Position numbers and translations under genes: made by a program. A stretch of 64,000 bases of DNA from an uncultured Candidatus Saccharibacteria bacterium (lineage in GTDB: Bacteria > Patescibacteriota > Saccharimonadia > Saccharimonadales > JAGQNJ01). A model generated the notes under the pieces. The model had not been told where the DNA came from. It made no database searches and saw only the letters and a program-made list of their open reading frames with translations. The DNA lies in contig CAZEED010000005.1 in the NCBI GenBank assembly GCA_964510945.1, forward strand, positions 4,132-68,131. The letters are read 5' to 3'. This document shows, one piece after another, positions 1-64,000 of the stretch (its first letter is position 1; each line of letters starts with the position of its first letter).

Positions 1-81
1 CTAGACTTGCGCCTCTAGTCTGGACAAGTATCAACACAATCATAATCACTGCACTAATTAGGGTTACATAATTTAATAGAC

Positions 82-450
82 TCATTCTTTCTCCTCTAAA
101 ATAGTTGTCACTAACCAGTTTACCAGACCGATGATGATTCCCGCCATTAATGCCGTACCAAAATTATCAACTTCAAGCTTTGAATAAAAGTGACTAGCCA
201 GCAAAATCATCACGGCATTTATGATAATCATGAAAAATCCTAGAGAATATAACAGCGCTGGAAGAGAAAACAACACCACTATCGGCTTAATGAGAGTATT
301 AATAAGTGCCAATACTAATCCAGCACCAATAATCACTGAAATATCGCCTTGATTGGTGATTCTACCATCGGCTAACACCTCTGAGGCAATCCACAAACCG
401 ATGCCACAGACAAACCATCTAACTAAAAATCTTCCGACAAGGCTATTCAT
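82..450 (-). CDS. Small 4-TM membrane protein, phage-holin-IV/DUF360-like
   Basis: 122-aa ORF. Four hydrophobic segments, and the layout (MNSLVGRFLVRW..GIGLWIA.. ..LVNWLV) is typical of YvlD/holin family 4. Assigned by eye. Confidence 0.6.
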   Translation of the reverse strand: MNSLVGRFLVRWFVCGIGLWIASEVLADGRITNQGDISVIIGAGLVLALINTLIKPIVVLFSLPALLYSLGFFMIIINAVMILLASHFYSKLEVDNFGTALMAGIIIGLVNWLVTTILEEKE

Positions 451-470
451 AAGTATTTTGCTATTGTAGT

Positions 471-1682
471 TTAGTTGAAGGTACTCGGCAAGTTTGCGCT
501 TAAGTTTTTTATCCCTGTTTTTGTGATTAAAACGTCGTCTTCAATCCTTACTCCAATTCCTTCCTCGGGTATTAAAATACTTGGCTCAACGGCAATTACC
601 ATATTAGGCTCAAAGACCGAACCATATCGATCACCGGTATCATGCGTATCAAGGCCCAAAAAATGCGAAGTCGCGTGCGGAAAATACTTACGAATTCTGT
701 CGCGAGATTCTGATGTAATCAACCCTAACCGCTTTAGAACTTTCCCCATTTTTGCCTCTACTGCCAGCTCGTAATCCCTAAAAAATACCCCAGACTTTAC
801 GCTATCAAAGGCAAACTCTTGCACTTCACAAACTGCCTCGATAACTTCCAACTGCCTAGCCGTAGGGCGGTTCAGCGAAAAAGTTCTAGCTATATCAGCG
901 GCATAATTCTCTACTTCTGCTCCAAAATCAACTAATACTAGATTGTCCTTTTTAAGTTTTGAATCATTTAGAAAATGATGGACAGTTACCGCATTTTTAC
1001 CCCCTGCCACAATTGGCGGAAAGGCATGGCAGGTAGCGCCCCGACTACGAATACCCTCGCTTATTGTCGCCTCGATCTGATACTCGAATTCGTACTGGTC
1101 GAGTTTTTTCATAACTTCATTCAACGATTCTATAGAGATATCAATCGCTTTTTGAATCATTTTTAGCTCCAGAGATTGCTTAATAACTCTAAGACCTGAA
1201 AAAATTGGCCTCAGATCCTCAAATTCAACTTTTTTTATATTTTGAATCTGTTCTTTCAGTACACGCCTTGCTGGATTCGTATAAAAGCCGTATGTCTCAA
1301 CGTAAGGCTCCGGAGGCTCCAAAATTGCTACTTCTCTATTTGCCATAATCTGTTTTTTTAATCTATCCCAACCTTGTTTATTATCAAGAGCTTCATTAAT
1401 TCCGGACCGTTTTAGCATTTTTTTAACGTCGATTGCCTCTTCCATTATCTCCTGAACATTACTTCGACTAGGTAATATCAAATATTCTTCACTGTCCATC
1501 ATAACTAGCAAGACATCCGGCTCTTCTACGCCAGTAGCGTACCAAAAGTTACTATCCGCTCTATATGGAAAAGTTACGTCAGAATTTCGTTGCATTAGGC
1601 CATTGCCAGTAATAACTAGCAGATGAGATTTGGATAATTCTCGGAGTTTCTTTCGATTATTTACAAAAAAGTCTGGTTTCAT
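471..1682 (-). CDS. pepP: Xaa-Pro aminopeptidase (M24 metallopeptidase)
   Basis: 403 aa. M24 metal-ligand motifs are present: DFGAEVENYAADIARTF, HATSHFLGLDTHD, VEPSI..GIGVRIEDDVLIT. Confidence 0.85.
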   Translation of the reverse strand: MKPDFFVNNRKKLRELSKSHLLVITGNGLMQRNSDVTFPYRADSNFWYATGVEEPDVLLVMMDSEEYLILPSRSNVQEIMEEAIDVKKMLKRSGINEALDNKQGWDRLKKQIMANREVAILEPPEPYVETYGFYTNPARRVLKEQIQNIKKVEFEDLRPIFSGLRVIKQSLELKMIQKAIDISIESLNEVMKKLDQYEFEYQIEATISEGIRSRGATCHAFPPIVAGGKNAVTVHHFLNDSKLKKDNLVLVDFGAEVENYAADIARTFSLNRPTARQLEVIEAVCEVQEFAFDSVKSGVFFRDYELAVEAKMGKVLKRLGLITSESRDRIRKYFPHATSHFLGLDTHDTGDRYGSVFEPNMVIAVEPSILIPEEGIGVRIEDDVLITKTGIKNLSANLPSTFN

Positions 1683-3181
1683 TTTAGTTGCCTAGAATTA
1701 GCGTTATTCTTTAGATATTTTGTCAGTATAACGGCTTTTGACTTACCTACCACCTTTTCTAAATCCTGCAGATCGGCATCGACTATTTGTTTGGTCGAGC
1801 CAAAATGTTTTAACAACTTTTTGCGAGTTGCTGGCCCAATACTAGGTATTCCATCCAAGATGCTAGTTGTCTGACGTTGACGCTTTAGTACGGTATGATA
1901 ACTGACGGCAAACCTATGAGATTCGTCGCGGATTCGCTGAAGCAACTTAACAGCGTTTGAGCTTTTATCAAGCTCTACTTTTGTAAAATCTTCAGTTTTT
2001 GTTATGTAAGCCGACTTTGACGGATTAAGTCCCAAGAATTCATTAGTTTCGAGCACTATCTCTTCTTCTCGTTTGGCTAGTCCAATCATTGGTATCGCAT
2101 TAAACCCTAAAGTATCACGTGCCAAACTGGCCGAGCTCAACTGGCCTTTCCCCCCATCGATTAAAAATAGATCTGGTTTTCCCCACTTTTTGATATTTTT
2201 TGGTGATAAACGGCGACTTATTACTTCGTTCATATGGGCAAAGTCATCATTTCCTGGCCGAATCATCTTGAACTTACGATACTCTGCTTTGTTTGGCATG
2301 CCATTGCTAAACACCACCATACTAGCCACCGTATCTGTCCCGCTCATATGGCTAATGTCATAGCCCTCGATGCGTTTGGGTACTTTTTTTAAGCCAAGTA
2401 GTGACGTGAGTTCGCTCAAACCTACATCCTTACTAATATCCATAAATTCTTGACGACTAAACACTATGCTTTTCTTAAGGCCCTTTAGTGCAAACAACTG
2501 ATTTCGCAGACGCGAGGCCAACTCGTAATCTTGGTTTTTGGCAGCTCGCTTCATATCCAGCTCTACCTCATTAACTATTGATACGCGATTCCCCTTGATA
2601 TAACTAATGAGTTGACGGAGGTTCTTTCGATAATCCTCTAGAGTGGTCTTCCCTTCTTCTAAACCCGGACAGAGCCCGATTTGATACATCAAACAAGCTC
2701 GTTTTGGTATCGCGCCAGTGTGAGTTGAGTACGGAAAAGCTTTGCGCAGTTGTTTTAAGGCAACGCGAATCAAAACCGAGTTAAAATATGGACCAAAATA
2801 CTCCGCCCCGTCATCCAATGGCCGACGAGTAATAGTAACTGTCGGGTGATCACTTTTAATATCTATTCTGATGTAGCTGGTACTCTTATCATCACGAAGC
2901 AGTATGTTATATCTAGGCTGATAGCGACGAACTAGTTCTGCTTCTAAAAACAATGCATCAATCTCTGTTTCGACAGTAATGTTGTCTAGATCTGCTATTT
3001 CTTTAACCAGCGCAGTTGTTTTAGGGTCATATGGCCGGCTTTTTTGAAAATATTGTCGTACTCGGTTTTTTAGTACTGCGGCTTTACCAACATAAATAAT
3101 CTGCCCCGAAATATCCTTATACAAATAAACACCCGGCTCTTTCGGCAATTTAGCTAATTTGCCTTTCAGTTGCGCATTCAT
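1679..3181 (-). CDS. uvrC: Excinuclease ABC subunit C (compact, 500 aa)
   Basis: N-terminal GIY-YIG (GVYLYKD..IIYVGKA..LKNRVRQY), UVR motif (DYELASRLRNQL) and C-terminal HhH2 (GIPSIGPATRKKLLKHFGS). 4-nt overlap with pepP. Confidence 0.9.
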   Translation of the reverse strand: MNAQLKGKLAKLPKEPGVYLYKDISGQIIYVGKAAVLKNRVRQYFQKSRPYDPKTTALVKEIADLDNITVETEIDALFLEAELVRRYQPRYNILLRDDKSTSYIRIDIKSDHPTVTITRRPLDDGAEYFGPYFNSVLIRVALKQLRKAFPYSTHTGAIPKRACLMYQIGLCPGLEEGKTTLEDYRKNLRQLISYIKGNRVSIVNEVELDMKRAAKNQDYELASRLRNQLFALKGLKKSIVFSRQEFMDISKDVGLSELTSLLGLKKVPKRIEGYDISHMSGTDTVASMVVFSNGMPNKAEYRKFKMIRPGNDDFAHMNEVISRRLSPKNIKKWGKPDLFLIDGGKGQLSSASLARDTLGFNAIPMIGLAKREEEIVLETNEFLGLNPSKSAYITKTEDFTKVELDKSSNAVKLLQRIRDESHRFAVSYHTVLKRQRQTTSILDGIPSIGPATRKKLLKHFGSTKQIVDADLQDLEKVVGKSKAVILTKYLKNNANSRQLK

Positions 3182-4074
3182 TTTTTGATTTTAGACATCT
3201 TAGGCGCAGACTTAACGCAATCGGCGCACAGGGTTTTCTTTTTGCAATTTTCGCACATTAGCACAAGTCGGTTGCATGATACTTTTGCGCAATTTTCATA
3301 ATTACTAGTTTTGTCCTGGCAATGCGTACACTTGCCAATATCAACAGACTTGTCTGAAAATCGATGCGTCATTCTATCGTCAAAAATATGTAGCGCACCC
3401 TCCCACAATCCTTCATCGCCGTATTTTTCACCGTATTTAACTATTCCTCCATCCATCTGATATACGTCAGTAAAACCCCTATTTTTCATGAGGGTTGTGA
3501 GGATTTCGCATCTCACTCCACCAGTACAGTAGGTTACTACTGGTTTATCCTTGATATCGTTATATTTATCGCTCGATATTTCCTTGACAAAGTCATGTGT
3601 AGTCTTGGTATCAGGAACCACCGCATTCTTAAACCGACCCACTGCCGCCTCATATGCATTACGGCCGTCAAAAAATACTACCTCATCGCCTCGTTCTTCA
3701 ATTAGTTTGTGTAGAGCTTCTGGCTTAAGATGCTTTCCGCCATTTTTGACCCCTTTTTCATCTACTTCGATCTCTTCTGGTGCACCAAAAGCCACTAATT
3801 CTGGTTTAACCTTAACGCTGAGACGCGGAAATTCTTCCCCGTTACCTTCGCTCCACTTGTAGGTAATTCCCTTAAATAATACCGAGCGATTCATCTCGCG
3901 TTTATATTCGCGCAAATTCTCGATATCGCCACCTAATGTGCCATTTATTCCCTGGTGGCTTACGATAATCCGCCCTTTCAGTCTTAACCGACTGCATAAC
4001 TCACGTTGCCAACGCATGGTAATGCTGGGGTCGCTAACAGGAACAAATTTGTAGTATAAAATCACCTTGTTCAT
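3178..4074 (-). CDS. trhO: Rhodanese-domain protein TrhO/YceA (UPF0176, tRNA U34 hydroxylase family)
   Basis: ILYYKF N-terminus, rhodanese active-site loop CTGGVRCE and a C-terminal Cys-rich tail. 4-nt overlap with uvrC. Confidence 0.8.
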   Translation of the reverse strand: MNKVILYYKFVPVSDPSITMRWQRELCSRLRLKGRIIVSHQGINGTLGGDIENLREYKREMNRSVLFKGITYKWSEGNGEEFPRLSVKVKPELVAFGAPEEIEVDEKGVKNGGKHLKPEALHKLIEERGDEVVFFDGRNAYEAAVGRFKNAVVPDTKTTHDFVKEISSDKYNDIKDKPVVTYCTGGVRCEILTTLMKNRGFTDVYQMDGGIVKYGEKYGDEGLWEGALHIFDDRMTHRFSDKSVDIGKCTHCQDKTSNYENCAKVSCNRLVLMCENCKKKTLCADCVKSAPKMSKIKK

Positions 4075-4180
4075 CCCTATATTTTACCAGATTATCCCTG
4101 TTAAGTATTCTTTTACTTAACAAATATTCATGTATTTTAGTATTGTTATTTTTAATATGTATGTTATAGTATATGCATAT

Positions 4181-5602
4181 ATGGAGAGAAGACACCTGAT
4201 TACAAATTTAGTTGCTGGGACTGCAGCTGCGACTGCTGCATTTCATATGGCTTATGATCCACCCCAAATCCACTGGGGACCAGAACGTGAAACACATACT
4301 GCCGAATACGACGAGACAAGTTACGGCTTTCCTTTAAGGATTGCACCAGACGGGATAGAGACAGACCTATTTGCATCATCTGAAGCGTCCCCAATACCAT
4401 ATGAGGCAATAACCAATATGGAGGCTAATCCAACTACTGGCGGCTTTGATCGATACGACATGCAATCACTTGCAGATACACTTCGATACTTAAGCAGAAG
4501 TAATTATAGCCAATATCGTATAGTAATTACGCCCCACATCTCCGCTGAAGACAATAGCGGTAGTGCTGACGGCGGTATATCAACGGAAAGTTTAAGTAAT
4601 CTCGCTATAGCCGAGCTAAAAGGTCAAGAAATGGCTGACTTTATCCGAACCACTGCCGGCGAACTTGATTTAGATCTCCCACTCATCCAAGTACAAGAGT
4701 CAGAAGAACAATTAATCTCTGATCAATCCACTATGTGGGACGGCGAAACAATTATTAAAGACCAACTTGACTATCTGGTAGGTGAATTTGGTTATGACAA
4801 CCCTAATGACATGATCCGTAGATGGCGCCAGGCCCCGGCCGATGCACCACCTGAAGTCCGCACTACGCTTCGCTCAATTTTTAACGGTCAATCATTTGTT
4901 GATGTAAAAATTCTGACCCCAGAAGAAGAAGTTTGCCAAATCACCATTACTCATCACAAAGATGTAGTTGAGAGAGAGCGGGATAATGAATATCCTCTAC
5001 CAGTCGCGATTCCTGGATATTTGCCAGTCGTTGGTGCAGCCGCGTTACTCAGTGCAGGATTGCGAAAAAGAACTTCAGATAACGGTACACCACGTGAACC
5101 GAGACCACCTAGAGAGAGTCGTACAGTACCGTATAGTGGAGTATCCGGACCTGGATTTGGTGGCTCTAGTAGATTCGGCAGACGAAGGCGAAGCCCATAT
5201 CGTAACCGATATTCAGGCAGAGCCCACAACAGAAGTGTCGATTATCGTCGTCACAACCAAGATAACTCCAGAAGGCTAAGAAAAATAGGTGCATGGGTAG
5301 CAGGTACGGCATTAGTGCTTGGACTTGGATATCTAGGGGCCGAAAAATGGAATGATACTACACTAACCAGCGATGGTACTTGCGTAGACATCCATAAACA
5401 GCCAAACACATGGGGTGTATCAATACACCCACATATTGGTGATCAAGAATGCTCCGGTACAACCGCAGCACCCGACTACACCCCACCTCGTCAAAACTCT
5501 GATCCTTGTAGATACCTACCACAAGAAACAGTTGATGGTGGGACTATAGTACGAAGATTTGAAGACGGCGAATTAAAAAGCACTCAAGTCGTAACCCCAT
5601 AA
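4181..5602 (+). CDS. Hypothetical multi-TM protein with an Arg-rich disordered loop and a Cys-containing C-terminal domain
   Basis: The ORF track begins at 4130, but ATG 4181 (MERRHLITNL) avoids an implausible hydrophobic leader. Three predicted TM segments. Loop sequence RKRTSDNGTPREPRPPRESR..GRRRRSPYRNRYSGRAHNRS. No recognisable domain. Confidence 0.55.
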   Translation: MERRHLITNLVAGTAAATAAFHMAYDPPQIHWGPERETHTAEYDETSYGFPLRIAPDGIETDLFASSEASPIPYEAITNMEANPTTGGFDRYDMQSLADTLRYLSRSNYSQYRIVITPHISAEDNSGSADGGISTESLSNLAIAELKGQEMADFIRTTAGELDLDLPLIQVQESEEQLISDQSTMWDGETIIKDQLDYLVGEFGYDNPNDMIRRWRQAPADAPPEVRTTLRSIFNGQSFVDVKILTPEEEVCQITITHHKDVVERERDNEYPLPVAIPGYLPVVGAAALLSAGLRKRTSDNGTPREPRPPRESRTVPYSGVSGPGFGGSSRFGRRRRSPYRNRYSGRAHNRSVDYRRHNQDNSRRLRKIGAWVAGTALVLGLGYLGAEKWNDTTLTSDGTCVDIHKQPNTWGVSIHPHIGDQECSGTTAAPDYTPPRQNSDPCRYLPQETVDGGTIVRRFEDGELKSTQVVTP

Positions 5603-5634
5603 GAACCTAAAAGATCATTTTTGCCCGATTATTT

Positions 5635-6756
5635 TCAGACGTAGCCTCCGCTACCGTGATTTACTTTTCTGTAAATTCGATCATATAGTCGATTAGCATC
5701 GCCTTTGGTTAAAGTTTTTTCTAAATGCCTGAGGGTAATCCTAACTAATACATTTTTCTGTTTAGGTAAAATACCTAATCTATCTTGAATCTTTTTTGGT
5801 AAATCCGCGTAAGCTGTTTCGTCGAGCACTTCTACGCTTTCCAGCACATCAACTTCATCGCCAAGAGCAATGCGAATATACTCATTTATGTCTTCTTCTA
5901 CATAGTTCTCTGGAACACTATATGACATATCTCGCCTTATAGCTGGTTGATTAGAAACCTCTCGATACGGCTTTAAATCTTTCATTTGACGGGCGATCTT
6001 TGGATTTGTCGATCTCAAATAACGTATATCTGGAATTGATTTTAGCGTCATTACTAACCTATCTAATCCAATACCTGATGCCCAGCCAGAATAAACTTTC
6101 GGATCCAGCCCAGCATTTGCTAGTATTTTTGGGTTAATCAGGCCACATTCCATGATCTCAATATCGCGGTCTTCTTTGACAGCGTTGACTTCCATCCCTT
6201 CGGTCGTATAGGGATGTGGCATGTCAACAATCCGCAGTTTCCAGCCAGGCGCAGCCACCTTTGCTATCCCTTCCACTACGCCTTTCAAATCCTGCCTCAC
6301 AATTTGTTTATTTTTGCACACGCGCCAAATACCTAGCATATGAATAGCAGACAAGTGTTTTTTGTCAGTCACATCGCGTCGATAGACAACTGCAGGCGTT
6401 AAAATTACCACGTCATCCCAATCATCTCGTTTCGCTAAATCCCGTAATATTCCTGGGATATGGGCCGTATCGTGCGTACGTAAAATGTGTGTCTCGTCGA
6501 CATAATGCGTGTAGGTAGACGAACGGCTGATATTATCCTTATCTATCAGCAAATTGTCGTAATTGTCCTCGACGCTAACTATTGGGCTACCCCGATATAC
6601 CATAATTTGACTGCTGGGGTGACTTGCTCGAATATAGTCCTCAATTTTTTGGTACAACAACTTTACCGCATGCGGTTCTTTCGAATCTGTTAAATCCGGT
6701 ACGGCTAGATACCTTTCTAGTACCTCTTTGTCGATTGGTTCTATATACATTTTCAT
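5635..6756 (-). CDS. Single-chain PheS-like class II aminoacyl-tRNA-synthetase homolog fused to a C-terminal FDX-ACB (anticodon-binding) domain
   Basis: - PheS-like core: RTHDTAHIP, motif-2-like VVYRRDVTDKKHLSAIHMLGIW, HPYTTEGMEV..IEIMECGLINPKILANAGLD, motif 3 SGWASGIGLDRLVMTLKSIPDIRYLRS.
- C-terminus matches the FDX-ACB pattern: DMSYSV..LESVEVLD..VLVRITLRHLEKTLTKGDANRLYDRI.
- Start taken at MKMYIEP (6756), 1 nt after the upstream stop. Confidence 0.75.
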   Translation of the reverse strand: MKMYIEPIDKEVLERYLAVPDLTDSKEPHAVKLLYQKIEDYIRASHPSSQIMVYRGSPIVSVEDNYDNLLIDKDNISRSSTYTHYVDETHILRTHDTAHIPGILRDLAKRDDWDDVVILTPAVVYRRDVTDKKHLSAIHMLGIWRVCKNKQIVRQDLKGVVEGIAKVAAPGWKLRIVDMPHPYTTEGMEVNAVKEDRDIEIMECGLINPKILANAGLDPKVYSGWASGIGLDRLVMTLKSIPDIRYLRSTNPKIARQMKDLKPYREVSNQPAIRRDMSYSVPENYVEEDINEYIRIALGDEVDVLESVEVLDETAYADLPKKIQDRLGILPKQKNVLVRITLRHLEKTLTKGDANRLYDRIYRKVNHGSGGYV

Positions 6757-6757
6757 T

Positions 6758-7000
6758 TTATTTCCACCAATCCCAAGGTCGGCCCACCATCTCATCTAGC
6801 GACCGTCCCTTGGCCCACGCATCATTAGCAGGTTCTGTGGCTATATCTATAGGCTCGTCGGGTGGGTTAACCAAAACTTCTGGCCCCTCCAGCATGGCTT
6901 TACCTAAATTTTGCGCCATCAGCGGCTGTACACATCTTAAGCCTCGCCCAGATTCGCCAATACACATATTTCTAACTCGTTCTCCGTTAATTTCACTCAT
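6758..7000 (-). CDS. Small hypothetical protein (80 aa) with C-terminal GRPWDWWK tail
   Basis: AAGGAG sits 6 nt upstream of the ATG at 7000. The stop TAA (6760-6758) is 1 nt from the ATG of the PheS-like gene, so the two are translationally coupled. No recognisable domain. Confidence 0.55.
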   Translation of the reverse strand: MSEINGERVRNMCIGESGRGLRCVQPLMAQNLGKAMLEGPEVLVNPPDEPIDIATEPANDAWAKGRSLDEMVGRPWDWWK

Positions 7001-7033
7001 AATTTTCTCCTTAGTCTAAATATTTTCAAATAC

Positions 7034-7079
7034 AAAAAAACCGCCCAGGAGTGATTCCCCTGGGCGGTTTTTGTTTTTT
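7034..7079 (-). terminator. Rho-independent terminator, structurally bidirectional
   Basis: Stem ccgcccagg (7041-7049) pairs with cctgggcgg (7059-7067) around a 9-nt loop. An A-run (7034-7040) and a T-run (7068-7079) flank it. It lies downstream of the 169-aa gene on the minus strand. Confidence 0.75.
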
Positions 7080-7120
7080 AGCAATACTTAAACCAGCCGA
7101 GAATCACTCCTGGGCTGCAT
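7041..7120 (-). promoter_or_regulatory. Attenuator-like element: terminator, competing 15-nt antiterminator and 10-codon uORF
   Basis: 7101-7115 (gaatcactcctgggc) is the perfect reverse complement of 7043-7057 (gcccaggagtgattc). That stretch covers most of one terminator arm (7043-7049) and most of the loop (7050-7057). The uORF ATG 7120 to TAA 7088 (MQPRSDSRLV) overlaps the upstream competing segment. Confidence 0.5.
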
Positions 7121-7253
7121 AAATGAAATTCCTGATTGGTTAGCGTGCTTTATCATAGCTACACCAAAATATCACAACACAATAAGTTTGTCAAACAATA
7201 TTTATGCTTACGTGTCAATTATTCTAGTACTAGCCAACCGTGTTATTACCTTA

Positions 7254-7763
7254 TTAGTATCGACGCACAGCCGCTTCTAGAGACTGTTCATAGAGTTCCC
7301 AGGCTCTGTCAAAGTCAAATCCCACTTCGATGGCATAATCGTCTCCTGCCACCCGCAAATAATGATTTGCGTCTGTTTCTGCAAGAATCCCCTGAGTGTC
7401 AAAGTATGCATCAAACAATGACCTAATTGTGACTTCATGATCTTGGCCAGCAACGCTACGCTCATATATACCCGTAGCTATGCCGATTTGATTGGCGATT
7501 GCGTCTTTTTGTTTGTCAGGCAACTCTTGGCCTACCTCAGGACTATCAACTAACCCGATTAATCTTGTTAACGTTCTCTCTACCGCCGACTGTTCTTCAA
7601 ACGGCTTCTCAATAATAATTCGGGCTCTCTTCGCAACGTCTATTCGCGCCTTGCCGTTTCCTGTCAATAATTCTGCAGGTGTAATGTGCCCGACATATAT
7701 GGCGCTGTCCGTACCTAATGCTTCTTTGATTTCTTCAACGCTTAGTCTTATTGATTCACTCAT
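7254..7763 (-). CDS. Hypothetical protein (169 aa)
   Basis: Intact ORF with coding-like composition, second gene after the riboswitch-like leader. No recognisable domain. Confidence 0.6.
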   Translation of the reverse strand: MSESIRLSVEEIKEALGTDSAIYVGHITPAELLTGNGKARIDVAKRARIIIEKPFEEQSAVERTLTRLIGLVDSPEVGQELPDKQKDAIANQIGIATGIYERSVAGQDHEVTIRSLFDAYFDTQGILAETDANHYLRVAGDDYAIEVGFDFDRAWELYEQSLEAAVRRY

Positions 7764-7787
7764 GTTTTAATCTCCTAATAAAAATTT

Positions 7788-8030
7788 TTAGTAATTTGAT
7801 AGATTGCGACGCCGATACTCGTCGCGAAGCGCAACCACGAAAGCTCCACGAGTACTAACCCAGCCTGGGTTACCGCGATCTTTTTCTCGTGTCTGGATTA
7901 ACTCCTCATCAGTCAAACACTGAAATCTCTCTGTAAACCGCTCGTATTTTTGCGCTAGAGTTTCTTGTACTTCTGAGTCCAATGGTGTCTCTATATGTTC
8001 CGGTGTTATCGGATATTCTTCTTGACTCAT
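7788..8030 (-). CDS. Hypothetical small acidic protein (80 aa)
   Basis: AAGGAG lies 8 nt upstream of ATG 8030. First gene after the SAM-I-like leader. No recognisable domain. Confidence 0.55.
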   Translation of the reverse strand: MSQEEYPITPEHIETPLDSEVQETLAQKYERFTERFQCLTDEELIQTREKDRGNPGWVSTRGAFVVALRDEYRRRNLSNY

Positions 8031-8062
8031 TTTTATGCTCCTTAGCTAAATTCATTTATACT

Positions 8063-8209
8063 AAAAACCAGCAGAAAATGCTGGCTATCAAGTAATTTTG
8101 TGCATCATATCTGTCCCCTTTCATAGGGCGAGAATTGGCACCGTGGCTATTAAAGCTCGGTTGCCGGCGGTATCATTGGGCTCGATCCCTACTCCGCACT
8201 CGCAATATT
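8063..8209 (-). promoter_or_regulatory. SAM-I (S-box)-like riboswitch with intrinsic terminator
   Basis: The minus-strand RNA reads AAUAUU-GCGAG-UGCGGAGUAGGGAUCGAGCCCAAUGAUACCGCC-GGCAACC-(P3 insert)-GGUGCCAAUUCU-CGCCCUAUGAAAGGGG-ACAGAUAU. This matches the conserved S-box core blocks GGAG.GGGA, GCCC.AUGA, GGCAACC, GGUGCCAAUUC and AGAU.
It is followed by the hairpin AGCCAGCA-UUUUC-UGCUGGUU (8068-8084), a U5 tract, then the RBS. Confidence 0.6.
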
Positions 8210-8244
8210 AGTTGTTAAGTAACCACATTATACCAAATAATTTA

Positions 8245-9291
8245 CTATTTGTTGGCACGCCTTGTTAGCGCAATTAAAGGTTTGCTCGTCCACTCAATTG
8301 CTTTTCTTCGTTTATCCAGCTGGGAGCCATATGTACCGTTAACAGGATCAGTAAGTTTTATACTGTAGCTATCACTCGTTCTAGGTTCTCTGCCACCGAT
8401 GAACTGATTTCCAAGAGCCTGGAGGGCGATATTGGCTTCTGCTGCCTTTCCCCTTAATGCAGCCTCCAAATTTTCACTATGAAATTCAAAGTCATCGATT
8501 ATTGCTTTAGATGAACGCAATGCATCTAACTCATCTCGCGCAATATTTAGAAGCTCTTCGTCCAATATCGAATCTAATGCTGGTAGATCTGCATACACAT
8601 CCTCGCCCCGAACAATTGATTGAACAATATCCATATACAAGTTATATACACTTTCGCCTGAAAATTCCGACCTAATCCACGGTACTATGTCAGAGCCAGC
8701 TACAATTACTTGTTCATAATGCAGATCAGCTCTTTTGTCGTAACCTGGTTCACCAACTTTAAGAGTTTGAGAGTTAAATGGTATTAATCCTCCGGTTTGA
8801 TCTGATAAATATTGAGATCTGTAATGTTGAGTTTCAACAGGACCTTCTAGGAAACCATGAATATTTGTATATACGTTGTTAACAGCGATACCTGCACTCT
8901 TTCGATTACGAGTGCTTTCAAACGGAACAACCAATCCCACAGGTTCTGGGATATCAAGAATCGTACCAATATAACCAGCTAGGTATACAAACTTAGCATC
9001 GTGCTCATAGCTCTCGTGTGCAACATCCAGCAAAGCGACAGGCTCGCCTTGTCTACCATCTAAATAGTCATGGATTTGTTCAACGCCTGCTAGCATGCTC
9101 ATATCAAGTCCTCCGTCATCTTCGATGCCGTGACTTTTCGCGACTGCTGTCTGCAAATCATCACCAAAGGCAACCCTGTCAAAAGCAAACGCAGAAGCAA
9201 CACTACCTTCTCTGTCTTTGTAACCTTCAGGCAATTGCTCTAAATCAAAAAATATTTTCTCTCTTTGTGCTACGACTGCTTCTATTCGCAT
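8245..9291 (-). CDS. Hypothetical protein (348 aa)
   Basis: Long intact ORF with AGGGG upstream of the ATG. No recognisable domain. Confidence 0.65.
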   Translation of the reverse strand: MRIEAVVAQREKIFFDLEQLPEGYKDREGSVASAFAFDRVAFGDDLQTAVAKSHGIEDDGGLDMSMLAGVEQIHDYLDGRQGEPVALLDVAHESYEHDAKFVYLAGYIGTILDIPEPVGLVVPFESTRNRKSAGIAVNNVYTNIHGFLEGPVETQHYRSQYLSDQTGGLIPFNSQTLKVGEPGYDKRADLHYEQVIVAGSDIVPWIRSEFSGESVYNLYMDIVQSIVRGEDVYADLPALDSILDEELLNIARDELDALRSSKAIIDDFEFHSENLEAALRGKAAEANIALQALGNQFIGGREPRTSDSYSIKLTDPVNGTYGSQLDKRRKAIEWTSKPLIALTRRANK

Positions 9292-9401
9292 GACTACCCC
9301 TATTGATATTTATAACTATATTGAGATAATCACGCCTATGCAAGCATATCCAGTATCAAAATTTATGATTATATAAAGAGTTAGTACTTAATTTATTATG
9401 T

Positions 9402-9983
9402 TTAGCGAGAATCTGTTGGCATCAAAACAAGATAATTCTCATCATTTACCGAACAGACAGTCTGACCAAGTTCTTCTGCAGGATCTATTTGATCCTCAGA
9501 AATGCCAAGTAACGATTCGCCGTTATTGACTACCGTTTCACATGCTGGCACCTCGTCAGTTTGTTCTGGCGAATCATGTATTGCTACAAAAGTAAGTAAA
9601 CCTACTAGCGCGGCTGCACCGATACCAAAAGCTACGGTTTTTATCCTACGAGCTATGCGTTCGACTCTTGTTGCGCGTCGCAAACCTCTCGCACTGTTTG
9701 CAATCAATAGATCATCAAAATCTATAGGACGAGAATATACTGCGTCATCCCAACGATCTCCGTGAAAAGTTTTCGATCCATCAGAGTAGGTTTTGGTTAC
9801 TTTTCTCTTATAAGGATACGCATCCATTGTGCGGGGACAATAGTTGGTTGTGTTTTTAATTTTTGTTATTTTTGATGGCCAAAAGTAAAATCCTCGAAAT
9901 ATGCTCCCAGATACTGAATCTGGCAACTTTACTTCGTCATCTCTAACTTTTAGTTTTTGTTCTAATGTTTTTCTTAAAAACAT
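9402..9983 (-). CDS. Hypothetical single-pass membrane protein (193 aa)
   Basis: One TM segment (VAFGIGAAALVGLLTFVAI). A strong AAGGAGG lies upstream of the ATG. Confidence 0.6.
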   Translation of the reverse strand: MFLRKTLEQKLKVRDDEVKLPDSVSGSIFRGFYFWPSKITKIKNTTNYCPRTMDAYPYKRKVTKTYSDGSKTFHGDRWDDAVYSRPIDFDDLLIANSARGLRRATRVERIARRIKTVAFGIGAAALVGLLTFVAIHDSPEQTDEVPACETVVNNGESLLGISEDQIDPAEELGQTVCSVNDENYLVLMPTDSR

Positions 9984-9990
9984 ATTAAAT

Positions 9991-10060
9991 AGCGCCTCCT
10001 TTGACGCTTGATTAAGTAATCGCCTTAGTGCGCAAATTGCTTAGTCAAGGTAGAGGCGCT
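9991..10060 (-). promoter_or_regulatory. SD-sequestering leader hairpin
   Basis: 9991-10005 (agcgcctcctttgac, which contains the complement of the SD AAGGAGG) is near-perfectly complementary to 10044-10060 (gtcaaggtagaggcgct). An alternative helix is possible: cttgattaag (10007-10016) with cttagtcaag (10040-10049). Confidence 0.45.
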
Positions 10061-10206
10061 AGGCACAATAGATGTGGACGCGTACTTTGATTTGGGACAA
10101 TGCTGTTTCGGTGGAAGCCATAGTCACTGTATGCTATTTTGCTCCCAGAGAATTATCTCCGTGAAAAAACATTATAGGGCATAGTTCAATATTTGTCAAT
10201 AGTTTT

Positions 10207-10494
10207 TTATCGTACAACCACGCCGTAAAAACTCTCCAGTAGTTTATAGACGATATAAGCTGGCCATACCATTGACTTTAATAAACCTGTCACGACAGCG
10301 CCAAAACCAACAGCAGCTTGCATCCAATAGACGACAGACCCGACAAATCCTACAAAATACAGCGCACCACTGGTTCCGTGAGTTGTGGCATTTGAATTCT
10401 TACCTTTTTCTTTACACCATTGTTTTAAATCATCAGCTCCGCTCAGTTTAGCTTTAAACTCTAGTTCTGGTTTTTGTGACTTTGTTTTTGGCAT
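10207..10494 (-). CDS. Small 2-TM membrane protein (95 aa)
   Basis: Lys-rich N-terminus followed by two hydrophobic helices. No recognisable domain. Confidence 0.55.
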   Translation of the reverse strand: MPKTKSQKPELEFKAKLSGADDLKQWCKEKGKNSNATTHGTSGALYFVGFVGSVVYWMQAAVGFGAVVTGLLKSMVWPAYIVYKLLESFYGVVVR

Positions 10495-10548
10495 TTGAAG
10501 TTCTCCTATTTAGTTTCTATAGGCATTATACCAAGTTGGTTAGGTATT

Positions 10549-10577
10549 TTGTGCACTATTGACATAAGTGGTATAAT
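10549..10577 (+). promoter_or_regulatory. Candidate sigma70 promoter with extended -10
   Basis: TTGTGC (10549-10554), 17-nt spacer, TGgTATAAT (-10 hexamer at 10572-10577). About 200 nt upstream of the ABC exporter ATG. Confidence 0.35.
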
Positions 10578-10773
10578 TGTTAGATTATCAATTTTAACGG
10601 AAAGGGCGACAATAGTATGAATAAACTAATCAGACAAATAGACTCGATACAATTTGTCGCTCTGATGCGATAAATTATCTCGATTCTCGACTTTTTCAAA
10701 CAAAAAACTTTATTTTCCAAATTTTTTACCAAACACAATCTAATAAATAAACAAGTAGCAGGAGGCTACTTAT

Positions 10774-12561
10774 ATGACAAAATTTAAATCACAATCTAAC
10801 GTCAAACAAACTATTAGTTTGTTCTGGCACCACGCGACTCAGTACAAGAGATTTCTTGTGCCTATGATTGTATTGGTTCCAATCGTAGTTATAATTGGCG
10901 AATTTATCGAACCGATAATCATATCGAATGTATTACAACAAATAAGTAGTAGTAATTATGATGTCAATAATTTATGGGCAAGCTTTGGCAGTTCTCTAAT
11001 CTATTACGCTATGGCGGTAATCGCCAGTGGGATCATAGGCTGGCGTCTAGTTATATACTGCTTGTGGAACCTTGAACTTAACGTAGTTAGAGATATTAGT
11101 AATAAAATATTCTCGCACTTAATGCGGCTAAGCCCTAGTTTTCATGCTAACAAATTTGCCGGCTCACTCGTCTCGCAATCAAATAAGTTGACTGGGGCAT
11201 ACGTAAGATTCACTGACTCCACTCTATTTAACCTATATACACTAATTATTTCGTTAATCGCTACTATCGTAATACTGGCACCTAGAGTGCCGTTGTACGC
11301 CGCTACAATGGTTATATTTTCAATATTGTACATTATTGGTACTTTTCACTTTGCAAGACCTGTTCGCGAAGCAAACACAAAAGAAGCCGAAGCTGAAAGT
11401 CGTCAGACTGGATACTTAGCTGACAGTGTATCTAATGTGATGGCGGTTAAAGGCTTTTCACGATCAAATTTTGAAATGAAAAGATACTGGGACATCACAT
11501 CTCACACTAGAAAAATGGGCCAAAATTCCATGCGTGCGACCATGATTAGAGAATCGTTTTCTAGTGTGATAACATCTTCAATTGCGATAGCCGCTTTGCT
11601 CATTGCAATACTAGGCGTTAAATATTTGTCAATTGATATTGCTACGCTGTTCCTAATGGTAAGTTTTACAGGTTCGCTCGGCCAAAGGTTGTGGGAATTT
11701 CAAAACGTATTACGTCAATATAACCGAGCTTTTGGTGATGCTAGCGATATGATCAAAATCCTTCAAATCAAGCCAGAAGTAGCCGACCCAGTCCGTCCAG
11801 AAACAGTAAAAATGAACCGTGGAGGAATCGAATTTAACTCCGTTACTTTTGCTCATGATGAGGACAAGGACACCTTGTTCCATAATCTCAATCTTTACAT
11901 TAAACCAGGCGAAAAAATTGGCCTAGTTGGCCATTCTGGATCTGGTAAAACGACACTGACAAAACTCTTGCTTCGGTTTATGGATATTGATGGTGGTGAA
12001 ATCACAATCGACGGTCAAGATATTACCGCAGTTACCCAAGATGATCTTAGGGACAAGATTACCTATGTTCCACAAGAACCTTTGATGTTTCATCGCAGTA
12101 TTGCTGAAAACATCTTGTATGGTAATCCCAAGGCCTCTGAACAACAGCTCAAAGCTGTAGCAAAAATGGCTCATGCCCACGACTTTGTCGAAAAACTTCC
12201 TAAGCAGTATGACACCCTAGTAGGAGAACGAGGTGTCAAATTATCTGGTGGACAACGACAGCGTATCGCAATTGCTCGAGCTATGATCAAAAATGCACCA
12301 ATATTAGTACTCGACGAAGCTACATCTGCACTTGATAGCGAAAGCGAAGTGCTAATTCAGGACGCCCTTTGGAAACTAATGGAAGGCCGAACAGCCATTG
12401 TTATAGCACACCGATTAAGCACGATTCAAAAAATGGATAGGATAATCGTTCTGGATGAGGGTAAAATCGTAGAAGAAGGCACGCACAAAGAACTGATTAG
12501 AGCCAAAGGTACCTACGCCGGTCTATGGAACCATCAAACCGGCGGCTTCTTAGAAGAATAG
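10774..12561 (+). CDS. ABC transporter, fused permease/ATPase exporter (MsbA/ABCB type)
   Basis: N-terminal six-TM domain, Walker A GHSGSGKTT, signature LSGGQRQR, Walker B ILVLDEATSALD. GGAGG RBS. Confidence 0.9.
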   Translation: MTKFKSQSNVKQTISLFWHHATQYKRFLVPMIVLVPIVVIIGEFIEPIIISNVLQQISSSNYDVNNLWASFGSSLIYYAMAVIASGIIGWRLVIYCLWNLELNVVRDISNKIFSHLMRLSPSFHANKFAGSLVSQSNKLTGAYVRFTDSTLFNLYTLIISLIATIVILAPRVPLYAATMVIFSILYIIGTFHFARPVREANTKEAEAESRQTGYLADSVSNVMAVKGFSRSNFEMKRYWDITSHTRKMGQNSMRATMIRESFSSVITSSIAIAALLIAILGVKYLSIDIATLFLMVSFTGSLGQRLWEFQNVLRQYNRAFGDASDMIKILQIKPEVADPVRPETVKMNRGGIEFNSVTFAHDEDKDTLFHNLNLYIKPGEKIGLVGHSGSGKTTLTKLLLRFMDIDGGEITIDGQDITAVTQDDLRDKITYVPQEPLMFHRSIAENILYGNPKASEQQLKAVAKMAHAHDFVEKLPKQYDTLVGERGVKLSGGQRQRIAIARAMIKNAPILVLDEATSALDSESEVLIQDALWKLMEGRTAIVIAHRLSTIQKMDRIIVLDEGKIVEEGTHKELIRAKGTYAGLWNHQTGGFLEE

Positions 12562-12568
12562 TCTATTT

Positions 12569-13399
12569 TTAGTTGTCGTTCTCGTTGTCGTTTTCGTTAT
12601 CTTGTTGGTCTTGGCTGTTTTTGTCGTTGTCTTCATTTTCTTCTTCATCATCATTGTCATCATTTGAATCTTGCTGATCTTCGTCTGAATCATCTTCAGA
12701 ATCATTAGATTGCCTAGATCCGCGCTTGTCGTCCTGTCCATCATCCTCAAATTCATCATCGTTTTTATCTGCATCGTCGTTGCTGTCGCTATCTTCAGAT
12801 TTATTAGAGTCATTCTTGGAATTCTTGGTTCTTGTCACGCCACCGTTTTCTGCATTTATATCCACTCTAAATCCATCAGTGAAACGAACGCTATAAACAA
12901 CAACACCGTCTTCTACTTCAAGTTCTATTTTTCTAACCTGACCATCATGTTGTTCTAGAGCCGTTTTTAATGCAGCGGCAAAATCTATCTTTAAATTCTG
13001 TATTTTCGAAACCTCTTCATCATCATTTTCGTCATCTTCAATCTTAGTTACGTAGGTACCATCAGTAGCGTTAATGACGATAACTGATCCGTCGCTAAGT
13101 TTTGCTTCGTAGACTAGCACGCCGTCCTCGTTCTTTAGTTCTAGATCAACGATAGTTAAGCCTGGAGCTTGTTCGTCAACTATAGTTTTAAGCCGATCAA
13201 CATCAATTATTCCACTCAAATCATTTGGCAGAGGCTCGATTTTTACTACTTCACCAGGATTAACTGCACTATTAGATACGTCTGTTCGCGCATCATAAAC
13301 CCGCCAACCAATAAAGCCAACAAGACCAACTATTACCGCAATCATTAATATTTCTACTGGGCCAACAACCCCTTGTTGATCTTTTATTAACTTATTCAT
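12569..13399 (-). CDS. Membrane-anchored tandem PepSY-domain protein with long D/E/N/S-rich tail
   Basis: N-terminal TM segment. Two PepSY-like repeats (LVYEAKLSDGSVIVINATDGTYV; VVYSVRFTDGFRVDINAENGGV). The C-terminal ~85 aa are low complexity. Confidence 0.75.
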   Translation of the reverse strand: MNKLIKDQQGVVGPVEILMIAVIVGLVGFIGWRVYDARTDVSNSAVNPGEVVKIEPLPNDLSGIIDVDRLKTIVDEQAPGLTIVDLELKNEDGVLVYEAKLSDGSVIVINATDGTYVTKIEDDENDDEEVSKIQNLKIDFAAALKTALEQHDGQVRKIELEVEDGVVVYSVRFTDGFRVDINAENGGVTRTKNSKNDSNKSEDSDSNDDADKNDDEFEDDGQDDKRGSRQSNDSEDDSDEDQQDSNDDNDDEEENEDNDKNSQDQQDNENDNENDN

Positions 13400-13670
13400 A
13401 GATGTGTTCTTCCTTTTTATATAATTTTTTGTAGCATAAGCATTTTATCATAATACTTTTGTACACGAAACATTAATCGATAATGATTTATTAAAAGGAT
13501 TAGAGTAAAAGATTTAGCAAAACTCTGGGCGTAACGCTATAGAACGTTGGAATAGTGTTTTATCTCCAAGTAAATCTAGTAAATCTGGGTCAGTAACATC
13601 CACCATTTGTTGTTTAGCCCATAAAAGTTCGCCCATCGCGCTGGTCGCGCTTTCGTCAATCAGAAAAAGG

Positions 13671-14357
13671 TTAGTCTGTTGTATCGGTATCTGGTTTTTG
13701 CTCAGATTCGCCTTCGGCTGGTGTTTCGCCCTCACCGCCCTCAGCACCTTCTTCGCCTTCAACTTCTTCTGCAGCAGCTTCTTCAATTGCCGCCCTAGGT
13801 GCTTCTACTGTAACAATCGTCTTGTCAGCTTCATCGAGTATTTCAACACCTTCAGGTAGATCGATGTCGCTAACGTGTAGCTTATCGCCCACTTCGGCTA
13901 GTTTTGAGCCGTCGACAGTTAGTTTTTCGACTAGTTTACTTGGGATAGCTTCAACTTCTAGATTATCAACCACCTTTATTACCAATAATCCATCGCGTTC
14001 GGCTGGGATTTGCTCATCACCATGCACAATCTCGATCTGGACTTCGGCTTTAACTTTTTGGTCTTTTTTAATCGCACCAAACACCACATGACGAAGCTGG
14101 TTCTTTTTTGGTTCAAAATCAACTTCTTTAATCATGGTCAGATAATCGGTATCGCCGACTTTAACATTAATCGGATTATGCTTACCGGCACTGTTATACG
14201 CCCTCACCATCTCTAAATAATTTCCGCTAACATTAATAGAATCATTGCCTGGATTATGGATCACAGCCGGTATAAGACCTTCACTCTTTAGCTTGTTCAA
14301 ACCTTTTCTAACAACTTCTCGTTTTTGAAGCGTTAAACTAATATCTTGATTACTCAC
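13671..14357 (-). CDS. rplY: 50S ribosomal protein L25 / general stress protein Ctc
   Basis: N-terminal L25 signature (REVVRKGLNKLKSEGLIPAVIHN), beta-barrel repeats and an acidic E/A-rich tail. Confidence 0.9.
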   Translation of the reverse strand: MSNQDISLTLQKREVVRKGLNKLKSEGLIPAVIHNPGNDSINVSGNYLEMVRAYNSAGKHNPINVKVGDTDYLTMIKEVDFEPKKNQLRHVVFGAIKKDQKVKAEVQIEIVHGDEQIPAERDGLLVIKVVDNLEVEAIPSKLVEKLTVDGSKLAEVGDKLHVSDIDLPEGVEILDEADKTIVTVEAPRAAIEEAAAEEVEGEEGAEGGEGETPAEGESEQKPDTDTTD

Positions 14358-14451
14358 GTGGTCTTCCTTTCATCACAACTTACTTTTTACACAGTTATAT
14401 ATTGTATTATAGCAAATTTTCATCTGTTTGTTGCTATAATCTAATGTATTA

Positions 14452-15105
14452 ATGTTAGACGTTGAACATTTGATCCAAAGTGGCGGAATCCTGCTTGTCG
14501 CCTTTATCGTATTTGCCGAGTCTGGATTGCTTGTCGGCTTCTTTTTACCAGGCGATACTTTGTTATTTACAGCTGGCTTTTTTGCTTCTCAAGGCGCACT
14601 TAATCTCCCCGTATTAATAGTGGCTGTGGTTCTGGCGGCAATCATTGGCGATAACGTTGGCTACAGTATTGGTCGAAGAACAGGTCACCGTATTTTTAAA
14701 AAAGAAGATGGGATATTCTTCCATAAAGATAACATCAAGCGAGCCGAAGTATTTTATGAAGCCCACGGTGGCAAAACCATCGTTCTAGCAAGGTTTGTCC
14801 CTGTTGTTAGAACTTTCGTACCAGTTATCGCTGGGGTCGGCAAAATGCCAAGAAAAACTTTTTTCTTATACAACATCATTGGCGGGATAATCTGGGGTGC
14901 CGGTGTTACGCTACTAGGTTATTGGCTAGGGAGCAAAGTCGACAATATCGAGAAATACATCTTGCCAGTGTTCTTGCTTGCCACCCTCGCAACTTTTGGC
15001 CCAGCTCTTTATCACCTCTTAAAAGACAAAGAAAACCGAGTCCGAATTGCTAAAAGATTTAAATTTTGGCTTAGTAACATTTTCTTGAACAAACGAGTTA
15101 AATAA
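14452..15105 (+). CDS. DedA/SNARE-associated family membrane protein
   Basis: Characteristic [18 protein letters not shown] and [16 protein letters not shown] motifs. Confidence 0.85.
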
Positions 15106-17908
15106 TCCCAGCAAGATAATTGCCAGTGTAGGATTTCTTATTTTTACTTACTTGTTCGGGCGTGCCCTCAGCGACGATATAACCACCGCCCGACCCACCT
15201 TCGGGACCCATATCTATGATGTGGTCAGCCGATTTTATGACATCCAGGTTATGCTCGATGATTATCATGCTGTTACCGGTATCCACCAGCGCATGTAGTA
15301 CTTGTAACAGTTTTTTGACGTCATCCATATGCAGTCCTGTTGTTGGTTCATCTAATATATAAAGCGTACGACCAGTTGGGCGTTTCGAGAGTTCTGTTGC
15401 TAGTTTTACGCGTTGTGCCTCACCACCACTCAGGGTCGTTGCTGGCTGACCTAATGCGATATAGCCTAAGCCCACGTCAACGAGAGTTTGAAGCTTACGG
15501 GCAATCGACGGGATATTAGAAAAGAAGTCTAGCGCTGTTTCGCAGGTCATCTCTAGAACATCACTAATCGTCTTACCCTTGTAGTGTATCTCTAAGGCTT
15601 CTTTGTTATACCTCTTGCCATGGCAAACTTCGCAGGCCACATAAACATCTGGCAAAAAGTGCATCTCAATTTTAATAATTCCATCGCCTGAGCAATTCTC
15701 ACACCTTCCACCTTTTACGTTAAAGCTAAACCTTCCGGGGTTGTAACCGCGAACTTTTGCCTCTGGTACGCTAGCAAATAGCTCCCTAATAGGCGTAAAC
15801 AGTCCAGTATAGGTCGCCGGATTAGAACGTGGAGTACGACCAATTGGCGATTGATCGATGATTATGGCTTTATCTAGGTGTTCTATACCGGTAATGTCAT
15901 CGTGTTTACCCGGTACTGTATTAGCCCGATGCAATCTTGCAGACAATTCTTTAGCTAAAATATCATTGATCAGACTTGATTTCCCCGATCCGGATACACC
16001 ACTGACTACCACCATTTTGCCCAAAGGTATCACGGCGTCAATATTTTGCAAATTATGTTCTTTTGCGCCAATAACAGAGATAAAATTACCATTTCCGGAT
16101 CGTCGTTTTTTTGGTGCATCGACTGATTTTTCACCACGAAGATACTGACCAGTGATACTATTTTTTACTTTCGACACTGCCTCAGGCGTGCCCTCGGCAA
16201 CCACATGACCACCGTGGATCCCAGCACCAGGGCCAATATCTAACAAATAATCTGCAGTCTTTATCGTTTCTTCGTCGTGTTCAACCACGATTACTGAATT
16301 TCCAAGATCACGCAAAGTTTTTAATGTAGTAATCAGTCGATTATTGTCTCTTTGGTGTAGTCCTATTGAGGGCTCATCCAACACATATAAAACACCCATT
16401 AATCCAGAGCCTATCTGAGTAGCTAGGCGAATCCGTTGCGCTTCGCCGCCACTTAATGTTGTAGCGCTACGTGCCAATGTCAGATAGTTAAGCCCGACGT
16501 CTTGTAAGAATTTTAAGCGAGCTTTAATTTCTTTTAATATTTGTTTGGCGATGGTCTGCTCTTTTTCGTCCAAATCAAGATTGTCAAAAAATTTTACACT
16601 ATCATCAATAGAGTTCTCGCAAACATCAATAATAGAAGTGTCGTTAACTGTTATCGCCAAAACCTCGGGCTTCAATCGCTTGCCTTTGCAGGCATGACAA
16701 GGTCGTTCTTGCATAAAACGTTCAATATCACGACGCATAAAATCACTCTCTGTTTCTTTGTGACGCCGTTCTAGATTAGGGATTACTCCTTCATAAGTCG
16801 TATCAAAAGATCGCCCACCGCCTAGAGGTACGGTATATTTTTTATCACCTGTTCCGTATAGCAGTAGGTCTAGATTTTTCTTTGACAACTCTGACGTGGG
16901 GACTTGCAGACTAAAATGATTGTCATCGGCCACGGCTTGCATTTTTTTCATATACCAAGCGTCGGTGCTCACTCGGTTGTACGGCCTTATCGCCCCCTCA
17001 GAAATTGTCAAACGACCATTTGGGATAACTAATTCTGGGTCAACTTCCATGCGTGTACCCAGACCCGTGCAGACCGGACAAGCACCAAATGGCGAGTTAA
17101 AGCTAAAAGTTCTGGGTTCAAGTTCAGGAATCGAAACTTCAGGATGGTCAACACAGGCGTACATCAAGCTATATGAAAAATCCTTGTCGCTATCGGCATC
17201 ATAAATTGTCAATCGGCCATCCGACAAATCCAGCGCTTGCTCTACAGACTGAACTAATCTACCACTGTTATCTTTATTATTGGTAACCCTATCTACCACC
17301 ACTTCAATAGTATGTTTTTTTGCCTTATCCAACTCTGGGAATTCGTCTAAAGCGTACACCACCCCATCAACCCTAACACGCGCAAATCCACCTCGCATGT
17401 ATTGCTCTGGGATATGTTCAAAAGCACCTTTTTTATCAATTACCACTGGCGAGAGGATTATGATTCTAGCATCGCGAGTTTGATTAATAACTTGGTCAAC
17501 AACGCCTTGCGCCGTTTGCCGTGTTACTGGTTTATTGCACACCGGACAATGAGGTATGCCGATTCTAGCATATAGTAATCTCAAGTAATCAAAGATTTCT
17601 GTTACTGTAGCAACTGTTGAGCGTGGGTTGCGACTCGTAGATTTTTGATCAATGCTAATTGCAGGGCTAAGACCGTCAATTTGGTCAACATCAGGTTTTT
17701 CCATCAAACCCAAAAACTGACGAGCGTACGAGCTTAGACTCTCTACATATCGTCTTTGCCCTTCAGCATAAATAGTATCAAAGGCAAGGCTAGACTTCCC
17801 CGAACCTGATAAGCCAGTTATGACTACCAGCTTTTCGCGTGGAATAGTCACACTAATATTTTTTAGATTGTGTTCTCGAGCCCCTTTTACTTCAATATAT
17901 TCACTCAT
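15098..17908 (-). CDS. uvrA: Excinuclease ABC subunit A
   Basis: 936 aa. Two ABC modules ([18 protein letters not shown]; LSGGEAQR twice) and zinc-finger Cys clusters. Confidence 0.95.
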
Positions 17909-18012
17909 TTATTCCAACTTCAACTTCTTAGTCCCCTATTGTATGTCGACGCTGGATTGTATCAGAAAATGAGCATATTTTCCACCCCTATGTGCTAATA
18001 TACAAAGCTGTA

Positions 18013-18834
18013 ATGAAAGTCGCTATTCAGGGGCAAGAAGCCTCATACCATCATCTTGCCGCCAAACAATTCTTTGGCAATGATATCGAAATATTGCCAT
18101 GCGATACTTTTAAGCTTGCTTTTAAAGCGATAGAAGAAAATACCGCCGAAAATGCCGTAATTGCTATAGAAAATTCCCTATACGGTGCCATTAGCCCAGT
18201 CTATGATCTACTACTAAAAAAACGTCTATGGATTAGCGGAGAGGTGTATCTGCGAGTACAACATTGCTTAATAGGAATCGCCGGTTCTGATATTAATAAG
18301 CTTCAAGAAATATATTCTCAAATCATGGCTCTTGCTCAGTGTGAAAATTATCTAGAGAATAACTTCGCTAACGCCAAACATATTGAATACCATGATACGG
18401 TTGCGAGCGTAGAACTAGTCAAAAAATCAGGTGACAAAACAAAAGCCGCGATTGCCAGTGAGGGTGCCGCCAAACTCCATAAAATGGAAATCCTTGATAA
18501 AGGGATAGAAGACAATAAACAAAACTTCACCAGATTCTTAGTTCTTAAAAAAAAGCCAACTAAAGTAGCTAATGCGAACAAAACATCCCTCATTCTGATT
18601 ACTTCGCACCAGCCCGGTTCTTTGTACCGAGCTCTAGGAGTCTTTGATAAATACAAAATCAATCTATCAAAACTTCAATCTAGGCCAATTAAAGATAAAG
18701 CGTGGCAATACATGTTTTATATAGACGTAGAATGCGGGTTGGAAAATACTGAGCTAACTAGTGCGTTGTCAGCTTTAGAAGCCCAGGACTGTGAGACAAT
18801 AGTCCTTGGTAGTTATAAATCAGCCAAAGGTTAA
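18013..18834 (+). CDS. pheA: Prephenate dehydratase
   Basis: PDT domain (MKVAIQG..SYHHLAA, TRFLVL) plus an ACT domain (GSLYRALGVF.., QSRPIK..WQYMFYIDVE). Start moved to ATG 18013. Confidence 0.85.
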   Translation: MKVAIQGQEASYHHLAAKQFFGNDIEILPCDTFKLAFKAIEENTAENAVIAIENSLYGAISPVYDLLLKKRLWISGEVYLRVQHCLIGIAGSDINKLQEIYSQIMALAQCENYLENNFANAKHIEYHDTVASVELVKKSGDKTKAAIASEGAAKLHKMEILDKGIEDNKQNFTRFLVLKKKPTKVANANKTSLILITSHQPGSLYRALGVFDKYKINLSKLQSRPIKDKAWQYMFYIDVECGLENTELTSALSALEAQDCETIVLGSYKSAKG

Positions 18835-18845
18835 ATCTACAATAT

Positions 18846-19118
18846 ATGGACAAAATAAATCGATTCTGGAAAAAGATCCCAAAAGCAATTCGTAAAACGC
18901 TGGTACTAATTTTAGGCTCGAGCATAATCATTACCGGACTAATTATGTTAATTTTCCCAGGGCCGGGGTGGGCAGCAATTTTTATTGGTTTTGCGGTACT
19001 GGCTAGCGAATTTGCATTTGCCGAACGTGCCAGAGACTGGATGATCGCCCAAATACAAAAGCTAATCGACTACTCTAAAACCAAATTAAAAAGACTTTTT
19101 CGAAAAAATAAGCATTAG
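18846..19118 (+). CDS. PGPGW-motif small membrane protein
   Basis: Contains the literal IFPGPGWAAIFIGFAVLASEF motif of the PGPGW transmembrane family. Confidence 0.7.
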   Translation: MDKINRFWKKIPKAIRKTLVLILGSSIIITGLIMLIFPGPGWAAIFIGFAVLASEFAFAERARDWMIAQIQKLIDYSKTKLKRLFRKNKH

Positions 19119-19192
19119 TTTATTACCATTTCTTTGACTAATTGACAATTAGGTGTATAATAACCTCTGAAAATCAAATCTTTGAGGTTAAA

Positions 19193-19372
19193 ATGTTAGA
19201 ATTCATAGTCTTAGGCAAAATTCCCGGTACAAATATTCAAGTTACACTTGCTTGGTTTGTGCTTATTGTCTTTGGGCTATTAATCTACGCCGACCTTAAA
19301 CTACACAATCGCAATTACCTAGTCACTGATAAATCAAAACCTAGTGATTCAACCAAAAAAACCTTTGTTTAG
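19193..19372 (+). CDS. Small membrane protein (59 aa)
   Basis: The ORF track starts at TTG 19142, but ATG 19193 has a GAGG RBS 6 nt upstream. One TM segment. Confidence 0.45.
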   Translation: MLEFIVLGKIPGTNIQVTLAWFVLIVFGLLIYADLKLHNRNYLVTDKSKPSDSTKKTFV

Positions 19373-20790
19373 GGCAGAATACTTTCGGCGTATAATTTAA
19401 GCTCCTCTAGAATATAGAGTTTTTCTTTATCTTTTTGACACATAAGCGCAAGTTCATCTAATCTATTAAAAAATGCCGTTACATTGAACTTTGCAGTTGA
19501 TAATTTTTTAGCCCGATATTCTTCCCACTGCTCAAATTGACTAGAATCTAATTTTTTGTAGAAGTTCCTAGCTAGAAACGGCAAAATTAAATTCTTTAAT
19601 CTTTCGTCGCTTAACTGGTCTTTAATATCTTCGAGTTGTTCAGGAGCGGTCTGAAGCTGTGCTTGAGCAATTTTTTTATCATTGTCACTGACAAACTTTT
19701 CGTAAAGCTGTTCTTCTGAAAAATCAGTATTTTCAAGTAGTTTAGTCTGTTGTCTTTTATCCATTATCTCTAAGGCTTTAATTAGACTAGCCAACAACTT
19801 ATCTTTGTTTGATTCTAGCTTATTACGATTACTTTCTATGACTTTCATATCCAGCTTTAGGCGTTTTTTGCTAGCATCATCAAGCACTGCCAACGGAGCA
19901 ATGGCTGGACATCTGTTAAATAGTAACGTCTTTACTGGCAGACCCGGTCCTTCGCGCGTTTTATCATATTGCCATAAGCTAACTAGTTTTTCCGGACTAA
20001 GATTAAGATATTGTTCAGGATCAAAGCGCAAATCGTAGACCAAGCTACCCTGTTTTTTAGGGTGATCTCCAATCTTGATAGCTATCGTCGTTTTCTCAAA
20101 CTCTGCTTGATATTTACCGCTTACATATACAAAAGGCTCATTGGTATTAACTAAATCCGATACTTTCTTTTTTTCGCGAATTTGCAGTAACCAATCAAAT
20201 AATTTTGGCTGTTTTGACTTTATTAATTTTGCAAGGGCAATACTTGCTTGCACGTCACTCAAGGCGTCGTGCGCACTACTATGTTCTAATTTATTGTAGC
20301 TAGCTAACAGTTCTAGTCGATTAACAGACTTACCATCAATATCAACCGGCCATTTTATCCCTTCTGGTCGAAGCGCGCGGGTCATCCGCACTAAATCAAG
20401 TAGATCCCAACGTCCTCGGCCTTCTTTCCACTGCCACTCATATGCATCAAAAAAGTTTCGCCAATTTAAAAATCTCATAAATTCATCGTCAAAACGAATA
20501 GAATTAAAGCCTACAAAGATTGTATCTGGTGTGGCAATCTCTTTATGAAAAATCTGTAAGAATTCCAGCTCGGTTAGACCTTCTTGCTGGACTTTTTGGG
20601 GCGTAATACCAGTTATTAAAATCGCATCGGGGCTAGGCAACAAATCGTCGCTAAGTTTTATCAAATAATTATGTGGATCTTTGATAGGATTTAAATCCAT
20701 ATCTGTTCGTTGCCCACCAAATTGCATAATTCGATCAGATCTTGCGCTAAAACCACTAGTTTCTAGATCATAAAAATACAAACTCTTCAT
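19369..20790 (-). CDS. sbcB: Exodeoxyribonuclease I
   Basis: DEDDh exonuclease motifs (FYDLETSG; FNSIRFDDEF; HDALSDV) and ExoI-type C-terminal domains. 473 aa. Confidence 0.85.
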   Translation of the reverse strand: MKSLYFYDLETSGFSARSDRIMQFGGQRTDMDLNPIKDPHNYLIKLSDDLLPSPDAILITGITPQKVQQEGLTELEFLQIFHKEIATPDTIFVGFNSIRFDDEFMRFLNWRNFFDAYEWQWKEGRGRWDLLDLVRMTRALRPEGIKWPVDIDGKSVNRLELLASYNKLEHSSAHDALSDVQASIALAKLIKSKQPKLFDWLLQIREKKKVSDLVNTNEPFVYVSGKYQAEFEKTTIAIKIGDHPKKQGSLVYDLRFDPEQYLNLSPEKLVSLWQYDKTREGPGLPVKTLLFNRCPAIAPLAVLDDASKKRLKLDMKVIESNRNKLESNKDKLLASLIKALEIMDKRQQTKLLENTDFSEEQLYEKFVSDNDKKIAQAQLQTAPEQLEDIKDQLSDERLKNLILPFLARNFYKKLDSSQFEQWEEYRAKKLSTAKFNVTAFFNRLDELALMCQKDKEKLYILEELKLYAESILP

Positions 20791-20796
20791 AGACTT

Positions 20797-22083
<1,287 letters not shown>

Positions 22084-22213
22084 TCATCAATTACCTCTGT
22101 TGTCCACCGTAAAGACTATGTAGCAGAGAAGAACTGCCTATACAAGAAGCGCACTCTAATGTCATCGGATCTATGAAAAAATTTTAGGTTTGGCTTAACG
22201 GGATCTTTAGATA

Positions 22214-23374
22214 TTAATAAATATAGCTGTACTGAGCAGCTTGAGCTTTTGTTAGAGTCTTTTTACTAACAACACCCCAACCCATAACATTCATTTCTGA
22301 AACCAAGACACTGCCGTCAGGATTAACCTTTTCAACAAAACCTACATGTCCATAGTAATCATGGGGCGGAGTCCAAATCACAGCCCCACTGGCTGGAGAA
22401 TTACCTACGCCAAAACCTGCTTGTTGAGCAAGAGCCGTCCAAGTACTGGCGTTACCGAGGTTACTAGGAATTGGTTTACCTGTTTGAGACCTACGTAATG
22501 CTGCCCACCAGGTGCAATATCCGTAGTCGTAACCATTGCCACTATACACAGCTGATCCACCACCCCACGCAAACCCCGTGTTAGTGCCAAAAGTACTGTT
22601 TGGTGCTGCAGCTGGGGCAACTGCCTGACTAGGCGGACGTCCATCAGGTATAACAATATAACTACCATATGGAATACCGCTTACTTCGAAATCGTTAAAT
22701 ATGGCAATTTTATTCTTATCAGAGCTATACTTTGAAGCTAAACTAGCTGCAGTATCCCCAGATTTTACTTTATAAACAATCCCGTTAATCGGCGAAATCA
22801 ATATTTGTAGGCCCGGCTTAATATCTTCATCTGATATATCGTTAGACCACCGAATTGTATCAGTAGAAATATCGAATTGTTTTGCAATACTTTTAATGGT
22901 ATCGCCTTTTGCTACAACATAAGTTTGAATATCAAAACGTGATTTTAGTGACGAAGCAATGACCTGTGGCTGTGCCGCCACAATATCATCAGACGGAGCC
23001 GTACTGAGCTGAGCATTAACGGTGTCAGCTTTATTGGCTACACTGGTAGCCTCTTCTATCCTAGTAACTCTAGCTACATTGACCGCAATATCGGCCGAAG
23101 ATAAAACATCTAATGGATTAGCGACGGCATCCTTATCGGCCTGTGTAGATAAAATAGCAGAGCTACTCTGAACCGATTTATTGGAAGGCTGTAATACAAT
23201 CGCAACCACACCAACTAGCAATAGTACGTTAGCGGCAACGATTGAATATTTGATTAGTCTACCTCTGTTTTTCTTTGCAAAGGTACGTTTTATAAACCGT
23301 TGATTAACAACAGAGTTTGGGATCGAGTTCAGTTTTTGCGAAAATTCTTGGTTAACGGTCTCGGTGATTTTCAA
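22214..23374 (-). CDS. Secreted peptidoglycan hydrolase: 2x LysM + C-terminal CHAP domain
   Basis: TM/signal anchor. LysM repeats (YVVAKGDTIKSIAKQF; YKVKSGDTAASLASKY). CHAP catalytic region (YGYCTWWAA .. GHVGFVE). TTG start with AAGGAG 8 nt upstream. Confidence 0.85.
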   Translation of the reverse strand: MKITETVNQEFSQKLNSIPNSVVNQRFIKRTFAKKNRGRLIKYSIVAANVLLLVGVVAIVLQPSNKSVQSSSAILSTQADKDAVANPLDVLSSADIAVNVARVTRIEEATSVANKADTVNAQLSTAPSDDIVAAQPQVIASSLKSRFDIQTYVVAKGDTIKSIAKQFDISTDTIRWSNDISDEDIKPGLQILISPINGIVYKVKSGDTAASLASKYSSDKNKIAIFNDFEVSGIPYGSYIVIPDGRPPSQAVAPAAAPNSTFGTNTGFAWGGGSAVYSGNGYDYGYCTWWAALRRSQTGKPIPSNLGNASTWTALAQQAGFGVGNSPASGAVIWTPPHDYYGHVGFVEKVNPDGSVLVSEMNVMGWGVVSKKTLTKAQAAQYSYIY

Positions 23375-23544
23375 GTACCGGGCTCCTTAGGCATTGATGC
23401 CTATATCCGCTCAACAGGGGTTAATTGTTATTAAACATTGCAAGAGGATCGACATTTTAAGCTTTTTACCTCTTGATTTCCTGATTGACGGGCAACTCTC
23501 ACCTCAGTTATATCGATAACATCCGGTATCGAATTGCATCAAAA

Positions 23545-23573
23545 AGTATAGCATTTATGAGTGACCAGCGCAA
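23545..23573 (-). promoter_or_regulatory. Candidate promoter for the LysM-CHAP gene (gives a ~165-nt leader)
   Basis: On the minus strand: TTGCGC (23573-23568), 17-nt spacer, TGcTATACT (-10 at 23550-23545). Confidence 0.4.
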
Positions 23574-23617
23574 TGAGTAAAAACTTATGTTTATATCTGT
23601 TTATGATGACTCAAATA

Positions 23618-24661
23618 TTACTGGCAAAGTCTCTTGCAATGCTCAGCCACAGCCTGTTCGTGTTGCTCAAGGGTTTTTGAAAAATACGTCTTGCCATCAT
23701 CACCTGCTACAAAGAAAAAGTAATCTGTATTTTTTGGATTGGCAACAGCAGTTAACGACTCCTTTGAGACATTGCTAATTGGCCCCACCGGAAGACCTCT
23801 ATTTGTAAAAGTATTATATTTTGAATCATAAGTTAGGCTCGGCTCCTTACCGTCATTAATGGCACCATACAAAACCGTCACGTCTGACTCTAATCTTTTA
23901 CCATTATTTAACCGATTATAAAAAACACTGGCTACCACCGGCTTATCATTGATATTAGAGACCTCTTGTTCAACTATTGATGCTAATATTATTCCTTCGT
24001 AGACACTCAGTCCTCGCTTGGCAATCGCACGTCGAATACTTGGAGTTAAACGTGACTGCATCTCATCAAGTGAAGCCCTGACAATATCACCAGCTTTGGT
24101 AGAGGCGTTCTTTTCGAATGTCTCAGGGTACAAATACCCTTCTAGACTCGCGCCTTTTGGCTTGTCTACTAACGCTGGATGATTAGGATAGCTATCTGGA
24201 TCAAGGGCTTTATCGACAGATTCTGGGCTAAAACCACTGTTAATCAATGCTGAACGGACTTGGTCAATCCTCTGACCCGGCAAGATGGTTACTAAATCTG
24301 TCGCGACCTCACCTCCCGCAATTGTATCTGCTACTTCAGCTACGTTCTGACTTGGTCGTAGCGCATATGTACCTGCCTTTAGGCCTTCTATAAGTCCATT
24401 GGAACGTACATACCAATTAAATGCCCAAGATTGCTTGATAACACCTTTATTCTCTAACAAGTCGCCAATTTGCTGAGCACTATATCCACTCGGAATCTCA
24501 ACAATTATAATCTCTTGAGAACTACTTAACGGCTTTAGATTAGACGTATAAATTTGTCGTATAACAACCGCTGAGACAGTGACTAAAATAAGGGCGACTA
24601 TTAGTCCAATAATTGTCCGTTTTATCCACTTTTCGCGTTTTTCTTGATTTACATCTTTCAT
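23618..24661 (-). CDS. mltG: Endolytic murein transglycosylase MltG (YceG-like)
   Basis: N-terminal TM segment. YceG motifs LEGYLYPETF and ILASIVEQE. Confidence 0.9.
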   Translation of the reverse strand: MKDVNQEKREKWIKRTIIGLIVALILVTVSAVVIRQIYTSNLKPLSSSQEIIIVEIPSGYSAQQIGDLLENKGVIKQSWAFNWYVRSNGLIEGLKAGTYALRPSQNVAEVADTIAGGEVATDLVTILPGQRIDQVRSALINSGFSPESVDKALDPDSYPNHPALVDKPKGASLEGYLYPETFEKNASTKAGDIVRASLDEMQSRLTPSIRRAIAKRGLSVYEGIILASIVEQEVSNINDKPVVASVFYNRLNNGKRLESDVTVLYGAINDGKEPSLTYDSKYNTFTNRGLPVGPISNVSKESLTAVANPKNTDYFFFVAGDDGKTYFSKTLEQHEQAVAEHCKRLCQ

Positions 24662-25086
24662 GCTAACTGCTTAATCCTGTCCATGTTAGATTCTATAAAA
24701 GTCTCAAGTATAACCGCTGCTGCCGTGGAGTCAACCTCTGATTTATCATGTTTCCGATTATCTCTAGCCAACCTATCTTTGGCAACGACTGAAGATAAAG
24801 CCTCATTTTGAAACAAAATAGGGACCTTTGTTGTCTCGGCAATCTTTTTCGCAAAATCATGAGTATACCGTGTTTGCTCTGTTGGATTGTCGTTCAGGTT
24901 TCTTGGACTTCCAATAATTAGTAGCGACACCTTATGCTCGTCGATTAGATCACTTAATTTGTCAAAAAACTCATCATTATTAGTTAGCGTAATTAAAGGT
25001 TCAGCAATCAAAGCTATCGAGTTTGCGCGGGCAACGCCGATTCTTTTTTCACCAATATCCAAAGCCAATATCGTACTGTCGGCCAT
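24658..25086 (-). CDS. ruvX: Holliday junction resolvase-like RuvX/YqgF
   Basis: ILALDIGEKRIGVARA motif. Start taken at ATG 25086, 1 nt after the upstream stop. ATGA overlap with mltG. Confidence 0.85.
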   Translation of the reverse strand: MADSTILALDIGEKRIGVARANSIALIAEPLITLTNNDEFFDKLSDLIDEHKVSLLIIGSPRNLNDNPTEQTRYTHDFAKKIAETTKVPILFQNEALSSVVAKDRLARDNRKHDKSEVDSTAAAVILETFIESNMDRIKQLA

Positions 25087-25087
25087 A

Positions 25088-26743
25088 TTAATTTTGCTGA
25101 GTAGCACTAAATTCAATTTTTATCTTTGAGACATTCTTCGGTGTTTTATTAACCCAGAACGGGCTATATTTAATATTTACGTCCACGACACTCGGCAAAT
25201 CTCTAATGATATTCTCGGTATCGCCCTTCTTTTGACCAGCTACTGCTGTCTTTAGCTCATCAACATTGATATCGGGGCCGACCTCGACTTGCCCGTCATA
25301 GCTAATCGTTACCTTGTCACTACTAGGATCGCTCAAAACTTCGTAAGTGGCGGAATCAATTCCATCGTTTTGTATAGCTTGCTTGTCAGTGTCCACTTGA
25401 TCTTTAATATTATCTTCAATAATTTTTCTTAGATCATCTTTCTTTACACCTAACATTGTAAAAGTCGCGCTATAACTAACTTTTACTTCAGACCCTTCTT
25501 GGCCAACCTCAGGACTTATGGTAGTCTTTTCGTTGCTTTTATTGTAAGTAGACTGCAAGGGATAATAGCCTTTATCCTCTAAAGATTTTGCCAGATCAGC
25601 TTTAATAGTATCGTCTTTGGTATCTAGCTTTTCTTTGGCACTATTGGCATCTGATGCAGTTACGACCGTGATAGTCTTGCTCGATCCCCCAGTCATGGCT
25701 GTTCCAGTGCCAGCAACCGACGAGTTAAACCCAGCCACCGAATAGCTTGATCCGCTTGCAAGATTATAATCGTCGCCATTTTCTCCAGCAATCACCTGAA
25801 CTGCGCCGACATGACTACCGCTACTCTTACAATTACTGCCACTGTCAAAATTTCCTGACCCCAGTGCTAAGGCGCTTTGTGTAATAAATGTTTTATTATT
25901 GCTACTTACCCCGGTGCCAGACTTTATTGTGACAGGTGCATCTGTACAGTTACGGATAGTAACCGTGCCTTTGGCTTTTGTTCCGACATCTTTTGTCCCC
26001 GTCGCTGGTGACGACTGACTATCTTGCTTATCTACGTTAGCCAATTCTGCTGGTACTGACTTATCGCCAACGCTAACACTACTAGAATTAGTATCCGCCG
26101 TAAATTCAAAGGTGCTGGCTACATTTTCATTATCCGTATCTATTACAATCGTCGCAGTAGGCATAACGAATACTGCAAAATACCACGCAACGATGAGCAG
26201 GATAACAACGCCGATTATAATAAAGGTTTTTTTGCGAAACTTGTCAAAATTCGGGATTTTTGTGGTGCTCGATTTTGGCTTTTTGGCTTTTTTAACAGCC
26301 TTTTCGGGGACAGAAGACGCCGATGCCTTATCAGACATCACCGCTCCAGCCGTGGCGCCAATCGCCTCCGCACCAGCCAGTTTACCCACATTATTATCCG
26401 GATCTTCGTCAGCCATATCTGTTATTTCTTCATCCTCGTCACTCATCGGTCCATCTGGTGCCTCGGGAATCTCCGGTTTTGATTGCAAGTTTTTCGCAAC
26501 ATACATACCCGTGGCGCCCGCCAGAGGCAGTAGGCCGACTTCTGATGTTATTAATACTGCTTTTTTACCAGCCTCATCAGCTGCTCGCTTCAACAGCTTC
26601 ATATTAATAATGCTCTGCAAGACCGTCGCACGTTTTGGTAATACTAGAGCGACGATATTCGAGTCACTAGCCTGAAGCTTATCAACAATTGCTGTGATTT
26701 CGTCATCTATATCTATATAAATCGTGTCTTTTGTTGCAGCCAT
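25088..26743 (-). CDS. Hypothetical bitopic membrane protein (551 aa) encoded immediately after ftsA
   Basis: Soluble N-domain (IYIDIDDEITAIVDKL..VALVLPKRA), acidic linker, one TM segment, then a large S/T/G-rich extracytoplasmic domain. No domain recognised by eye. Confidence 0.65.
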   Translation of the reverse strand: MAATKDTIYIDIDDEITAIVDKLQASDSNIVALVLPKRATVLQSIINMKLLKRAADEAGKKAVLITSEVGLLPLAGATGMYVAKNLQSKPEIPEAPDGPMSDEDEEITDMADEDPDNNVGKLAGAEAIGATAGAVMSDKASASSVPEKAVKKAKKPKSSTTKIPNFDKFRKKTFIIIGVVILLIVAWYFAVFVMPTATIVIDTDNENVASTFEFTADTNSSSVSVGDKSVPAELANVDKQDSQSSPATGTKDVGTKAKGTVTIRNCTDAPVTIKSGTGVSSNNKTFITQSALALGSGNFDSGSNCKSSGSHVGAVQVIAGENGDDYNLASGSSYSVAGFNSSVAGTGTAMTGGSSKTITVVTASDANSAKEKLDTKDDTIKADLAKSLEDKGYYPLQSTYNKSNEKTTISPEVGQEGSEVKVSYSATFTMLGVKKDDLRKIIEDNIKDQVDTDKQAIQNDGIDSATYEVLSDPSSDKVTISYDGQVEVGPDINVDELKTAVAGQKKGDTENIIRDLPSVVDVNIKYSPFWVNKTPKNVSKIKIEFSATQQN

Positions 26744-26744
26744 T

Positions 26745-28037
26745 TTATACCTTTAATATCTTATCAAATCTGTCTTTTATCGAGCCTGATGGTTTATCCA
26801 ATTCTTGGGCAAGAGTGTCTATTCCTACTCTCAGCAAGCCCATTGCGGTAATGTAAGTATGATCATTTACACGACCAGTTTTGTCAACAATACCTACAAC
26901 TTGCTCGGGTTTTATCAACTGCACCACTGGTTTTTTTGTAAATGGCAAATTATGATACCAATCAGTCGAGCTTAGCTCGTGTTTTAGCATATCTAGACTA
27001 GAGCCACCGCCACAGAGTAGTAATTTTGAAGGCATTTGATCGAGTTTTGTAAAATCGGCTAGTGCCAAATCTACACCTTTTACCCACACATCTAGTGTTT
27101 TTTCGAGAGCCGCAACCACATCCTTATTTTTGTTCTCTGGATTCTCGTTATTCGATAGCGCTAATTTCATTTGTTCAGCCTCATCGTAACTGACATCCAG
27201 CTCTTTTTCGACAGATCGTGTATAGGCGCGACCGCCAATCCCAAACATCTTGGTGCCCTGTACTCCGCCATCGTTAATCACAGCAATATCGGTCGTTCCA
27301 CCGCCCACATCCATAAGTATGGCGCTCATATTTGCACTGGCATCATCGCCAATTACTGACCTAGACACCGCAAAAGGCTCAGCCGCAACCGCGAGCAAAT
27401 CTAGATCTAATTCTTGGGCGGTACGTTCTAGTGCCCCGATGTGGATTAATGGCGCGAAAGCGGTATAGAGCTGTACGACAACATCTTGTCCCTGAAAGCC
27501 GAGTGGGTTGGTAACTTTATAGCCATCAATTTCAATCCCGACAAGCGCACTATTTACCAGCCTAATCTCAACTTTTTTACCACCTAGTTCCCACGCCAGT
27601 TGGCGTTTGGCGATTTCCTCAGCCCGTTTTTGCACCAGCGCAATGATTTCTTCAATTTCGGCAATATCCATTGATTTTGTGCCATCGCGTCGTTTTACGC
27701 GCACATTGGTGGTCGCACCCTTGACTAATTCGCCGGCTATTCCGATCATGGCTGTTCTGGCGCTAACTCCAGCCATCCGCTCAGCCTCAGTTAGGGCTTT
27801 ATCACAATTTGCCACTACCGCCCCAATATCTGATATTGCACCAGCCTGCATGTCACCTAGTCCTTGATGTGCTCTACCTACCCCTATTATTTCAGCCTTA
27901 TTGCCTTCAACTTGGGCTATTAATGCCTTAACAAATTCGGTACCAATGTCCAGCGCCACCACAAAACGATCAGAGTTCTTTTTGCCTTTTGTTTTAGCGT
28001 GCGCCGACGGTTTTAGTTTTTTAAATTTATCAAGCAT
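26745..28037 (-). CDS. ftsA: Actin-like cell division ATPase FtsA
   Basis: VVALDIGTEFVKA phosphate-1 motif, DVGGGTTDIAV phosphate-2 motif and FtsA-type subdomain order. Start moved to ATG 28037, because ATG 28067 overlaps the predicted -10. Confidence 0.8.
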   Translation of the reverse strand: MLDKFKKLKPSAHAKTKGKKNSDRFVVALDIGTEFVKALIAQVEGNKAEIIGVGRAHQGLGDMQAGAISDIGAVVANCDKALTEAERMAGVSARTAMIGIAGELVKGATTNVRVKRRDGTKSMDIAEIEEIIALVQKRAEEIAKRQLAWELGGKKVEIRLVNSALVGIEIDGYKVTNPLGFQGQDVVVQLYTAFAPLIHIGALERTAQELDLDLLAVAAEPFAVSRSVIGDDASANMSAILMDVGGGTTDIAVINDGGVQGTKMFGIGGRAYTRSVEKELDVSYDEAEQMKLALSNNENPENKNKDVVAALEKTLDVWVKGVDLALADFTKLDQMPSKLLLCGGGSSLDMLKHELSSTDWYHNLPFTKKPVVQLIKPEQVVGIVDKTGRVNDHTYITAMGLLRVGIDTLAQELDKPSGSIKDRFDKILKV

Positions 28038-28049
28038 AACTTCTATAGA

Positions 28050-28058
28050 ATTATACCA
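28050..28058 (-). promoter_or_regulatory. Extended -10 promoter element for ftsA (short leader)
   Basis: The minus strand reads TGGTATAAT. The ATG is 12 nt downstream of the hexamer. Confidence 0.4.
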
Positions 28059-28155
28059 TGCACACAAAAGATAAATTGCTTTTCTTAAGTTTTTTACAGA
28101 TGCAGACTATTGACGCAGTGATTGACTTTTTTAAATTTACTGATATAAAAGAGCC

Positions 28156-28518
28156 ATGGATGATTGGCCGTGGTACGAAAAACTGATGTCTGATGTTGAA
28201 GCGGAGGTGGTTGAATACGCAAATACACCTCAGTGCTTGCAACGACATGCAAATAAGTACGGTGGTGCACATGAAAGCTCAGAGGGTGTCGAAGGATCTA
28301 GACGTTTAGCTACTCGTTTCGTCGGAAGAGAAAATAGACCCGCCTCACAGCAAGTCGAGCCATATGGTGTCTACAGTGACTATGAAACCTGTAACGTAGA
28401 AAGGCGAGTTTGTGGAATAAAAGACTGTGCGTTCAGCTTGGAGATAGCCCTTAGTGGTATCCGTAGAAACATGGTTGAACCGGCTACACAGCTCGGCGAT
28501 TGCTCGTTAGGCAATTAG
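28156..28518 (+). CDS. Hypothetical Cys-containing protein (120 aa), uncertain
   Basis: This is the only long ORF in a 480-bp region between minus-strand genes. It shows G-rich first codon positions (GAT, GAA, GTT, GCG...). The RBS is weak and no domain is recognisable. Confidence 0.4.
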   Translation: MDDWPWYEKLMSDVEAEVVEYANTPQCLQRHANKYGGAHESSEGVEGSRRLATRFVGRENRPASQQVEPYGVYSDYETCNVERRVCGIKDCAFSLEIALSGIRRNMVEPATQLGDCSLGN

Positions 28519-28548
28519 ACAAGCAAATGAATCGTACACCATAGTGAC

Positions 28549-28830
28549 TCAAGAAGACTCTTCAGAAAAACCAAACCTATGCACTAAGGCCGCTGAACCG
28601 CCTGCAGATAATCCCGTCAGCCCAACAACATCAGAGGCCAAAAACGCTACGTCAGCGACAGTATTTACTCCATCTTCAAGATTTATCCCTGTAAAAATAT
28701 CCAATAAAACTACGCCAGCCATGCCAACTCCGAATGCTATCCCACCTATATTTCGAATCCTTCGCCAGTCGTCTCGATCTAATCCATCTACTCTTTCTGG
28801 TTGATCGTTCACCACTTCATTCATAATCAC
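28549..28830 (-). CDS. Small 2-TM protein (93 aa), paralog of 38518-38763
   Basis: Charged N-terminus, then RRIRNIGGIAFGVGMAGVVLLDIF and a second hydrophobic segment. It aligns by eye with the 81-aa protein at 38518-38763. Confidence 0.55.
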   Translation of the reverse strand: MIMNEVVNDQPERVDGLDRDDWRRIRNIGGIAFGVGMAGVVLLDIFTGINLEDGVNTVADVAFLASDVVGLTGLSAGGSAALVHRFGFSEESS

Positions 28831-28874
28831 GTATTATACAACGTTATACATAGGTCCGCAAAACTTCCCAAGAT

Positions 28875-30767
28875 CTATACTAGTACGGCTTTGATGCGGC
28901 GTATGCCGGCACTCGAGGATTCTTCTTTGATGATTTTGAATTTCTTGCCGTCTTCGATTAGCTGCAGAGTGTGATCGACATGTGGGCCACCGCAGATTTC
29001 AAAGCTAAATGGTTTTTTGGCTCCGTCTGCAATCATTTTGTAGACTTTGACTGTATCGCCATAACGGTCGCCAAATTGGCCGAGTGCACCCATATCTTCT
29101 CGGGCGACTTTAGTTGGGTATTCATGCCAAGTAACCTTTAGGTCTTTTTTAATCTGTTCGTTAACGATTTTTTCTACCTCATCCAGTTGTTCTCTTGTGA
29201 CTTTCTCTGGATGGCTAAAGTCAAATCTTAGTCGTTCTTCAGTAATGTTAGAGCCTCTCTGCACAACATGATCTCCCAGTACATCACGCAAAGCCTGATA
29301 CATCAAATGCGTTGCAGTGTGGTACTTCTTGTGTTGCAAAGTCTGTCCACCAAGCCCACCCTTAAAAGTCCCCTTGGTAGCTGTTTGGCTCCGTTCCCGC
29401 TGCTCTTTCATTTTTGCATCAAATTCTTTTCTCCAGTTTTTTGACACTTCAAAACCTTGCATAGTAGCCTCTTCAATACTTAGTTCAACTGGGAAGCCAA
29501 AAGTATCATAAAGAGAAAATACATTCTCACCAGAAATTTTGCCGTTTTTCGACATTTTTTCGAGTTCTCGTACTCCTTTTCTTAATGTTTGTCGAAAAAC
29601 TTTCTCTTCCCTAACCAAAGTATCAATAACTTTTTGTTTACTATTAGCTATTTCTGGAAAATCTTTTTCGTATAGCCCTACTATTACCGGAACAATTTCT
29701 TGAACAAAATTTTGCTCTATCCCTAATTCAAATGCAAAACGGATTGCTCTCCGCATTAATCTACGAGCCACATAGCCTTGTTCTTTATTACTTGGGGCTA
29801 CGTCATCTACCGCCAACCACACAGCACCTCGCAAATGGTCGGCAATTACTCTCATGGCGTTGGTATGCTGTTCATATTTTTTGCCGCTGAGCTTTTCGAG
29901 TGATTCTATTATCGGCAATAAGATGCTGATTCTAAACACATCAGGGCTATTGATTTTTGCGGCTGCAATTCGCTCCAAGCCTCCCCCAAAATCTACGTTT
30001 TGGCTTGGTAATTTATCGAAGCCGGTTTTAGTCCTGATGTATTCCATGAAAACAGAGTTTCCTATTTCCATAAAACGACCACAATCACAATTTGGATGAC
30101 AGTTTTTGCCCCATTTCTCATCATGCTCGACATTTTCGAAAAGATAAAATACTTCACTATCTGGACCGCCTGGTTGGCCTTCGCTCATCTCCGATGGCTT
30201 GCCTTCTGGTGCCCACCAGTTTTTGCTAGCGTCATAATAAAAAACACGCTCATTAGCTTTTATTCCACGCTTATACCCATCATGCTCTGAACCAATATCT
30301 GCGATATCAGCTTTTAATCCCTTTTTAATAAATAAATCTTGCCAATACTTTGCGCTTACTTCATCTTTTGGTAAATCAAATTGCTTGTCGCCGGCAAAAA
30401 CCGTTACGTATAATTTTTCTGGATCTAGACCTACTTTATCTGTTAAAAACTCAAAAAACCAAGGTAATTGTTCTTTTTTAAAATAGTCACCCAATGACCA
30501 GTTACCAAGCATTTCAAAAAAAGTAGTGTGTCTATTGTCGCCAACTTCTTCGATATCCTGTGCGCGTAAGCAAGTCTGACTGTCGACTAATCGATTTCCT
30601 TTTGGGTGCACTTCTCCTAATAAATAAGGAATAAGCGGTTGCATACCCGAGCCAGTAAACAAAACACCTGATTCACCTTGCGGGACCAAAAGTGCGCGAG
30701 GAATCACTTTGTGTCCACGTTTTTCAAAAAACTTTAAATAGGCCGCTCTAATCTCTTGTGCATTCAT
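28875..30767 (-). CDS. alaS: Alanine--tRNA ligase, compact form (630 aa, no C-Ala domain)
   Basis: N-terminus MNAQEIRAAYLKFFEKRGH. Class II core. Editing-domain Zn motifs HTATHL and ICGGPHV. The protein ends shortly after the editing domain. Confidence 0.9.
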   Translation of the reverse strand: MNAQEIRAAYLKFFEKRGHKVIPRALLVPQGESGVLFTGSGMQPLIPYLLGEVHPKGNRLVDSQTCLRAQDIEEVGDNRHTTFFEMLGNWSLGDYFKKEQLPWFFEFLTDKVGLDPEKLYVTVFAGDKQFDLPKDEVSAKYWQDLFIKKGLKADIADIGSEHDGYKRGIKANERVFYYDASKNWWAPEGKPSEMSEGQPGGPDSEVFYLFENVEHDEKWGKNCHPNCDCGRFMEIGNSVFMEYIRTKTGFDKLPSQNVDFGGGLERIAAAKINSPDVFRISILLPIIESLEKLSGKKYEQHTNAMRVIADHLRGAVWLAVDDVAPSNKEQGYVARRLMRRAIRFAFELGIEQNFVQEIVPVIVGLYEKDFPEIANSKQKVIDTLVREEKVFRQTLRKGVRELEKMSKNGKISGENVFSLYDTFGFPVELSIEEATMQGFEVSKNWRKEFDAKMKEQRERSQTATKGTFKGGLGGQTLQHKKYHTATHLMYQALRDVLGDHVVQRGSNITEERLRFDFSHPEKVTREQLDEVEKIVNEQIKKDLKVTWHEYPTKVAREDMGALGQFGDRYGDTVKVYKMIADGAKKPFSFEICGGPHVDHTLQLIEDGKKFKIIKEESSSAGIRRIKAVLV

Positions 30768-30800
30768 CCAATTAATTATAACAGATGGGCTATACTGTTT

Positions 30801-31652
30801 ATGATGTTGGTTTTACTTAGTTATTTATTTTATTTTGCGGCCGCCAGTGCCTCACCGCTTCAACGTCGTTGGCTTTCTACAAATAAAGAAGGTGGTGGTC
30901 AAATACAATTCGCGTTCAGAGTTATGCTCTTTGTCGCAATCTGCGGATTTCTTTTGCCACTTTTCTCTCAACCTCAGTTAAACGGCGGTTTTTGGCAAAT
31001 AGTGCTACTCGGCTTAATTACCGGGTTGTCTGGTGCTCTTTTTTTTATTGGCAACTATTCTGCCCAGAAACACGTTGATGCGGGCGTAACCAGCTTGATA
31101 AGCAATATCTACACACCCGTTACCATCATTATTGCAAGTCTATTTCTAAGTGAGTCACTAAAACCAATGCAACTTGTGGGCACACTAATACTGCTTTTTG
31201 CTATGGTCCTGGTTTCAAAAAAACATAGAGTAGGTAGATTTAATTTCGATAAGTACTTCTGGCTAATGATTTTGAGCGGTGTCAGTCTGGGTATTTGTTT
31301 AAGCGCAGAAAGAGCGCTTATGAAAACGACGGGTTTCAGCGCTGGAACACTAATTAGTTGGTGGTCACAGGTGCTTGCTCTGGGTCTAGCAACACTAATT
31401 TTTAAAAAAAACCGCACTTCGTACGGCCTGAAAGATACCTTGATTACTGGTAGCTTGCGGTTTCTTCAGGCACTTTCTTGGGTAGTTTTGCTACAGGTAG
31501 TAGGGAATCTGAGTATTGTTTCAGCAGTTACAACTTTTAAGGTAGTGGTCATATTCTTATTCGCAGCAATTTTACTCAAAGAACGAGAGGATCTACCGAG
31601 GAAAATAGTCGGTAGTCTGATTGCTATATTTGGCCTTCTTTTAATAAAGTAA
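30801..31652 (+). CDS. DMT/EamA-family transporter
   Basis: Multi-TM protein with an EamA-like segment (TSLISNIYTPVTIIIASLFLSESLKPMQLVGTLILLFAMVLVS). Start moved to ATG 30801 to remove the overlap with the alaS start. Confidence 0.7.
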   Translation: MMLVLLSYLFYFAAASASPLQRRWLSTNKEGGGQIQFAFRVMLFVAICGFLLPLFSQPQLNGGFWQIVLLGLITGLSGALFFIGNYSAQKHVDAGVTSLISNIYTPVTIIIASLFLSESLKPMQLVGTLILLFAMVLVSKKHRVGRFNFDKYFWLMILSGVSLGICLSAERALMKTTGFSAGTLISWWSQVLALGLATLIFKKNRTSYGLKDTLITGSLRFLQALSWVVLLQVVGNLSIVSAVTTFKVVVIFLFAAILLKEREDLPRKIVGSLIAIFGLLLIK

Positions 31653-31656
31653 AGCA

Positions 31657-32703
31657 CTATTTGGCTATTATCCCGCCGCCAATAACTAAATCACCTTCAT
31701 ACAGAGCTGCAGATTGGCCGGGGGTTGCGGCGCGAATTTCGTCATTTAACTTCACTTTAAGTTCACTACCAGACACTAGCTGTAGCGTAGCGTCGATTAG
31801 TGGGGCTCTATGTCTAGTGCGCACCTGGACCATGGCACCATCTTTAGACACCTGATTAATCCAGTGCACATCTGTTAAATTTAGCTCCTTGTACCAAAGA
31901 TTTTCATCATCCAAGTTGGTCGTGACGTAGACTTCGTTCTGCTTCATGTCCTTGCCAGTTACGTAATATGGCAAACCACCACCAACACCTAGGCCCGAAC
32001 GTTGGCCAATTGTGTAGAATATTGCCCCGTCGTGTTCGCCTACTACCTGATTATTCTCGTCTATTATCTTGCCGGGTTTTGTTTTAACGTACTGACTTAA
32101 AAACTCTTTAATGCCGACTTTTCCGACAAAGCAAATTCCCATGCTTTCTTTTTTTTCAGCCGTCACCAATCCAAATTTCTTGGCAAGTTTCCGCACCTCT
32201 GGCTTGGTGTATTCACCGAGAGGAAATATTGTTTTTGACAATGCCTCCTCTGTTATTCGGTACAAAAAATAAGTTTGATCTTTGTTGGCGTCCTTGGCTT
32301 TGTACATTTTGCAATCTTTAACCACTGCATAGTGGCCAGTTGCTATTAGGTCAGCGCCCTCCTCGAGACAAGTATCCAAAAACAGCTTAAACTTAACTTC
32401 TTGATTGCACATGATATCAGGGTTTGGCGTTCGCCCAGCTTTGAACTCGTCGATCATATAATCAACAACTTTGTGTTTGTACTGTTTTTCAAAATCGAAA
32501 ACTTTGAAATCAATACCCAGTTGCACCGCAACCCGCTTAGCGTCAGCAAAATCTTCCTTCCATGGGCAGTCAAAACCAGGCAAACTCTTGGTCCAGTTTT
32601 TCATATAAACGCCCACAACGTTGTAACCCTGCTCTTTTAGTAATGTTGCCGAAACAGAGCTATCAACCCCACCACTCATCCCTACAAAAACTGTCTTAGC
32701 CAT
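31657..32703 (-). CDS. mnmA: tRNA-specific 2-thiouridylase MnmA
   Basis: PP-loop VGMSGGVDSSV. Catalytic Cys context (GICF, CNQ). Confidence 0.95.
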   Translation of the reverse strand: MAKTVFVGMSGGVDSSVSATLLKEQGYNVVGVYMKNWTKSLPGFDCPWKEDFADAKRVAVQLGIDFKVFDFEKQYKHKVVDYMIDEFKAGRTPNPDIMCNQEVKFKLFLDTCLEEGADLIATGHYAVVKDCKMYKAKDANKDQTYFLYRITEEALSKTIFPLGEYTKPEVRKLAKKFGLVTAEKKESMGICFVGKVGIKEFLSQYVKTKPGKIIDENNQVVGEHDGAIFYTIGQRSGLGVGGGLPYYVTGKDMKQNEVYVTTNLDDENLWYKELNLTDVHWINQVSKDGAMVQVRTRHRAPLIDATLQLVSGSELKVKLNDEIRAATPGQSAALYEGDLVIGGGIIAK

Positions 32704-33847
32704 TGAGAACTTCTTTTAATAATTGAATTACTTTATTTAAATCATCCTGAGTTGTTTGACGTCCTAGCGTAAAACGCAGAGTCGACTGTGCTTGCCCATC
32801 AGATAGGCCAATAGCTTTTAGGACATGAGAAGGTTCGACGTTACTAGCGCTGCAGGCCGATCCCACCGCACACATTACACCCGCCTCATCCAGTTGCATC
32901 ATTAACCGCTCGTTATCAACGCCAGGGAAAGTAACGCTAATATTATTGGGCAAACGTTTTTTTAACGACCCATTAATTATTGCTTTAGGCAAGTTTTTTT
33001 GTAGCATTTTTATAAATTCATCACGTAGCTCACTAACCCGCTGAGCTTCTTCGACTCGCATAGATTGCGCAATGTCCAGTGCGCGTCCAAAGCCGACACA
33101 ACTTGCTACATTTTCGGTACCGCTACGTAACCCTTGTTCTTGACCGCCACCTCTTATAAGCGGGTTTAGTTCTAGCCCAGCCCGCACGTAAAGAGCACCA
33201 GATTGCTTTGGACCATAGATTTTACCGCCGTTAAGCGTCATAAAGTCTACACCGAGCCTTGCAACATGCAAATCCAAATAATTGCCCGCCTGACAAGCAT
33301 CGGTATGTAGATATAGCGGTCGCTTATTGCCCTTTTCTAATCGGTCTTTTCTAATTTTTTCTAAGATTGTATAAATCTCGCGAAGTGGCTGAATGGTACC
33401 GATTTCGTTATTAGCATAGACAACACTGATTAGTGCAGTCTTATCGGTAATCAGCTTTTCTAATTTCGGGATGTCGATAATTCCGGTTTTATCAACTGGC
33501 GCTTCACTACTCTTATATTGATTTGCTGGTTCTTTTACGGATTCGTGTTCGATAGAGCTAATAATAATTTCTGAACCAGAATATTTACTCATCACGCCGT
33601 TAATAATCAAGTTATTGGCTTCTGTCCCTCCGGCGGTAAAGATAATTTCGCTAGGCTTTACCCCTAACCAGTGCGCTACAAAGCGTCTTGACTCGTTAAT
33701 AGCCCCGCGCACTCTTTTTGCCGATTGATAACTGGCCGATGGATTATAAAACTCGTCTTTCAGATACGGCATCATTGCCTCAAGGACAGCCGGGTCTAAC
33801 GGTGTAGCGGCCGCGTAATCAAGATAAATTGGTGGCAAATCGCTCAT
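32696..33847 (-). CDS. Cysteine desulfurase (NifS/IscS class V aminotransferase)
   Basis: PLP-Lys region LNGGKIYGPKQSGALY, GTENV, active-site loop GSACSAS. 8-nt overlap with mnmA. Confidence 0.9.
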   Translation of the reverse strand: MSDLPPIYLDYAAATPLDPAVLEAMMPYLKDEFYNPSASYQSAKRVRGAINESRRFVAHWLGVKPSEIIFTAGGTEANNLIINGVMSKYSGSEIIISSIEHESVKEPANQYKSSEAPVDKTGIIDIPKLEKLITDKTALISVVYANNEIGTIQPLREIYTILEKIRKDRLEKGNKRPLYLHTDACQAGNYLDLHVARLGVDFMTLNGGKIYGPKQSGALYVRAGLELNPLIRGGGQEQGLRSGTENVASCVGFGRALDIAQSMRVEEAQRVSELRDEFIKMLQKNLPKAIINGSLKKRLPNNISVTFPGVDNERLMMQLDEAGVMCAVGSACSASNVEPSHVLKAIGLSDGQAQSTLRFTLGRQTTQDDLNKVIQLLKEVLNG

Positions 33848-33862
33848 ATATCTATTGTACCC

Positions 33863-34186
33863 CTACGCTGCTAACACAAACTGCGAGTTATCAGAATCTG
33901 TGATCTGACGGATAGGGACCACTTCAGCCAAAACATCGGGCAAATCTCTATGGGCTTCTTTAACTAAAGCACGCGCAAAATCTTCAGGGCTTTCAGACAC
34001 GCCAATCTCTCGTATACCTTCACCGCTAATAATATCCGGTGTAATTACCTTAGGTACTATACTTAGCTCTCGCCTAACTTCGTCAATAGCAGGATGTTGC
34101 TCGACAACCGACTGAAGGGCTAAAGCTACTAGGCTTCTTGCCGATTCTACGGTTAGTTCTGGTGATTTTTCGTTATTATTTGTCAT
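33863..34186 (-). CDS. Hypothetical protein (107 aa)
   Basis: Intact ORF, 4-nt overlap with tatD. No recognisable domain. Confidence 0.5.
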   Translation of the reverse strand: MTNNNEKSPELTVESARSLVALALQSVVEQHPAIDEVRRELSIVPKVITPDIISGEGIREIGVSESPEDFARALVKEAHRDLPDVLAEVVPIRQITDSDNSQFVLAA

Positions 34187-35031
34187 ATTTTGAATAATTT
34201 TCGTGCGTTATCGGTGGTAAACTTAGCTAAATCGTCGAGTTTTTCGCCTCTCAAATCCGCTAAAAACACCGCCGTCTCCCGAAGATACATTGGTTCACAT
34301 ATTTTACCACGATGGGGATTTGGTGTCAAATACGGGGCGTCTGTTTCTAGTACAAGTTTGCCTGCCGGAACTTGTTTTGCTACCTCTAATTGCGACTGGT
34401 CTTTAGTGAAGGTCATAATGCCGTTTAAGCCAATATAAAGCCCTAGAGCAAGTATTTTGTCAAGAGTTCGTATATCTGCCGTATAGCTATGTATCACCCC
34501 TCTAATGCCCTCAAAATCGCTCAGAATAGCAAATAAATCATTAAATGCATCCGTCGGGACATCTTTACTGCCCCTAACATGAAAAATTACTGGCAAATCG
34601 TGGTTTTTGGCCACTTTGAGCTGTTTTACCAATATCTGTTTTTGCGCCGATTTTGAAGAGTGCGCATTGTAATAATCAAGGCCAATCTCGCCTACCGCCA
34701 CAACTTTCGATCGCTTTGCGAGCTCAGCAAACTTATCAAAATCATATTCCAGATGTTCCTCGGCCTCATGCGGATGAATCCCAATAGACCCAAAACATTC
34801 GGGCTTGTCAGCCACAAACCTAACCGCAAGCTCGCTATCACTAGCAGTTGTGCCCACGCAGATCAGCTTGGTAACACCAACGTTTTTAGCCCTAATGATA
34901 ATGTCCTCTGGCTTTGGGCTGCCCGCCTTTATCCATTTCGATCTAGTCATTTCGGCGTCTTTACTTAAGGTCGTTCCGCCTTCCAATGTAGCCTCATGGA
35001 TATGGCAATGCGTGTCAACGAGTGTCATCAT
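34183..35031 (-). CDS. tatD: TatD-family metal-dependent hydrolase
   Basis: DTHCHI motif, GEIGLDY, conserved His/Asp ligands. Confidence 0.9.
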   Translation of the reverse strand: MMTLVDTHCHIHEATLEGGTTLSKDAEMTRSKWIKAGSPKPEDIIIRAKNVGVTKLICVGTTASDSELAVRFVADKPECFGSIGIHPHEAEEHLEYDFDKFAELAKRSKVVAVGEIGLDYYNAHSSKSAQKQILVKQLKVAKNHDLPVIFHVRGSKDVPTDAFNDLFAILSDFEGIRGVIHSYTADIRTLDKILALGLYIGLNGIMTFTKDQSQLEVAKQVPAGKLVLETDAPYLTPNPHRGKICEPMYLRETAVFLADLRGEKLDDLAKFTTDNARKLFKI

Positions 35032-36494
35032 TAGCTCTTTAGTTTTTGAGTAAGCGGCTTTTTCTGATCGTTGCGAGGAAAGAGTGTGCCCTCGAGTGGT
35101 TGCACTACACCGGATGCAAAGATATGCTTTATTTTATCAGCCGTCTCAGGCATAAAAGGAGTAATCAGTTCAGCAATCTGGATCAAAGCACCTACTTGAT
35201 ACGCCAGTACATCACGAAGATGTCCAGCATCGTCGTGCTTGGCGATCTCCCAAGGTTTTTCTTCTTCAATATATTGATTAAGCCCCCTCACTTGCTCCCA
35301 TACTTCATCAAGTGCCCGATCAAATTTGCAGGCTTCTAAAGCTTTCTTATAACCGTCGACGTCATGACCTGGCTCTGGAATATCGCCGATTACTCCACTC
35401 TGATGTTTTTGTATTAATACCACTGTTCGTTGCACAGCATTACCGAGCTCGTTCGCAAGTTCGTTATTATAGGCCTCATCTAATTTTTCCCAACTAAAAT
35501 CGCCGTCATCGTAACTAGGCAGGTGACGCAAGAAAAAGTAACGGAAAACATCGGCTGGATATTTTTCTAGAATTTGTGCGGGCACAATATAATTATCTAG
35601 ACTCTTACTCATTTTTTTGCCGTCAATTGTTATAAAGCCGTGAACGAACAAAATTTTTGGCAAAGGCAAACCTAGGCCAAGTAGCATTGCTGGCCAAATT
35701 GCCGCATGGAATCGCAAGATATCCTTACCGATAACCTGGACCTGCGCCGGCCAAAACTTTTTAAAATCATCGTGTTCTGGATAGCCAAGCACCGTAATAT
35801 AATTCATTAACGCCTCAAACCAGACATACATAACCTGATTATCATCAGCCGGTACCGGGATACCCCAACTAATCTTGTCTTTAGGCCTAGAGATACTAAT
35901 ATCCTCTAATCCTTTGCCTATAATGTTTAGGATCTCTTGTTTTCTAGTCGATGGGATAATTTTAAAGCTGTCAGTACTGATCGCCTCTTTAATCTGATCA
36001 GAGAATAGTGATACTTTAAAAAAGTAGTTGTCTTCTTTTAGTTTTTCATAAGGTCGGTTGTGGTCAGGACAGGTTCCACCGCGCTCTTTGACGACATTGT
36101 CGGGTACAAAAGTCTCGCAACCAGTACAATACCAACCCTCATAGTTACCTTTGTAAATATACTTTTCGAGATTTTTCCAGATTATTTGGGCTCGTTGTTC
36201 GTGACCTTCATCAGTAGTACGGATAAATCGATCATTGCTAATATTTAGCGCTTTGGCTAAGTCACGGAATTTTTGGCTAATCTGATCTGTAAAATATTTT
36301 GGCTCCATGCCATTCTCTTTAGCCTTTTCGGCAATTTTGCCACCGTGCTCGTCTGTCCCAATACTAAAAATAGTCGGTGTCTTAGCCTGCCGAGCGGCAC
36401 GAGCCAAAACGTCAGCCATAATAAATTCTAGCGCATGTCCTAGATGTGCTTCGTTATTAACATATGGTATCGATGTCGTTATAAAATAATTCAT
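35031..36494 (-). CDS. metG: Methionine--tRNA ligase (short form)
   Basis: HLGHA (HIGH) and KMSKS motifs. Zn knuckle CTGCETF..CPDH. Confidence 0.95.
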   Translation of the reverse strand: MNYFITTSIPYVNNEAHLGHALEFIMADVLARAARQAKTPTIFSIGTDEHGGKIAEKAKENGMEPKYFTDQISQKFRDLAKALNISNDRFIRTTDEGHEQRAQIIWKNLEKYIYKGNYEGWYCTGCETFVPDNVVKERGGTCPDHNRPYEKLKEDNYFFKVSLFSDQIKEAISTDSFKIIPSTRKQEILNIIGKGLEDISISRPKDKISWGIPVPADDNQVMYVWFEALMNYITVLGYPEHDDFKKFWPAQVQVIGKDILRFHAAIWPAMLLGLGLPLPKILFVHGFITIDGKKMSKSLDNYIVPAQILEKYPADVFRYFFLRHLPSYDDGDFSWEKLDEAYNNELANELGNAVQRTVVLIQKHQSGVIGDIPEPGHDVDGYKKALEACKFDRALDEVWEQVRGLNQYIEEEKPWEIAKHDDAGHLRDVLAYQVGALIQIAELITPFMPETADKIKHIFASGVVQPLEGTLFPRNDQKKPLTQKLKS

Positions 36495-36539
36495 ACCTTA
36501 TCATCCTATCTCAAACAGAGGAGAAATGAAAATTATCTC

Positions 36540-37187
36540 CTATAAACCTATCGGGGTAATTAACCCTGTGTCTTCGCTAAATTCAAACAAGGCATGGACG
36601 TGCACACCATATGCAGCAACAGCTTCACTACCAACTCCATGGCTTCTATCAACTACCACAAAAGCATGCTCAACAACACCTTGTTGACCCTCGATAACAA
36701 ATTCCCCATCCCCCTCCACATTTTTTCGTATACCTCTAGACATTTTTATAGACGTTATAACGGAATCACCACTGGTAAGCGTGTCGTCAACAACAACTAT
36801 CCGATCACCAGTAGAGACGGGTGGGTGTAAGCCGTATGGGTAATTATCGTCAGCCAATGTCCTCTCTTTTTCATTGTCGTTTATCTCGGCAATTCGTGAA
36901 CGGCTTGCCCATCTAGCCCCAAACATGGGTGGCTTACCGCCAATACCTGATGCAGCCAAGACGTCCCACTCAATACCTAAAAATTCTGCCTTCGCAACGA
37001 TTAATTCACCAACAAACAATGATGCTCCAATCAGCCCCAACGGCATCCTTACATCAAGATACCAGTTAGACTCTCCGCCCGCCCTTAATTTAAATGGATC
37101 ATCCCTGTAATTAACAGCTTTTTCTGTCAAGTACTCAGCAAACCCGTACAAGGCTTGTGGTGGTACATCAGTAAATTTACGTTGCAT
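36540..37187 (-). CDS. Type I phosphoribosyltransferase, OPRT(PyrE)-like
   Basis: PRPP loop RIVVVDDTLTSGDS. The N-terminal FKLRAGGESNWYLD resembles the PyrE FxLxSGxxSxxYxD motif. Confidence 0.7.
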   Translation of the reverse strand: MQRKFTDVPPQALYGFAEYLTEKAVNYRDDPFKLRAGGESNWYLDVRMPLGLIGASLFVGELIVAKAEFLGIEWDVLAASGIGGKPPMFGARWASRSRIAEINDNEKERTLADDNYPYGLHPPVSTGDRIVVVDDTLTSGDSVITSIKMSRGIRKNVEGDGEFVIEGQQGVVEHAFVVVDRSHGVGSEAVAAYGVHVHALFEFSEDTGLITPIGL

Positions 37188-37214
37188 TACATAAGATTAT
37201 ATACAAGATGTAAA

Positions 37215-38480
37215 TTATTTATCAATATAGTCTTGGCAGAGGCGTTCAAAGACTGCATTCGTCCAACCGAAGCCAGTCTGCGACGGGTAAACACCTTTTA
37301 GCGGTGGTTTATCTGGGTTGACTACATTGTACTTTTCTAAAAACACGCCGTTCTTGTTAAACCACTGCAGGTTAGTATTAAGCCATTTCATGGCTATACG
37401 CCGTGCATCCTCATGGTATCCATACCGTTCAAGACCTTTAATTATCAGATACTGTAAGGGCGCCCAACCATTAGGATAAGCCCACTGCGTCGGGAAAGAA
37501 TTAGGCACAATAACTTGGTTAATCGGTTGCATATCAGTCGTGGACAACCCGCCCCTATTTTCAAATCGTCTTAATTGATTGACGATCGTTTTGGCGCGTT
37601 TATCATCAACCATGCCGGCCCAAAGCGGGAAAAATCCAGCCAAAGACGAGACATTACCGCGCTTTTTCTTTACAAAGTTATAATCATAGTACAAATTACG
37701 CGTATTACTCCACATCAACTCATCCATAGTTTGTTTTCGCGTTCGAGCGCGCTCTAACCATACTTTAGCTCCATGTTCGTCGCCTAGAATGGTATCAGCT
37801 CTAGCAAAGTCTGTCTCGTATTTATAAAGTAGTGAATTAAGGTCGACTGGCAAATAATTAAGCGCGTGACGATTAAACCTAGTCGTGTAATCCCAGCCAC
37901 TCTCGGCCTCGGCTAGATCATGTGTCATATTGATATCGTAATACCGACTTAGTCCCATATAGACGTTGCGCCAGTTTGGCTTGCCAGTACCTAGCCACAC
38001 CCGACTATATTCTTGATGGGCACAGGCAATGCGCTCTTTCAACCACGCAGAACTCATGTCGTATGCGTCATAAACTTCAAAAATAAAACTAGTTAGAAAT
38101 GGAGGTTGAGATCGTCCCATCAGATAAGTCCTAGAAGCGTTCGGGATTATTTTGTAACGTTTTTGCATTGATATCAGGTTATCTAATATCCCAACCACTA
38201 GATCTTTGTGTTCACGGTTCATCATACCCTGAACCATAAAATAACTATCCCAATAATACATCTCGTTAAAGTCAAAAGGATGTCCTTCCTCGTATGCCGG
38301 GACAAGATACAGATTTGGCAGACCGATTAGAGTTTCGTCATCTCTTGGATGATAGCGTTTGAGTTTTTCCCAGTACACATCAATATAACGTCGAGCTACT
38401 TGGACTTCTTGAGGGTTTAGGGTATGGATTTTGTGCCCTGGCAAAATTTTACTGGCAAAATTCTTTGTTTTATCAAGCAT
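37215..38480 (-). CDS. Alpha,alpha-trehalase (GH37)
   Basis: GH37 signatures MYYWDSYF and QWAYPNGWAPLQ. QPPF and GWDYTTRF segments. Confidence 0.85.
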   Translation of the reverse strand: MLDKTKNFASKILPGHKIHTLNPQEVQVARRYIDVYWEKLKRYHPRDDETLIGLPNLYLVPAYEEGHPFDFNEMYYWDSYFMVQGMMNREHKDLVVGILDNLISMQKRYKIIPNASRTYLMGRSQPPFLTSFIFEVYDAYDMSSAWLKERIACAHQEYSRVWLGTGKPNWRNVYMGLSRYYDINMTHDLAEAESGWDYTTRFNRHALNYLPVDLNSLLYKYETDFARADTILGDEHGAKVWLERARTRKQTMDELMWSNTRNLYYDYNFVKKKRGNVSSLAGFFPLWAGMVDDKRAKTIVNQLRRFENRGGLSTTDMQPINQVIVPNSFPTQWAYPNGWAPLQYLIIKGLERYGYHEDARRIAMKWLNTNLQWFNKNGVFLEKYNVVNPDKPPLKGVYPSQTGFGWTNAVFERLCQDYIDK

Positions 38481-38517
38481 TAGTACTATCCAGTGTAGTG
38501 CTCTGTCACCATATCGG

Positions 38518-38763
38518 TCAATGGTTATTCACTTTACCGAGCCCTATACGCATTAATGAGGTACCAGCCAAAGTAACTACAGTGGATGCAATCGCAATTG
38601 GATTATAAATAGCGTCTAGATCAGCCAAGCCCAACATATCGGGCGCTACCAAAAATGCGTCATTAACAGCTAAAGTACCCAAACCAATAATCGACAATGC
38701 CAAACCAGCCTTTCGTAAATTTTCAGACCAACCTGAACGAGGGATTTCTGCGTTTTCTTCCAT
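38518..38763 (-). CDS. Small 2-TM protein (81 aa), paralog of 28549-28830
   Basis: ENLRKAGLALSIIGLGTLAVNDAF aligns with RRIRNIGGIAFGVGMAGVVLLDIF. The second helix is also similar. Confidence 0.5.
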   Translation of the reverse strand: MEENAEIPRSGWSENLRKAGLALSIIGLGTLAVNDAFLVAPDMLGLADLDAIYNPIAIASTVVTLAGTSLMRIGLGKVNNH

Positions 38764-38809
38764 ACGGATAACTACTTAAACATATCTTCTCAGCTAACTC
38801 AACCCAATT

Positions 38810-38840
38810 AAAAAGATCCCGGATAAATCCAGGACCTTTT
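38810..38840 (-). terminator. Rho-independent terminator after the RRM gene (structurally bidirectional)
   Basis: Hairpin gatcccgga/tccaggacc (38815-38836, two mismatches), flanked by A5 and T4. Confidence 0.55.
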
Positions 38841-38868
38841 ATTGCGCTTCTTTCAGATAAATCTGAAA

Positions 38869-39120
38869 TTAGTCGCGAGGGCGGGCTTCGCTAACGTTGA
38901 TTGGTCGGCCGTCAAGCTCTTTACCATTCAACTGGTCGACTGCAGCTTTGGCTTCATCATCTGAACCCATTTCTACAAACCCAAAACCTTTTGATCGATT
39001 AGTGTCTCGGTCAGTTATAACTTTTGCAGATACAACCTTACCAACTGTTTCGAACAACTCTTTAAGCTGATCGTCAGTCACGTTCCAAGACAATGAACCT
39101 ACAAATAGATTAGTTGCCAT
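38869..39120 (-). CDS. RNA-binding protein, single RRM (RNP-1/RNP-2)
   Basis: RNP-2 LFVGSL and RNP-1 KGFGFVEM. AAGGAG RBS. Confidence 0.9.
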   Translation of the reverse strand: MATNLFVGSLSWNVTDDQLKELFETVGKVVSAKVITDRDTNRSKGFGFVEMGSDDEAKAAVDQLNGKELDGRPINVSEARPRD

Positions 39121-39355
39121 TTGAACTCCTTATTAATTTCTAGAGGTAACTTTGGCAACGCCGAGTTAGCTGCTCCTACTAAAAACACATTGTTAATATT
39201 ATTGAACCTAGAACCGAACTAACTCGTTACATTAGCAGCTTTATCTAGTCAGGGTAACTATAACACAGAAATGATTAAAAATAGCAAACTTTTTTCTCTG
39301 TTGAGATCGTTTAATCACGTGGTTTTAAATCGCTTTTGTTTTTGTGACTTAGAAT

Positions 39356-41194
39356 TTAGGTATTTGCCTTAGCGCGACGACGTTTGTTTGGATCTAGTTC
39401 GCTTTTTCTCAGTCGCAAACTTTCTGGTGTGACCTCTAGCAACTCGTCTTTTTCTAAGAAATCAATGCACTGTTCGAGGCTGAGAATTGTTGGCGGTGAT
39501 AGCTGGACTACCCCGTCGCTACTAGAACTTCGCATATTTGTTAAATGCTTGGCCTTACATACATTAATTTCTAAATCATCACTTCTTTTATTGAGACCAA
39601 TTATCTGACCAGCGTAGACTTTTACTGCTCCACCAACAAATAACTCCCCTCGATCTTCAGCATTTTGCAATGAATATGGCGTTGTTACACCAGTCTCAAA
39701 AGCAATTAACACGCCATTTCGCAGTTGCTCGAGTGGTGCGCCTAAAGGTTGATAGCCTGTCACGAGGCTGTTCATGATGATTGTTCCTTTGGTATTCGTC
39801 ATAAGAATGTTGCGGAGTCCAATCAATGCCCGAGTCGGTAGTTCATAAATTAGCTTTGTGACGCCGTTGTTGGTTGCAAACTGCTCCTTTAGTACACTTT
39901 TACGCTTGCCTAGTTCCATTTGTACCGCACCGACATAATCAGCAGGCACCTCGATGATTAACTCTTCTACAGGCTCCTCTGTGACTCCATCGTTATCCCG
40001 AGTAACTACCTGCGGTCGACCAACTTCAAATTCAAAACCTTCTCGGCGCATTGTCTCGATCAGCACGCTCAAGTGTAGCTCTCCGCGCCCTGATATCAAG
40101 AATCCAATGCCTTCTTCTTCAACTCGCAGTCCTACGTTTGTTTCTAGCTCTTTTTTAAGCCGTTCGGCAATTTGTCGATTAGTAGAGAATTTGCTCTCTT
40201 GGCCTTTAAACGGGCTAGTGTTTGGACCCAGATAAATCTTTAACGTCGGCGCTTCAACCTCCAAGACAGGCAATGCCTCAGGTTCCTCAGCATCAGCCAC
40301 AGTTTCGCCAATCTGTGCATCGCCTACCCCAGTTAACTGCACAATATCACCAGCTACACCACCGTCAACCTCAAATTTGCTAACACCGTGACTCATATAG
40401 ACCGTATCAATTTTTGCCCTAACTTGCTTTCCGTCTTTTTTGCAAAGGGTAATTGGATCGCCAGCCTTAACTTTGCCTCTAGTTATACGCCCGATAGCGT
40501 ACTTTCCCTTAAAACTGTCCCAAGATAATGCCGTAACTAACATCTGGAAAGGCTTGTCCGGTTCAGCATGAGGCGCTGGAATATCGTTAATAATCGCTTG
40601 GAAGATTACTTCTAGATCACCCTCGTCTTCAAAATGCGTCGGAGGCTTTGCCCATGCTTTGCCCTCACGGCCAACAGCGTAATAGACTGGATAATGTAGC
40701 TGATCTTCGTGTACGGCCAGTTCTAAAAATAAATCAGCTAATTCGTCCTCAACCTCTTTTAATCTCGATCCAGGTTTATCGATTTTGTTAATAATCACAA
40801 TCGGCTTAAGCTCATTGGCCAGTGCTTTTGATAATACAAACTTAGTCTGGGGCATCGGGCCTTCCTGAGCGTCAACGATCAAAATACAGCCATCGGCCAT
40901 ATTAAGCGTACGTTCTACCTCACCAGAAAAATCGGCGTGTCCAGGGGTATCAATGATATTTATTCGATAATCACCGTGTTGCACAGCTGTCACTTTGGCA
41001 GTAATAGTTATTCCGCGCTCTTTTTCTTGGTCACCACTGTCCATAATCAAATCTTGGCCCATTTCAGCCTGATTATCACGAAAGGTTTGCGATTGCTTTA
41101 AAAGCCCGTCAACAAGGGTAGTTTTGCCATGATCAACATGGGCAATAATGGCGATATTTCGTATTTTAGTAGGGTCTTGTATCTTTGATGTCAT
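39356..41194 (-). CDS. typA: Translational GTPase TypA/BipA
   Basis: AHVDHGKTT, DTPGH, NKID motifs and BipA-type C-terminal domains. Start moved to ATG 41194. Confidence 0.95.
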   Translation of the reverse strand: MTSKIQDPTKIRNIAIIAHVDHGKTTLVDGLLKQSQTFRDNQAEMGQDLIMDSGDQEKERGITITAKVTAVQHGDYRINIIDTPGHADFSGEVERTLNMADGCILIVDAQEGPMPQTKFVLSKALANELKPIVIINKIDKPGSRLKEVEDELADLFLELAVHEDQLHYPVYYAVGREGKAWAKPPTHFEDEGDLEVIFQAIINDIPAPHAEPDKPFQMLVTALSWDSFKGKYAIGRITRGKVKAGDPITLCKKDGKQVRAKIDTVYMSHGVSKFEVDGGVAGDIVQLTGVGDAQIGETVADAEEPEALPVLEVEAPTLKIYLGPNTSPFKGQESKFSTNRQIAERLKKELETNVGLRVEEEGIGFLISGRGELHLSVLIETMRREGFEFEVGRPQVVTRDNDGVTEEPVEELIIEVPADYVGAVQMELGKRKSVLKEQFATNNGVTKLIYELPTRALIGLRNILMTNTKGTIIMNSLVTGYQPLGAPLEQLRNGVLIAFETGVTTPYSLQNAEDRGELFVGGAVKVYAGQIIGLNKRSDDLEINVCKAKHLTNMRSSSSDGVVQLSPPTILSLEQCIDFLEKDELLEVTPESLRLRKSELDPNKRRRAKANT

Positions 41195-41284
41195 AAAAAT
41201 TAAAAAGCACCCTTGTACGGGCACTCCCTTACCCCATAATTATAACATAAACTTTTTACTGTGTATACACTGTAATTATGGATA

Positions 41285-43333
41285 CTACTCTCCGAAAATC
41301 ACGTTCTGTATTGTCGGGTCTTCGTTAAAATGGTTTGCATCATGTGGGACTCGAAAATGATTGGCAATTGGGATAGAATCGTTAACAACTGACCAGTCTC
41401 GTACATAATTGCCAGCCCAATAAGCTGTACCGTCAGTCGTACGCGTACCTGTCCATTGATTGTTATAAAACCGCAGATCCTGTATCCAGTTTTTTTCATT
41501 GCCAACAATAATCGCTAACTCACCTTTTTCAACGCCTAAATCAATTTTATTATTGGCAATTACATAATTTTCTGTGGCAAAGTCAGATTTTGATGGATCT
41601 GGGGTGCCGGCTGAATTATAGTTACCGCGAAATTCAAAAATCTGCTGATTCCCGCCCCCATCAATCGATAAATCAGAGTTAATAAAGCTAATATCCTGAG
41701 CATCGCCAATACCAATTAATCTAGCCGGCAAAGTTGCGTTATCACCAACAGTTAGTTTTACTTTATCAAAGATAATATCCACTGACCGTTCCCCGACAGC
41801 AATTGCAGGAGAACCAACTAATGGACAATCCCGTGGGTCTGGATAAGTTACTGCAGAACAGTGTACCGGCCTTCTAGTTGAAGGCTCTGGCGGAGGACAT
41901 TTCAGCGGATCAGGCTGAGCGTTGTAAGAACAGCTAAGCGGGCGATAAGTAAAATCAAGGTTACTATAAATGTTTTGAGTAGACGCCATCGCTACTTCGA
42001 TCGCTTCAGTACTGTAATCTCCTTTGATATTAGTAAAGATACTTTTTACCACATTATTGAGTACGATTGGTTGATCAACTCCGATAAAATTAACATCGTG
42101 CACTAAGCAACCATAACAAAATCCTGCGCCAAGCCCCCCTCGACCACCTTCAAAATCTATGCCGTAAATCTCGGCCCACTTAACCGCGTACCATCGTGTT
42201 TCGCGACCCATAATGTAGCTTAGCCACGAATTAACACCAGCTATCTTACATACTTGAGGTGGACCTCCCTGAGAATTACCGATAGTGTTTATGGCTTTAT
42301 CAGCCAATATCAATTTATTGCCTTCTATGCTGGCTATTCGATTAAATTGAACAAAATCAGGTTGAGTGTAACCATTGTCATTATCAAAGGTTTTTGTAGA
42401 TCTAACACAAACAATTTCACCACGGCTTAGTTTCTTGACATCATCGGATGATTTAAGCGAGATAGAGCTAGAGCCCTTTTCCCACGATGATTCTACCGTT
42501 TCAAAATTTTTAAATCTCTCACGTTCTGGTTTGCGAGAATCAAAAACTAACGGGAATGAATCGCCAAGCACCATAGCGAAAGGCGACTCCTCATCTGTCC
42601 CAGTCTGCACAATTACACTCTTACCCGGTATGCCGCGCAGTCGAACAGATGACTTCATAAAGAGCGGTTTAGTAATGTTATAACGGCCTTCAGGAACTTG
42701 TAAAATACCCTTAGTGGAATCTATAGCCCGCTGGAAGGCGACTGTATCGTCTGCTTCACCATCTCCTTTTACGCCAAAATCCTTTACAGAAGCAATTTCG
42801 GCATTTTCTGAGAATGCGCGAACCCTAAAATTCATAGTCCTACTACCATTTGTATATCTCACATAAAAACGTTTTCCTTTTGAATCAGTCGCCCGAATTT
42901 TAATATTATGCGTCTCTTCATTACAGCAAGCTTTAACCTTCATAATTGCTTTATAACCCCTAGTGTTAATCTTTGTAACACTAGGTTTTTGATACACTCC
43001 ATCAAAAGCGATTTTAATGTCCCTAAGCTTTTTTCCCGTTTTTGCGTGTATTACAATGCTTAGATTAGTCCCTTCAGCAGCCTCAGTAACGGACTTTGAA
43101 CGTTTTGTAACCTTAAAACTATAATCCTTTAACGTTACGGATTTTTTTACATCAGCATTGGCGCTGTCTACATTTACTCTGTTTTTCAGCAATCTACTTC
43201 CTATGACAGCAATTATTAGCACCAAAAAAATCAAGACAACCTTCAGCCAATCAGAACGACTGATAATTGAATGTTTTTTCTTTTTATCTAGATGAATATT
43301 ATCTGAATCCTTGTCTTGCACGCCGACTCCCAA
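41285..43333 (-). CDS. Membrane-anchored surface protein with Ig-like N-region and right-handed beta-helix (pectate-lyase-3-like) domain
   Basis: N-terminal TM segment. VKDFGVKGDGEADDTVAFQRAID..VPEGRY is the typical entry motif of pectate_lyase_3 / tailspike-like beta-helices. TTG start in the ORF track, so the true start is uncertain. Confidence 0.7.
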   Translation of the reverse strand: MGVGVQDKDSDNIHLDKKKKHSIISRSDWLKVVLIFLVLIIAVIGSRLLKNRVNVDSANADVKKSVTLKDYSFKVTKRSKSVTEAAEGTNLSIVIHAKTGKKLRDIKIAFDGVYQKPSVTKINTRGYKAIMKVKACCNEETHNIKIRATDSKGKRFYVRYTNGSRTMNFRVRAFSENAEIASVKDFGVKGDGEADDTVAFQRAIDSTKGILQVPEGRYNITKPLFMKSSVRLRGIPGKSVIVQTGTDEESPFAMVLGDSFPLVFDSRKPERERFKNFETVESSWEKGSSSISLKSSDDVKKLSRGEIVCVRSTKTFDNDNGYTQPDFVQFNRIASIEGNKLILADKAINTIGNSQGGPPQVCKIAGVNSWLSYIMGRETRWYAVKWAEIYGIDFEGGRGGLGAGFCYGCLVHDVNFIGVDQPIVLNNVVKSIFTNIKGDYSTEAIEVAMASTQNIYSNLDFTYRPLSCSYNAQPDPLKCPPPEPSTRRPVHCSAVTYPDPRDCPLVGSPAIAVGERSVDIIFDKVKLTVGDNATLPARLIGIGDAQDISFINSDLSIDGGGNQQIFEFRGNYNSAGTPDPSKSDFATENYVIANNKIDLGVEKGELAIIVGNEKNWIQDLRFYNNQWTGTRTTDGTAYWAGNYVRDWSVVNDSIPIANHFRVPHDANHFNEDPTIQNVIFGE

Positions 43334-43390
43334 ACCTTATACCATAAGCTTAACACAAATGATCTTATTCAATCAGTAGTTAGGTGATGC

Positions 43391-44245
43391 TTAGTTTAGA
43401 GATTTCTTAACATAGGTCGTTGAGTCACTCTTGGTGGCTGTCAGGCTATAGGCGGTGCATTGTTTGGTATTATTATCACAACCTTCAGGCGTTACTTCGT
43501 ACGAATATGCATTCATTTGAGGTTTTGCGACGATTATTGTCGAGGAATTATCTGGATCAGAAAATACAGATACAGAAGCAGAAGACATATTGTTTTTGCG
43601 CCACGACTTATCGTTTAGTTGCTTAAGTGAGGGATAATAACCCTCGCTTCCAAAAAAATATTCAAGCTGAGCATGAATTGCATTAATATCCGCTTCTCTG
43701 GCACGATCATTAGCATTTGTTTTTACATCTTCTGCGTAAGGACTATCGGCATCATCTGGAAGGTTATAGTTATAAGATGGAGGTTGATAAGAATTACTGA
43801 AATAAGGTTTTACTTTTTGACAGTTTTCGCCTGCCTTATGATACTGATCTACATACAGACTCTCGGGTATGTATTGACTATCATAATAACTTGGGTCGTC
43901 ATAAACGGATGCTCCACCAGTCAATGCCGTACTGACAAGTGACTGGCCTAGACCGTAATCATTATAGCCACTAGCCGCTTTATAAGTTACGCAAAACGAA
44001 TATTCTTTCTCGGAATCCTTTGTATATTTAATGGTCGGCGGAACGTCTTGTACGCCAGCCTCACTTAACGATTCAGGTATCTTTTGATTGTTTTGAACGT
44101 AAGTATTAAGTTTTGAGGCAATATCTTGTGCAGACTTTAGGGTCTGAACATCCTGTTTACTACCTATGCCAACAGATATCACGTACCCAGCAAAACCTAG
44201 TGTCAACAAGCAGATTATTGCGATACCGATATAATATTTCTTCAT
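43391..44245 (-). CDS. Membrane-anchored hypothetical protein with internal pilin-like motif
   Basis: N-terminal TM segment. The internal NDRAREADINAIHAQLEYFFGSEGYYP resembles the post-helix segment of type IV pilins/pseudopilins. Confidence 0.6.
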   Translation of the reverse strand: MKKYYIGIAIICLLTLGFAGYVISVGIGSKQDVQTLKSAQDIASKLNTYVQNNQKIPESLSEAGVQDVPPTIKYTKDSEKEYSFCVTYKAASGYNDYGLGQSLVSTALTGGASVYDDPSYYDSQYIPESLYVDQYHKAGENCQKVKPYFSNSYQPPSYNYNLPDDADSPYAEDVKTNANDRAREADINAIHAQLEYFFGSEGYYPSLKQLNDKSWRKNNMSSASVSVFSDPDNSSTIIVAKPQMNAYSYEVTPEGCDNNTKQCTAYSLTATKSDSTTYVKKSLN

Positions 44246-44255
44246 ATTATATGTC

Positions 44256-44876
44256 TTACCTCTGGACCCGATGTTCGTTTACCCAATAATATCCTAGTAT
44301 CCCTCCCGCAATTACCGTTACGACTAACAGATTAATCGCCGCTTTGCCTATCGAGACCGATGATTTACCTCCTAGATTGGCAAATACCAGATATACAAAT
44401 GTTATTAAATTGAAGAAAAGTACTAAAAATGCAAAAATTTGAGTTGTCTGTGAAGATCTTCGCTTTGAGGCGTCAAGGCGAAGGTTAGGATCTTTTAACT
44501 CTGCCTTTTTAAGCCTGATAAAAAATCCAGCAAATACTAAAACCCCGACAAGCGCCAACGAAGCAGGCAAGGCCAAAATAGCAAATGAGGTACCGCCATT
44601 AATTGCAGTCAAAACTCCCCAAAGCAATCCGCCGGCGCCAAACCATAGGCTAATTGACATCATTAAATACTCCAGGCCTCGTACGCTCAATACCTTTACT
44701 ACTGGTGTAGAAACCGTTTGGTCTGAACTTACTAATGACTCTTTTAAAACTGGATTTTCTTTTGTTACTTCTTCGACACGAGAGAATCTATCTGACGATT
44801 CTGGCTGAGGTGAATGCGGAGGTGGAATAATATTATCTACTACAGCATTATTGTTCCAACGATTCTGATTATCCAT
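44256..44876 (-). CDS. Hypothetical 4-TM membrane protein
   Basis: Soluble Pro/Ser-rich N-terminus followed by four hydrophobic helices. Confidence 0.6.
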   Translation of the reverse strand: MDNQNRWNNNAVVDNIIPPPHSPQPESSDRFSRVEEVTKENPVLKESLVSSDQTVSTPVVKVLSVRGLEYLMMSISLWFGAGGLLWGVLTAINGGTSFAILALPASLALVGVLVFAGFFIRLKKAELKDPNLRLDASKRRSSQTTQIFAFLVLFFNLITFVYLVFANLGGKSSVSIGKAAINLLVVTVIAGGILGYYWVNEHRVQR

Positions 44877-45024
44877 TCTGTCCCCACTATTAATTTAATG
44901 CCATTATACACCCCGAAGTAGCATAATCACAATGATATATACGATTCTTTCTCGTGCATTATTCCAATATGAAATGCAACTAAACATTTGTTTTATTTTA
45001 ATATTTGTGTTATAGTTGTCTATC

Positions 45025-45678
45025 ATGTTCGAGCGCGTGGTTTTACCATCAGCAGTTATAAAGCACACTATTTCTCCAGAAGTTTTTTCCCTATTAGATC
45101 CCCTGAATGAACAATATGGATTCTGTCGCCGAGAAAGCGTTCAAACCTCACTTGTAGTAAAAAATAAGGCTCCTTTAACAGCAATTACTGCTGGTGGAAT
45201 TGTAGAAACCGTTGACGATCAGCACAGCCTCGAACTAGTTCACGAAGCAATTATCGCTGTATCAGGTTCCGACGAATACCTACCAAAAACCGCGCAAGAT
45301 TACACTAACTTATACTATGCAAAAGGATGGGTCGCTCCCGGTTTAAGACAACTTTCTACAAGATGGCATCTAGATACAAATTATGCCGAAAATGTACGGA
45401 CCTCTGTTGTTTCGGATGTTTTGCCAACCGAAATAGTTAGCGGAATATTAAAAGGGTCTTGGGCTAGAACTTTTTTGAGAGAATCCAGAAAGACACCATC
45501 AAATGAATATGTTGTCATAGATGAAGCTTTAGAAAATGGTTTACTCGCAATCAATCAGCCCCCAGAACTAGCTGTAGCCACTATCGATAACAATGTTTGG
45601 CATAGATCGTGCGAAAACCTTGGCAAAGAACCAGTTTTAAGACATTTTATTGCTGTTGTGGCCATAAATCCTCAATAA
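45025..45678 (+). CDS. Hypothetical protein (possible HxD...H metal site)
   Basis: The ORF track starts at TTG 45016, which overlaps the predicted -10, so ATG 45025 is preferred. It contains WHLDT and a distal WHRS. No confident domain. Confidence 0.55.
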   Translation: MFERVVLPSAVIKHTISPEVFSLLDPLNEQYGFCRRESVQTSLVVKNKAPLTAITAGGIVETVDDQHSLELVHEAIIAVSGSDEYLPKTAQDYTNLYYAKGWVAPGLRQLSTRWHLDTNYAENVRTSVVSDVLPTEIVSGILKGSWARTFLRESRKTPSNEYVVIDEALENGLLAINQPPELAVATIDNNVWHRSCENLGKEPVLRHFIAVVAINPQ

Positions 45679-45718
45679 CAACCATACTTCATTTTTATTG
45701 AACAAATAATTATTCAAC

Positions 45719-45752
45719 AAAAAAGACCTTTCTAATGTCGAAAAGTCCCTTT
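45719..45752. terminator. Bidirectional terminator shared by the 217-aa gene (45025-45678) and ssrA
   Basis: Hairpin gacctttc (45725-45732) with gaaaagtc (45740-45747, 1 mismatch). A6 upstream and T-run downstream. Confidence 0.55.
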
Positions 45753-46140
45753 TGGTGGAGCTGCGGAGAATTGCACTCCGGTCCGCTGGATTATCTTTGT
45801 TAGTCTTCTACAGGCTTAGTCTATTTAAATTTATCTTAGAAGAGTTATATATAAAAAGACAAAACAACAACTCCTCGCATATCTTATGGTTTCTTTGTAA
45901 AACTACAGATAAAAAGTTTTACGCAACCAGATGATATGACACGCTAGCAATGCTATCTGACGTCACTTTGCGCGTGGCTTTAGTTAAACTAAAGCTGGTG
46001 CTAGCTTAGGCATTTGGAAATTTCCAAAAGCTGCAACTAGCTGTTTTTTAACATTTGCAGTTAAAATTGTTGTCTATACGCTGACAAGCGACCTGCTGAT
46101 CTAACTGATAAAGTCCTACGTCGAGCATAATTTCAGCCCC
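45753..46140 (-). ncRNA. ssrA: tmRNA (SsrA)
   Basis: - 5' end GGGGCUGAAAUUAUGCUCGACG.
- 3' end CGGAG-UGCAAUU-CUCCG-CAGCUCC-ACCA.
- Acceptor stem carries a G3:U pair.
- Candidate tag ORF resumes at GCA 46058. Its stop UAA (45986-45984) sits in the loop of hairpin GCUUUAG-UUUAA-CUAAAGC. Confidence 0.93.
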
Positions 46141-46150
46141 ATCAATAATT

Positions 46151-46159
46151 ATTATAACA
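46151..46159 (-). promoter_or_regulatory. Extended -10 promoter element for ssrA
   Basis: The minus strand reads TGtTATAAT. The hexamer ends 10 nt before the mature 5' GGGG, consistent with a short RNase P-processed leader. Confidence 0.4.
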
Positions 46160-46299
46160 AAATCTGTAAACATTAGCAATATTAAGACAGGGAAGTCGTG
46201 CTTTTGCAAATACCTGAAGTGCCAAAAAGTACTGTATCGAAGTCCCAAGAACAACAAAAGCAGGTGTTTTATTTTTACAACAGCTAGGGTAGGGGACTT

Positions 46300-47082
46300 T
46301 TAAGATTTTTTCTGTAATAGTGAGAACATTCGTAACCACTGTTCAATTGATAATTCTTGCGCACGGGCACTCGAATCAATCCCCAACTCCTCAAAAGCCT
46401 GATTTAGTACCTGCTTATCGTATTTTACTTCTCTCAACAGATTAGAAATAAGCTTTTTTCGCGGTTGATCAAAGGCAGCCTTTACAAGTGTTAAAAAATC
46501 CTCTATTTTATCAACTTCAATTTGTGGGGTTTCCCTCCGTTGTAACACCAAAATTTGCGAGTCAACTTTTGGTGGTGGCTCAAACAAATGCGCCGGCACC
46601 ACCTCCCCTGCCCAGGTCACATAAAAAACCTGCAGGACCACAGCTACAAACGACATTTTGCCCGCCTCAGCACTAGCCCGCTCGGCCACTTCTTTTTGCA
46701 CTAACAGTGAAGCTAAGTCTGGTTTCTTATCAGAATCAATTAATTTTCTGAACAAATTCGCCGTCAGATAATACGGGATATTGGCAACAATCTTAAAGCG
46801 CGGGGCAAGACTGCCAAAATCAAACTTTCTAATATCGCCTTCAATTACCTGCACATTCTTATTACTGGCATATTTAAATAGCAACTGCTGGGCCAAAGTA
46901 TGATCATACTCGAGGGCGGTGATATTCGCCCCAATCGCCACTAACTCATCTGTTAAAAGCCCTGTGCCAGGCCCAATCTCGAGTACATCATCCCCTGCCT
47001 TCACCTCGGCACTCTCAATCATCGCTTGCAAAGAATATTTATCCTTCAGCCAATGCTGCCCTAACTCTTTTCGTTGATTCAT
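46300..47082 (-). CDS. rsmA: 16S rRNA (adenine1518/1519-N6)-dimethyltransferase RsmA/KsgA
   Basis: LGQHWL, SAM motif VLEIGPGTGLLT, NIPY motif. Confidence 0.95.
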   Translation of the reverse strand: MNQRKELGQHWLKDKYSLQAMIESAEVKAGDDVLEIGPGTGLLTDELVAIGANITALEYDHTLAQQLLFKYASNKNVQVIEGDIRKFDFGSLAPRFKIVANIPYYLTANLFRKLIDSDKKPDLASLLVQKEVAERASAEAGKMSFVAVVLQVFYVTWAGEVVPAHLFEPPPKVDSQILVLQRRETPQIEVDKIEDFLTLVKAAFDQPRKKLISNLLREVKYDKQVLNQAFEELGIDSSARAQELSIEQWLRMFSLLQKKS

Positions 47083-47191
47083 TAACTAAATTGTATCAGA
47101 GAATTCATGAGCGAGGTTCTGGGTCTTGCACTCGAGTGCAGTCCTTTGTGCTAGTGTTTCCTCCCCCTCTCAAACACTGAGTGGATTTAAA

Positions 47192-47287
47192 TAGTTTTTG
47201 GTGAATGGATGCCGAGGACTAATCTGATTCCATACTTTAGAATTAATGAATCAGATCGCTTGCGTTCCGCAGGCACACAAAAAACTA
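47192..47287. repeat. 96-nt imperfect-palindromic structured repeat, copy 1
   Basis: 84/96 positions identical to 53797-53892 by hand alignment. It folds into a long hairpin with a conserved 6-nt bulge and a conserved asymmetric internal loop (cgcttgcgt). Confidence 0.7.
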
Positions 47288-47369
47288 TATAAATCTACTT
47301 CATGTGGCTTGAGTTGGGGCGGTACTTTTGCCATACTTTTCTTGCCGGGGAGAAAACTATGAAAAGGGT

Positions 47370-48614
47370 TTACCACCAGCCCTGGGCTTGCCAAGCACTA
47401 TAAGCCCCCTGCCAACTCCCATACCGACCATTAGCATAGCCACTAAAGTGATTTAGCTGACAAACGGGATCAGATTGCCAATTAGGACAAGCCGATATTA
47501 AGCTACCAGCGTCACACTTTTGCCCTAGACCTATGCATCGGTTAGCGCTAACGCTGGCTGGATTCCAGCCGGATTCACGACCGATGATATAGTCAACATA
47601 CTGATACTGTGATGGATCGATACCGGCAGCCTTCATCCAATCTAATTTGCTACCAGTGACTGTACCCCCAGGCAAAGCTAAATCAGTGGCCGAACCTGTG
47701 CCAACTGCAATGATTTTATCAACTGGCTTTTTAGCAACCACGGTCTTTAGCGCCTTTTTCTTTTTTGGATTAGACTTGTCGACTTCGTAAATAACAACTT
47801 TTTTGCCTTTTTCGCCCTCACGCCTAACGGCTGTTTCGCCGGCATCTAGATCAGGATCTTCAACACGCTTTTCTTTAAACGGAATACTCTCTGATTTTGT
47901 AATAATCTTTTTGCCAGGGTACGTTACATACACAACAGTGTTTGGCTTGAGCTTAGTCTTGGCTGGCGGGAATACCGTTATATCATCGCTGTTAAGACCT
48001 TTTTCGGCTATCAGCTCACCAACTGTCTTTGATAGTGTCCGCACGCTATATGTCTGACCGTACAAAACTAAACTAACTGGAATCGAACGCTTTATCACTA
48101 CTTTTTCGGCGATTACGCCTTCTTTAAGTAAATCGTCAGGTACCTTTAAGCGCACATCATCCTCCGGATAAACTTTGACCCCAACTTCTTCGGCAACCGC
48201 TCTGGCAGATTGCTGAGCACTAAGCACAGTTGTAATTTTTTTGCCGTCAATTACGGTCACCGGTCTGGCCCGATAAACATTAACCGTAAAATCATCTTCT
48301 AAAATTTGAGTACTGGCTTTTGGCTCGACCTCGTCGCCTTCGTTTAACGTTACGTTCATTCGCTTTAGCAAGTCACCGACAGTACGTGCTCTAGTAGGCA
48401 AAGTTTGCTTTTGATCATCAACGTAAACATTCACAATACGCTGGTCACCTGGCGCCACAGTGGTAGAGTTAAAACTTATAAATACGCCAATGGTCACAAA
48501 AAACAACACCATAAAGGTAATAACCGGTATCACGAGCGGATGCTTATGGATACGCATGATTTTTCGTCGCTTTTGCTTGGAAATTATCGGTTTTTTGGAA
48601 TTTTTTCTCAACAT
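47370..48614 (-). CDS. RpfB/YabE-architecture cell-wall protein: TM + 3x DUF348 + G5 + C-terminal lytic-transglycosylase-like domain
   Basis: Repeated DUF348-like ~45-aa units. G5 region (ETAVRREGEKGKKVVIYEV). C-terminal IIGRESGWNP..IGLGQ..RYGSW..GWW. Conserved synteny directly upstream of ksgA. Confidence 0.8.
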   Translation of the reverse strand: MLRKNSKKPIISKQKRRKIMRIHKHPLVIPVITFMVLFFVTIGVFISFNSTTVAPGDQRIVNVYVDDQKQTLPTRARTVGDLLKRMNVTLNEGDEVEPKASTQILEDDFTVNVYRARPVTVIDGKKITTVLSAQQSARAVAEEVGVKVYPEDDVRLKVPDDLLKEGVIAEKVVIKRSIPVSLVLYGQTYSVRTLSKTVGELIAEKGLNSDDITVFPPAKTKLKPNTVVYVTYPGKKIITKSESIPFKEKRVEDPDLDAGETAVRREGEKGKKVVIYEVDKSNPKKKKALKTVVAKKPVDKIIAVGTGSATDLALPGGTVTGSKLDWMKAAGIDPSQYQYVDYIIGRESGWNPASVSANRCIGLGQKCDAGSLISACPNWQSDPVCQLNHFSGYANGRYGSWQGAYSAWQAQGWW

Positions 48615-48726
48615 AATCTAAGGCTATGAATTGATCTAGTTTCGTTAATCTGTCTCTGTTGATAGTCAACAATAGCTAAGCGTTATTGTACCACCTTATT
48701 GGTACTGTTATAAGTAGCTAGTATAT

Positions 48727-51700
48727 TTATGATTCGATTTTTTGCAGTGGCGCCAAGCTAATATCGAGTTGTTTTGTGCCCCGCGACCCAAAACTAATCG
48801 TGGCAATATCGCCATCCATATGCACCACAGTGCCCTTACCAAATACCGAATGATTAATCCCATCGCCAATCTCTAGATCGGGAACATAACGAGGCTCAGT
48901 TGATACTGCCAAAGCTTCTTTTGGCCGAGGGGCATACTCACTAGCAAACGATCCACCAAAAACTGTTGGTTGATGGGTGTCTGCTAGACGCGAATCAACA
49001 TCAGCCAAGAATCTACTAGGAGGATTATGAAGCGTTCCGCCATAAAGCATGCGACTTGAAGCATACAGCAGATACAGTTCTTGCTTGGCCCGCGTCATGC
49101 CTACATAGCAAAGCCGACGTTCTTCCTCCATCTCGCTTGCATCATATAAAGCACGGGAATGAGGAAAAACTGTTTCTTCCATACCGCTCATAAAAACTAC
49201 TGGAAACTCAAGTCCTTTAGCACCGTGCAAAGTCATCAAGGTTACGCTATCCTTATGGGTATCATTATTATCACTACTCGTCAGCAGTGATACTTCCTCC
49301 AGGAAACCTTCTAGCCCAAGCTCTTCATACTCTGAAGCAACCGATAATAGCTCTTTGACGTTTTCTTGTCTTGCTTCTGACTGCATAGTGCCGTCATCTA
49401 GATAGGTAAGGTAATCTAGTCGCCTAACTAGCGAATCAACAAGACCAGACACATTACTATCGCCCATAACCTCTCGCATTGAACGTACAATATCTGCTAG
49501 TTCTAGCAAACCTTTACGGGCTTTTGGGGTGATATCGTTACATCGATCAGCATTTTGAAGAGCTTCGTCGAGGGTTATAGCATTCTCCGTTCGCCAAGCG
49601 TTAAAGTTAATTAACGACTTGGCGCCAACGCTCCGCGCCGGCACATTCACAATCCTCTCAAAACTCATCACATCCTCTGGCTGATAGATTAATCTTAAAT
49701 ATGCCATAATGTCCTTAATTTCTTTACGATCGTAAAACCTAACACCACCAACTATCCGATACGGAATGCCATAATGAACAAAAACTTCCTCCAGCGACCG
49801 ACTTTGGGCATTCGTCCGATAAAGTACGGCAAAATCTTTGTAAGTTCTTAGCCCACCATCTACTTGATTACGAATAGTCCTAACAATTGCCTCGCCTTCA
49901 TTGCGTTCAGAACCAACCGGAATAATCTGCACCGGCAGTCCATCGCCAAGATCAGTCCATAGTTTTTTAGTAGAACGATGAGCATTTTTTGAGATAACGC
50001 TATGTGCCGCATCCAAGATATGTTTTGTGCTTCGGTAGTTTTGCTCAAGTTTTATAACTTGGCAATTTTTATAATCTTTTTCGAAGTTCAAAATATTCTT
50101 AAAATCCGCCCCACGCCACGAATAAATCGAATTATGAACTACTATCCCTGATGCTATATAGTTATGGACTTTCTCGACATCAATATCATAAACATAACCT
50201 TTATAATCTTCTTTAACTACAGATAAAACCTGCTCTTCCGTAACTGCTTGATTTTCTAGCACTGGGACCAACATACCAGGATGTATCTGCCCAGCTGGTA
50301 GGTAAATAAACTTATTGCCGGTTAAAAATGCATACTTGCTAACCTGCAATTCGAAATTATTAGATTCTTGAATTCTTTCTACGATTTTTTCTATCTTACC
50401 GTAGTCAAGATTGTGAATCTCAACCCTAAAAGTTCCTGACTTACCATTTCTAACTTTGTAGCCTAGCTCTTCAAATAACTTTAAATCCTGCTTATCGGTT
50501 GTGTTTACAGAGATTCTACTAGCTGACCAAGGGCTTTGATTTGATATTCTTTTGTCGCCAAAAAGTACCACATTAACATTAATCCGTTTGCTACCGTTCC
50601 TAGTTGTTGCTTGTGGAAAAAAATGCGGATAATCAAAATTAATTCCCTGCTTTGCCATCAATTCTGAGGCTCTTTGTTCAGTATCTATCTCTGCGTATAA
50701 GGCATCGATGTACTTTTGATCAAACTGCATAAAGCGGTTTTTATAAGCATGAAATACTAACATTGGTATCCCAAACTTATAAGAATATAGGGCTTCTTTG
50801 TACATAGCCTCTTGCCGGTTTTTGCATACCTCTAGAATCCACATTCTGTCTGCGCGTTCTTGATTTGCCCTAATCCTTAGGCCAATATCGTATTTTTTAC
50901 CATCAAATCGCGTACCTTTAGCAACTCCGATTCTATATCCTTTGCCCTGCGCGTACATCAAATATACAAAATAAGAATCTGTTTTATCCCACCTAGAAAA
51001 TAGTATATGGTTGGGTGTACATGTCAGTTCTTTGCCTGAAATAGTTTTTATACGAACAACCTCGCCTTCGTAAGCAAACTTTTTAGTCCTCGTGACTTTA
51101 AAAAACTCAGTTTTTCCATAGCCGCTAGCTGACTTTACTAGTGCTGTATTAGTCATGTTTTCTATTTTTTGAATACCATTAGCTGTTTCAATATGAGTAC
51201 CCTCAACCAGACATTGCCAATCGTCCCCGACAACTGCAATATTATTATTTTCGTTGGTTAATAGCTTGATCAGTTTGTATTGGGCGGCATTGGTATCCTG
51301 ATACTCATCGATCATCACATAGCGAAACTGTTGTTGCCATTTTGTACGGATTTGTTCATTACCCGATAACATTTGCACAGTTCTTGAAATCAAATCATCA
51401 AAGTCCAAGGCCATGGCATCCTTTAGGGTTTTTTGATATAACGGATAGATGCGCGCCGCTTCTTTTTGGGTTGGACTACTAGCAGTAGAGGTTAGCTCAT
51501 CCGGCGAGATTAACTCGTTTTTTGCACTCGAGATAATACTCGATAATTTGCGGGCCGGAAAGCTTTTTTCGTCTATAGATAGTTCTTTAGATATCTTTTT
51601 TACGCAGGCCGTTCTATCAAGTTCGTCAAAGATTACAAAGTTCTTGGGGATGCCAATTTGATCACCGTCTTGACGCAATAAACGCACACAAATACTATGA

Positions 51701-51978
51701 AAAGTTCCCATAAATGGCATAAATGATCTGTCGTCAGATCGATGACCCAATAACTGCGCTACCCGTTCGCGCATCTCGCCGGCAGCTTTATTAGTAAAAG
51801 TAACGGCTAAGATGTTGTAGGGGGTTGCCAAGTTTTTATCGATAATATAGGCGATACGATGGGTCAAAGTTTTTGTTTTGCCACTTCCAGCGCCAGCAAG
51901 AATTAACAGTGGACCCTCGGTTGACTCTACCGCCCGCTGCTGTTCGCTATTTAGATCTTTTAAAAATTCCTCAACCAC
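48727..51978 (-). CDS. pcrA: ATP-dependent DNA helicase PcrA/UvrD, interrupted by an in-frame intein
   Basis: Motif I AGAGSGKT, motif II DEYQDTN. Motif III is split as VVGDDWQ / SIYSWRGAD. Motifs IV-VI and the C-terminal Tudor-like tail are present. The exteins sum to 722 aa. Confidence 0.95.
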   Translation of the reverse strand: MVEEFLKDLNSEQQRAVESTEGPLLILAGAGSGKTKTLTHRIAYIIDKNLATPYNILAVTFTNKAAGEMRERVAQLLGHRSDDRSFMPFMGTFHSICVRLLRQDGDQIGIPKNFVIFDELDRTACVKKISKELSIDEKSFPARKLSSIISSAKNELISPDELTSTASSPTQKEAARIYPLYQKTLKDAMALDFDDLISRTVQMLSGNEQIRTKWQQQFRYVMIDEYQDTNAAQYKLIKLLTNENNNIAVVGDDWQCLVEGTHIETANGIQKIENMTNTALVKSASGYGKTEFFKVTRTKKFAYEGEVVRIKTISGKELTCTPNHILFSRWDKTDSYFVYLMYAQGKGYRIGVAKGTRFDGKKYDIGLRIRANQERADRMWILEVCKNRQEAMYKEALYSYKFGIPMLVFHAYKNRFMQFDQKYIDALYAEIDTEQRASELMAKQGINFDYPHFFPQATTRNGSKRINVNVVLFGDKRISNQSPWSASRISVNTTDKQDLKLFEELGYKVRNGKSGTFRVEIHNLDYGKIEKIVERIQESNNFELQVSKYAFLTGNKFIYLPAGQIHPGMLVPVLENQAVTEEQVLSVVKEDYKGYVYDIDVEKVHNYIASGIVVHNSIYSWRGADFKNILNFEKDYKNCQVIKLEQNYRSTKHILDAAHSVISKNAHRSTKKLWTDLGDGLPVQIIPVGSERNEGEAIVRTIRNQVDGGLRTYKDFAVLYRTNAQSRSLEEVFVHYGIPYRIVGGVRFYDRKEIKDIMAYLRLIYQPEDVMSFERIVNVPARSVGAKSLINFNAWRTENAITLDEALQNADRCNDITPKARKGLLELADIVRSMREVMGDSNVSGLVDSLVRRLDYLTYLDDGTMQSEARQENVKELLSVASEYEELGLEGFLEEVSLLTSSDNNDTHKDSVTLMTLHGAKGLEFPVVFMSGMEETVFPHSRALYDASEMEEERRLCYVGMTRAKQELYLLYASSRMLYGGTLHNPPSRFLADVDSRLADTHQPTVFGGSFASEYAPRPKEALAVSTEPRYVPDLEIGDGINHSVFGKGTVVHMDGDIATISFGSRGTKQLDISLAPLQKIES
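50131..51213 (-). mobile_element. Class 1 intein (361 aa) in helicase motif III
   Basis: - Cys1 (TGT, 51213-51211) follows GDDWQ.
- Block A CLVEGTHIET, block B TPNHILF, blocks F/G YVYDIDVEKVHNYIASGIVVHN.
- Terminal HN (50136-50131) is followed by the Ser+1 extein residue.
- A ~230-aa central insert has no intact LAGLIDADG or HNH motif visible. Confidence 0.9.
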
Positions 51979-52023
51979 GACTAACTATTGTAACCCAAAC
52001 TATAAGCTTATAGCTGTTGTCAT

Positions 52024-52845
52024 TTAGTTTGAGATAACGTCAGTTAGAGGCTCGACACCAATATCCACCATGCCGGCATCGACAGCAAAATTTAGCGCTA
52101 CTAATCCCCCAACGATCAACACTACTAATAAGACAATCAATATCCTTATGTTGCGTTTACGACTTAACTGACCAATTGGAACATTATAAGTCTTGGCTTC
52201 AATCAATTCTTCGACATGCTTCGATCTAACTTCAAATTCTTTTTCTTCTTGTTTTTGTTTCTTACTTTCCGCTGCCTGCTCGGCCATTTCATTAACTATA
52301 CCGCCATCATCATATTCTTCTTTTGGTTCTTCTTTGATAGATTCTTTTTCTGCAGGTTGTTCGTCAGTATGCTTGGTTTCGGGTTCAGTTGACTTTATTT
52401 TTTCTTCAACTTTGTCGCTATCGCTTGGTTTTTCTGTATCTTTATTTTCTTTTGTGCTCTCATCTACTTTTTCGTCAGTATCATCAGAAATATTATCAAT
52501 AAACTTGCTGTCTGTGACGCGTTCAGCATCATTAGTCAAATCGTCCGCCTCAGGCTCATCTTTTTCGCCTTCATCTGGATTGGTTTCAGACGGAATGATC
52601 TTTATATGACTTTCGCTCGGTGGCTTGAGATTAGAGGCTAGCTTGTCGGTCATTTCTATTTTCGATATATTAGTCAAGTTGTCTTCGTCTGTACTTTGGC
52701 TTGGACTGATATCTTTTATCATTCCTGAAGGCCTAACTATCTCTGGTTTTTCTATTTTTAATTCGGGCATTTTACTTTTTTCAGTTGTGGTAATATCCAT
52801 GGATTTGTTTGAGCTGACATTTAAATTATTTGCTTTTGGGCTCAT
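52024..52845 (-). CDS. Hypothetical acidic/Lys-rich protein with C-terminal TM anchor
   Basis: 273 aa. Long E/K/D/S-rich low-complexity region, then ILIVLLVVLIVGGLVALNFAV. Abuts the tpiA stop. Confidence 0.6.
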   Translation of the reverse strand: MSPKANNLNVSSNKSMDITTTEKSKMPELKIEKPEIVRPSGMIKDISPSQSTDEDNLTNISKIEMTDKLASNLKPPSESHIKIIPSETNPDEGEKDEPEADDLTNDAERVTDSKFIDNISDDTDEKVDESTKENKDTEKPSDSDKVEEKIKSTEPETKHTDEQPAEKESIKEEPKEEYDDGGIVNEMAEQAAESKKQKQEEKEFEVRSKHVEELIEAKTYNVPIGQLSRKRNIRILIVLLVVLIVGGLVALNFAVDAGMVDIGVEPLTDVISN

Positions 52846-53633
52846 TATTTTTCCTCGACAATTTCTGTTAATGATCGATAGGCAGATTCTACTATTTCTG
52901 AGAACTTATGATAATTAAGGCTGGCTCCGCCTACTAATACTCCATCGCAACCATCAATATCCAAATACCCACGAGCTGTATGTTCATCTACGCTCCCACC
53001 AAATAACACTCTAACTCTATCGGCAGTTCGTTTGCCATACAAATCCCCGACTTGCTTACGAATATAGTCAAAGGCTTTTTTGATATCAAATGGCTTGGCT
53101 AGTTGACCTTCAAATGTACTAATTGCCCAAACTGGTTCATAAGCAATTACTATCTCTGATACTTCTTTAGCTGTCAGGTTGGCTAACGCTGTCGATAACT
53201 GATCGTGTAATACCTGATGCGTTTCGCCAGCCCGTCTTTCGGTCTTACTTTCACCCACACAAAGAATTGGTGTAATGTTGTTGCGGACGCTAGCGGCAAC
53301 TTTGTCTCTAATTAAATCCAGATTCTCACCAAAATGAATTCGACGCTCACTATGACCAATTATTACGTAATGAACAAGCTCTTGTATCTGAGTAAAAGAT
53401 ACTTCACCCGTAAATGCTCCCTCGTCTTTAGGATGGGCATTTTGGGCAGCTAGTCTAAACTTTCGTCGATCAATCTGTAGACTTAGCGGTTGAAGAACAA
53501 GCATAGTCGGGGCCAAGACAACCTCGATATCACGATATATCTTAATTCGTTCATGTAAACGATGCAGTAGCAAACTAGACTGACTTGTATTCAGATTCAT
53601 CTTCCAGTTACCGACAATTAATTTACGTTTCAT
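52845..53633 (-). CDS. tpiA: Triose-phosphate isomerase
   Basis: VGNWKMN, GHSERR, YEPVWAI, GGS motifs. Confidence 0.95.
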   Translation of the reverse strand: MKRKLIVGNWKMNLNTSQSSLLLHRLHERIKIYRDIEVVLAPTMLVLQPLSLQIDRRKFRLAAQNAHPKDEGAFTGEVSFTQIQELVHYVIIGHSERRIHFGENLDLIRDKVAASVRNNITPILCVGESKTERRAGETHQVLHDQLSTALANLTAKEVSEIVIAYEPVWAISTFEGQLAKPFDIKKAFDYIRKQVGDLYGKRTADRVRVLFGGSVDEHTARGYLDIDGCDGVLVGGASLNYHKFSEIVESAYRSLTEIVEEK

Positions 53634-53796
53634 TTGTGCTTATGTTTACCTTTGTTACAGTTTAACATATTGGAGCTTCTGCTTATACGATTTGTTATCC
53701 TACGGACGTCTAACGGCATCCGGCTTGTCCTTAGTAACTTTTTCGGTGTTGTTGTGGTTTTTAGTCCAAGCTCTGAAAAACAGAGGGTTTTTTTAT

Positions 53797-53892
53797 TAGT
53801 TTTTATCGAATGAATGCCGAGGACTAATCTGATTCCTTACTCTTAAATTAATAAATCAGATCGCTTGCGTTCCGCAGGCACGATAAAAACTA
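53797..53892. repeat. 96-nt imperfect-palindromic structured repeat, copy 2
   Basis: Outer stem tagtttttatcg/cgataaaaacta is a perfect 12 bp. The core is identical to copy 1. Located between pgk and tpiA. Confidence 0.7.
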
Positions 53893-54020
53893 ATCATAAT
53901 ACCCATATTGTTTTTCATCTGCTTGGTGGATTTTACTCAACTTTTACCACTAAAAGTTGATAGTACGCGAACATTTGTTACTCCACTGGCCAGCGGATAG
54001 CCGGCGCAAAAGTAAAAGAT

Positions 54021-55310
54021 CTACTTATCTTGTAGAACTTCAATACCTGGCAATTTTTTACCGGCAAGTAAATCTAGTGTTGCCCCACCACCCGTCGACA
54101 CATAATTAAAGCATCTAACTAGATTGCGTTCTTCAATATATGCCGAAGTGTCACCACCGCCAATCAGACTATATGGCCGATTACCAAATTGTCCAGAGAG
54201 CGCATCTAGGATTAGCTCTGTGCCGTGCGCAAACGGACCAATTGGACCGTTAACTGATGGCGTTTCGGTCACCCCCATAAGTCCATTCCATATAACCGTT
54301 TTGGCGTATTGGATACTACCAGCTATAAAAGCCCCAGAGAATGGCCCAATGTCTAAGATCAACTCATCAGCACGAATCTTTCTGGTACTGCTACGAGGCT
54401 GCCTTGGGTAACTCTCTATATCAGCGATAACATGCGCATCAAAATCTACGATCCTAGTCTTTGCGTGTTTGTCCACACTGTCAGCGACAACAAAGTCTTG
54501 TGGTAGATAAAAGACAAAGGGACGTTTTTTAGCCTCTGCTTCGGCTAGGTCTAATATATCTTTCGCAGTATCAATTTCGGCTTCATCAACTAAACTCTTA
54601 CCAACTTCAACACCCTTAGCTTTCAACAATGTATTAGCCATCGCTCCACCAATAGCCAGTAAATCAGCGGTTTTTATAAATACTTTTAAGACATCAATCT
54701 TATCGGCAATCTTTGCCCCGCCAACTATTGCGGTTAACGGTCTGACTGGATTCAAGACAACATCTGTAATCGCCTTATATTCTTTTTCAATTAACAGTCC
54801 GGCAACACTAGGCACAAAACTTGTTATCGCAACCGTTGAAGCATGTGAGCGATGAGCATTACCAAAGGCATCTTGCACAAAATAATCAACTCCACTCGCT
54901 AACTGTTTAGCAAAAGTTTTGTCGTTCGCTTCTTCTTGTGAGTAAAAACGTGTGTTCTCGAGTAGTAAAATTTGTTTGTTGTGTAGTAATTTTTTGGCAT
55001 CCTCAACTTTTGGGCCCACGCAATCATCAACAAACACAACATCTCGTTTAATGAGTTTTTCTAGAGATTCGGCTACTTTTTTTAAACTTAGATTAGGGAC
55101 AGCCTTCACATCCGGCCGACCACGATGGCTAATCAAGATAATCTTGCAGTTTTGATCTATTAGGTATTGCAAAGTAGGGAGCGACATTCGAATACGATAA
55201 TCATCTAGTACTTCGCCGTGCTCACCAGCCGGAACATTATAATCGACGCTCACCATCACCGTCTTATTATGAATGGGTACATCTTTAACAGTTTTTTTAG
55301 CTAAGATCAT
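54021..55310 (-). CDS. pgk: Phosphoglycerate kinase
   Basis: SHRGRP and GGGDT/STGGGA motifs. 429 aa. Confidence 0.95.
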   Translation of the reverse strand: MILAKKTVKDVPIHNKTVMVSVDYNVPAGEHGEVLDDYRIRMSLPTLQYLIDQNCKIILISHRGRPDVKAVPNLSLKKVAESLEKLIKRDVVFVDDCVGPKVEDAKKLLHNKQILLLENTRFYSQEEANDKTFAKQLASGVDYFVQDAFGNAHRSHASTVAITSFVPSVAGLLIEKEYKAITDVVLNPVRPLTAIVGGAKIADKIDVLKVFIKTADLLAIGGAMANTLLKAKGVEVGKSLVDEAEIDTAKDILDLAEAEAKKRPFVFYLPQDFVVADSVDKHAKTRIVDFDAHVIADIESYPRQPRSSTRKIRADELILDIGPFSGAFIAGSIQYAKTVIWNGLMGVTETPSVNGPIGPFAHGTELILDALSGQFGNRPYSLIGGGDTSAYIEERNLVRCFNYVSTGGGATLDLLAGKKLPGIEVLQDK

Positions 55311-56746
55311 ATTACTCGAACCTTAATTGTATCGGTGGTGCCAACTACTCCGGGGTGATTGCCTGATGCAGTAATTATTACATCGCCTTTTTCTAATACT
55401 TTTTCTTTAACCAGCCAATTTGTGAGTTTTGTTGCAGCAAATTTATCAACTGGTCTATCGTAACTCGTTACTCCGTAGACAATAGCCAGCTGATTAGCGA
55501 CAGATTTTTCTGACGCAACAGCGATAATCGTAGAATCAGGTCGTTGAGATGCAATATTGATTGCTGTTCCGCCCGATTTGGTCTCCGCTACAATTGCACT
55601 GGCATCGATTGTTTTTGCCAAACTAATAATTGCTCGAGAGATCGCATATTGACGATCTTTATCCTTTGGCGTTGAAGTAAATGTAGCCCTGACATCCGAA
55701 TTATTTTGCGTATAGTTAATAACCCTTTTCATGACTTTGACCGCTTCAACAGGGTATTGGCCAATGGCAGTTTCTTCAGAAAGCATAACCGAATCTGCGC
55801 CGACAATTACGGCAGTTGCAACGTCAGAAACTTCTGCCCGCGTGGGCTCCGATGCTTCAGTCATACTGGCTAGCATCTGTGTCGCCACAATTGTTGGTTT
55901 TTTATATTGTAGGCCCAGACCAATAATATGTCTTTGAGTTACCGGCACTGATTCAGGCGTGGTTTCTATTGCCAAGTCACCTCTAGCAACCATAATAACG
56001 TCAGCTTCTTGAAAGATCTCAACTATGTTTTCAACCGCTGCTTTTGTTTCTATCTTCGCAATAACTCGAGCTTTACTGCCAAGTGCCTTTAATTTACGCT
56101 TTAACTTCTCGACGTCACTAGCGCGTTGCACAAAACTAAGGGCCACGTAATCAATATCTTGCGTCGAGCCGAAAGCAATATCTTTACTGTCCTTTAAGGT
56201 GATTATGTCGCCTCCAAAATCTGTATCTGGAAGATTAATGCCTTTACGTTTGATTAACAAACCGTCATTTTTTGCTTCCGCCTGTATCAGACCATTCTCA
56301 TGCACTGCAGTAATAACAGTCTTAATTTTGCCATCGAACAAATACATCTGTTGACCACGTTTCACTTTTTTGCTCAGATCGTATTGCAGAGGGATAATGC
56401 CCGAACGCTCATAATCCGCTTTATACTTAAATTGAAGTTCTTGGTGTTTCTCGACATTGATAATTCCATCAAAGTCACCAAGCCGAATCTTTGGACCCTG
56501 TAGATCTTGAATAATCGCCACTGGTTTATCGCATTCATCAGAGGCCTTTCTGATCAGCCTAATAATCCTCTCCCACTCTTCATTATTGCCACCATGACTA
56601 AAATTAAGTCTTAGGCCATTTGCCCCAGCCTCTATTAGTCCAAGAATTGTCTCATAATCTTTGGTCGCAGGACCAACCGTGGCGATGATCTTTGTCCTTC
56701 GATATTTAGAGGCGTGCGTTTTACTGAATTGTTTAGTTTGTTCCAT
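55307..56746 (-). CDS. pyk: Pyruvate kinase
   Basis: TKIIATVGPA, NFSHG, MVARGDL and EET-type motifs. 4-nt overlap with pgk. Confidence 0.95.
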   Translation of the reverse strand: MEQTKQFSKTHASKYRRTKIIATVGPATKDYETILGLIEAGANGLRLNFSHGGNNEEWERIIRLIRKASDECDKPVAIIQDLQGPKIRLGDFDGIINVEKHQELQFKYKADYERSGIIPLQYDLSKKVKRGQQMYLFDGKIKTVITAVHENGLIQAEAKNDGLLIKRKGINLPDTDFGGDIITLKDSKDIAFGSTQDIDYVALSFVQRASDVEKLKRKLKALGSKARVIAKIETKAAVENIVEIFQEADVIMVARGDLAIETTPESVPVTQRHIIGLGLQYKKPTIVATQMLASMTEASEPTRAEVSDVATAVIVGADSVMLSEETAIGQYPVEAVKVMKRVINYTQNNSDVRATFTSTPKDKDRQYAISRAIISLAKTIDASAIVAETKSGGTAINIASQRPDSTIIAVASEKSVANQLAIVYGVTSYDRPVDKFAATKLTNWLVKEKVLEKGDVIITASGNHPGVVGTTDTIKVRVI

Positions 56747-56823
56747 TGCTTTTTAGTCTACATTTTTAAGATAATAATCTCTAGTGGTTATTAACTGATT
56801 TTAGTAATTTATTTGCTACTGCT

Positions 56824-59184
56824 CTATGAAATCTTTTTTTCTAATTTATTAATATCCAGCGTGGTTTTAACCACTGTATCTGGCGCCAGCGAAATACTAT
56901 CAATCCCAGCTTCCACCAGAAAACGAGCAAATTGAGGGTAATCCGACGGGGCTTGCCCGCATAAACCTATTTTTGTTTTGGTACGTTTGGCAACTTTTAT
57001 TACCTGTGTAATGAGCGCCTTAACAGCATCGTTATTCTCATCATAGATATGAGCAACCGTGCTATTATCCCTGTCAACTCCAAGAGTTAACTGCGTAAGA
57101 TCGTTACTACCAATCGAAAAGCCATCAAACAACTCTGCAAACTGCTCGGCCAAGATGACATTAGACGGTATCTCGACCATCACATATAACTCAAAACCAT
57201 TGTCTCCTTGTTTTAACCCTGTACTTTCCATGACTTTAATCACATTTTTTGCCTCAGTAATATCTCGACAAAATGGCACCATAGCTTTTACATTGGTTAA
57301 GCCAAGCTCATTTCTAACTTTTAAGAATGCTAGACATTCTAGTTTAAAGGCCTCTCGATATGCATCGCTGTAATATCGGCTTGCCCCACGCCAACCTATC
57401 ATAGGATTATTCTCTTGAGGCTCAAAATTCTTACCGCCTATTAAATTAGCATACTCATTAGTCTTAAAATCGCTAAACCTGATGATTACATCATTTGGAT
57501 AAAATGCCGCACCAATCACAGCAATACCCTCGGCTAATTTATCGATAAAATATTGAGCTTTATTTTTATAACCTTTGGTAAGCTTCTCAATTTCGTTTTT
57601 TGCATGTTCGTCCTCTAGTTGATCAAACTTGAGTAACGCCATTGGGTGAATCTTGATATGAGAATCGATAATAAACTCTTCTCTTGCTAGACCCACTCCG
57701 TCGTTAGGAATCAAAGAATAGGCAAAGGCGTGGTCTGGCGAGCCGATATTCATCATTATCTTGGTCTTTGGTCGAGCCAAATTCTTGATATCAGTCTTAT
57801 TGACTTTATACTCTAGCTCTCCTTCATAAATATAGCCCTCATCGCCCTCAGCACAACTAACCGTGACACTAGATTTGTCGGCAATTTTACGGGTAGCATC
57901 CGCTGTACCAACTACACATGGGATTCCCAGTTCTCGGGACACAATAGCGGCGTGGCAAGTTCGGCCACCCTTATCAGTCACGATGGCGCTAGCTTTTTTC
58001 ATTATCGCCACCCAATCAGGATCTGTCATCTCTGTCACCAAGACATCGCCTTCTTTAAATGACGCAATATCCTTAAGGTTCATTATCTTGCTGGCTTTAC
58101 CAACACCAATCTTACTACCAACACTAGAGCCTTTTGATAAAATCTTTCCTTTTTCAACCAACTGATATTCTTCGATTATATTATTATCTTTTTGAGATTG
58201 AACCGTCTCTCCACGTGCTTGGACAACATATAATTTATTGTCGTCTTCGTCCAATGCCCACTCGATATCCATATGATGACCATAATGTTGTTCTATTGCC
58301 ATGCCCCAATTGGCTAGTGTAATAGCTTCGTCGTCAGTTATAGAATATCGCTCTTGGTCTTCTTTAGAGACTGGGGTATTTTTTGTTTTGCTGCCAAAAG
58401 CTGGTACCATCTTTTCTTTTTTTGTGCCCACCTTCTTTTTTATTATCTTCATAGTGGGTTTAAAAATAGTAAACTCATCTGGACTAACTCGCCCCTGAAC
58501 AATATTTTCACCAATGCCATATATCGAACTAATAACAATAGCGTTTTCAAAACCAGACTCAGTATCAACGGTAAACATAATGCCGGCAGCCCTAGAGCGA
58601 ACAGCAACCATCTGCTGAACACCAACAGACAATGCTACTTTCATATGTTCGAAATTATTTTCTACTCGGTAAACAATTGCACGATCATTAAAAAGCGATG
58701 CGATACATTTTTTAGTAGCTTTTAGCACGTTACGCTCGCCTTTAATGTTCAGGTAAGTCTCTTGTTGACCAGCAAAGGACGCGTTAGGCAAATCTTCAGC
58801 AGTGGCTGATGATCTGATAGCAACTACTAGATTTTTTTTGCCACATTTTTGACTGAGTTCTTTATAACCACGCCTAATTTCGTCTTCAAAATCTTTAGGG
58901 AACTTGGACTTTATTATTAAATTCCTGATTTTTGATCCTCTAGCTTTTAAATCATTAATGTTCTTAACATCAAGACCAGCTAAAATATCTTCGACTTGCT
59001 GACGTATCCCCACAGAATCCAAAAAATAATAATAACTTTCGGCGGTCGTAGCTAACCCATTAGGCAGATTTACTCCCTTCGGAGCGAGGTGACTATGCAT
59101 TTCGCCAAGCGAGGCGTTTTTTCCACCAACTTGCGGTATATCATCTATAGAAATGTCTTCAAAAAATTTTACGTATTTATACAT
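56824..59184 (-). CDS. ppsA: Phosphoenolpyruvate synthase (pyruvate, water dikinase)
   Basis: N-terminus VGGKNASLGEM. Phosphohistidine region GGRTCHAAIVSRELGIP. C-terminal PEP-utilising TIM domain. Confidence 0.95.
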   Translation of the reverse strand: MYKYVKFFEDISIDDIPQVGGKNASLGEMHSHLAPKGVNLPNGLATTAESYYYFLDSVGIRQQVEDILAGLDVKNINDLKARGSKIRNLIIKSKFPKDFEDEIRRGYKELSQKCGKKNLVVAIRSSATAEDLPNASFAGQQETYLNIKGERNVLKATKKCIASLFNDRAIVYRVENNFEHMKVALSVGVQQMVAVRSRAAGIMFTVDTESGFENAIVISSIYGIGENIVQGRVSPDEFTIFKPTMKIIKKKVGTKKEKMVPAFGSKTKNTPVSKEDQERYSITDDEAITLANWGMAIEQHYGHHMDIEWALDEDDNKLYVVQARGETVQSQKDNNIIEEYQLVEKGKILSKGSSVGSKIGVGKASKIMNLKDIASFKEGDVLVTEMTDPDWVAIMKKASAIVTDKGGRTCHAAIVSRELGIPCVVGTADATRKIADKSSVTVSCAEGDEGYIYEGELEYKVNKTDIKNLARPKTKIMMNIGSPDHAFAYSLIPNDGVGLAREEFIIDSHIKIHPMALLKFDQLEDEHAKNEIEKLTKGYKNKAQYFIDKLAEGIAVIGAAFYPNDVIIRFSDFKTNEYANLIGGKNFEPQENNPMIGWRGASRYYSDAYREAFKLECLAFLKVRNELGLTNVKAMVPFCRDITEAKNVIKVMESTGLKQGDNGFELYVMVEIPSNVILAEQFAELFDGFSIGSNDLTQLTLGVDRDNSTVAHIYDENNDAVKALITQVIKVAKRTKTKIGLCGQAPSDYPQFARFLVEAGIDSISLAPDTVVKTTLDINKLEKKIS

Positions 59185-59336
59185 TAATCGACACCTTGTT
59201 TATGCTTATAATAATATCATGCTTCAACAATATTGTCGGTATGCCAATGTGTTAGATACATTTGTTAGCATTATTTTACATTCTGATTAAAAAAGGCATA
59301 TAATCATAACCATTAATAAATAAGTAGGAAATATAA

Positions 59337-59696
59337 ATGGCAAAAACAAAAAAACAAAAATCAATGTTCACACCGTTTCGTATATCAGTAGGTCTAAACA
59401 TCCTACTATCAATTATCGTGATTGCAGGTGTCGGCGGATACTTGTATCTAAAAAATGCCTATAATAACGGCGAACAATTTGTCGCTGAATGGGGCACGGT
59501 GGCTACGCAAAATTATTGTTCTAACGCAGATCAAATACAAAAGAACAAATCAGAATTTGTAGGCTATCCTACTGACCAAGATAAGAAAAGAGCATTCCTG
59601 GCACTAAATACACTTTGTGACAGCGATGGCACATGGGGCCCATACTACCAAAAAGCCCTAACCGATTACTACAAAGACAACGGCGTCGATTACTGA
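59337..59696 (+). CDS. Hypothetical membrane-anchored protein (119 aa)
   Basis: Lys-rich N-terminus, one TM segment, small Cys-containing ectodomain. AGGAAA upstream. Confidence 0.55.
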   Translation: MAKTKKQKSMFTPFRISVGLNILLSIIVIAGVGGYLYLKNAYNNGEQFVAEWGTVATQNYCSNADQIQKNKSEFVGYPTDQDKKRAFLALNTLCDSDGTWGPYYQKALTDYYKDNGVDY

Positions 59697-59759
59697 AATA
59701 TTAGTCTATTTGGATATAAAAGTCTTAAAAATCGCTAAGGTAATACTTTTAGCGTCTAT

Positions 59760-60389
59760 TTAAACCAATAATCCTAGATCTAAAAATGGCCGCCTTAATG
59801 ATTCTGTTTTAAAATCATTGTATTTTCCTTGACTGATTTCACCCATAAGGTTAGTTCCAGAGGCTACATCAGCAACGGTTGACGTAACCCAGTATGATGA
59901 TGTATTAAAATTTGCATATGCCGTTTGTATGCAACCAACACCAGAAGACCCATAATATTGTTCGTATTTATCACTCTCAACTAAATCTAACACACCACAT
60001 CTCGGTCCAAAATATCCAGGATAGGTGGAGTCCAACCCAACAACATCGATTGAATGCGTAACTCTATCTGTGTCTACAAATTGCCCCCAAGTTAAGCACA
60101 TGATTAGATCTGTCTCTTGAGGCTCTGGCTCGGGTGGAGTAAATACAGTTACAACATGATCTAAGTGAATTTCTCTTCCAGCAAATATACCTAACCCTTG
60201 CGCAACTTTAACTGCGATCTCCGAGAGCTCACCACACAATGATTGTTCTACTAATAATCGGGGAGTCGACCCCTTATTTTGATCTATTGGATTAGCTAAT
60301 GGGGTCTTTGGCAACCTATCAAATGACTCAACCATAATTCCGTTTAAAACATCGGTGTCATCAAGACCAATCACTTCAAACTTATTCAT
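59760..60389 (-). CDS. Hypothetical protein (209 aa), probably leaderless mRNA
   Basis: Intact ORF. The promoter is positioned so the predicted TSS coincides with the A of the ATG. No recognisable domain. Confidence 0.6.
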   Translation of the reverse strand: MNKFEVIGLDDTDVLNGIMVESFDRLPKTPLANPIDQNKGSTPRLLVEQSLCGELSEIAVKVAQGLGIFAGREIHLDHVVTVFTPPEPEPQETDLIMCLTWGQFVDTDRVTHSIDVVGLDSTYPGYFGPRCGVLDLVESDKYEQYYGSSGVGCIQTAYANFNTSSYWVTSTVADVASGTNLMGEISQGKYNDFKTESLRRPFLDLGLLV

Positions 60390-60395
60390 AATTAT

Positions 60396-60424
60396 ATTAT
60401 ACTATTTTTTCTATGTATTTACAA
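60396..60424 (-). promoter_or_regulatory. Sigma70-type promoter (TTGTAA-17-TATAAT) giving a leaderless transcript
   Basis: On the minus strand: -35 at 60424-60419, -10 at 60401-60396. There are 6 nt between the hexamer and ATG 60389. Confidence 0.45.
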
Positions 60425-60708
60425 CTGCCATATAGACAGGTTAGCCTTTAGTTAGAGTAAGGCTAACGGCAGTAAACTCAATTCTATATATCATATTTTA
60501 CGCTAGCGAGCTTTCGTCCATGCTCGATGCAATCATCTGCGTGTGGCTTTGCTTTTCGAACTCTAGAAAAAGGGCCCTTCGACTATACTCAGAGTCATTC
60601 GACAAGAAAATAACTCATGGCGTTTGCGTACCGTGAGCTTGTCGAATGGTGATTCCTGTCGTCCTTATCTGACAGACAGGCGGGCCAAGGATAATCTATA
60701 GTTATTTC

Positions 60709-61593
60709 TTATTTCAAAAGAGGATTGGAAGCGTATTTTTTTATTGAGTCAGCAATGCTGGAAGATATGGACTCTCTAAACAAAGTACCGCGGGGGTTGG
60801 CAATCTCAATTACATAATCAGCCCCATGTTCCGCTAATCGAATTATCATTGTCTTGTCATGATATACCATTTTTGACTCTGGCATAGGGCCTTTATATGT
60901 TAGTTTTTTTGGAGCTTCCAACATACTTGGATTAACGTCGTTCTTGATTACCAAATCTGCCGTTAACTTCATAGGCAGACACAGATCTAAATATGCCTTG
61001 GCCACATGCGTAAAATACTGATTAACGACAGTTTCAAAATCTGCTACCTTTTTTTCTGTAATATTTCTATTCAGGCGAAGCACAAAACTATGGAAAAAGT
61101 TTGCCTGCATAAAGATCTTCTCGTTTACTAATTTCTCAAAGCCCTGTGCCCAAGCAAATAACCCTTCAATAATTAGCACCTTTTTCTGAGATGCTAGTCC
61201 TTCGAAGCCAATTTGTGTAGATTGAGTTGGCATATGACTACCCAGTGTATAGGCCAAGAAAGAAGCCTTATGACCTTGGAGTACGGACTCGGCAACTGAA
61301 TAGGCTTCATCTAAACGAAAATTTGCGGGATCATCCCATTTATAGAGCGAGATATGTTTGTCCTTAAATCCCTTACCAATAGCAAAATCATCTTGGTGCA
61401 AAATTACACAGTCAAAATCACAATTACGCAGTTCTTTGCAAAGTAAATCACTAAACCAGCTTTTACCACTAGCCGAACCACCTGCAATACCAATCACATA
61501 TGTTTTTTTATCCGATTCTTTAACCTTATTAATAATCTGTGTGATGTGTGTATTCATGATAGTATCTATTTTCGTCCATACCGACTGGTCCAT
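60709..61593 (-). CDS. P-loop kinase of the uridine kinase / phosphoribulokinase (PRK) family
   Basis: VIGIAGGSASGKSW Walker A, ILHQDDF, WDDPANF, VLIIEGLFAW. The spacing matches Udk/PRK-family kinases. Confidence 0.75.
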   Translation of the reverse strand: MDQSVWTKIDTIMNTHITQIINKVKESDKKTYVIGIAGGSASGKSWFSDLLCKELRNCDFDCVILHQDDFAIGKGFKDKHISLYKWDDPANFRLDEAYSVAESVLQGHKASFLAYTLGSHMPTQSTQIGFEGLASQKKVLIIEGLFAWAQGFEKLVNEKIFMQANFFHSFVLRLNRNITEKKVADFETVVNQYFTHVAKAYLDLCLPMKLTADLVIKNDVNPSMLEAPKKLTYKGPMPESKMVYHDKTMIIRLAEHGADYVIEIANPRGTLFRESISSSIADSIKKYASNPLLK

Positions 61594-62539
61594 ACATATC
61601 GTGACCAGTCCTTATTAGTAACTGCTTAATAACCTCTGGGGCTTCTCTAAATAACTGGGCATTAGCAAAAAACTGGCTGCCTTTTGATGTTACTAAAATG
61701 TGAGCAAAACCCTTATGTGCATACAAGCGCCTTGCTCGCGCAAAATCCTTACGGTCATATACTGAATCACTTATTATGATTATATACTGACGATCCTGCA
61801 ATACTGCTGTATCGGGACCATAATACCCATGTGCATAATTCTCGATATCCTTGATTGAAGCATTTATACCTGCGCCTTCGCGAAGCATAATTGTCCATAA
61901 CTCGGCAGCAAATGACACATCAGCCGAATAAAGAACAATAGTTTGTTTGCGGGGATCCAAGGCTTTAGCCACGTTTTTAGCCATTTTTAAATCAGGAATC
62001 TTAGTTGGTATCTTTGCTGGACCATCGCTACATAGCGACTCAACGGCTAACAATGATGTTAATGGACTAATTGGTCGACAAAAGATTTTTTCTTTCAATG
62101 GCGGGACAATAATTGCCAAGTCCGCCTGACTGACTGCATCTGGATTACCACTAATAACTATTGTTTTACAGCTCTTCTTTTTAGCTTTGTCGCGAATAAT
62201 AAGTGCGTCAGCTCGATTAAAACCATGGCTCACTATTATCACTAAATCTTCATAATCATAATTTTGGTCAATAGTACGGATTGCTTTCGCTGTCGGCATA
62301 TAGTAAATGGGTTTTTTTGTATAATTGCCCTGTAGTCTACTGGCAAAATATTGAGCCACAGGTAACGAAGTGCCGGTACCTGTCACTAAAATCCTGTTTG
62401 CCTTGTAAATAATATCCTTGAATTTCTGACGATCAGTATCGGACACGCTGACTTGCTTCGTGTAATCGTCAATCTTGGATAACAAGTCGATAAATAATTG
62501 TGTTGAATCGTTATACGTCATCAGTTGTCGCAACTCCAT
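61529..62539 (-). CDS. Double SIS-domain phosphosugar isomerase/binding protein
   Basis: ILVTGTGTSLPVAQY and LVIIVSHGFN..TIVISG (SIS 1), followed by a second SIS-like half. The ORF overlaps both neighbours. Confidence 0.8.
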   Translation of the reverse strand: MELRQLMTYNDSTQLFIDLLSKIDDYTKQVSVSDTDRQKFKDIIYKANRILVTGTGTSLPVAQYFASRLQGNYTKKPIYYMPTAKAIRTIDQNYDYEDLVIIVSHGFNRADALIIRDKAKKKSCKTIVISGNPDAVSQADLAIIVPPLKEKIFCRPISPLTSLLAVESLCSDGPAKIPTKIPDLKMAKNVAKALDPRKQTIVLYSADVSFAAELWTIMLREGAGINASIKDIENYAHGYYGPDTAVLQDRQYIIIISDSVYDRKDFARARRLYAHKGFAHILVTSKGSQFFANAQLFREAPEVIKQLLIRTGHDMYGPVGMDENRYYHEYTHHTDY

Positions 62540-63983
62540 TATATCGGTTAGCAGTGTCCATAGCTATAACTTTAGTAAAACTTTGATCTTGAGGGAGAAT
62601 GTGAACAACACCAACTGCACCCGTAAAGTCAGGGTGAAAATAATTTGCTACCGGTCGAGCTTGCTCGGCAGCTTGACCAATATTATGCTTTACGCCGGCC
62701 TTTTGTTGAACATGATGCATAATCACTCGGGTAGGATCAATCTCAACCACTGCAAAGTTAACCATATCGGCACCAAGTTCACGAACCCGATTCACAACTC
62801 GTTGCAGTGTCTGTCCGCTATTGGAATTATCTTCACAAATAACTACTTTCTCGTCTTGGACAGCAGGCAACCCCACGGCCTCATCGATAGTCGCTTGATT
62901 TACTGGCGCAACGCGATCTTTTGACCACATCGATAATCCATTATGAACCGATATTGGATAGTTTATGACACGGGTATCATGATTATGGAGTTGACGATAA
63001 AACAACTGGCTAACCTTAGCCAACTCGACCCCGCCGCTAGTTAGACCAACAAGCACGGTTGTTTCAGGGTATTGAACGCAAAGATAGTTAGCCCGGGCTG
63101 CAATTAGCAAAGCGTTGTCGTCTTCGGGTGACTTGAAGGTTGGGACAATATTCCTCATCTGACAAAAATCACTATAATCATCAATAATATCCAGACCTTC
63201 TCTTATCTCGGTTAGCAAACTCTCTCGATCATATTCTAGTCCCAGCATATGTGAATATTGAAGGACGACCGCCCGTTCATATACACCTTCAAGTTTTTCA
63301 GTAATAAATTTATAGGTTGCATTATCATCACCCTCTAGGACAGTAGCACCTTCTTCGCGCCATCGATTAATAGCCGATAAATACAAGGCTTGCAAATTAC
63401 CTCGCAAGTTATCTTCCACACCTAAAAGTGCAAGGTGTTCATTTTGATTAGTTGCTGATACTTGTTCTATGGTTGATAGAGCGGTTTCGGCTTCATGCTT
63501 ACTGAAGACTAATTGTCTCACACCATCACCCTTTAGCTCGTGAATATACTGACGATAATATAGTGGTCCACGAGATGATACATGCCCATTTTCATCACGA
63601 GTTCGATTTTGAGTAAAGTATGATCGAAGCTGAGCACCATTATCAGTATCGGAATCTAATTCTGGCAATATTATGGCGCCACTCGCCTCATTAAATATAT
63701 GGTGATAGTCGGGTAATGTGGTCACGGAAAACTCTGATGCTGGTTGAGCGAAGCGGTCAGAAAAGTTATGCCAAATAGCCGGGACATAAGACATTACCTG
63801 ATCGGCCCCCGCATGAACAACCTGGTAAACCGCGTCGTCACAGGGATCTAAACAGATTGTTTCTTGGTCAGGATTGCATTCGTGAGCTGAAGGTGGCTTA
63901 TCAACCATAAAACTAATATGCCTACGATACTGTGGTCGGTTTAATTCTAGGTGATTCTTTAAGGCATCAAAGCCATCTATCAC
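62511..63983 (-). CDS. Hypothetical protein with unknown N-terminal half and C-terminal type I PRTase-like domain
   Basis: C-terminal TTVLVGLTSGGVELAKV and the PRPP-loop-like KVVICEDNSNSGQTLQRV. The N-terminal ~300 aa are unrecognised. Confidence 0.6.
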   Translation of the reverse strand: MIDGFDALKNHLELNRPQYRRHISFMVDKPPSAHECNPDQETICLDPCDDAVYQVVHAGADQVMSYVPAIWHNFSDRFAQPASEFSVTTLPDYHHIFNEASGAIILPELDSDTDNGAQLRSYFTQNRTRDENGHVSSRGPLYYRQYIHELKGDGVRQLVFSKHEAETALSTIEQVSATNQNEHLALLGVEDNLRGNLQALYLSAINRWREEGATVLEGDDNATYKFITEKLEGVYERAVVLQYSHMLGLEYDRESLLTEIREGLDIIDDYSDFCQMRNIVPTFKSPEDDNALLIAARANYLCVQYPETTVLVGLTSGGVELAKVSQLFYRQLHNHDTRVINYPISVHNGLSMWSKDRVAPVNQATIDEAVGLPAVQDEKVVICEDNSNSGQTLQRVVNRVRELGADMVNFAVVEIDPTRVIMHHVQQKAGVKHNIGQAAEQARPVANYFHPDFTGAVGVVHILPQDQSFTKVIAMDTANRYNGVATTDDV

Positions 63984-64000
63984 TACGCTATCGCCTATTA

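Follow-up and report, generated by a model that had tools for sequence, protein, structure and literature searches.

A class-1 intein in a Saccharibacteria PcrA/UvrD helicase carries a conserved, unannotated two-part central module that may be a divergent homing endonuclease

The PcrA/UvrD helicase gene of an uncultured Candidatus Saccharibacteria bacterium is interrupted by an intein whose center lacks LAGLIDADG and HNH motifs, which raises the question of what this central region is and what it does. The gene lies on the minus strand of a 64,000-nucleotide stretch of contig CAZEED010000005.1 that was analyzed as a whole (hereafter, the window). An open reading frame at 48727..51978 (1083 aa, GTG start, stop codon included) encodes the helicase precursor, which matched the pcrA model TIGR01073 with E = 1.2e-245; its 817 bits do not reach the equivalog cut-off of 911, a shortfall plausibly due to the intein's interruption of the match. 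The Pfam UvrD-helicase profile PF00580 (287 bits) aligned its positions 1-251 with protein residues 9-256, up to the insert, and the profile scan also found UvrD_C (PF13361, 246 bits) and a PcrA/UvrD tudor domain in the precursor. Beyond the insert, positions 246-725 of TIGR01073 correspond to protein residues 615-1079. Since the UvrD-helicase match runs up to the insert and TIGR01073 resumes after it, removal of the insert restores a colinear helicase, with a spliced length of 722 aa deduced from the open reading frame.

The insert at 50131..51213 (minus strand) is a class-1 intein (Cys1 ... His360-Asn361) inside motif III of PcrA/UvrD (GDDWQ/SIYSWRGAD, where the slash marks a splice junction). 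Its length is (51213-50131+1)/3 = 361 codons, and both these coordinates and the Hint profile scores given below agree with the 361-aa motif III intein proposed in a first-pass annotation. The N-extein (aa 1-255; 51214..51978, minus strand) ends in ...NIAVVGDDWQ, the first half of motif III; the intein begins with CLVEGTHIE and closes with GIVVHN; and the C-extein (48727..50130, minus strand) opens with Ser+1 (50128..50130) in SIYSWRGAD, the second half of the motif. The junction that had been read as VVGDDWQ/C...HN/SIYSWRGAD is exact at the codon level, with TGT at 51213-51211 and CAT-AAT-TCG at 50136-50128, the latter including Ser+1. UvrD is a listed intein host (PMC4760082), and the intein as such is not new, as annotations of phage SPO1 and of E. 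coli phages already record inteins at this site of UvrD-type helicases.

The Hint domain is split into two halves, both on the minus strand. The N-terminal half (intein aa 1-75; 50989..51213) comprises blocks A and B, with Cys1 (51211..51213, codon TGT) in block A and T66-P-N-H69 (51007..51018) in block B, and TIGR01445 matched intein residues 1-72 (36.4 bits, cut-off 24.5). The C-terminal half (intein aa 304-361; 50131..50304) comprises blocks F and G and ends in H360-N361 (50131..50136), with TIGR01443 matching residues 340-361 (30.7 bits, cut-off 15.6). Pfam Intein_splicing (PF14890) scored 66 bits (cut-off 35.8), and inteins in the PDB were matched as well, e.g., the Pho RadA intein with E = 1.9e-7 over intein residues 272-361. 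We found 75 orthologous inteins of 354-364 aa at the same insertion site in other genomes. Cys1, T66, and H69 each recur in at least 98% of them, and 70 of the 71 orthologous loci in which the C-terminal junction was found read HN/S, with HN/C in locus L061. The splicing residues noted as intact in the first-pass annotation (Cys1, TxxH, HN, Ser+1) are thus the ones conserved across orthologues.

It could be argued that the insert is an inactive relic or a permanent unspliced insertion, so that the helicase has lost its function or else tolerates the insert. We consider this highly improbable: Cys1, T66, H69, H360, N361, and Ser+1 are all present and are conserved in orthologues of different species, the Hint domain shows an omega of about 0.09, and, going by what is known of SF1 helicases, a motif III (ATPase/DNA-binding) split by 361 aa could hardly work. 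Judging from the conserved residues, the Hint domain would instead remove the intein after translation through an N-S acyl shift at Cys1, transesterification to Ser+1, cyclization of Asn361, and an O-N shift, which would rejoin GDDWQ to SIYSWRGAD and yield an active helicase. "PcrA" proteins of this kind, of about 1,080 aa, should be labeled as intein-containing precursors.

The central domain between the Hint halves is new to Pfam, NCBIfam, and PHROGs, and has a confident predicted fold without a PDB match. The first-pass annotation had described this insert as non-canonical, and indeed neither LAGLIDADG, HNH, nor any other Pfam or NCBIfam family matched the central region (intein aa ~72-313), even at E <= 10. 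Scans of Pfam, NCBIfam, PHROGs, and PADLOC with the window domain and 40 relatives gave no significant family, a sequence-profile search of the PDB with the central domain returned a chance match only, and literature searches on the central domain and on UvrD inteins found nothing specific. The domain nevertheless has many relatives: a profile built from it collected 1,539 cluster representatives at E <= 1e-3, of which 680 remained at E <= 1e-10, including members from Saccharibacteria, cyanobacteria, Acidobacteriota, and cultured phages. Among the 131 occurrences with enough flanking sequence, 101 sit at the motif III site GDxxQ/C...HN/[SC] (75 with HN/S and 26 with HN/C), and the median intein is 361 aa long. 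These profile matches show that the family is very large and that the window intein is typical of it.

Two subdomains make up the central domain, and they differ in how they are conserved. The N-subdomain (intein aa 80-199; 50617..50976, minus strand) is the conserved core of the family, with conserved positions Y84, M86, R94, G96, R115, E119, W125, E140, P150, F154, T178, and P196-H197. In a 40-sequence alignment, R115 and E140 are each invariant or close to it, at 90% or more; SPO1 has Gln in place of E119, and D122 is missing from some members. The C-subdomain (intein aa 200-303; 50305..50616, minus strand) is more variable and is absent in some relatives; the inteins of SPO1, of a S. suis prophage methyltransferase, and of Vibrio phage RYC carry the N-subdomain without it. 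We also found the N-subdomain in three inteins at three different sites within one protein. Such modularity is typical of GIY-YIG and HNH endonucleases.

Both subdomains are under strong purifying selection and are not degenerate. Omega was lowest in the N-subdomain (0.035), followed by the C-subdomain (0.076) and the Hint domain (0.087), values that come from the one closest pair, with dS saturated in the others. Conservation within the intein peaks in the N-subdomain and there exceeds even that of the helicase (mean amino acid distance 0.354 versus 0.373 for the extein). One would not usually expect a selfish endonuclease to be better conserved than the gene that hosts it. An initial description of the module as "degenerate or novel" holds as far as its non-canonical character goes, whereas this strong purifying selection speaks against degeneracy.

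AlphaFold2 predicted the central 230 aa as two subdomains with a pLDDT of 92 and a pTM of 0.86. In the model, the N-subdomain (pLDDT 92.5) folds into a beta-hairpin, mini-hairpin, alpha, beta, alpha arrangement followed by two helices and a "YPH" motif, and the C-subdomain has the order beta-beta-alpha-beta-alpha-beta. Together, these results describe the central ~230 aa as a module of two parts, confidently predicted to fold and kept by selection, that belongs to a large unannotated family.

We then asked whether the central region could be a LAGLIDADG endonuclease, the usual partner of inteins, that is degenerate or so strongly diverged that its signature motifs are gone. Foldseek searches of the PDB with the whole central model matched the LAGLIDADG enzymes I-SmaMI, I-OnuI, I-TnaI, I-Vdi141I, and I-DmoI over 70-86 columns, along with the T4 MotA C-terminal domain and eIF1 (E = 0.02-0.1, probability 0.8-0.94). 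LAGLIDADG proteins also appeared among the viral fold matches, the similar beta-beta-alpha-beta-alpha orders of the two subdomains recall a pseudo-dimer, and YLMYAQGKG superficially looks like a LAGLIDADG motif. However, the LAGLIDADG, MotA, and eIF1 matches disappeared when the N-subdomain alone was the query, so that the fold similarity is limited to the C-subdomain (TM ~0.2), and this sole LAGLIDADG-like part is dispensable in SPO1-type relatives. The Pfam LAGLIDADG models failed to match the window or 40 relatives even at E <= 10. The segment YLMYAQGKGYRIG, first interpreted as a LAGLIDADG-like motif with a lost Asp, does not bear out that interpretation: it is confidently predicted as a beta-hairpin (pLDDT 96-97) and not as an interface helix, the "Asp" position is variable in the family, and the segment is the most conserved signature, "VYLMY...G[YF]R[IV]G", of a separate domain family that counts more than 1,500 cluster representatives. 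The strong purifying selection further argues that the module is not decaying. A LAGLIDADG origin for the whole module therefore seems improbable to us. The C-subdomain model does weakly resemble LAGLIDADG-type and eIF1-type beta-sheet saddles, which makes this subdomain a candidate DNA-binding saddle. With the N-subdomain alone, Foldseek found nothing in the PDB (best E = 0.29), and I-TevI, UvrC, and Slx1 were absent from the top 50.

Intein-less alleles in relatives, which the first-pass annotation had suggested looking for, were found: in at least 120 metagenome contigs, GDDWQSIYSWRG runs on without interruption. The L169-type intein-less allele reads ...GGTGATGACTGGCAA/TCAATTTATAGCTGGCGC..., and the intein-less junction is GGTGATGACTGGCAA/TCAATTTATAGCTGGCGCGGT. 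Intein-plus and intein-minus exteins are interleaved, with the nearest neighbor in the same state in 82 of 129 cases versus 64.5 +/- 7 expected randomly, and the closest plus/minus pair has exteins that are 94.8% identical in proteins of 1069 versus 707 aa. Intein and extein distances correlate weakly (Spearman 0.35); for example, loci L069 and L074 share 87% identity in their exteins and only 50% in their inteins. The inteins also have a GC content of 0.35-0.39 versus 0.42-0.47 for the flanking exteins. In one relative (P0005), the N-subdomain is precisely deleted, as expected for a late stage of the homing cycle. Third-codon-position identity near the site was equal in plus/plus, minus/minus, and plus/minus pairs, so that no co-conversion signal was seen, because divergence is saturated. 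The interleaving of intein-plus and intein-minus alleles among relatives fits active homing. A patchy distribution can also arise through recombination in naturally competent cells, without a nuclease.

If the module is a homing nuclease, its N-subdomain is the candidate catalytic domain, and the sequence and fold comparisons suggest that it may be a very divergent GIY-YIG-type nuclease. With 4 of 40 members matched (best E = 0.0095), GIY-YIG (PF01541) exceeded every other Pfam family, none of which matched more than 2; it was also the top match for both family consensuses (E = 0.025; query 9-73 versus model positions 1-69 of 78), with a best score of 15.3 bits that lies below the gathering threshold of 22.6 bits. 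Pfam GIY-YIG went unmatched in 10 divergent and 5 phage N-subdomains. Profile-profile comparison by hhalign with a UvrC/YhbQ profile gave P = 0.012 over 67 colinear columns at a probability of 3.6%, a score equaled by 1 of 30 column-shuffled controls, and a smaller 40-sequence profile gave P = 0.13. The GIY-YIG profile in these comparisons represents UvrC and YhbQ only, because a search seeded with I-TevI returned just 9 near-identical proteins. In the hhalign alignment, E140 is paired with the catalytic Glu of UvrC, but the UvrC Arg is paired with a different Arg. Several of the viral models picked out by Foldseek were full-length homing endonucleases of the GIY-YIG type, with E values from 1e-3 to 1e-1 and probabilities of at most 0.91. 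The motif itself reads V-Y84-L-M ... G-Y93-R94-I-G96, with a Tyr-to-Tyr spacing of 9, and its "YIG" part is longer by one residue; by eye, the hairpin pairing in the predicted model would set Y84 opposite G96 and not opposite a second Tyr.

Other assignments for the module were considered and rejected. An AP2/ERF identity gave an hhalign P of 0.06; AP2 domains accompany some HNH intein endonucleases. A PD-(D/E)xK reading was rejected by eye, with no conserved D...ExK on adjacent strands, and an HNH reading was rejected with no Pfam, PHROGs, or PADLOC match and no invariant His in the mini-hairpin/helix region. Inspection by eye also rejected an HUH enzyme, whose motif is absent.

The central module matched no nuclease family significantly in profile and fold searches, a result that counts toward a different account, in which the module is a DNA-binding or regulatory, non-nuclease domain that is kept or co-opted for host benefit, for example by making PcrA splicing conditional on DNA or DNA damage, and the patchiness stems from ordinary allele recombination. 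Inteins can serve as conditional switches, and mobile elements have reportedly been recruited for cellular functions in prokaryotes, according to a review. The conservation of the N-subdomain beyond that of the helicase (0.354 versus 0.373), with an omega of about 0.035, is unusual for a selfish endonuclease and fits this account, as does the resemblance of the C-subdomain to DNA-binding saddles in the T4 MotA C-terminal domain and eIF1-like folds. However, the module also occurs in unrelated hosts (a phage adenine methyltransferase) and at other UvrD-like sites, which argues for a function centered on the intein and not on PcrA. Intein and extein trees are decoupled, close genomes differ in intein presence or absence, and the invariant Tyr, Arg, and Glu suit a catalytic site better than a binding surface. 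On balance, we regard a regulatory, non-nuclease module as rather unlikely.

The explanation that we favor, with somewhat better than even confidence, is that of a functional mobile class-1 intein in motif III of the Saccharibacteria PcrA/UvrD helicase, whose central module is probably a homing nuclease and maybe a divergent GIY-YIG-like one. In such a scheme, the module would most likely be the homing endonuclease of the intein. Catalysis would fall to the N-subdomain, probably a GIY-YIG-like nuclease that has diverged very far, with Y84, R94, R115, E119, and E140 as candidate active-site residues, and the C-subdomain would be a beta-sheet DNA-binding saddle that reads the empty pcrA site. 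Cleavage of an intein-less allele would be followed by recombinational repair, through which the intein would be copied in. More tentatively, and at slightly less than even confidence, we propose that the N-subdomain ("VYLMY...GYRIG...R..E...W.L...EA..E..YGIP") may be the catalytic core of an undescribed class of in-frame intein endonucleases, either the first GIY-YIG-derived one in inteins or a structurally new seventh homing-endonuclease family, and the standard mobility module of UvrD/PcrA motif III inteins in bacteria and phages, reused in DNA methyltransferase inteins and at other helicase sites.

The domain is also present in phages that can be cultivated (SPO1 and E. coli members of the BASEL collection), so that its activity is open to direct test. 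Should it prove to be a nuclease, the set of site-specific enzymes would gain a compact class, of only about 120 aa in SPO1-type inteins, and the spread of the commonest helicase intein would be explained. If it is not, a conservation above that of the essential helicase that hosts it would suggest co-option, e.g., for DNA-dependent control of splicing.

Among known systems, the LAGLIDADG (DOD) inteins PI-SceI, PI-PfuI, and PI-PkoII share the overall plan of the window intein, a Hint domain split by a domain of about 230 aa for a total of about 360-450 aa. PI-PkoII aligns with the Hint C-terminus of the window intein, and the LAGLIDADG half-domain has a weak fold resemblance to the C-subdomain. 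Unlike canonical LAGLIDADG inteins, the window intein has neither LAGLIDADG motifs nor a Pfam match to them, and the fold of its N-subdomain is different and unmatched.

GIY-YIG homing endonucleases (I-TevI, Seg proteins, and endonucleases of giant-virus group I introns) are likewise bipartite: a small conserved domain at the N-terminus is joined by a helical linker to a variable C-terminal part that binds DNA. They have the element order beta1-beta2-alpha-beta3-alpha in common with the predicted N-subdomain, which also places a Tyr on beta1 and an aromatic-x-G on beta2, followed by one invariant Arg in the first helix and one invariant Glu in the second; matches to them by sequence and by fold are recurrent but sub-threshold. 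The N-subdomain differs from GIY-YIG domains in a 10-residue mini-hairpin inserted ahead of the first helix and in the motif Y-R-I-G in place of Y-I-G, and, unlike GIY-YIG homing endonucleases, the module sits in frame inside an intein. The literature consulted on intein homing endonucleases lists LAGLIDADG and HNH enzymes and rare Vsr-like or EndoVII-like ones, and GIY-YIG was explicitly excluded, being stated as not known in inteins as of 2009 (PMC2677866). A 2025 survey of actinobacteriophage inteins reported only LAGLIDADG, HNH, Vsr-like, and EndoVII-like endonucleases (bioRxiv 10.1101/2025.01.02.630785).

The phage inteins in UvrD/Rep/PcrA-type helicases, those of Bacillus phage SPO1 gp34.33 (and CampHawk) and of E. 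coli Justusliebigvirus/Phapecoctavirus, e.g., PaulScherrer bas60_0082, all occupy the same motif III site in the same helicase family. Annotations of these phages name an "intein" only, without an endonuclease type (PMC3868849). Their site reads GDxxQ/C ... HN/[SC]-[IM]-Y-x-F-R, and they have a class-1 Hint domain, as in the window. SPO1-type inteins are 275 aa long and lack the C-subdomain. Identity with the window in the central domain is only 25-27%, and the phage inteins nonetheless share the N-subdomain signature VYLM...[FW]R[VI]G...R..E...W[VI]L...EA...E...YGIP. Two viral models superpose on the model of the window central domain: A0A140G655 (E = 5.9e-14, TM 0.75) and A0A8S5V111, a DNA 3'-5' helicase from Siphoviridae sp. 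(E = 1.9e-10, TM 0.45).

The PcrA/UvrD precursor is a 1083-aa ORF on the minus strand (48727..51978), and its reading across the insert (50131..51213) runs ...NIAVVGDDWQ/CLVEGTHIETANG ... ASGIVVHN/SIYSWRGADFKN..., with slashes at the junctions. The insert comprises 361 codons, with TGT at 51213-51211 and CAT AAT TCG at 50136-50128, and three intein models matched it above their curated cut-offs: the NCBIfam N-terminal model (36.4 bits; cut-off 24.5), the NCBIfam C-terminal model (30.7 bits; cut-off 15.6) and Pfam Intein_splicing (66 bits; cut-off 35.8). Together, these results bear out the intein, coordinates and junctions called in the first-pass annotation. Block B reads T66-P-N-H69, and the C-terminal Hint half was aligned by solved inteins including Pho RadA, MJ0781 and PI-PkoII. 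The Pfam UvrD-helicase match spans protein residues 9-256, up to the insert, and the PcrA equivalog profile picks up past it (profile position 246 at protein residue 615); therefore, excision restores a colinear helicase with motif III GDDWQSIYSWRGA. Judging from its conserved residues, the intein is almost certainly active, and splicing would proceed by an acyl shift at Cys1, transesterification to Ser+1, cyclization of Asn361 and amide rearrangement, yielding a 722-aa PcrA with intact motif III and the free intein.

The neighborhood is that of an ordinary Saccharibacteria chromosome (uvrA, ppsA, alaS, typA, tpiA, pgk), and none of the nine other window ORFs scanned had an intein match. The GC content of the intein is 0.35-0.39 versus 0.42-0.47 in the exteins on either side, consistent with an element that is foreign or evolves separately. 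Directly upstream of pcrA lies a 273-aa ORF (52024-52845, minus strand) that is extremely acidic and of low complexity, with abundant Glu, Lys, Asp and Ser, a single C-terminal hydrophobic segment and no NCBIfam match. Two large minus-strand ORFs, 41285-43333 (682 aa) and 25088-26743 (551 aa), gave no hit in NCBIfam (E <= 1e-5).

When one genome per species was scanned with a motif as seed, 88 loci emerged; the 80 that we kept come nearly all from Saccharibacteria/Saccharimonadales MAGs, plus one Howlettbacteria and one Pyrinomonadaceae MAG. Both junctions could be located in 75 of these 80 loci, at the same site, with lengths of 354-364 aa and Cys1 in all; wherever the C-terminal junction was located it was HN/S, except for one HN/C. 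A word-index search gave nine fragments, a misleadingly small count, as exhaustive HMMER with a central-domain-only profile recovered far more: 1,539 cluster representatives at E <= 1e-3, 680 of them at E <= 1e-10. Among 131 occurrences with sufficient flanks, 101 sit at GDxxQ/C ... HN/[SC]-x-[YF]-x-[FWY]-R, with inteins of 339-383 aa (median 361). The window intein thus typifies a very large family, whose proteins are named merely 'PcrA' or 'UvrD-helicase domain-containing protein' in the source records, one of them from a Leptolyngbya. The Pyrinomonadaceae MAG (Acidobacteriota; 294-kb contig, L079 4001-4150, protein P0008) carries the same intein family in uvrD/pcrA at junction GDDAQ/C; its ORF ends soon after the N-subdomain helix (...EAASMKFYTRTNTAFRRWFFI, then a stop), reflecting a frameshift, pseudogene or assembly error.

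AlphaFold2 with a 40-sequence alignment modeled the central module at pLDDT 92.2 and pTM 0.86, as two parts (central numbering; add 71 for intein numbering). The predicted N-subdomain (residues ~9-128) consists of a long beta-hairpin (10-17, 21-28), a mini-hairpin, helix 40-47, strand 52-59 and helix 62-76, followed by two more helices and a 'YPH' motif; a beta-beta-alpha-beta-alpha-beta order is predicted for the C-subdomain (129-232). Across 40 diverse members, the invariant or near-invariant columns are Y13, L14, M15, G21, R23, G25, G40, R44, E48, D51, W54, A65, E69, G77, P79, F83, T107, L114, P125, H126, R192 and P235. Mean pairwise amino acid distance in the Saccharibacteria set is 0.354 for the N-subdomain, 0.481 for the C-subdomain and 0.489 for Hint, versus 0.373 for the flanking helicase, so that the N-subdomain is more conserved than its essential host protein. 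In the single pair with unsaturated dS, omega was 0.035, 0.076 and 0.087 for the N-subdomain, C-subdomain and Hint, respectively. The suggestion that this domain is degenerate does not agree with the confident predicted fold and low omega; the module, as modeled, is folded, bipartite and under selection.

The N-subdomain is the portable core of the module, as it occurs without the C-subdomain in inteins of SPO1 (275 aa), an S. suis methyltransferase and Vibrio phage RYC. A 2433-aa UvrD-like metagenome protein (P0060) has three inteins, each at a site of its own (motif III in one case only) and each with its own N-subdomain (residues 663-822, 1108-1269 and 1899-2040). Similar multi-intein proteins are P0071, P0104, P0107, P0136 and P0147; P0107 also has a LAGLIDADG intein, and P0103 has a DUF559/Vsr-like one. 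In SPO1-type inteins, E119 (intein numbering) is replaced by Gln.

Searches of Pfam, NCBIfam, PHROGs, PADLOC and a PDB sequence profile gave no significant match for the central domain of the window or of 40 relatives. When the whole central model was compared with the PDB by Foldseek, LAGLIDADG enzymes ranked top (E = 0.02-0.1, probability 0.8-0.94, 70-86 columns, TM ~0.2), followed by the T4 MotA C-terminal domain and eIF1. These matches disappeared with the N-subdomain alone as query (best E = 0.29), and they therefore belong to the C-subdomain, which we infer from the model to be a candidate beta-sheet DNA-binding saddle.

By eye, the N-subdomain has a GIY-YIG-like pattern: a Tyr in strand 1, aromatic-R-I-G in strand 2, an Arg in helix 1 and 'EA...E' in helix 2 behind a 'W-I-L' strand. 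PF01541 was the sole Pfam family with matches in over two of the 40 members (4/40, best E = 0.0095), and it ranked first with both family consensus sequences, at 15.3 bits versus a cut-off of 22.6 (E = 0.025; query 9-73 on model positions 1-69 of 78). A 234-sequence profile aligned by hhalign with real UvrC and YhbQ sequences over 67 colinear columns (P = 0.012), pairing E69 (central numbering) with the catalytic Glu, a score that one shuffled control in 30 equalled; with the 40-sequence profile, P was 0.13. In Foldseek against viral models, several full-length GIY-YIG homing endonucleases ranked below the true relatives (Pithovirus W5S5I6, E = 1.1e-3, probability 0.91; Harvfovirus, Moumouvirus and SegE-like proteins). 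However, all of this support is sub-threshold, the 'YIG' register is shifted by one residue relative to GIY-YIG nucleases, 15 divergent members had zero Pfam matches, and solved GIY-YIG domains were not among the PDB matches listed for the N-subdomain. Descent from GIY-YIG nucleases is thus a tentative reading, with chances somewhat short of even; a nuclease of another fold is less likely, and the remaining share falls to a non-nuclease or a LAGLIDADG remnant. An AP2 domain (hhalign P = 0.06) was rejected.

Intein-less alleles, proposed earlier as something to look for among relatives, do exist: an exact-pattern scan found the uninterrupted junction GDDWQSIYSWRG in at least 120 metagenome contigs. 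Most PcrA proteins from these contigs are 700-745 aa long, and their identity to the window's spliced extein is 62-68%, a range shared by intein-containing alleles. Among 60 plus and 69 minus alleles, the nearest extein neighbor had the same intein state in 82/129 cases versus 64.5 +/- 7 at random, so that clustering is weak. In the closest plus/minus pair of loci (L042/L169; exteins 94.8% identical, proteins of 1069 versus 707 aa), the 362-aa intein accounts exactly for the difference, and its junctions are clean in the DNA sequence. Distances between inteins are weakly correlated with those between exteins (Spearman 0.35 overall, 0.15 for the C-subdomain), and two Saccharimonadales MAGs from one study (L069, L074) have exteins 87% identical and inteins 50% identical, which suggests independent invasions or intein replacement at the same site. 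In a Patescibacteria MAG fragment (P0005), a precise deletion has removed the N-subdomain (...TPNHLLFARWDKT/PHFLPQATTRNG...), with C-subdomain and reading frame retained; this intein resembles a decay intermediate in the homing cycle. No signal of flank co-conversion was found, owing to saturation. These data fit a homing cycle; by themselves they do not prove a nuclease, since recombination in competent cells could also have moved or removed the intein. We predict that the module is probably a functional homing endonuclease, in which the C-subdomain, perhaps with Hint, would bind the empty pcrA site, the N-subdomain would then cut it, and repair off the intein-plus allele would copy the element. 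If the N-subdomain is GIY-YIG-like, cleavage would involve Y84, R94, R115, E119 and E140 (intein numbering) and one metal ion.

The central domain is also present in 68 cultured or assembled phage genomes, including helicases of E. coli Justusliebigvirus/Phapecoctavirus (some carry the annotation 'intein-containing UvrD/Rep family helicase precursor'), Bacillus phage SPO1 gp34.33 (intein annotated), S. suis prophage adenine methyltransferases and Vibrio phage RYC. The 704-aa 'adenine-specific methyltransferase' of Streptococcus phage phi-SsuSSJ28_rum (L203 373-2484) contains an unannotated intein (C...HN/C) with the N-subdomain only; at least seven S. suis prophages have such an intein, and in one record the gene goes under 'putative ParB-like nuclease'. 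The helicase precursor of MG065639.1 ('Campylobacter phage A150', UNVERIFIED; L204) is almost identical to that of E. coli phages of Justusliebigvirus (compare L201, Escherichia phage PaulScherrer), the genus to which the record is assigned. The Campylobacter host label looks doubtful.

The central module was absent from curated libraries and from the literature searched. GIY-YIG and Vsr-like endonucleases were stated as not known in inteins (PMC2677866), and a 2025 survey of actinobacteriophage inteins reports LAGLIDADG, HNH, Vsr-like and EndoVII-like endonucleases (bioRxiv 10.1101/2025.01.02.630785). The intein as such is not new, because UvrD is among listed intein hosts (PMC4760082) and the SPO1/CampHawk helicase intein has been mentioned (PMC3868849). 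It is a new member of an already annotated kind, and what makes the finding valuable is the domain family, not this locus; the activity of the domain can be tested directly in cultivable phages.

Follow-up and report, generated by a model that had tools for sequence, protein, structure and literature searches.

What is a long palindromic repeat doing inside a glycolytic operon, and does the operon need it? In the window, that is, the whole stretch of 64,000 nucleotides that was analysed, the genes ppsA, pyk, pgk and tpiA form a tightly packed block that is interrupted between pgk and tpiA by a gap of 387 bp holding a hairpin-forming element (copy 2). An earlier note on this DNA had described this gap correctly, and the gene identities are backed by Pfam (Table 1). 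A second copy of the element (copy 1) lies in the spacer between a G5/DUF348 (rpfB-like) gene and ksgA. The shared placement reported for the two loci is borne out as well: each copy follows a stop codon, is antisense to its flanking genes and precedes the next start codon by a distance (111 nt and 163 nt) that matches the earlier figures. From this arrangement, a role in operon polarity, mRNA processing or differential stability had been proposed. The window derives from a genome of Saccharibacteria (TM7): the closest homologues of its Pgk are named Saccharibacteria or Saccharimonadales, and a 21-nt word from the core of the element is present, among species-representative genomes, only in one Candidatus Saccharibacteria metagenome-assembled genome.

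The surroundings of the two loci hold several further features. A search of the window with Rfam 15 yields two matches at the gathering score, one to tmRNA and one to a SAM riboswitch, and no others. The tmRNA gene (45753-46140, minus strand, 96.6 bits), which ARAGORN missed, lies directly downstream of ksgA, and a large serine recombinase gene adjoins the corresponding ksgA/tmRNA region in two of the contigs used for comparison (L012 and L029), which suggests an integrated element near ksgA and the tmRNA gene. The riboswitch is of the SAM-I class (8104-8211, minus strand, 49.3 bits). A UvrD/PcrA helicase gene (48727-51978, minus strand, 1083 aa) contains an intein; in sister strains and relatives (L029, L030, L024 and L034) the protein is intein-free and 722 aa long, so the presence of the intein is polymorphic.

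Anatomy of a modular palindromic unit

The two copies form a direct repeat with 86% identity (47186-47287 and 53791-53892), and core words of 21 and 27 nt each occur exactly twice in the window, against zero occurrences expected by chance. When the 64-kb window is searched with a covariance model of the element (CM R1), copy 1 scores 115.7 bits and copy 2 scores 115.2 bits; the next different site reaches 13.4 bits, and the reverse-strand self-matches of both copies reach 28-29 bits. The copies are also the longest inverted repeats of the window, with 24-nt arms that stand 72 nt apart (53785-53808 and 53881-53904 in copy 2). Complementarity does not end there. Alignment of the 5' flank with the reverse complement of the 3' flank shows that it runs on for 45-50 nt per side, and in copy 2 the arm-to-arm alignment reaches ccaagc...gcttgg. 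The unit is therefore modular and about 200 nt long, comprising an imperfect palindrome of 162-163 nt to which a U-rich linker and then an AT-rich hairpin are joined. The element had previously been given as 96 nt (53797-53892), which are the inner part of the copy 2 palindrome; the centre so described is real, whereas the full size was wrong.

The longer palindrome accounts for other similarities between the loci. A further similar stretch that had been seen outside the hairpin (47300-47318 versus 53915-53930; ttcatgtggcttgag.. and ttcatctgcttgg) is genuine and is explained by the outer 3' arm, whose partner is ccccctctcaaacactgag (47164-47181) in copy 1 and ccaagctctgaaaaacagag in copy 2. 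Both local hairpins listed for copy 2 exist too (53939-53960 and 53771-53785): caacttttag...taaaagttg is the conserved tail hairpin, P4, and ctctg-aaaaa-cagag lies within the 5' arm. An AT-rich hairpin equivalent to P4 is found 3' of every family member, high-GC copies included. No P4-type hairpin occurs in the window outside the two units, and the idea that P4 serves this genome generally, as an uptake signal or a terminator hairpin, was rejected, as the window shows no enrichment of it.

Table 1. Positions of the genes, the element copies and their parts. Coordinates are those of the window unless a contig is named.
Feature	Position	Strand	Basis
ppsA	56824-59184	-	
pyk	55307-56746	-	
pgk, upstream gene at the split junction	54021-55310	-	PF00162, E 7.5e-123
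tpiA, downstream gene at the split junction	52845-53633	-	PF00121, E 2.4e-74
G5/DUF348 (rpfB-like) gene, upstream of copy 1	47370-48614	-	
ksgA/rsmA, downstream of copy 1	46300-47082	-	PF00398
Copy 1 (type A), long imperfect palindrome, rpfB-like gene/ksgA spacer	47160-47322	+	inverted repeat I3, arm alignment, CM R1, CM R2
Copy 1 core	47210-47275	+	
Copy 1 tail hairpin P4, CATACTTTTCT-tgccgggg-AGAAAACTATG, after GGCGGTACTTTTGCC; terminator-like on + strand	47332-47361	+	
Copy 2 (type A), long imperfect palindrome	53766-53927	+	inverted repeat I1, arm alignment, CM R1, CM R2
Copy 2 core: H2 5' half TGCC, GA, GGAC, distal hairpin ATCTGATT/AATCAGAT, CGCTTGC, GTTCC, GCA, H2 3' half GGCA	53815-53880	+	motif parse
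Copy 2 tail hairpin P4, CAACTTTTA-ccac-TAAAAGTTG, after U-rich linker ggattttact	53939-53960	+	read in sequence
Local hairpin CTCTG-aaaaa-CAGAG with T run, within copy 2 5' arm; terminator-like on + strand only	53771-53795	+	
Type B remnant: outer 5' arm GGCATCCGGCTTGTCCTTAG... fused to GTGTTGTTGTGGTTTT, centre gone	53715-53760	+	comparison with intact type B in L024, L034
Polymorphic 338-bp cassette; unrelated 49 bp instead in sister strains (98-bp spacer)	53671-54008	.	alignment A2
Type A copy in contig L001	4539-4644		
Divergent type A copy in contig L001	7322-7427		

Either strand of both units folds as a long interrupted hairpin followed by P4. The minimum free energy of the copy 1 unit (47150-47365) is -72.1 kcal/mol on the plus strand and -68.0 kcal/mol on the minus strand, and that of the copy 2 unit (53760-53965) is -62.7 and -64.4 kcal/mol, with z-scores of -7.0 and -7.9, respectively. 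Overall, the z-scores of the folded units range from -5.5 to -7.9, and from -5.7 to -7.9 on the gene strand.

A covarying core in a wider superfamily

The window copies belong to a type, here called A, of which further copies were recovered by pattern scans and context look-ups. Besides the two copies in L001 (Table 1), type A is found in L022 and L023, whose copies are near-identical to each other, and as a variant in L029 and L030. Among type A copies, unrelated yet complementary sequences take the place of both the distal hairpin and the inner closing stem, the distal hairpin occurring as ATCTGATT/AATCAGAT, ACCGAAAGT/ACTTTCGGT or CCCCGAATT/AATTCGGGG; in a set of four type A sequences, 13 of 29 pairs are compensated. 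A regular-expression scan uncovered type B, a shorter relative, in L001, L024 (three copies), L029 and L034; it consists of arms, TATCAGGCGAGGACTGTYTGAG, a variable hairpin, TGAGTTCCRCAGRC and arms again. Both types have the same layout of long arms, a 4-bp helix (H2), a GA/RCA internal loop, a GGAC/G(U)UCC helix and a distal module. Family-wide, H2 and the distal hairpin covary, with H2 alone taking the forms UGCC/GGCA, AGCC/GGCU, AGGC/GCCU, AGUU/GACU, CGGC/GCCG and GCGC/GCGC.

The core extends beyond the Saccharibacteria. The type B core pattern matches four IMG/VR contigs, three of them high-GC, and one high-GC contig (L036) carries a D3112/Mu-like prophage of a sort typical of Proteobacteria. 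The words GCGAGGACTGTCTGA and GAGTTCCGCAG are invariant across the type B and IMG/VR contig copies, and core words of 15 nt and 11 nt are conserved between Saccharibacteria and high-GC bacteria. Across type A, type B and high-GC copies, the loops stay constant and the helices vary by compensatory substitutions. In a test of covariation on the alignment of type B and high-GC copies with a four-helix structure, 87.2% of cells pair, compared with 69.4 +/- 2.2% in shuffles (0 of 500 reach the observed value) and 33-46% in slid registers; double changes affect 14 of the 20 pairs. A second covariance model (CM R2) was built from this alignment, with no type A sequence included, and it matches both window copies on the plus strand (copy 2 with 21.7 bits and an E-value of 7e-5, copy 1 with 16.2 bits and an E-value of 0.0065). 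Because a model made without type A still detects the window copies, types A and B constitute one superfamily with a common fold.

The common fold also bears on a hairpin, GCTTGCG/CGCAGGC, that the earlier note had drawn in the element. This hairpin competes with the pairing of UGCC/GGCA and GGAC/GUUCC, which covaries across the wider family. It was considered as a helix P3, and its apparent compensation in L001b turned out to be the same G/A polymorphism as in type B, which has no partner strand; without a counterpart in type B, the hairpin is regarded as doubtful.

It is possible, if on the doubtful side, that the core, with its H2, GA/RCA loop, GGAC/G(U)UCC helix, UGUCUGAG-hairpin-(C/U)GAG and possible tandem G-A pairs, is a new structured RNA or single-stranded DNA motif that has spread across phyla on mobile DNA, reaching proteobacterial-like hosts as well as Saccharibacteria. 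Such a motif might act as a small catalytic RNA, bind a protein as a module, or be a small RNA (sRNA) borne by a mobile element, and the long arms and terminator tail would then be its scaffold for delivery and expression. Readings of the core as a kink-turn, hammerhead, attC or oriT were inspected and none fits. Self-cleaving ribozymes (hammerhead, twister, pistol, hatchet and HDV-like) were also rejected, since Rfam gives no match and the CUGA..GAG motifs, judged by eye, are unlike the hammerhead core.

Three copies lie within 8 kb of L001 and three within 21 kb of L024, and inverted, back-to-back pairs occur in L024, L029 and L038. In L036, two inverted family members (9024-9097, minus strand; 10218-10289, plus strand) flank a DUF2971 gene beside the D3112/Mu-like prophage, whose transposase and S24 repressor genes occupy 4856-7090 and 8083-8757; the DUF2971 gene is possibly a cassette bounded by the elements. 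A TopA-like open reading frame in L037 (9694-10443, minus strand) includes a short type B-like element in frame (about 10273-10335), which amounts to an insert of about 60 aa. Among the high-GC copies, direct repeats of the form GCCGAG-NNN-CGCAGG are present on both sides of the core hairpin in L038 (225-345) and in the equivalent flanks of L036 and L039, and look like the core minus its middle. Finally, orphan outer 5' arms of type A (cttcccctctcaaa...) stand beside type B elements in the spacer downstream of rpfB in L024 (16975-17000 and 17255-17285, both minus strand), which points to a mosaic history of modules.

Whole-spacer alleles at orthologous junctions

Contigs that encode a TpiA identical to that of the window fall into two spacer classes at the pgk-tpiA junction, filled and short (alignment A2: the window, L003, L006 and L008 versus L002, L004, L007 and L010). 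In the filled class, the 387-bp spacer of L003 and L006 is identical to that of the window, and L008 is the same over the part covered. The short class has a 98-bp spacer in L002, L004 and L007, and L010 agrees with this short allele in sequence as far as its coverage goes. The difference is a replacement: where the short allele has 49 bp, the window has an unrelated 338 bp, without target duplication. Both spacer lengths recur at 97% Pgk identity. L029 has a pgk-tpiA spacer of 98 bp as measured by gene coordinates, its sequence being unaligned, and L028, L030, L031 and L032, found through their 97%-identical Pgk, have a 387-bp spacer with a type A element. At the rpfB-ksgA junction, L029 and L030 carry type A together with type B, and L031 carries type A only. 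The two junctions thus assort independently among L029, L030 and L031, the first of which is short and the others filled at pgk-tpiA.

Farther relatives add depth to this picture. An intact type B element occupies pgk-tpiA in the same place and orientation in L024 (88% Pgk identity) and L034 (69%), and the window itself has its type A copy beside a mere remnant of a type B arm. In four species of Saccharibacteria at 62-64% Pgk identity, the pgk-tpiA spacers measure 14-30 bp, and the rpfB-ksgA spacers measure anything between zero and a few hundred bp, some of them holding extra genes; no element was found in about 95 kb of these four. The 14-30-bp spacers of these distant relatives indicate that the packed pyk-pgk-tpiA arrangement is ancestral. 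As a separate observation, in the more distant Saccharibacteria L040 (545-1729) and L042 (3242-4387) the region a few kb upstream of pyk-pgk holds an RVT_1 reverse-transcriptase gene and a TraG/T4SS-like gene, and copies of the element are absent near these genes.

Comparison of the spacers shows an element that, to judge from these alleles, entered one clade, had its types swapped there and is now lost or exchanged among strains as whole spacer alleles. Neither junction offers a clean empty site or a target-site duplication. Because every comparison of filled with empty alleles is a replacement of the whole spacer, transposition is not a supported reading; homologous recombination may be what spreads spacer alleles between strains.

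These alleles lend no support to a dedicated, conserved role in operon polarity, for which the orthologous junctions are the relevant check. The element is absent in the conspecific strains with identical TpiA (L002, L004, L007 and L010), in L029 and in the four distant Saccharibacteria, and a different element, type B, takes its place in the intermediate relatives. Such absence and exchange at an orthologous junction mean that the element behaves as a dispensable, exchangeable repeat, and its effect on pgk and tpiA, if there is any, is probably a by-product.

The empty alleles also largely refute the idea that the element is a cis-regulatory leader, such as a riboswitch or attenuator, of the downstream genes tpiA and ksgA. 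The position of both copies within 111-163 nt upstream of a start codon would suit a leader, as would the good conservation of the spacer upstream of tpiA among the window, L024 and L034. However, strains with the same TpiA lack the element, the genes that follow the copies (tpiA, ksgA and others) have no relation to one another, and both the terminator-like tail and the better-folding strand are opposite to the genes. Other copies lie between convergent genes and within an open reading frame, and Rfam gives no match, which together leave a leader function very improbable.

The cassette-like replacement of spacers would also be expected of a DNA-level site, at which the palindrome, extruded or folded as a single strand of DNA, would offer its core for recognition or cleavage by a recombinase, an HUH-type nuclease or a similar enzyme that mobilises the element or neighbouring cassettes, any RNA effect being incidental. 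The patchy spread across phyla, including copies beside a Mu/D3112-like prophage, and the inverted pairs, one of which flanks the DUF2971 gene, agree with such a site. Covariation is compatible with it, since G-T wobbles are tolerated in single-stranded DNA and covariation therefore cannot separate RNA from single-stranded DNA. However, no copy has an adjacent candidate enzyme gene, duplications or precise junctions were not found, and the conserved U-tract and P4 tail read more easily as a transcription signal. On balance, a DNA-level site is unlikely.

Strand, known repeat families and a possible effect on mRNA

The strand on which the element reads (plus in the window) folds better than its complement in 13 of the 16 units, by 6-20 kcal/mol in the high-GC copies. 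In the window and in L022, L036 and L039, this strand also has sites consisting of a hairpin and a T run on the 3' side of the core. Counted by us from the gene tables, 14 of 16 loci have the 3' tail pointing at the 3' end of a gene that converges on it. Copies in sense orientation (those of L023 and L039, and the second one of L036) are located where transcription units end. The tail may accordingly be a one-way terminator, such that only the antisense orientation would be tolerated inside operons. At both window loci, the terminator-like sites are all on the plus strand, opposite pgk and the rpfB-like gene; an intrinsic terminator of the upstream gene is thus ruled out at both, the strand being wrong. 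Elsewhere in the window, a strong bidirectional intrinsic terminator (7024-7084), with 26-nt arms and a GC-rich stem between A and T runs, shows that this genome uses canonical terminators, unlike the sites adjoining pgk and the rpfB-like gene.

A strand bias of this kind could betray a family of independently transcribed, antisense structured sRNA genes, in which the plus strand would be expressed as a long hairpin with its own terminator and the core would bind a protein or a target in trans. The better-folding strand, the tail facing a convergent gene end and the terminator-like sites, which occur in low-GC and high-GC members alike, would all fit such genes, and conserved loops combined with covarying helices are what functional RNAs display. 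Upstream of copy 2, the element strand also has a predicted sigma-70-like sequence, TTAACA-N18-TA(Y)NAT, which by eye is kept in L024 and L034. However, no promoter common to the copies at unrelated loci was found, and the same strand has an additional terminator-like hairpin ahead of the core, on its upstream side. Counts of G-U against A-C wobbles, from which the strand might be called, are contradictory (12 versus 25 in the strand-neutral arm alignment, 12 versus 7 by alifold and 8 versus 5 in the core); they favour neither strand, and the call was dropped. In addition, one copy is in frame within the TopA open reading frame, the element is dispensable between near-identical strains, and head-on transcription within an operon would be costly. 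An sRNA gene family is therefore the main rival to the reading favoured below, a serious possibility though not a likely one.

Protein-coding readings were likewise considered. No conserved small open reading frame is common to the units on either strand. A coding peptide was rejected, as the MPRTN... frame of some copies is broken by a stop in copy 2 and the hairpin lengths vary out of frame, and a type I toxin-antitoxin locus was rejected for want of a conserved small hydrophobic open reading frame on either strand.

Database searches place the element in no known family. With a permissive threshold, the best Rfam match around copy 2 is a miRNA model with an E-value of 0.25, and the type B and high-GC loci have no match at either the gathering or the permissive threshold. 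ARAGORN reports no tRNA-like gene, blastn against phage and plasmid collections gives no match, and searches of the literature by sequence and by topic gave nothing relevant.

By description, several families of palindromic repeats are alike. The ERIC or IRU sequences of Enterobacteriaceae and Vibrio span about 127 bp and are imperfect palindromes whose central core is conserved; they form part of operon transcripts, are present in some strains and missing from others, and can change how mRNA decays. The likeness of the window family to ERIC is one of description, and the host range differs; we know of no report of a terminator-like tail in ERIC. RPE of Rickettsia are palindromic repeats that can lie in frame within protein-coding genes, and the mechanism of their mobility is unknown. 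The relative within TopA in L037 resembles them in this respect, but it is the single in-frame case seen, and the window copies are intergenic. REP sequences and REPINs, which are mobilised by RAYT transposases, resemble the family as multi-copy intergenic hairpins downstream of genes whose stems are kept by compensatory change. In contrast, REPs are 20-40 nt long with a conserved GTAG end and conserved stems, whereas the core of the window family is in the hairpin centre; no RAYT gene was seen. A generic MITE was rejected, because conserved terminal inverted repeats are missing: the arms differ between copies yet stay self-complementary, and the centre is conserved. The arm motifs are absent elsewhere in the window, to which the search for related insertion sequence ends was limited.

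The Correia repeats of Neisseria (CREE, also called NEMIS) come close in form. Like the window family, they are palindromic intergenic repeats (about 100-155 bp) with a directional core, and they are strain-variable, occur beside prophage and are sometimes found within open reading frames. CREE are co-transcribed with neighbouring genes, and RNase III binds or cuts the hairpin that they form (PMC2649163). There are differences as well. The 26-bp terminal inverted repeat of CREE, TATAGYGGATTAA(C/A)A..., is missing from the window family, which conserves its centre, not its ends, and has an extra tail hairpin; it also shows no TA duplication or precise presence/absence alleles, and its alleles differ instead by a whole-spacer replacement, 338 bp for 49 bp. 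Compared with authentic CREE sequences from the supplement of PMC2649163, the family shares only CTTGTCCTGAT..TTTTGT.AA and AGGCGAGG, which are not collinear, and local alignment scores are marginal relative to shuffles. Homology to Correia repeats or to E. coli REP was rejected, GCCGGATGC and CAGGACAAG being merely short words.

We tentatively favour, at somewhat less than an even chance, the reading that the element, as a palindromic intergenic repeat that its host does not need, represents a new family of the Correia, ERIC or RPE kind, and that its reverse complement folds as a long hairpin in the operon mRNA. With the broad kind of hairpin-forming intergenic repeats it has in common that it is multi-copy, imperfectly palindromic, intergenic and strain-variable. 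Whatever uses or propagates the element may do so by recognising the conserved core; no candidate partner enzyme gene was seen adjoining any copy. Given that both window copies are antisense, the operon mRNA would hold the reverse complement, an interrupted duplex of about 80 bp, which would be a likely substrate of RNase III or a barrier to 3' exonucleases and could uncouple the stability of the pgk segment from that of the tpiA segment. Only on the other strand does the tail look like a terminator, so the orientation seen here is the one that spares transcription of the operon. The predicted stability of this long hairpin in the operon transcript (-64 to -68 kcal/mol on the gene strand) makes an effect on mRNA processing or stability physically plausible.

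Some features run against the repeat reading. Ordinary MITEs conserve their ends, whereas here it is the centre that is kept while the arms drift, a pattern closer to that of a functional RNA. Conservation of the 15-nt and 11-nt core words between Saccharibacteria and high-GC bacteria exceeds what would be expected of junk. The better-folding element strand and the terminator-like tail would fit an RNA made from the element strand, not from the operon strand.

The repeat family appears to be new and previously undescribed; the kind to which it belongs, hairpin-forming intergenic repeats, is known, and its small core is also present in unrelated high-GC bacteria. Because Saccharibacteria genomes are very small and tightly packed, a dispensable insertion of 200-340 bp in a core glycolytic operon is a clear marker of selfish or exchangeable DNA, and likewise of recombination among strains in an organism that resists cultivation. 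Population genetics at the strain level gains ready markers in the swaps between types A and B and in the filled/short polymorphism at pgk-tpiA, which also provides a natural experiment on whether long hairpins within operons change expression. More broadly, a core that is supported by covariation, absent from Rfam and yet recurring in high-GC bacteria may be a new functional nucleic-acid motif, and two working covariance models, R1 and R2, now exist with which to search for it.
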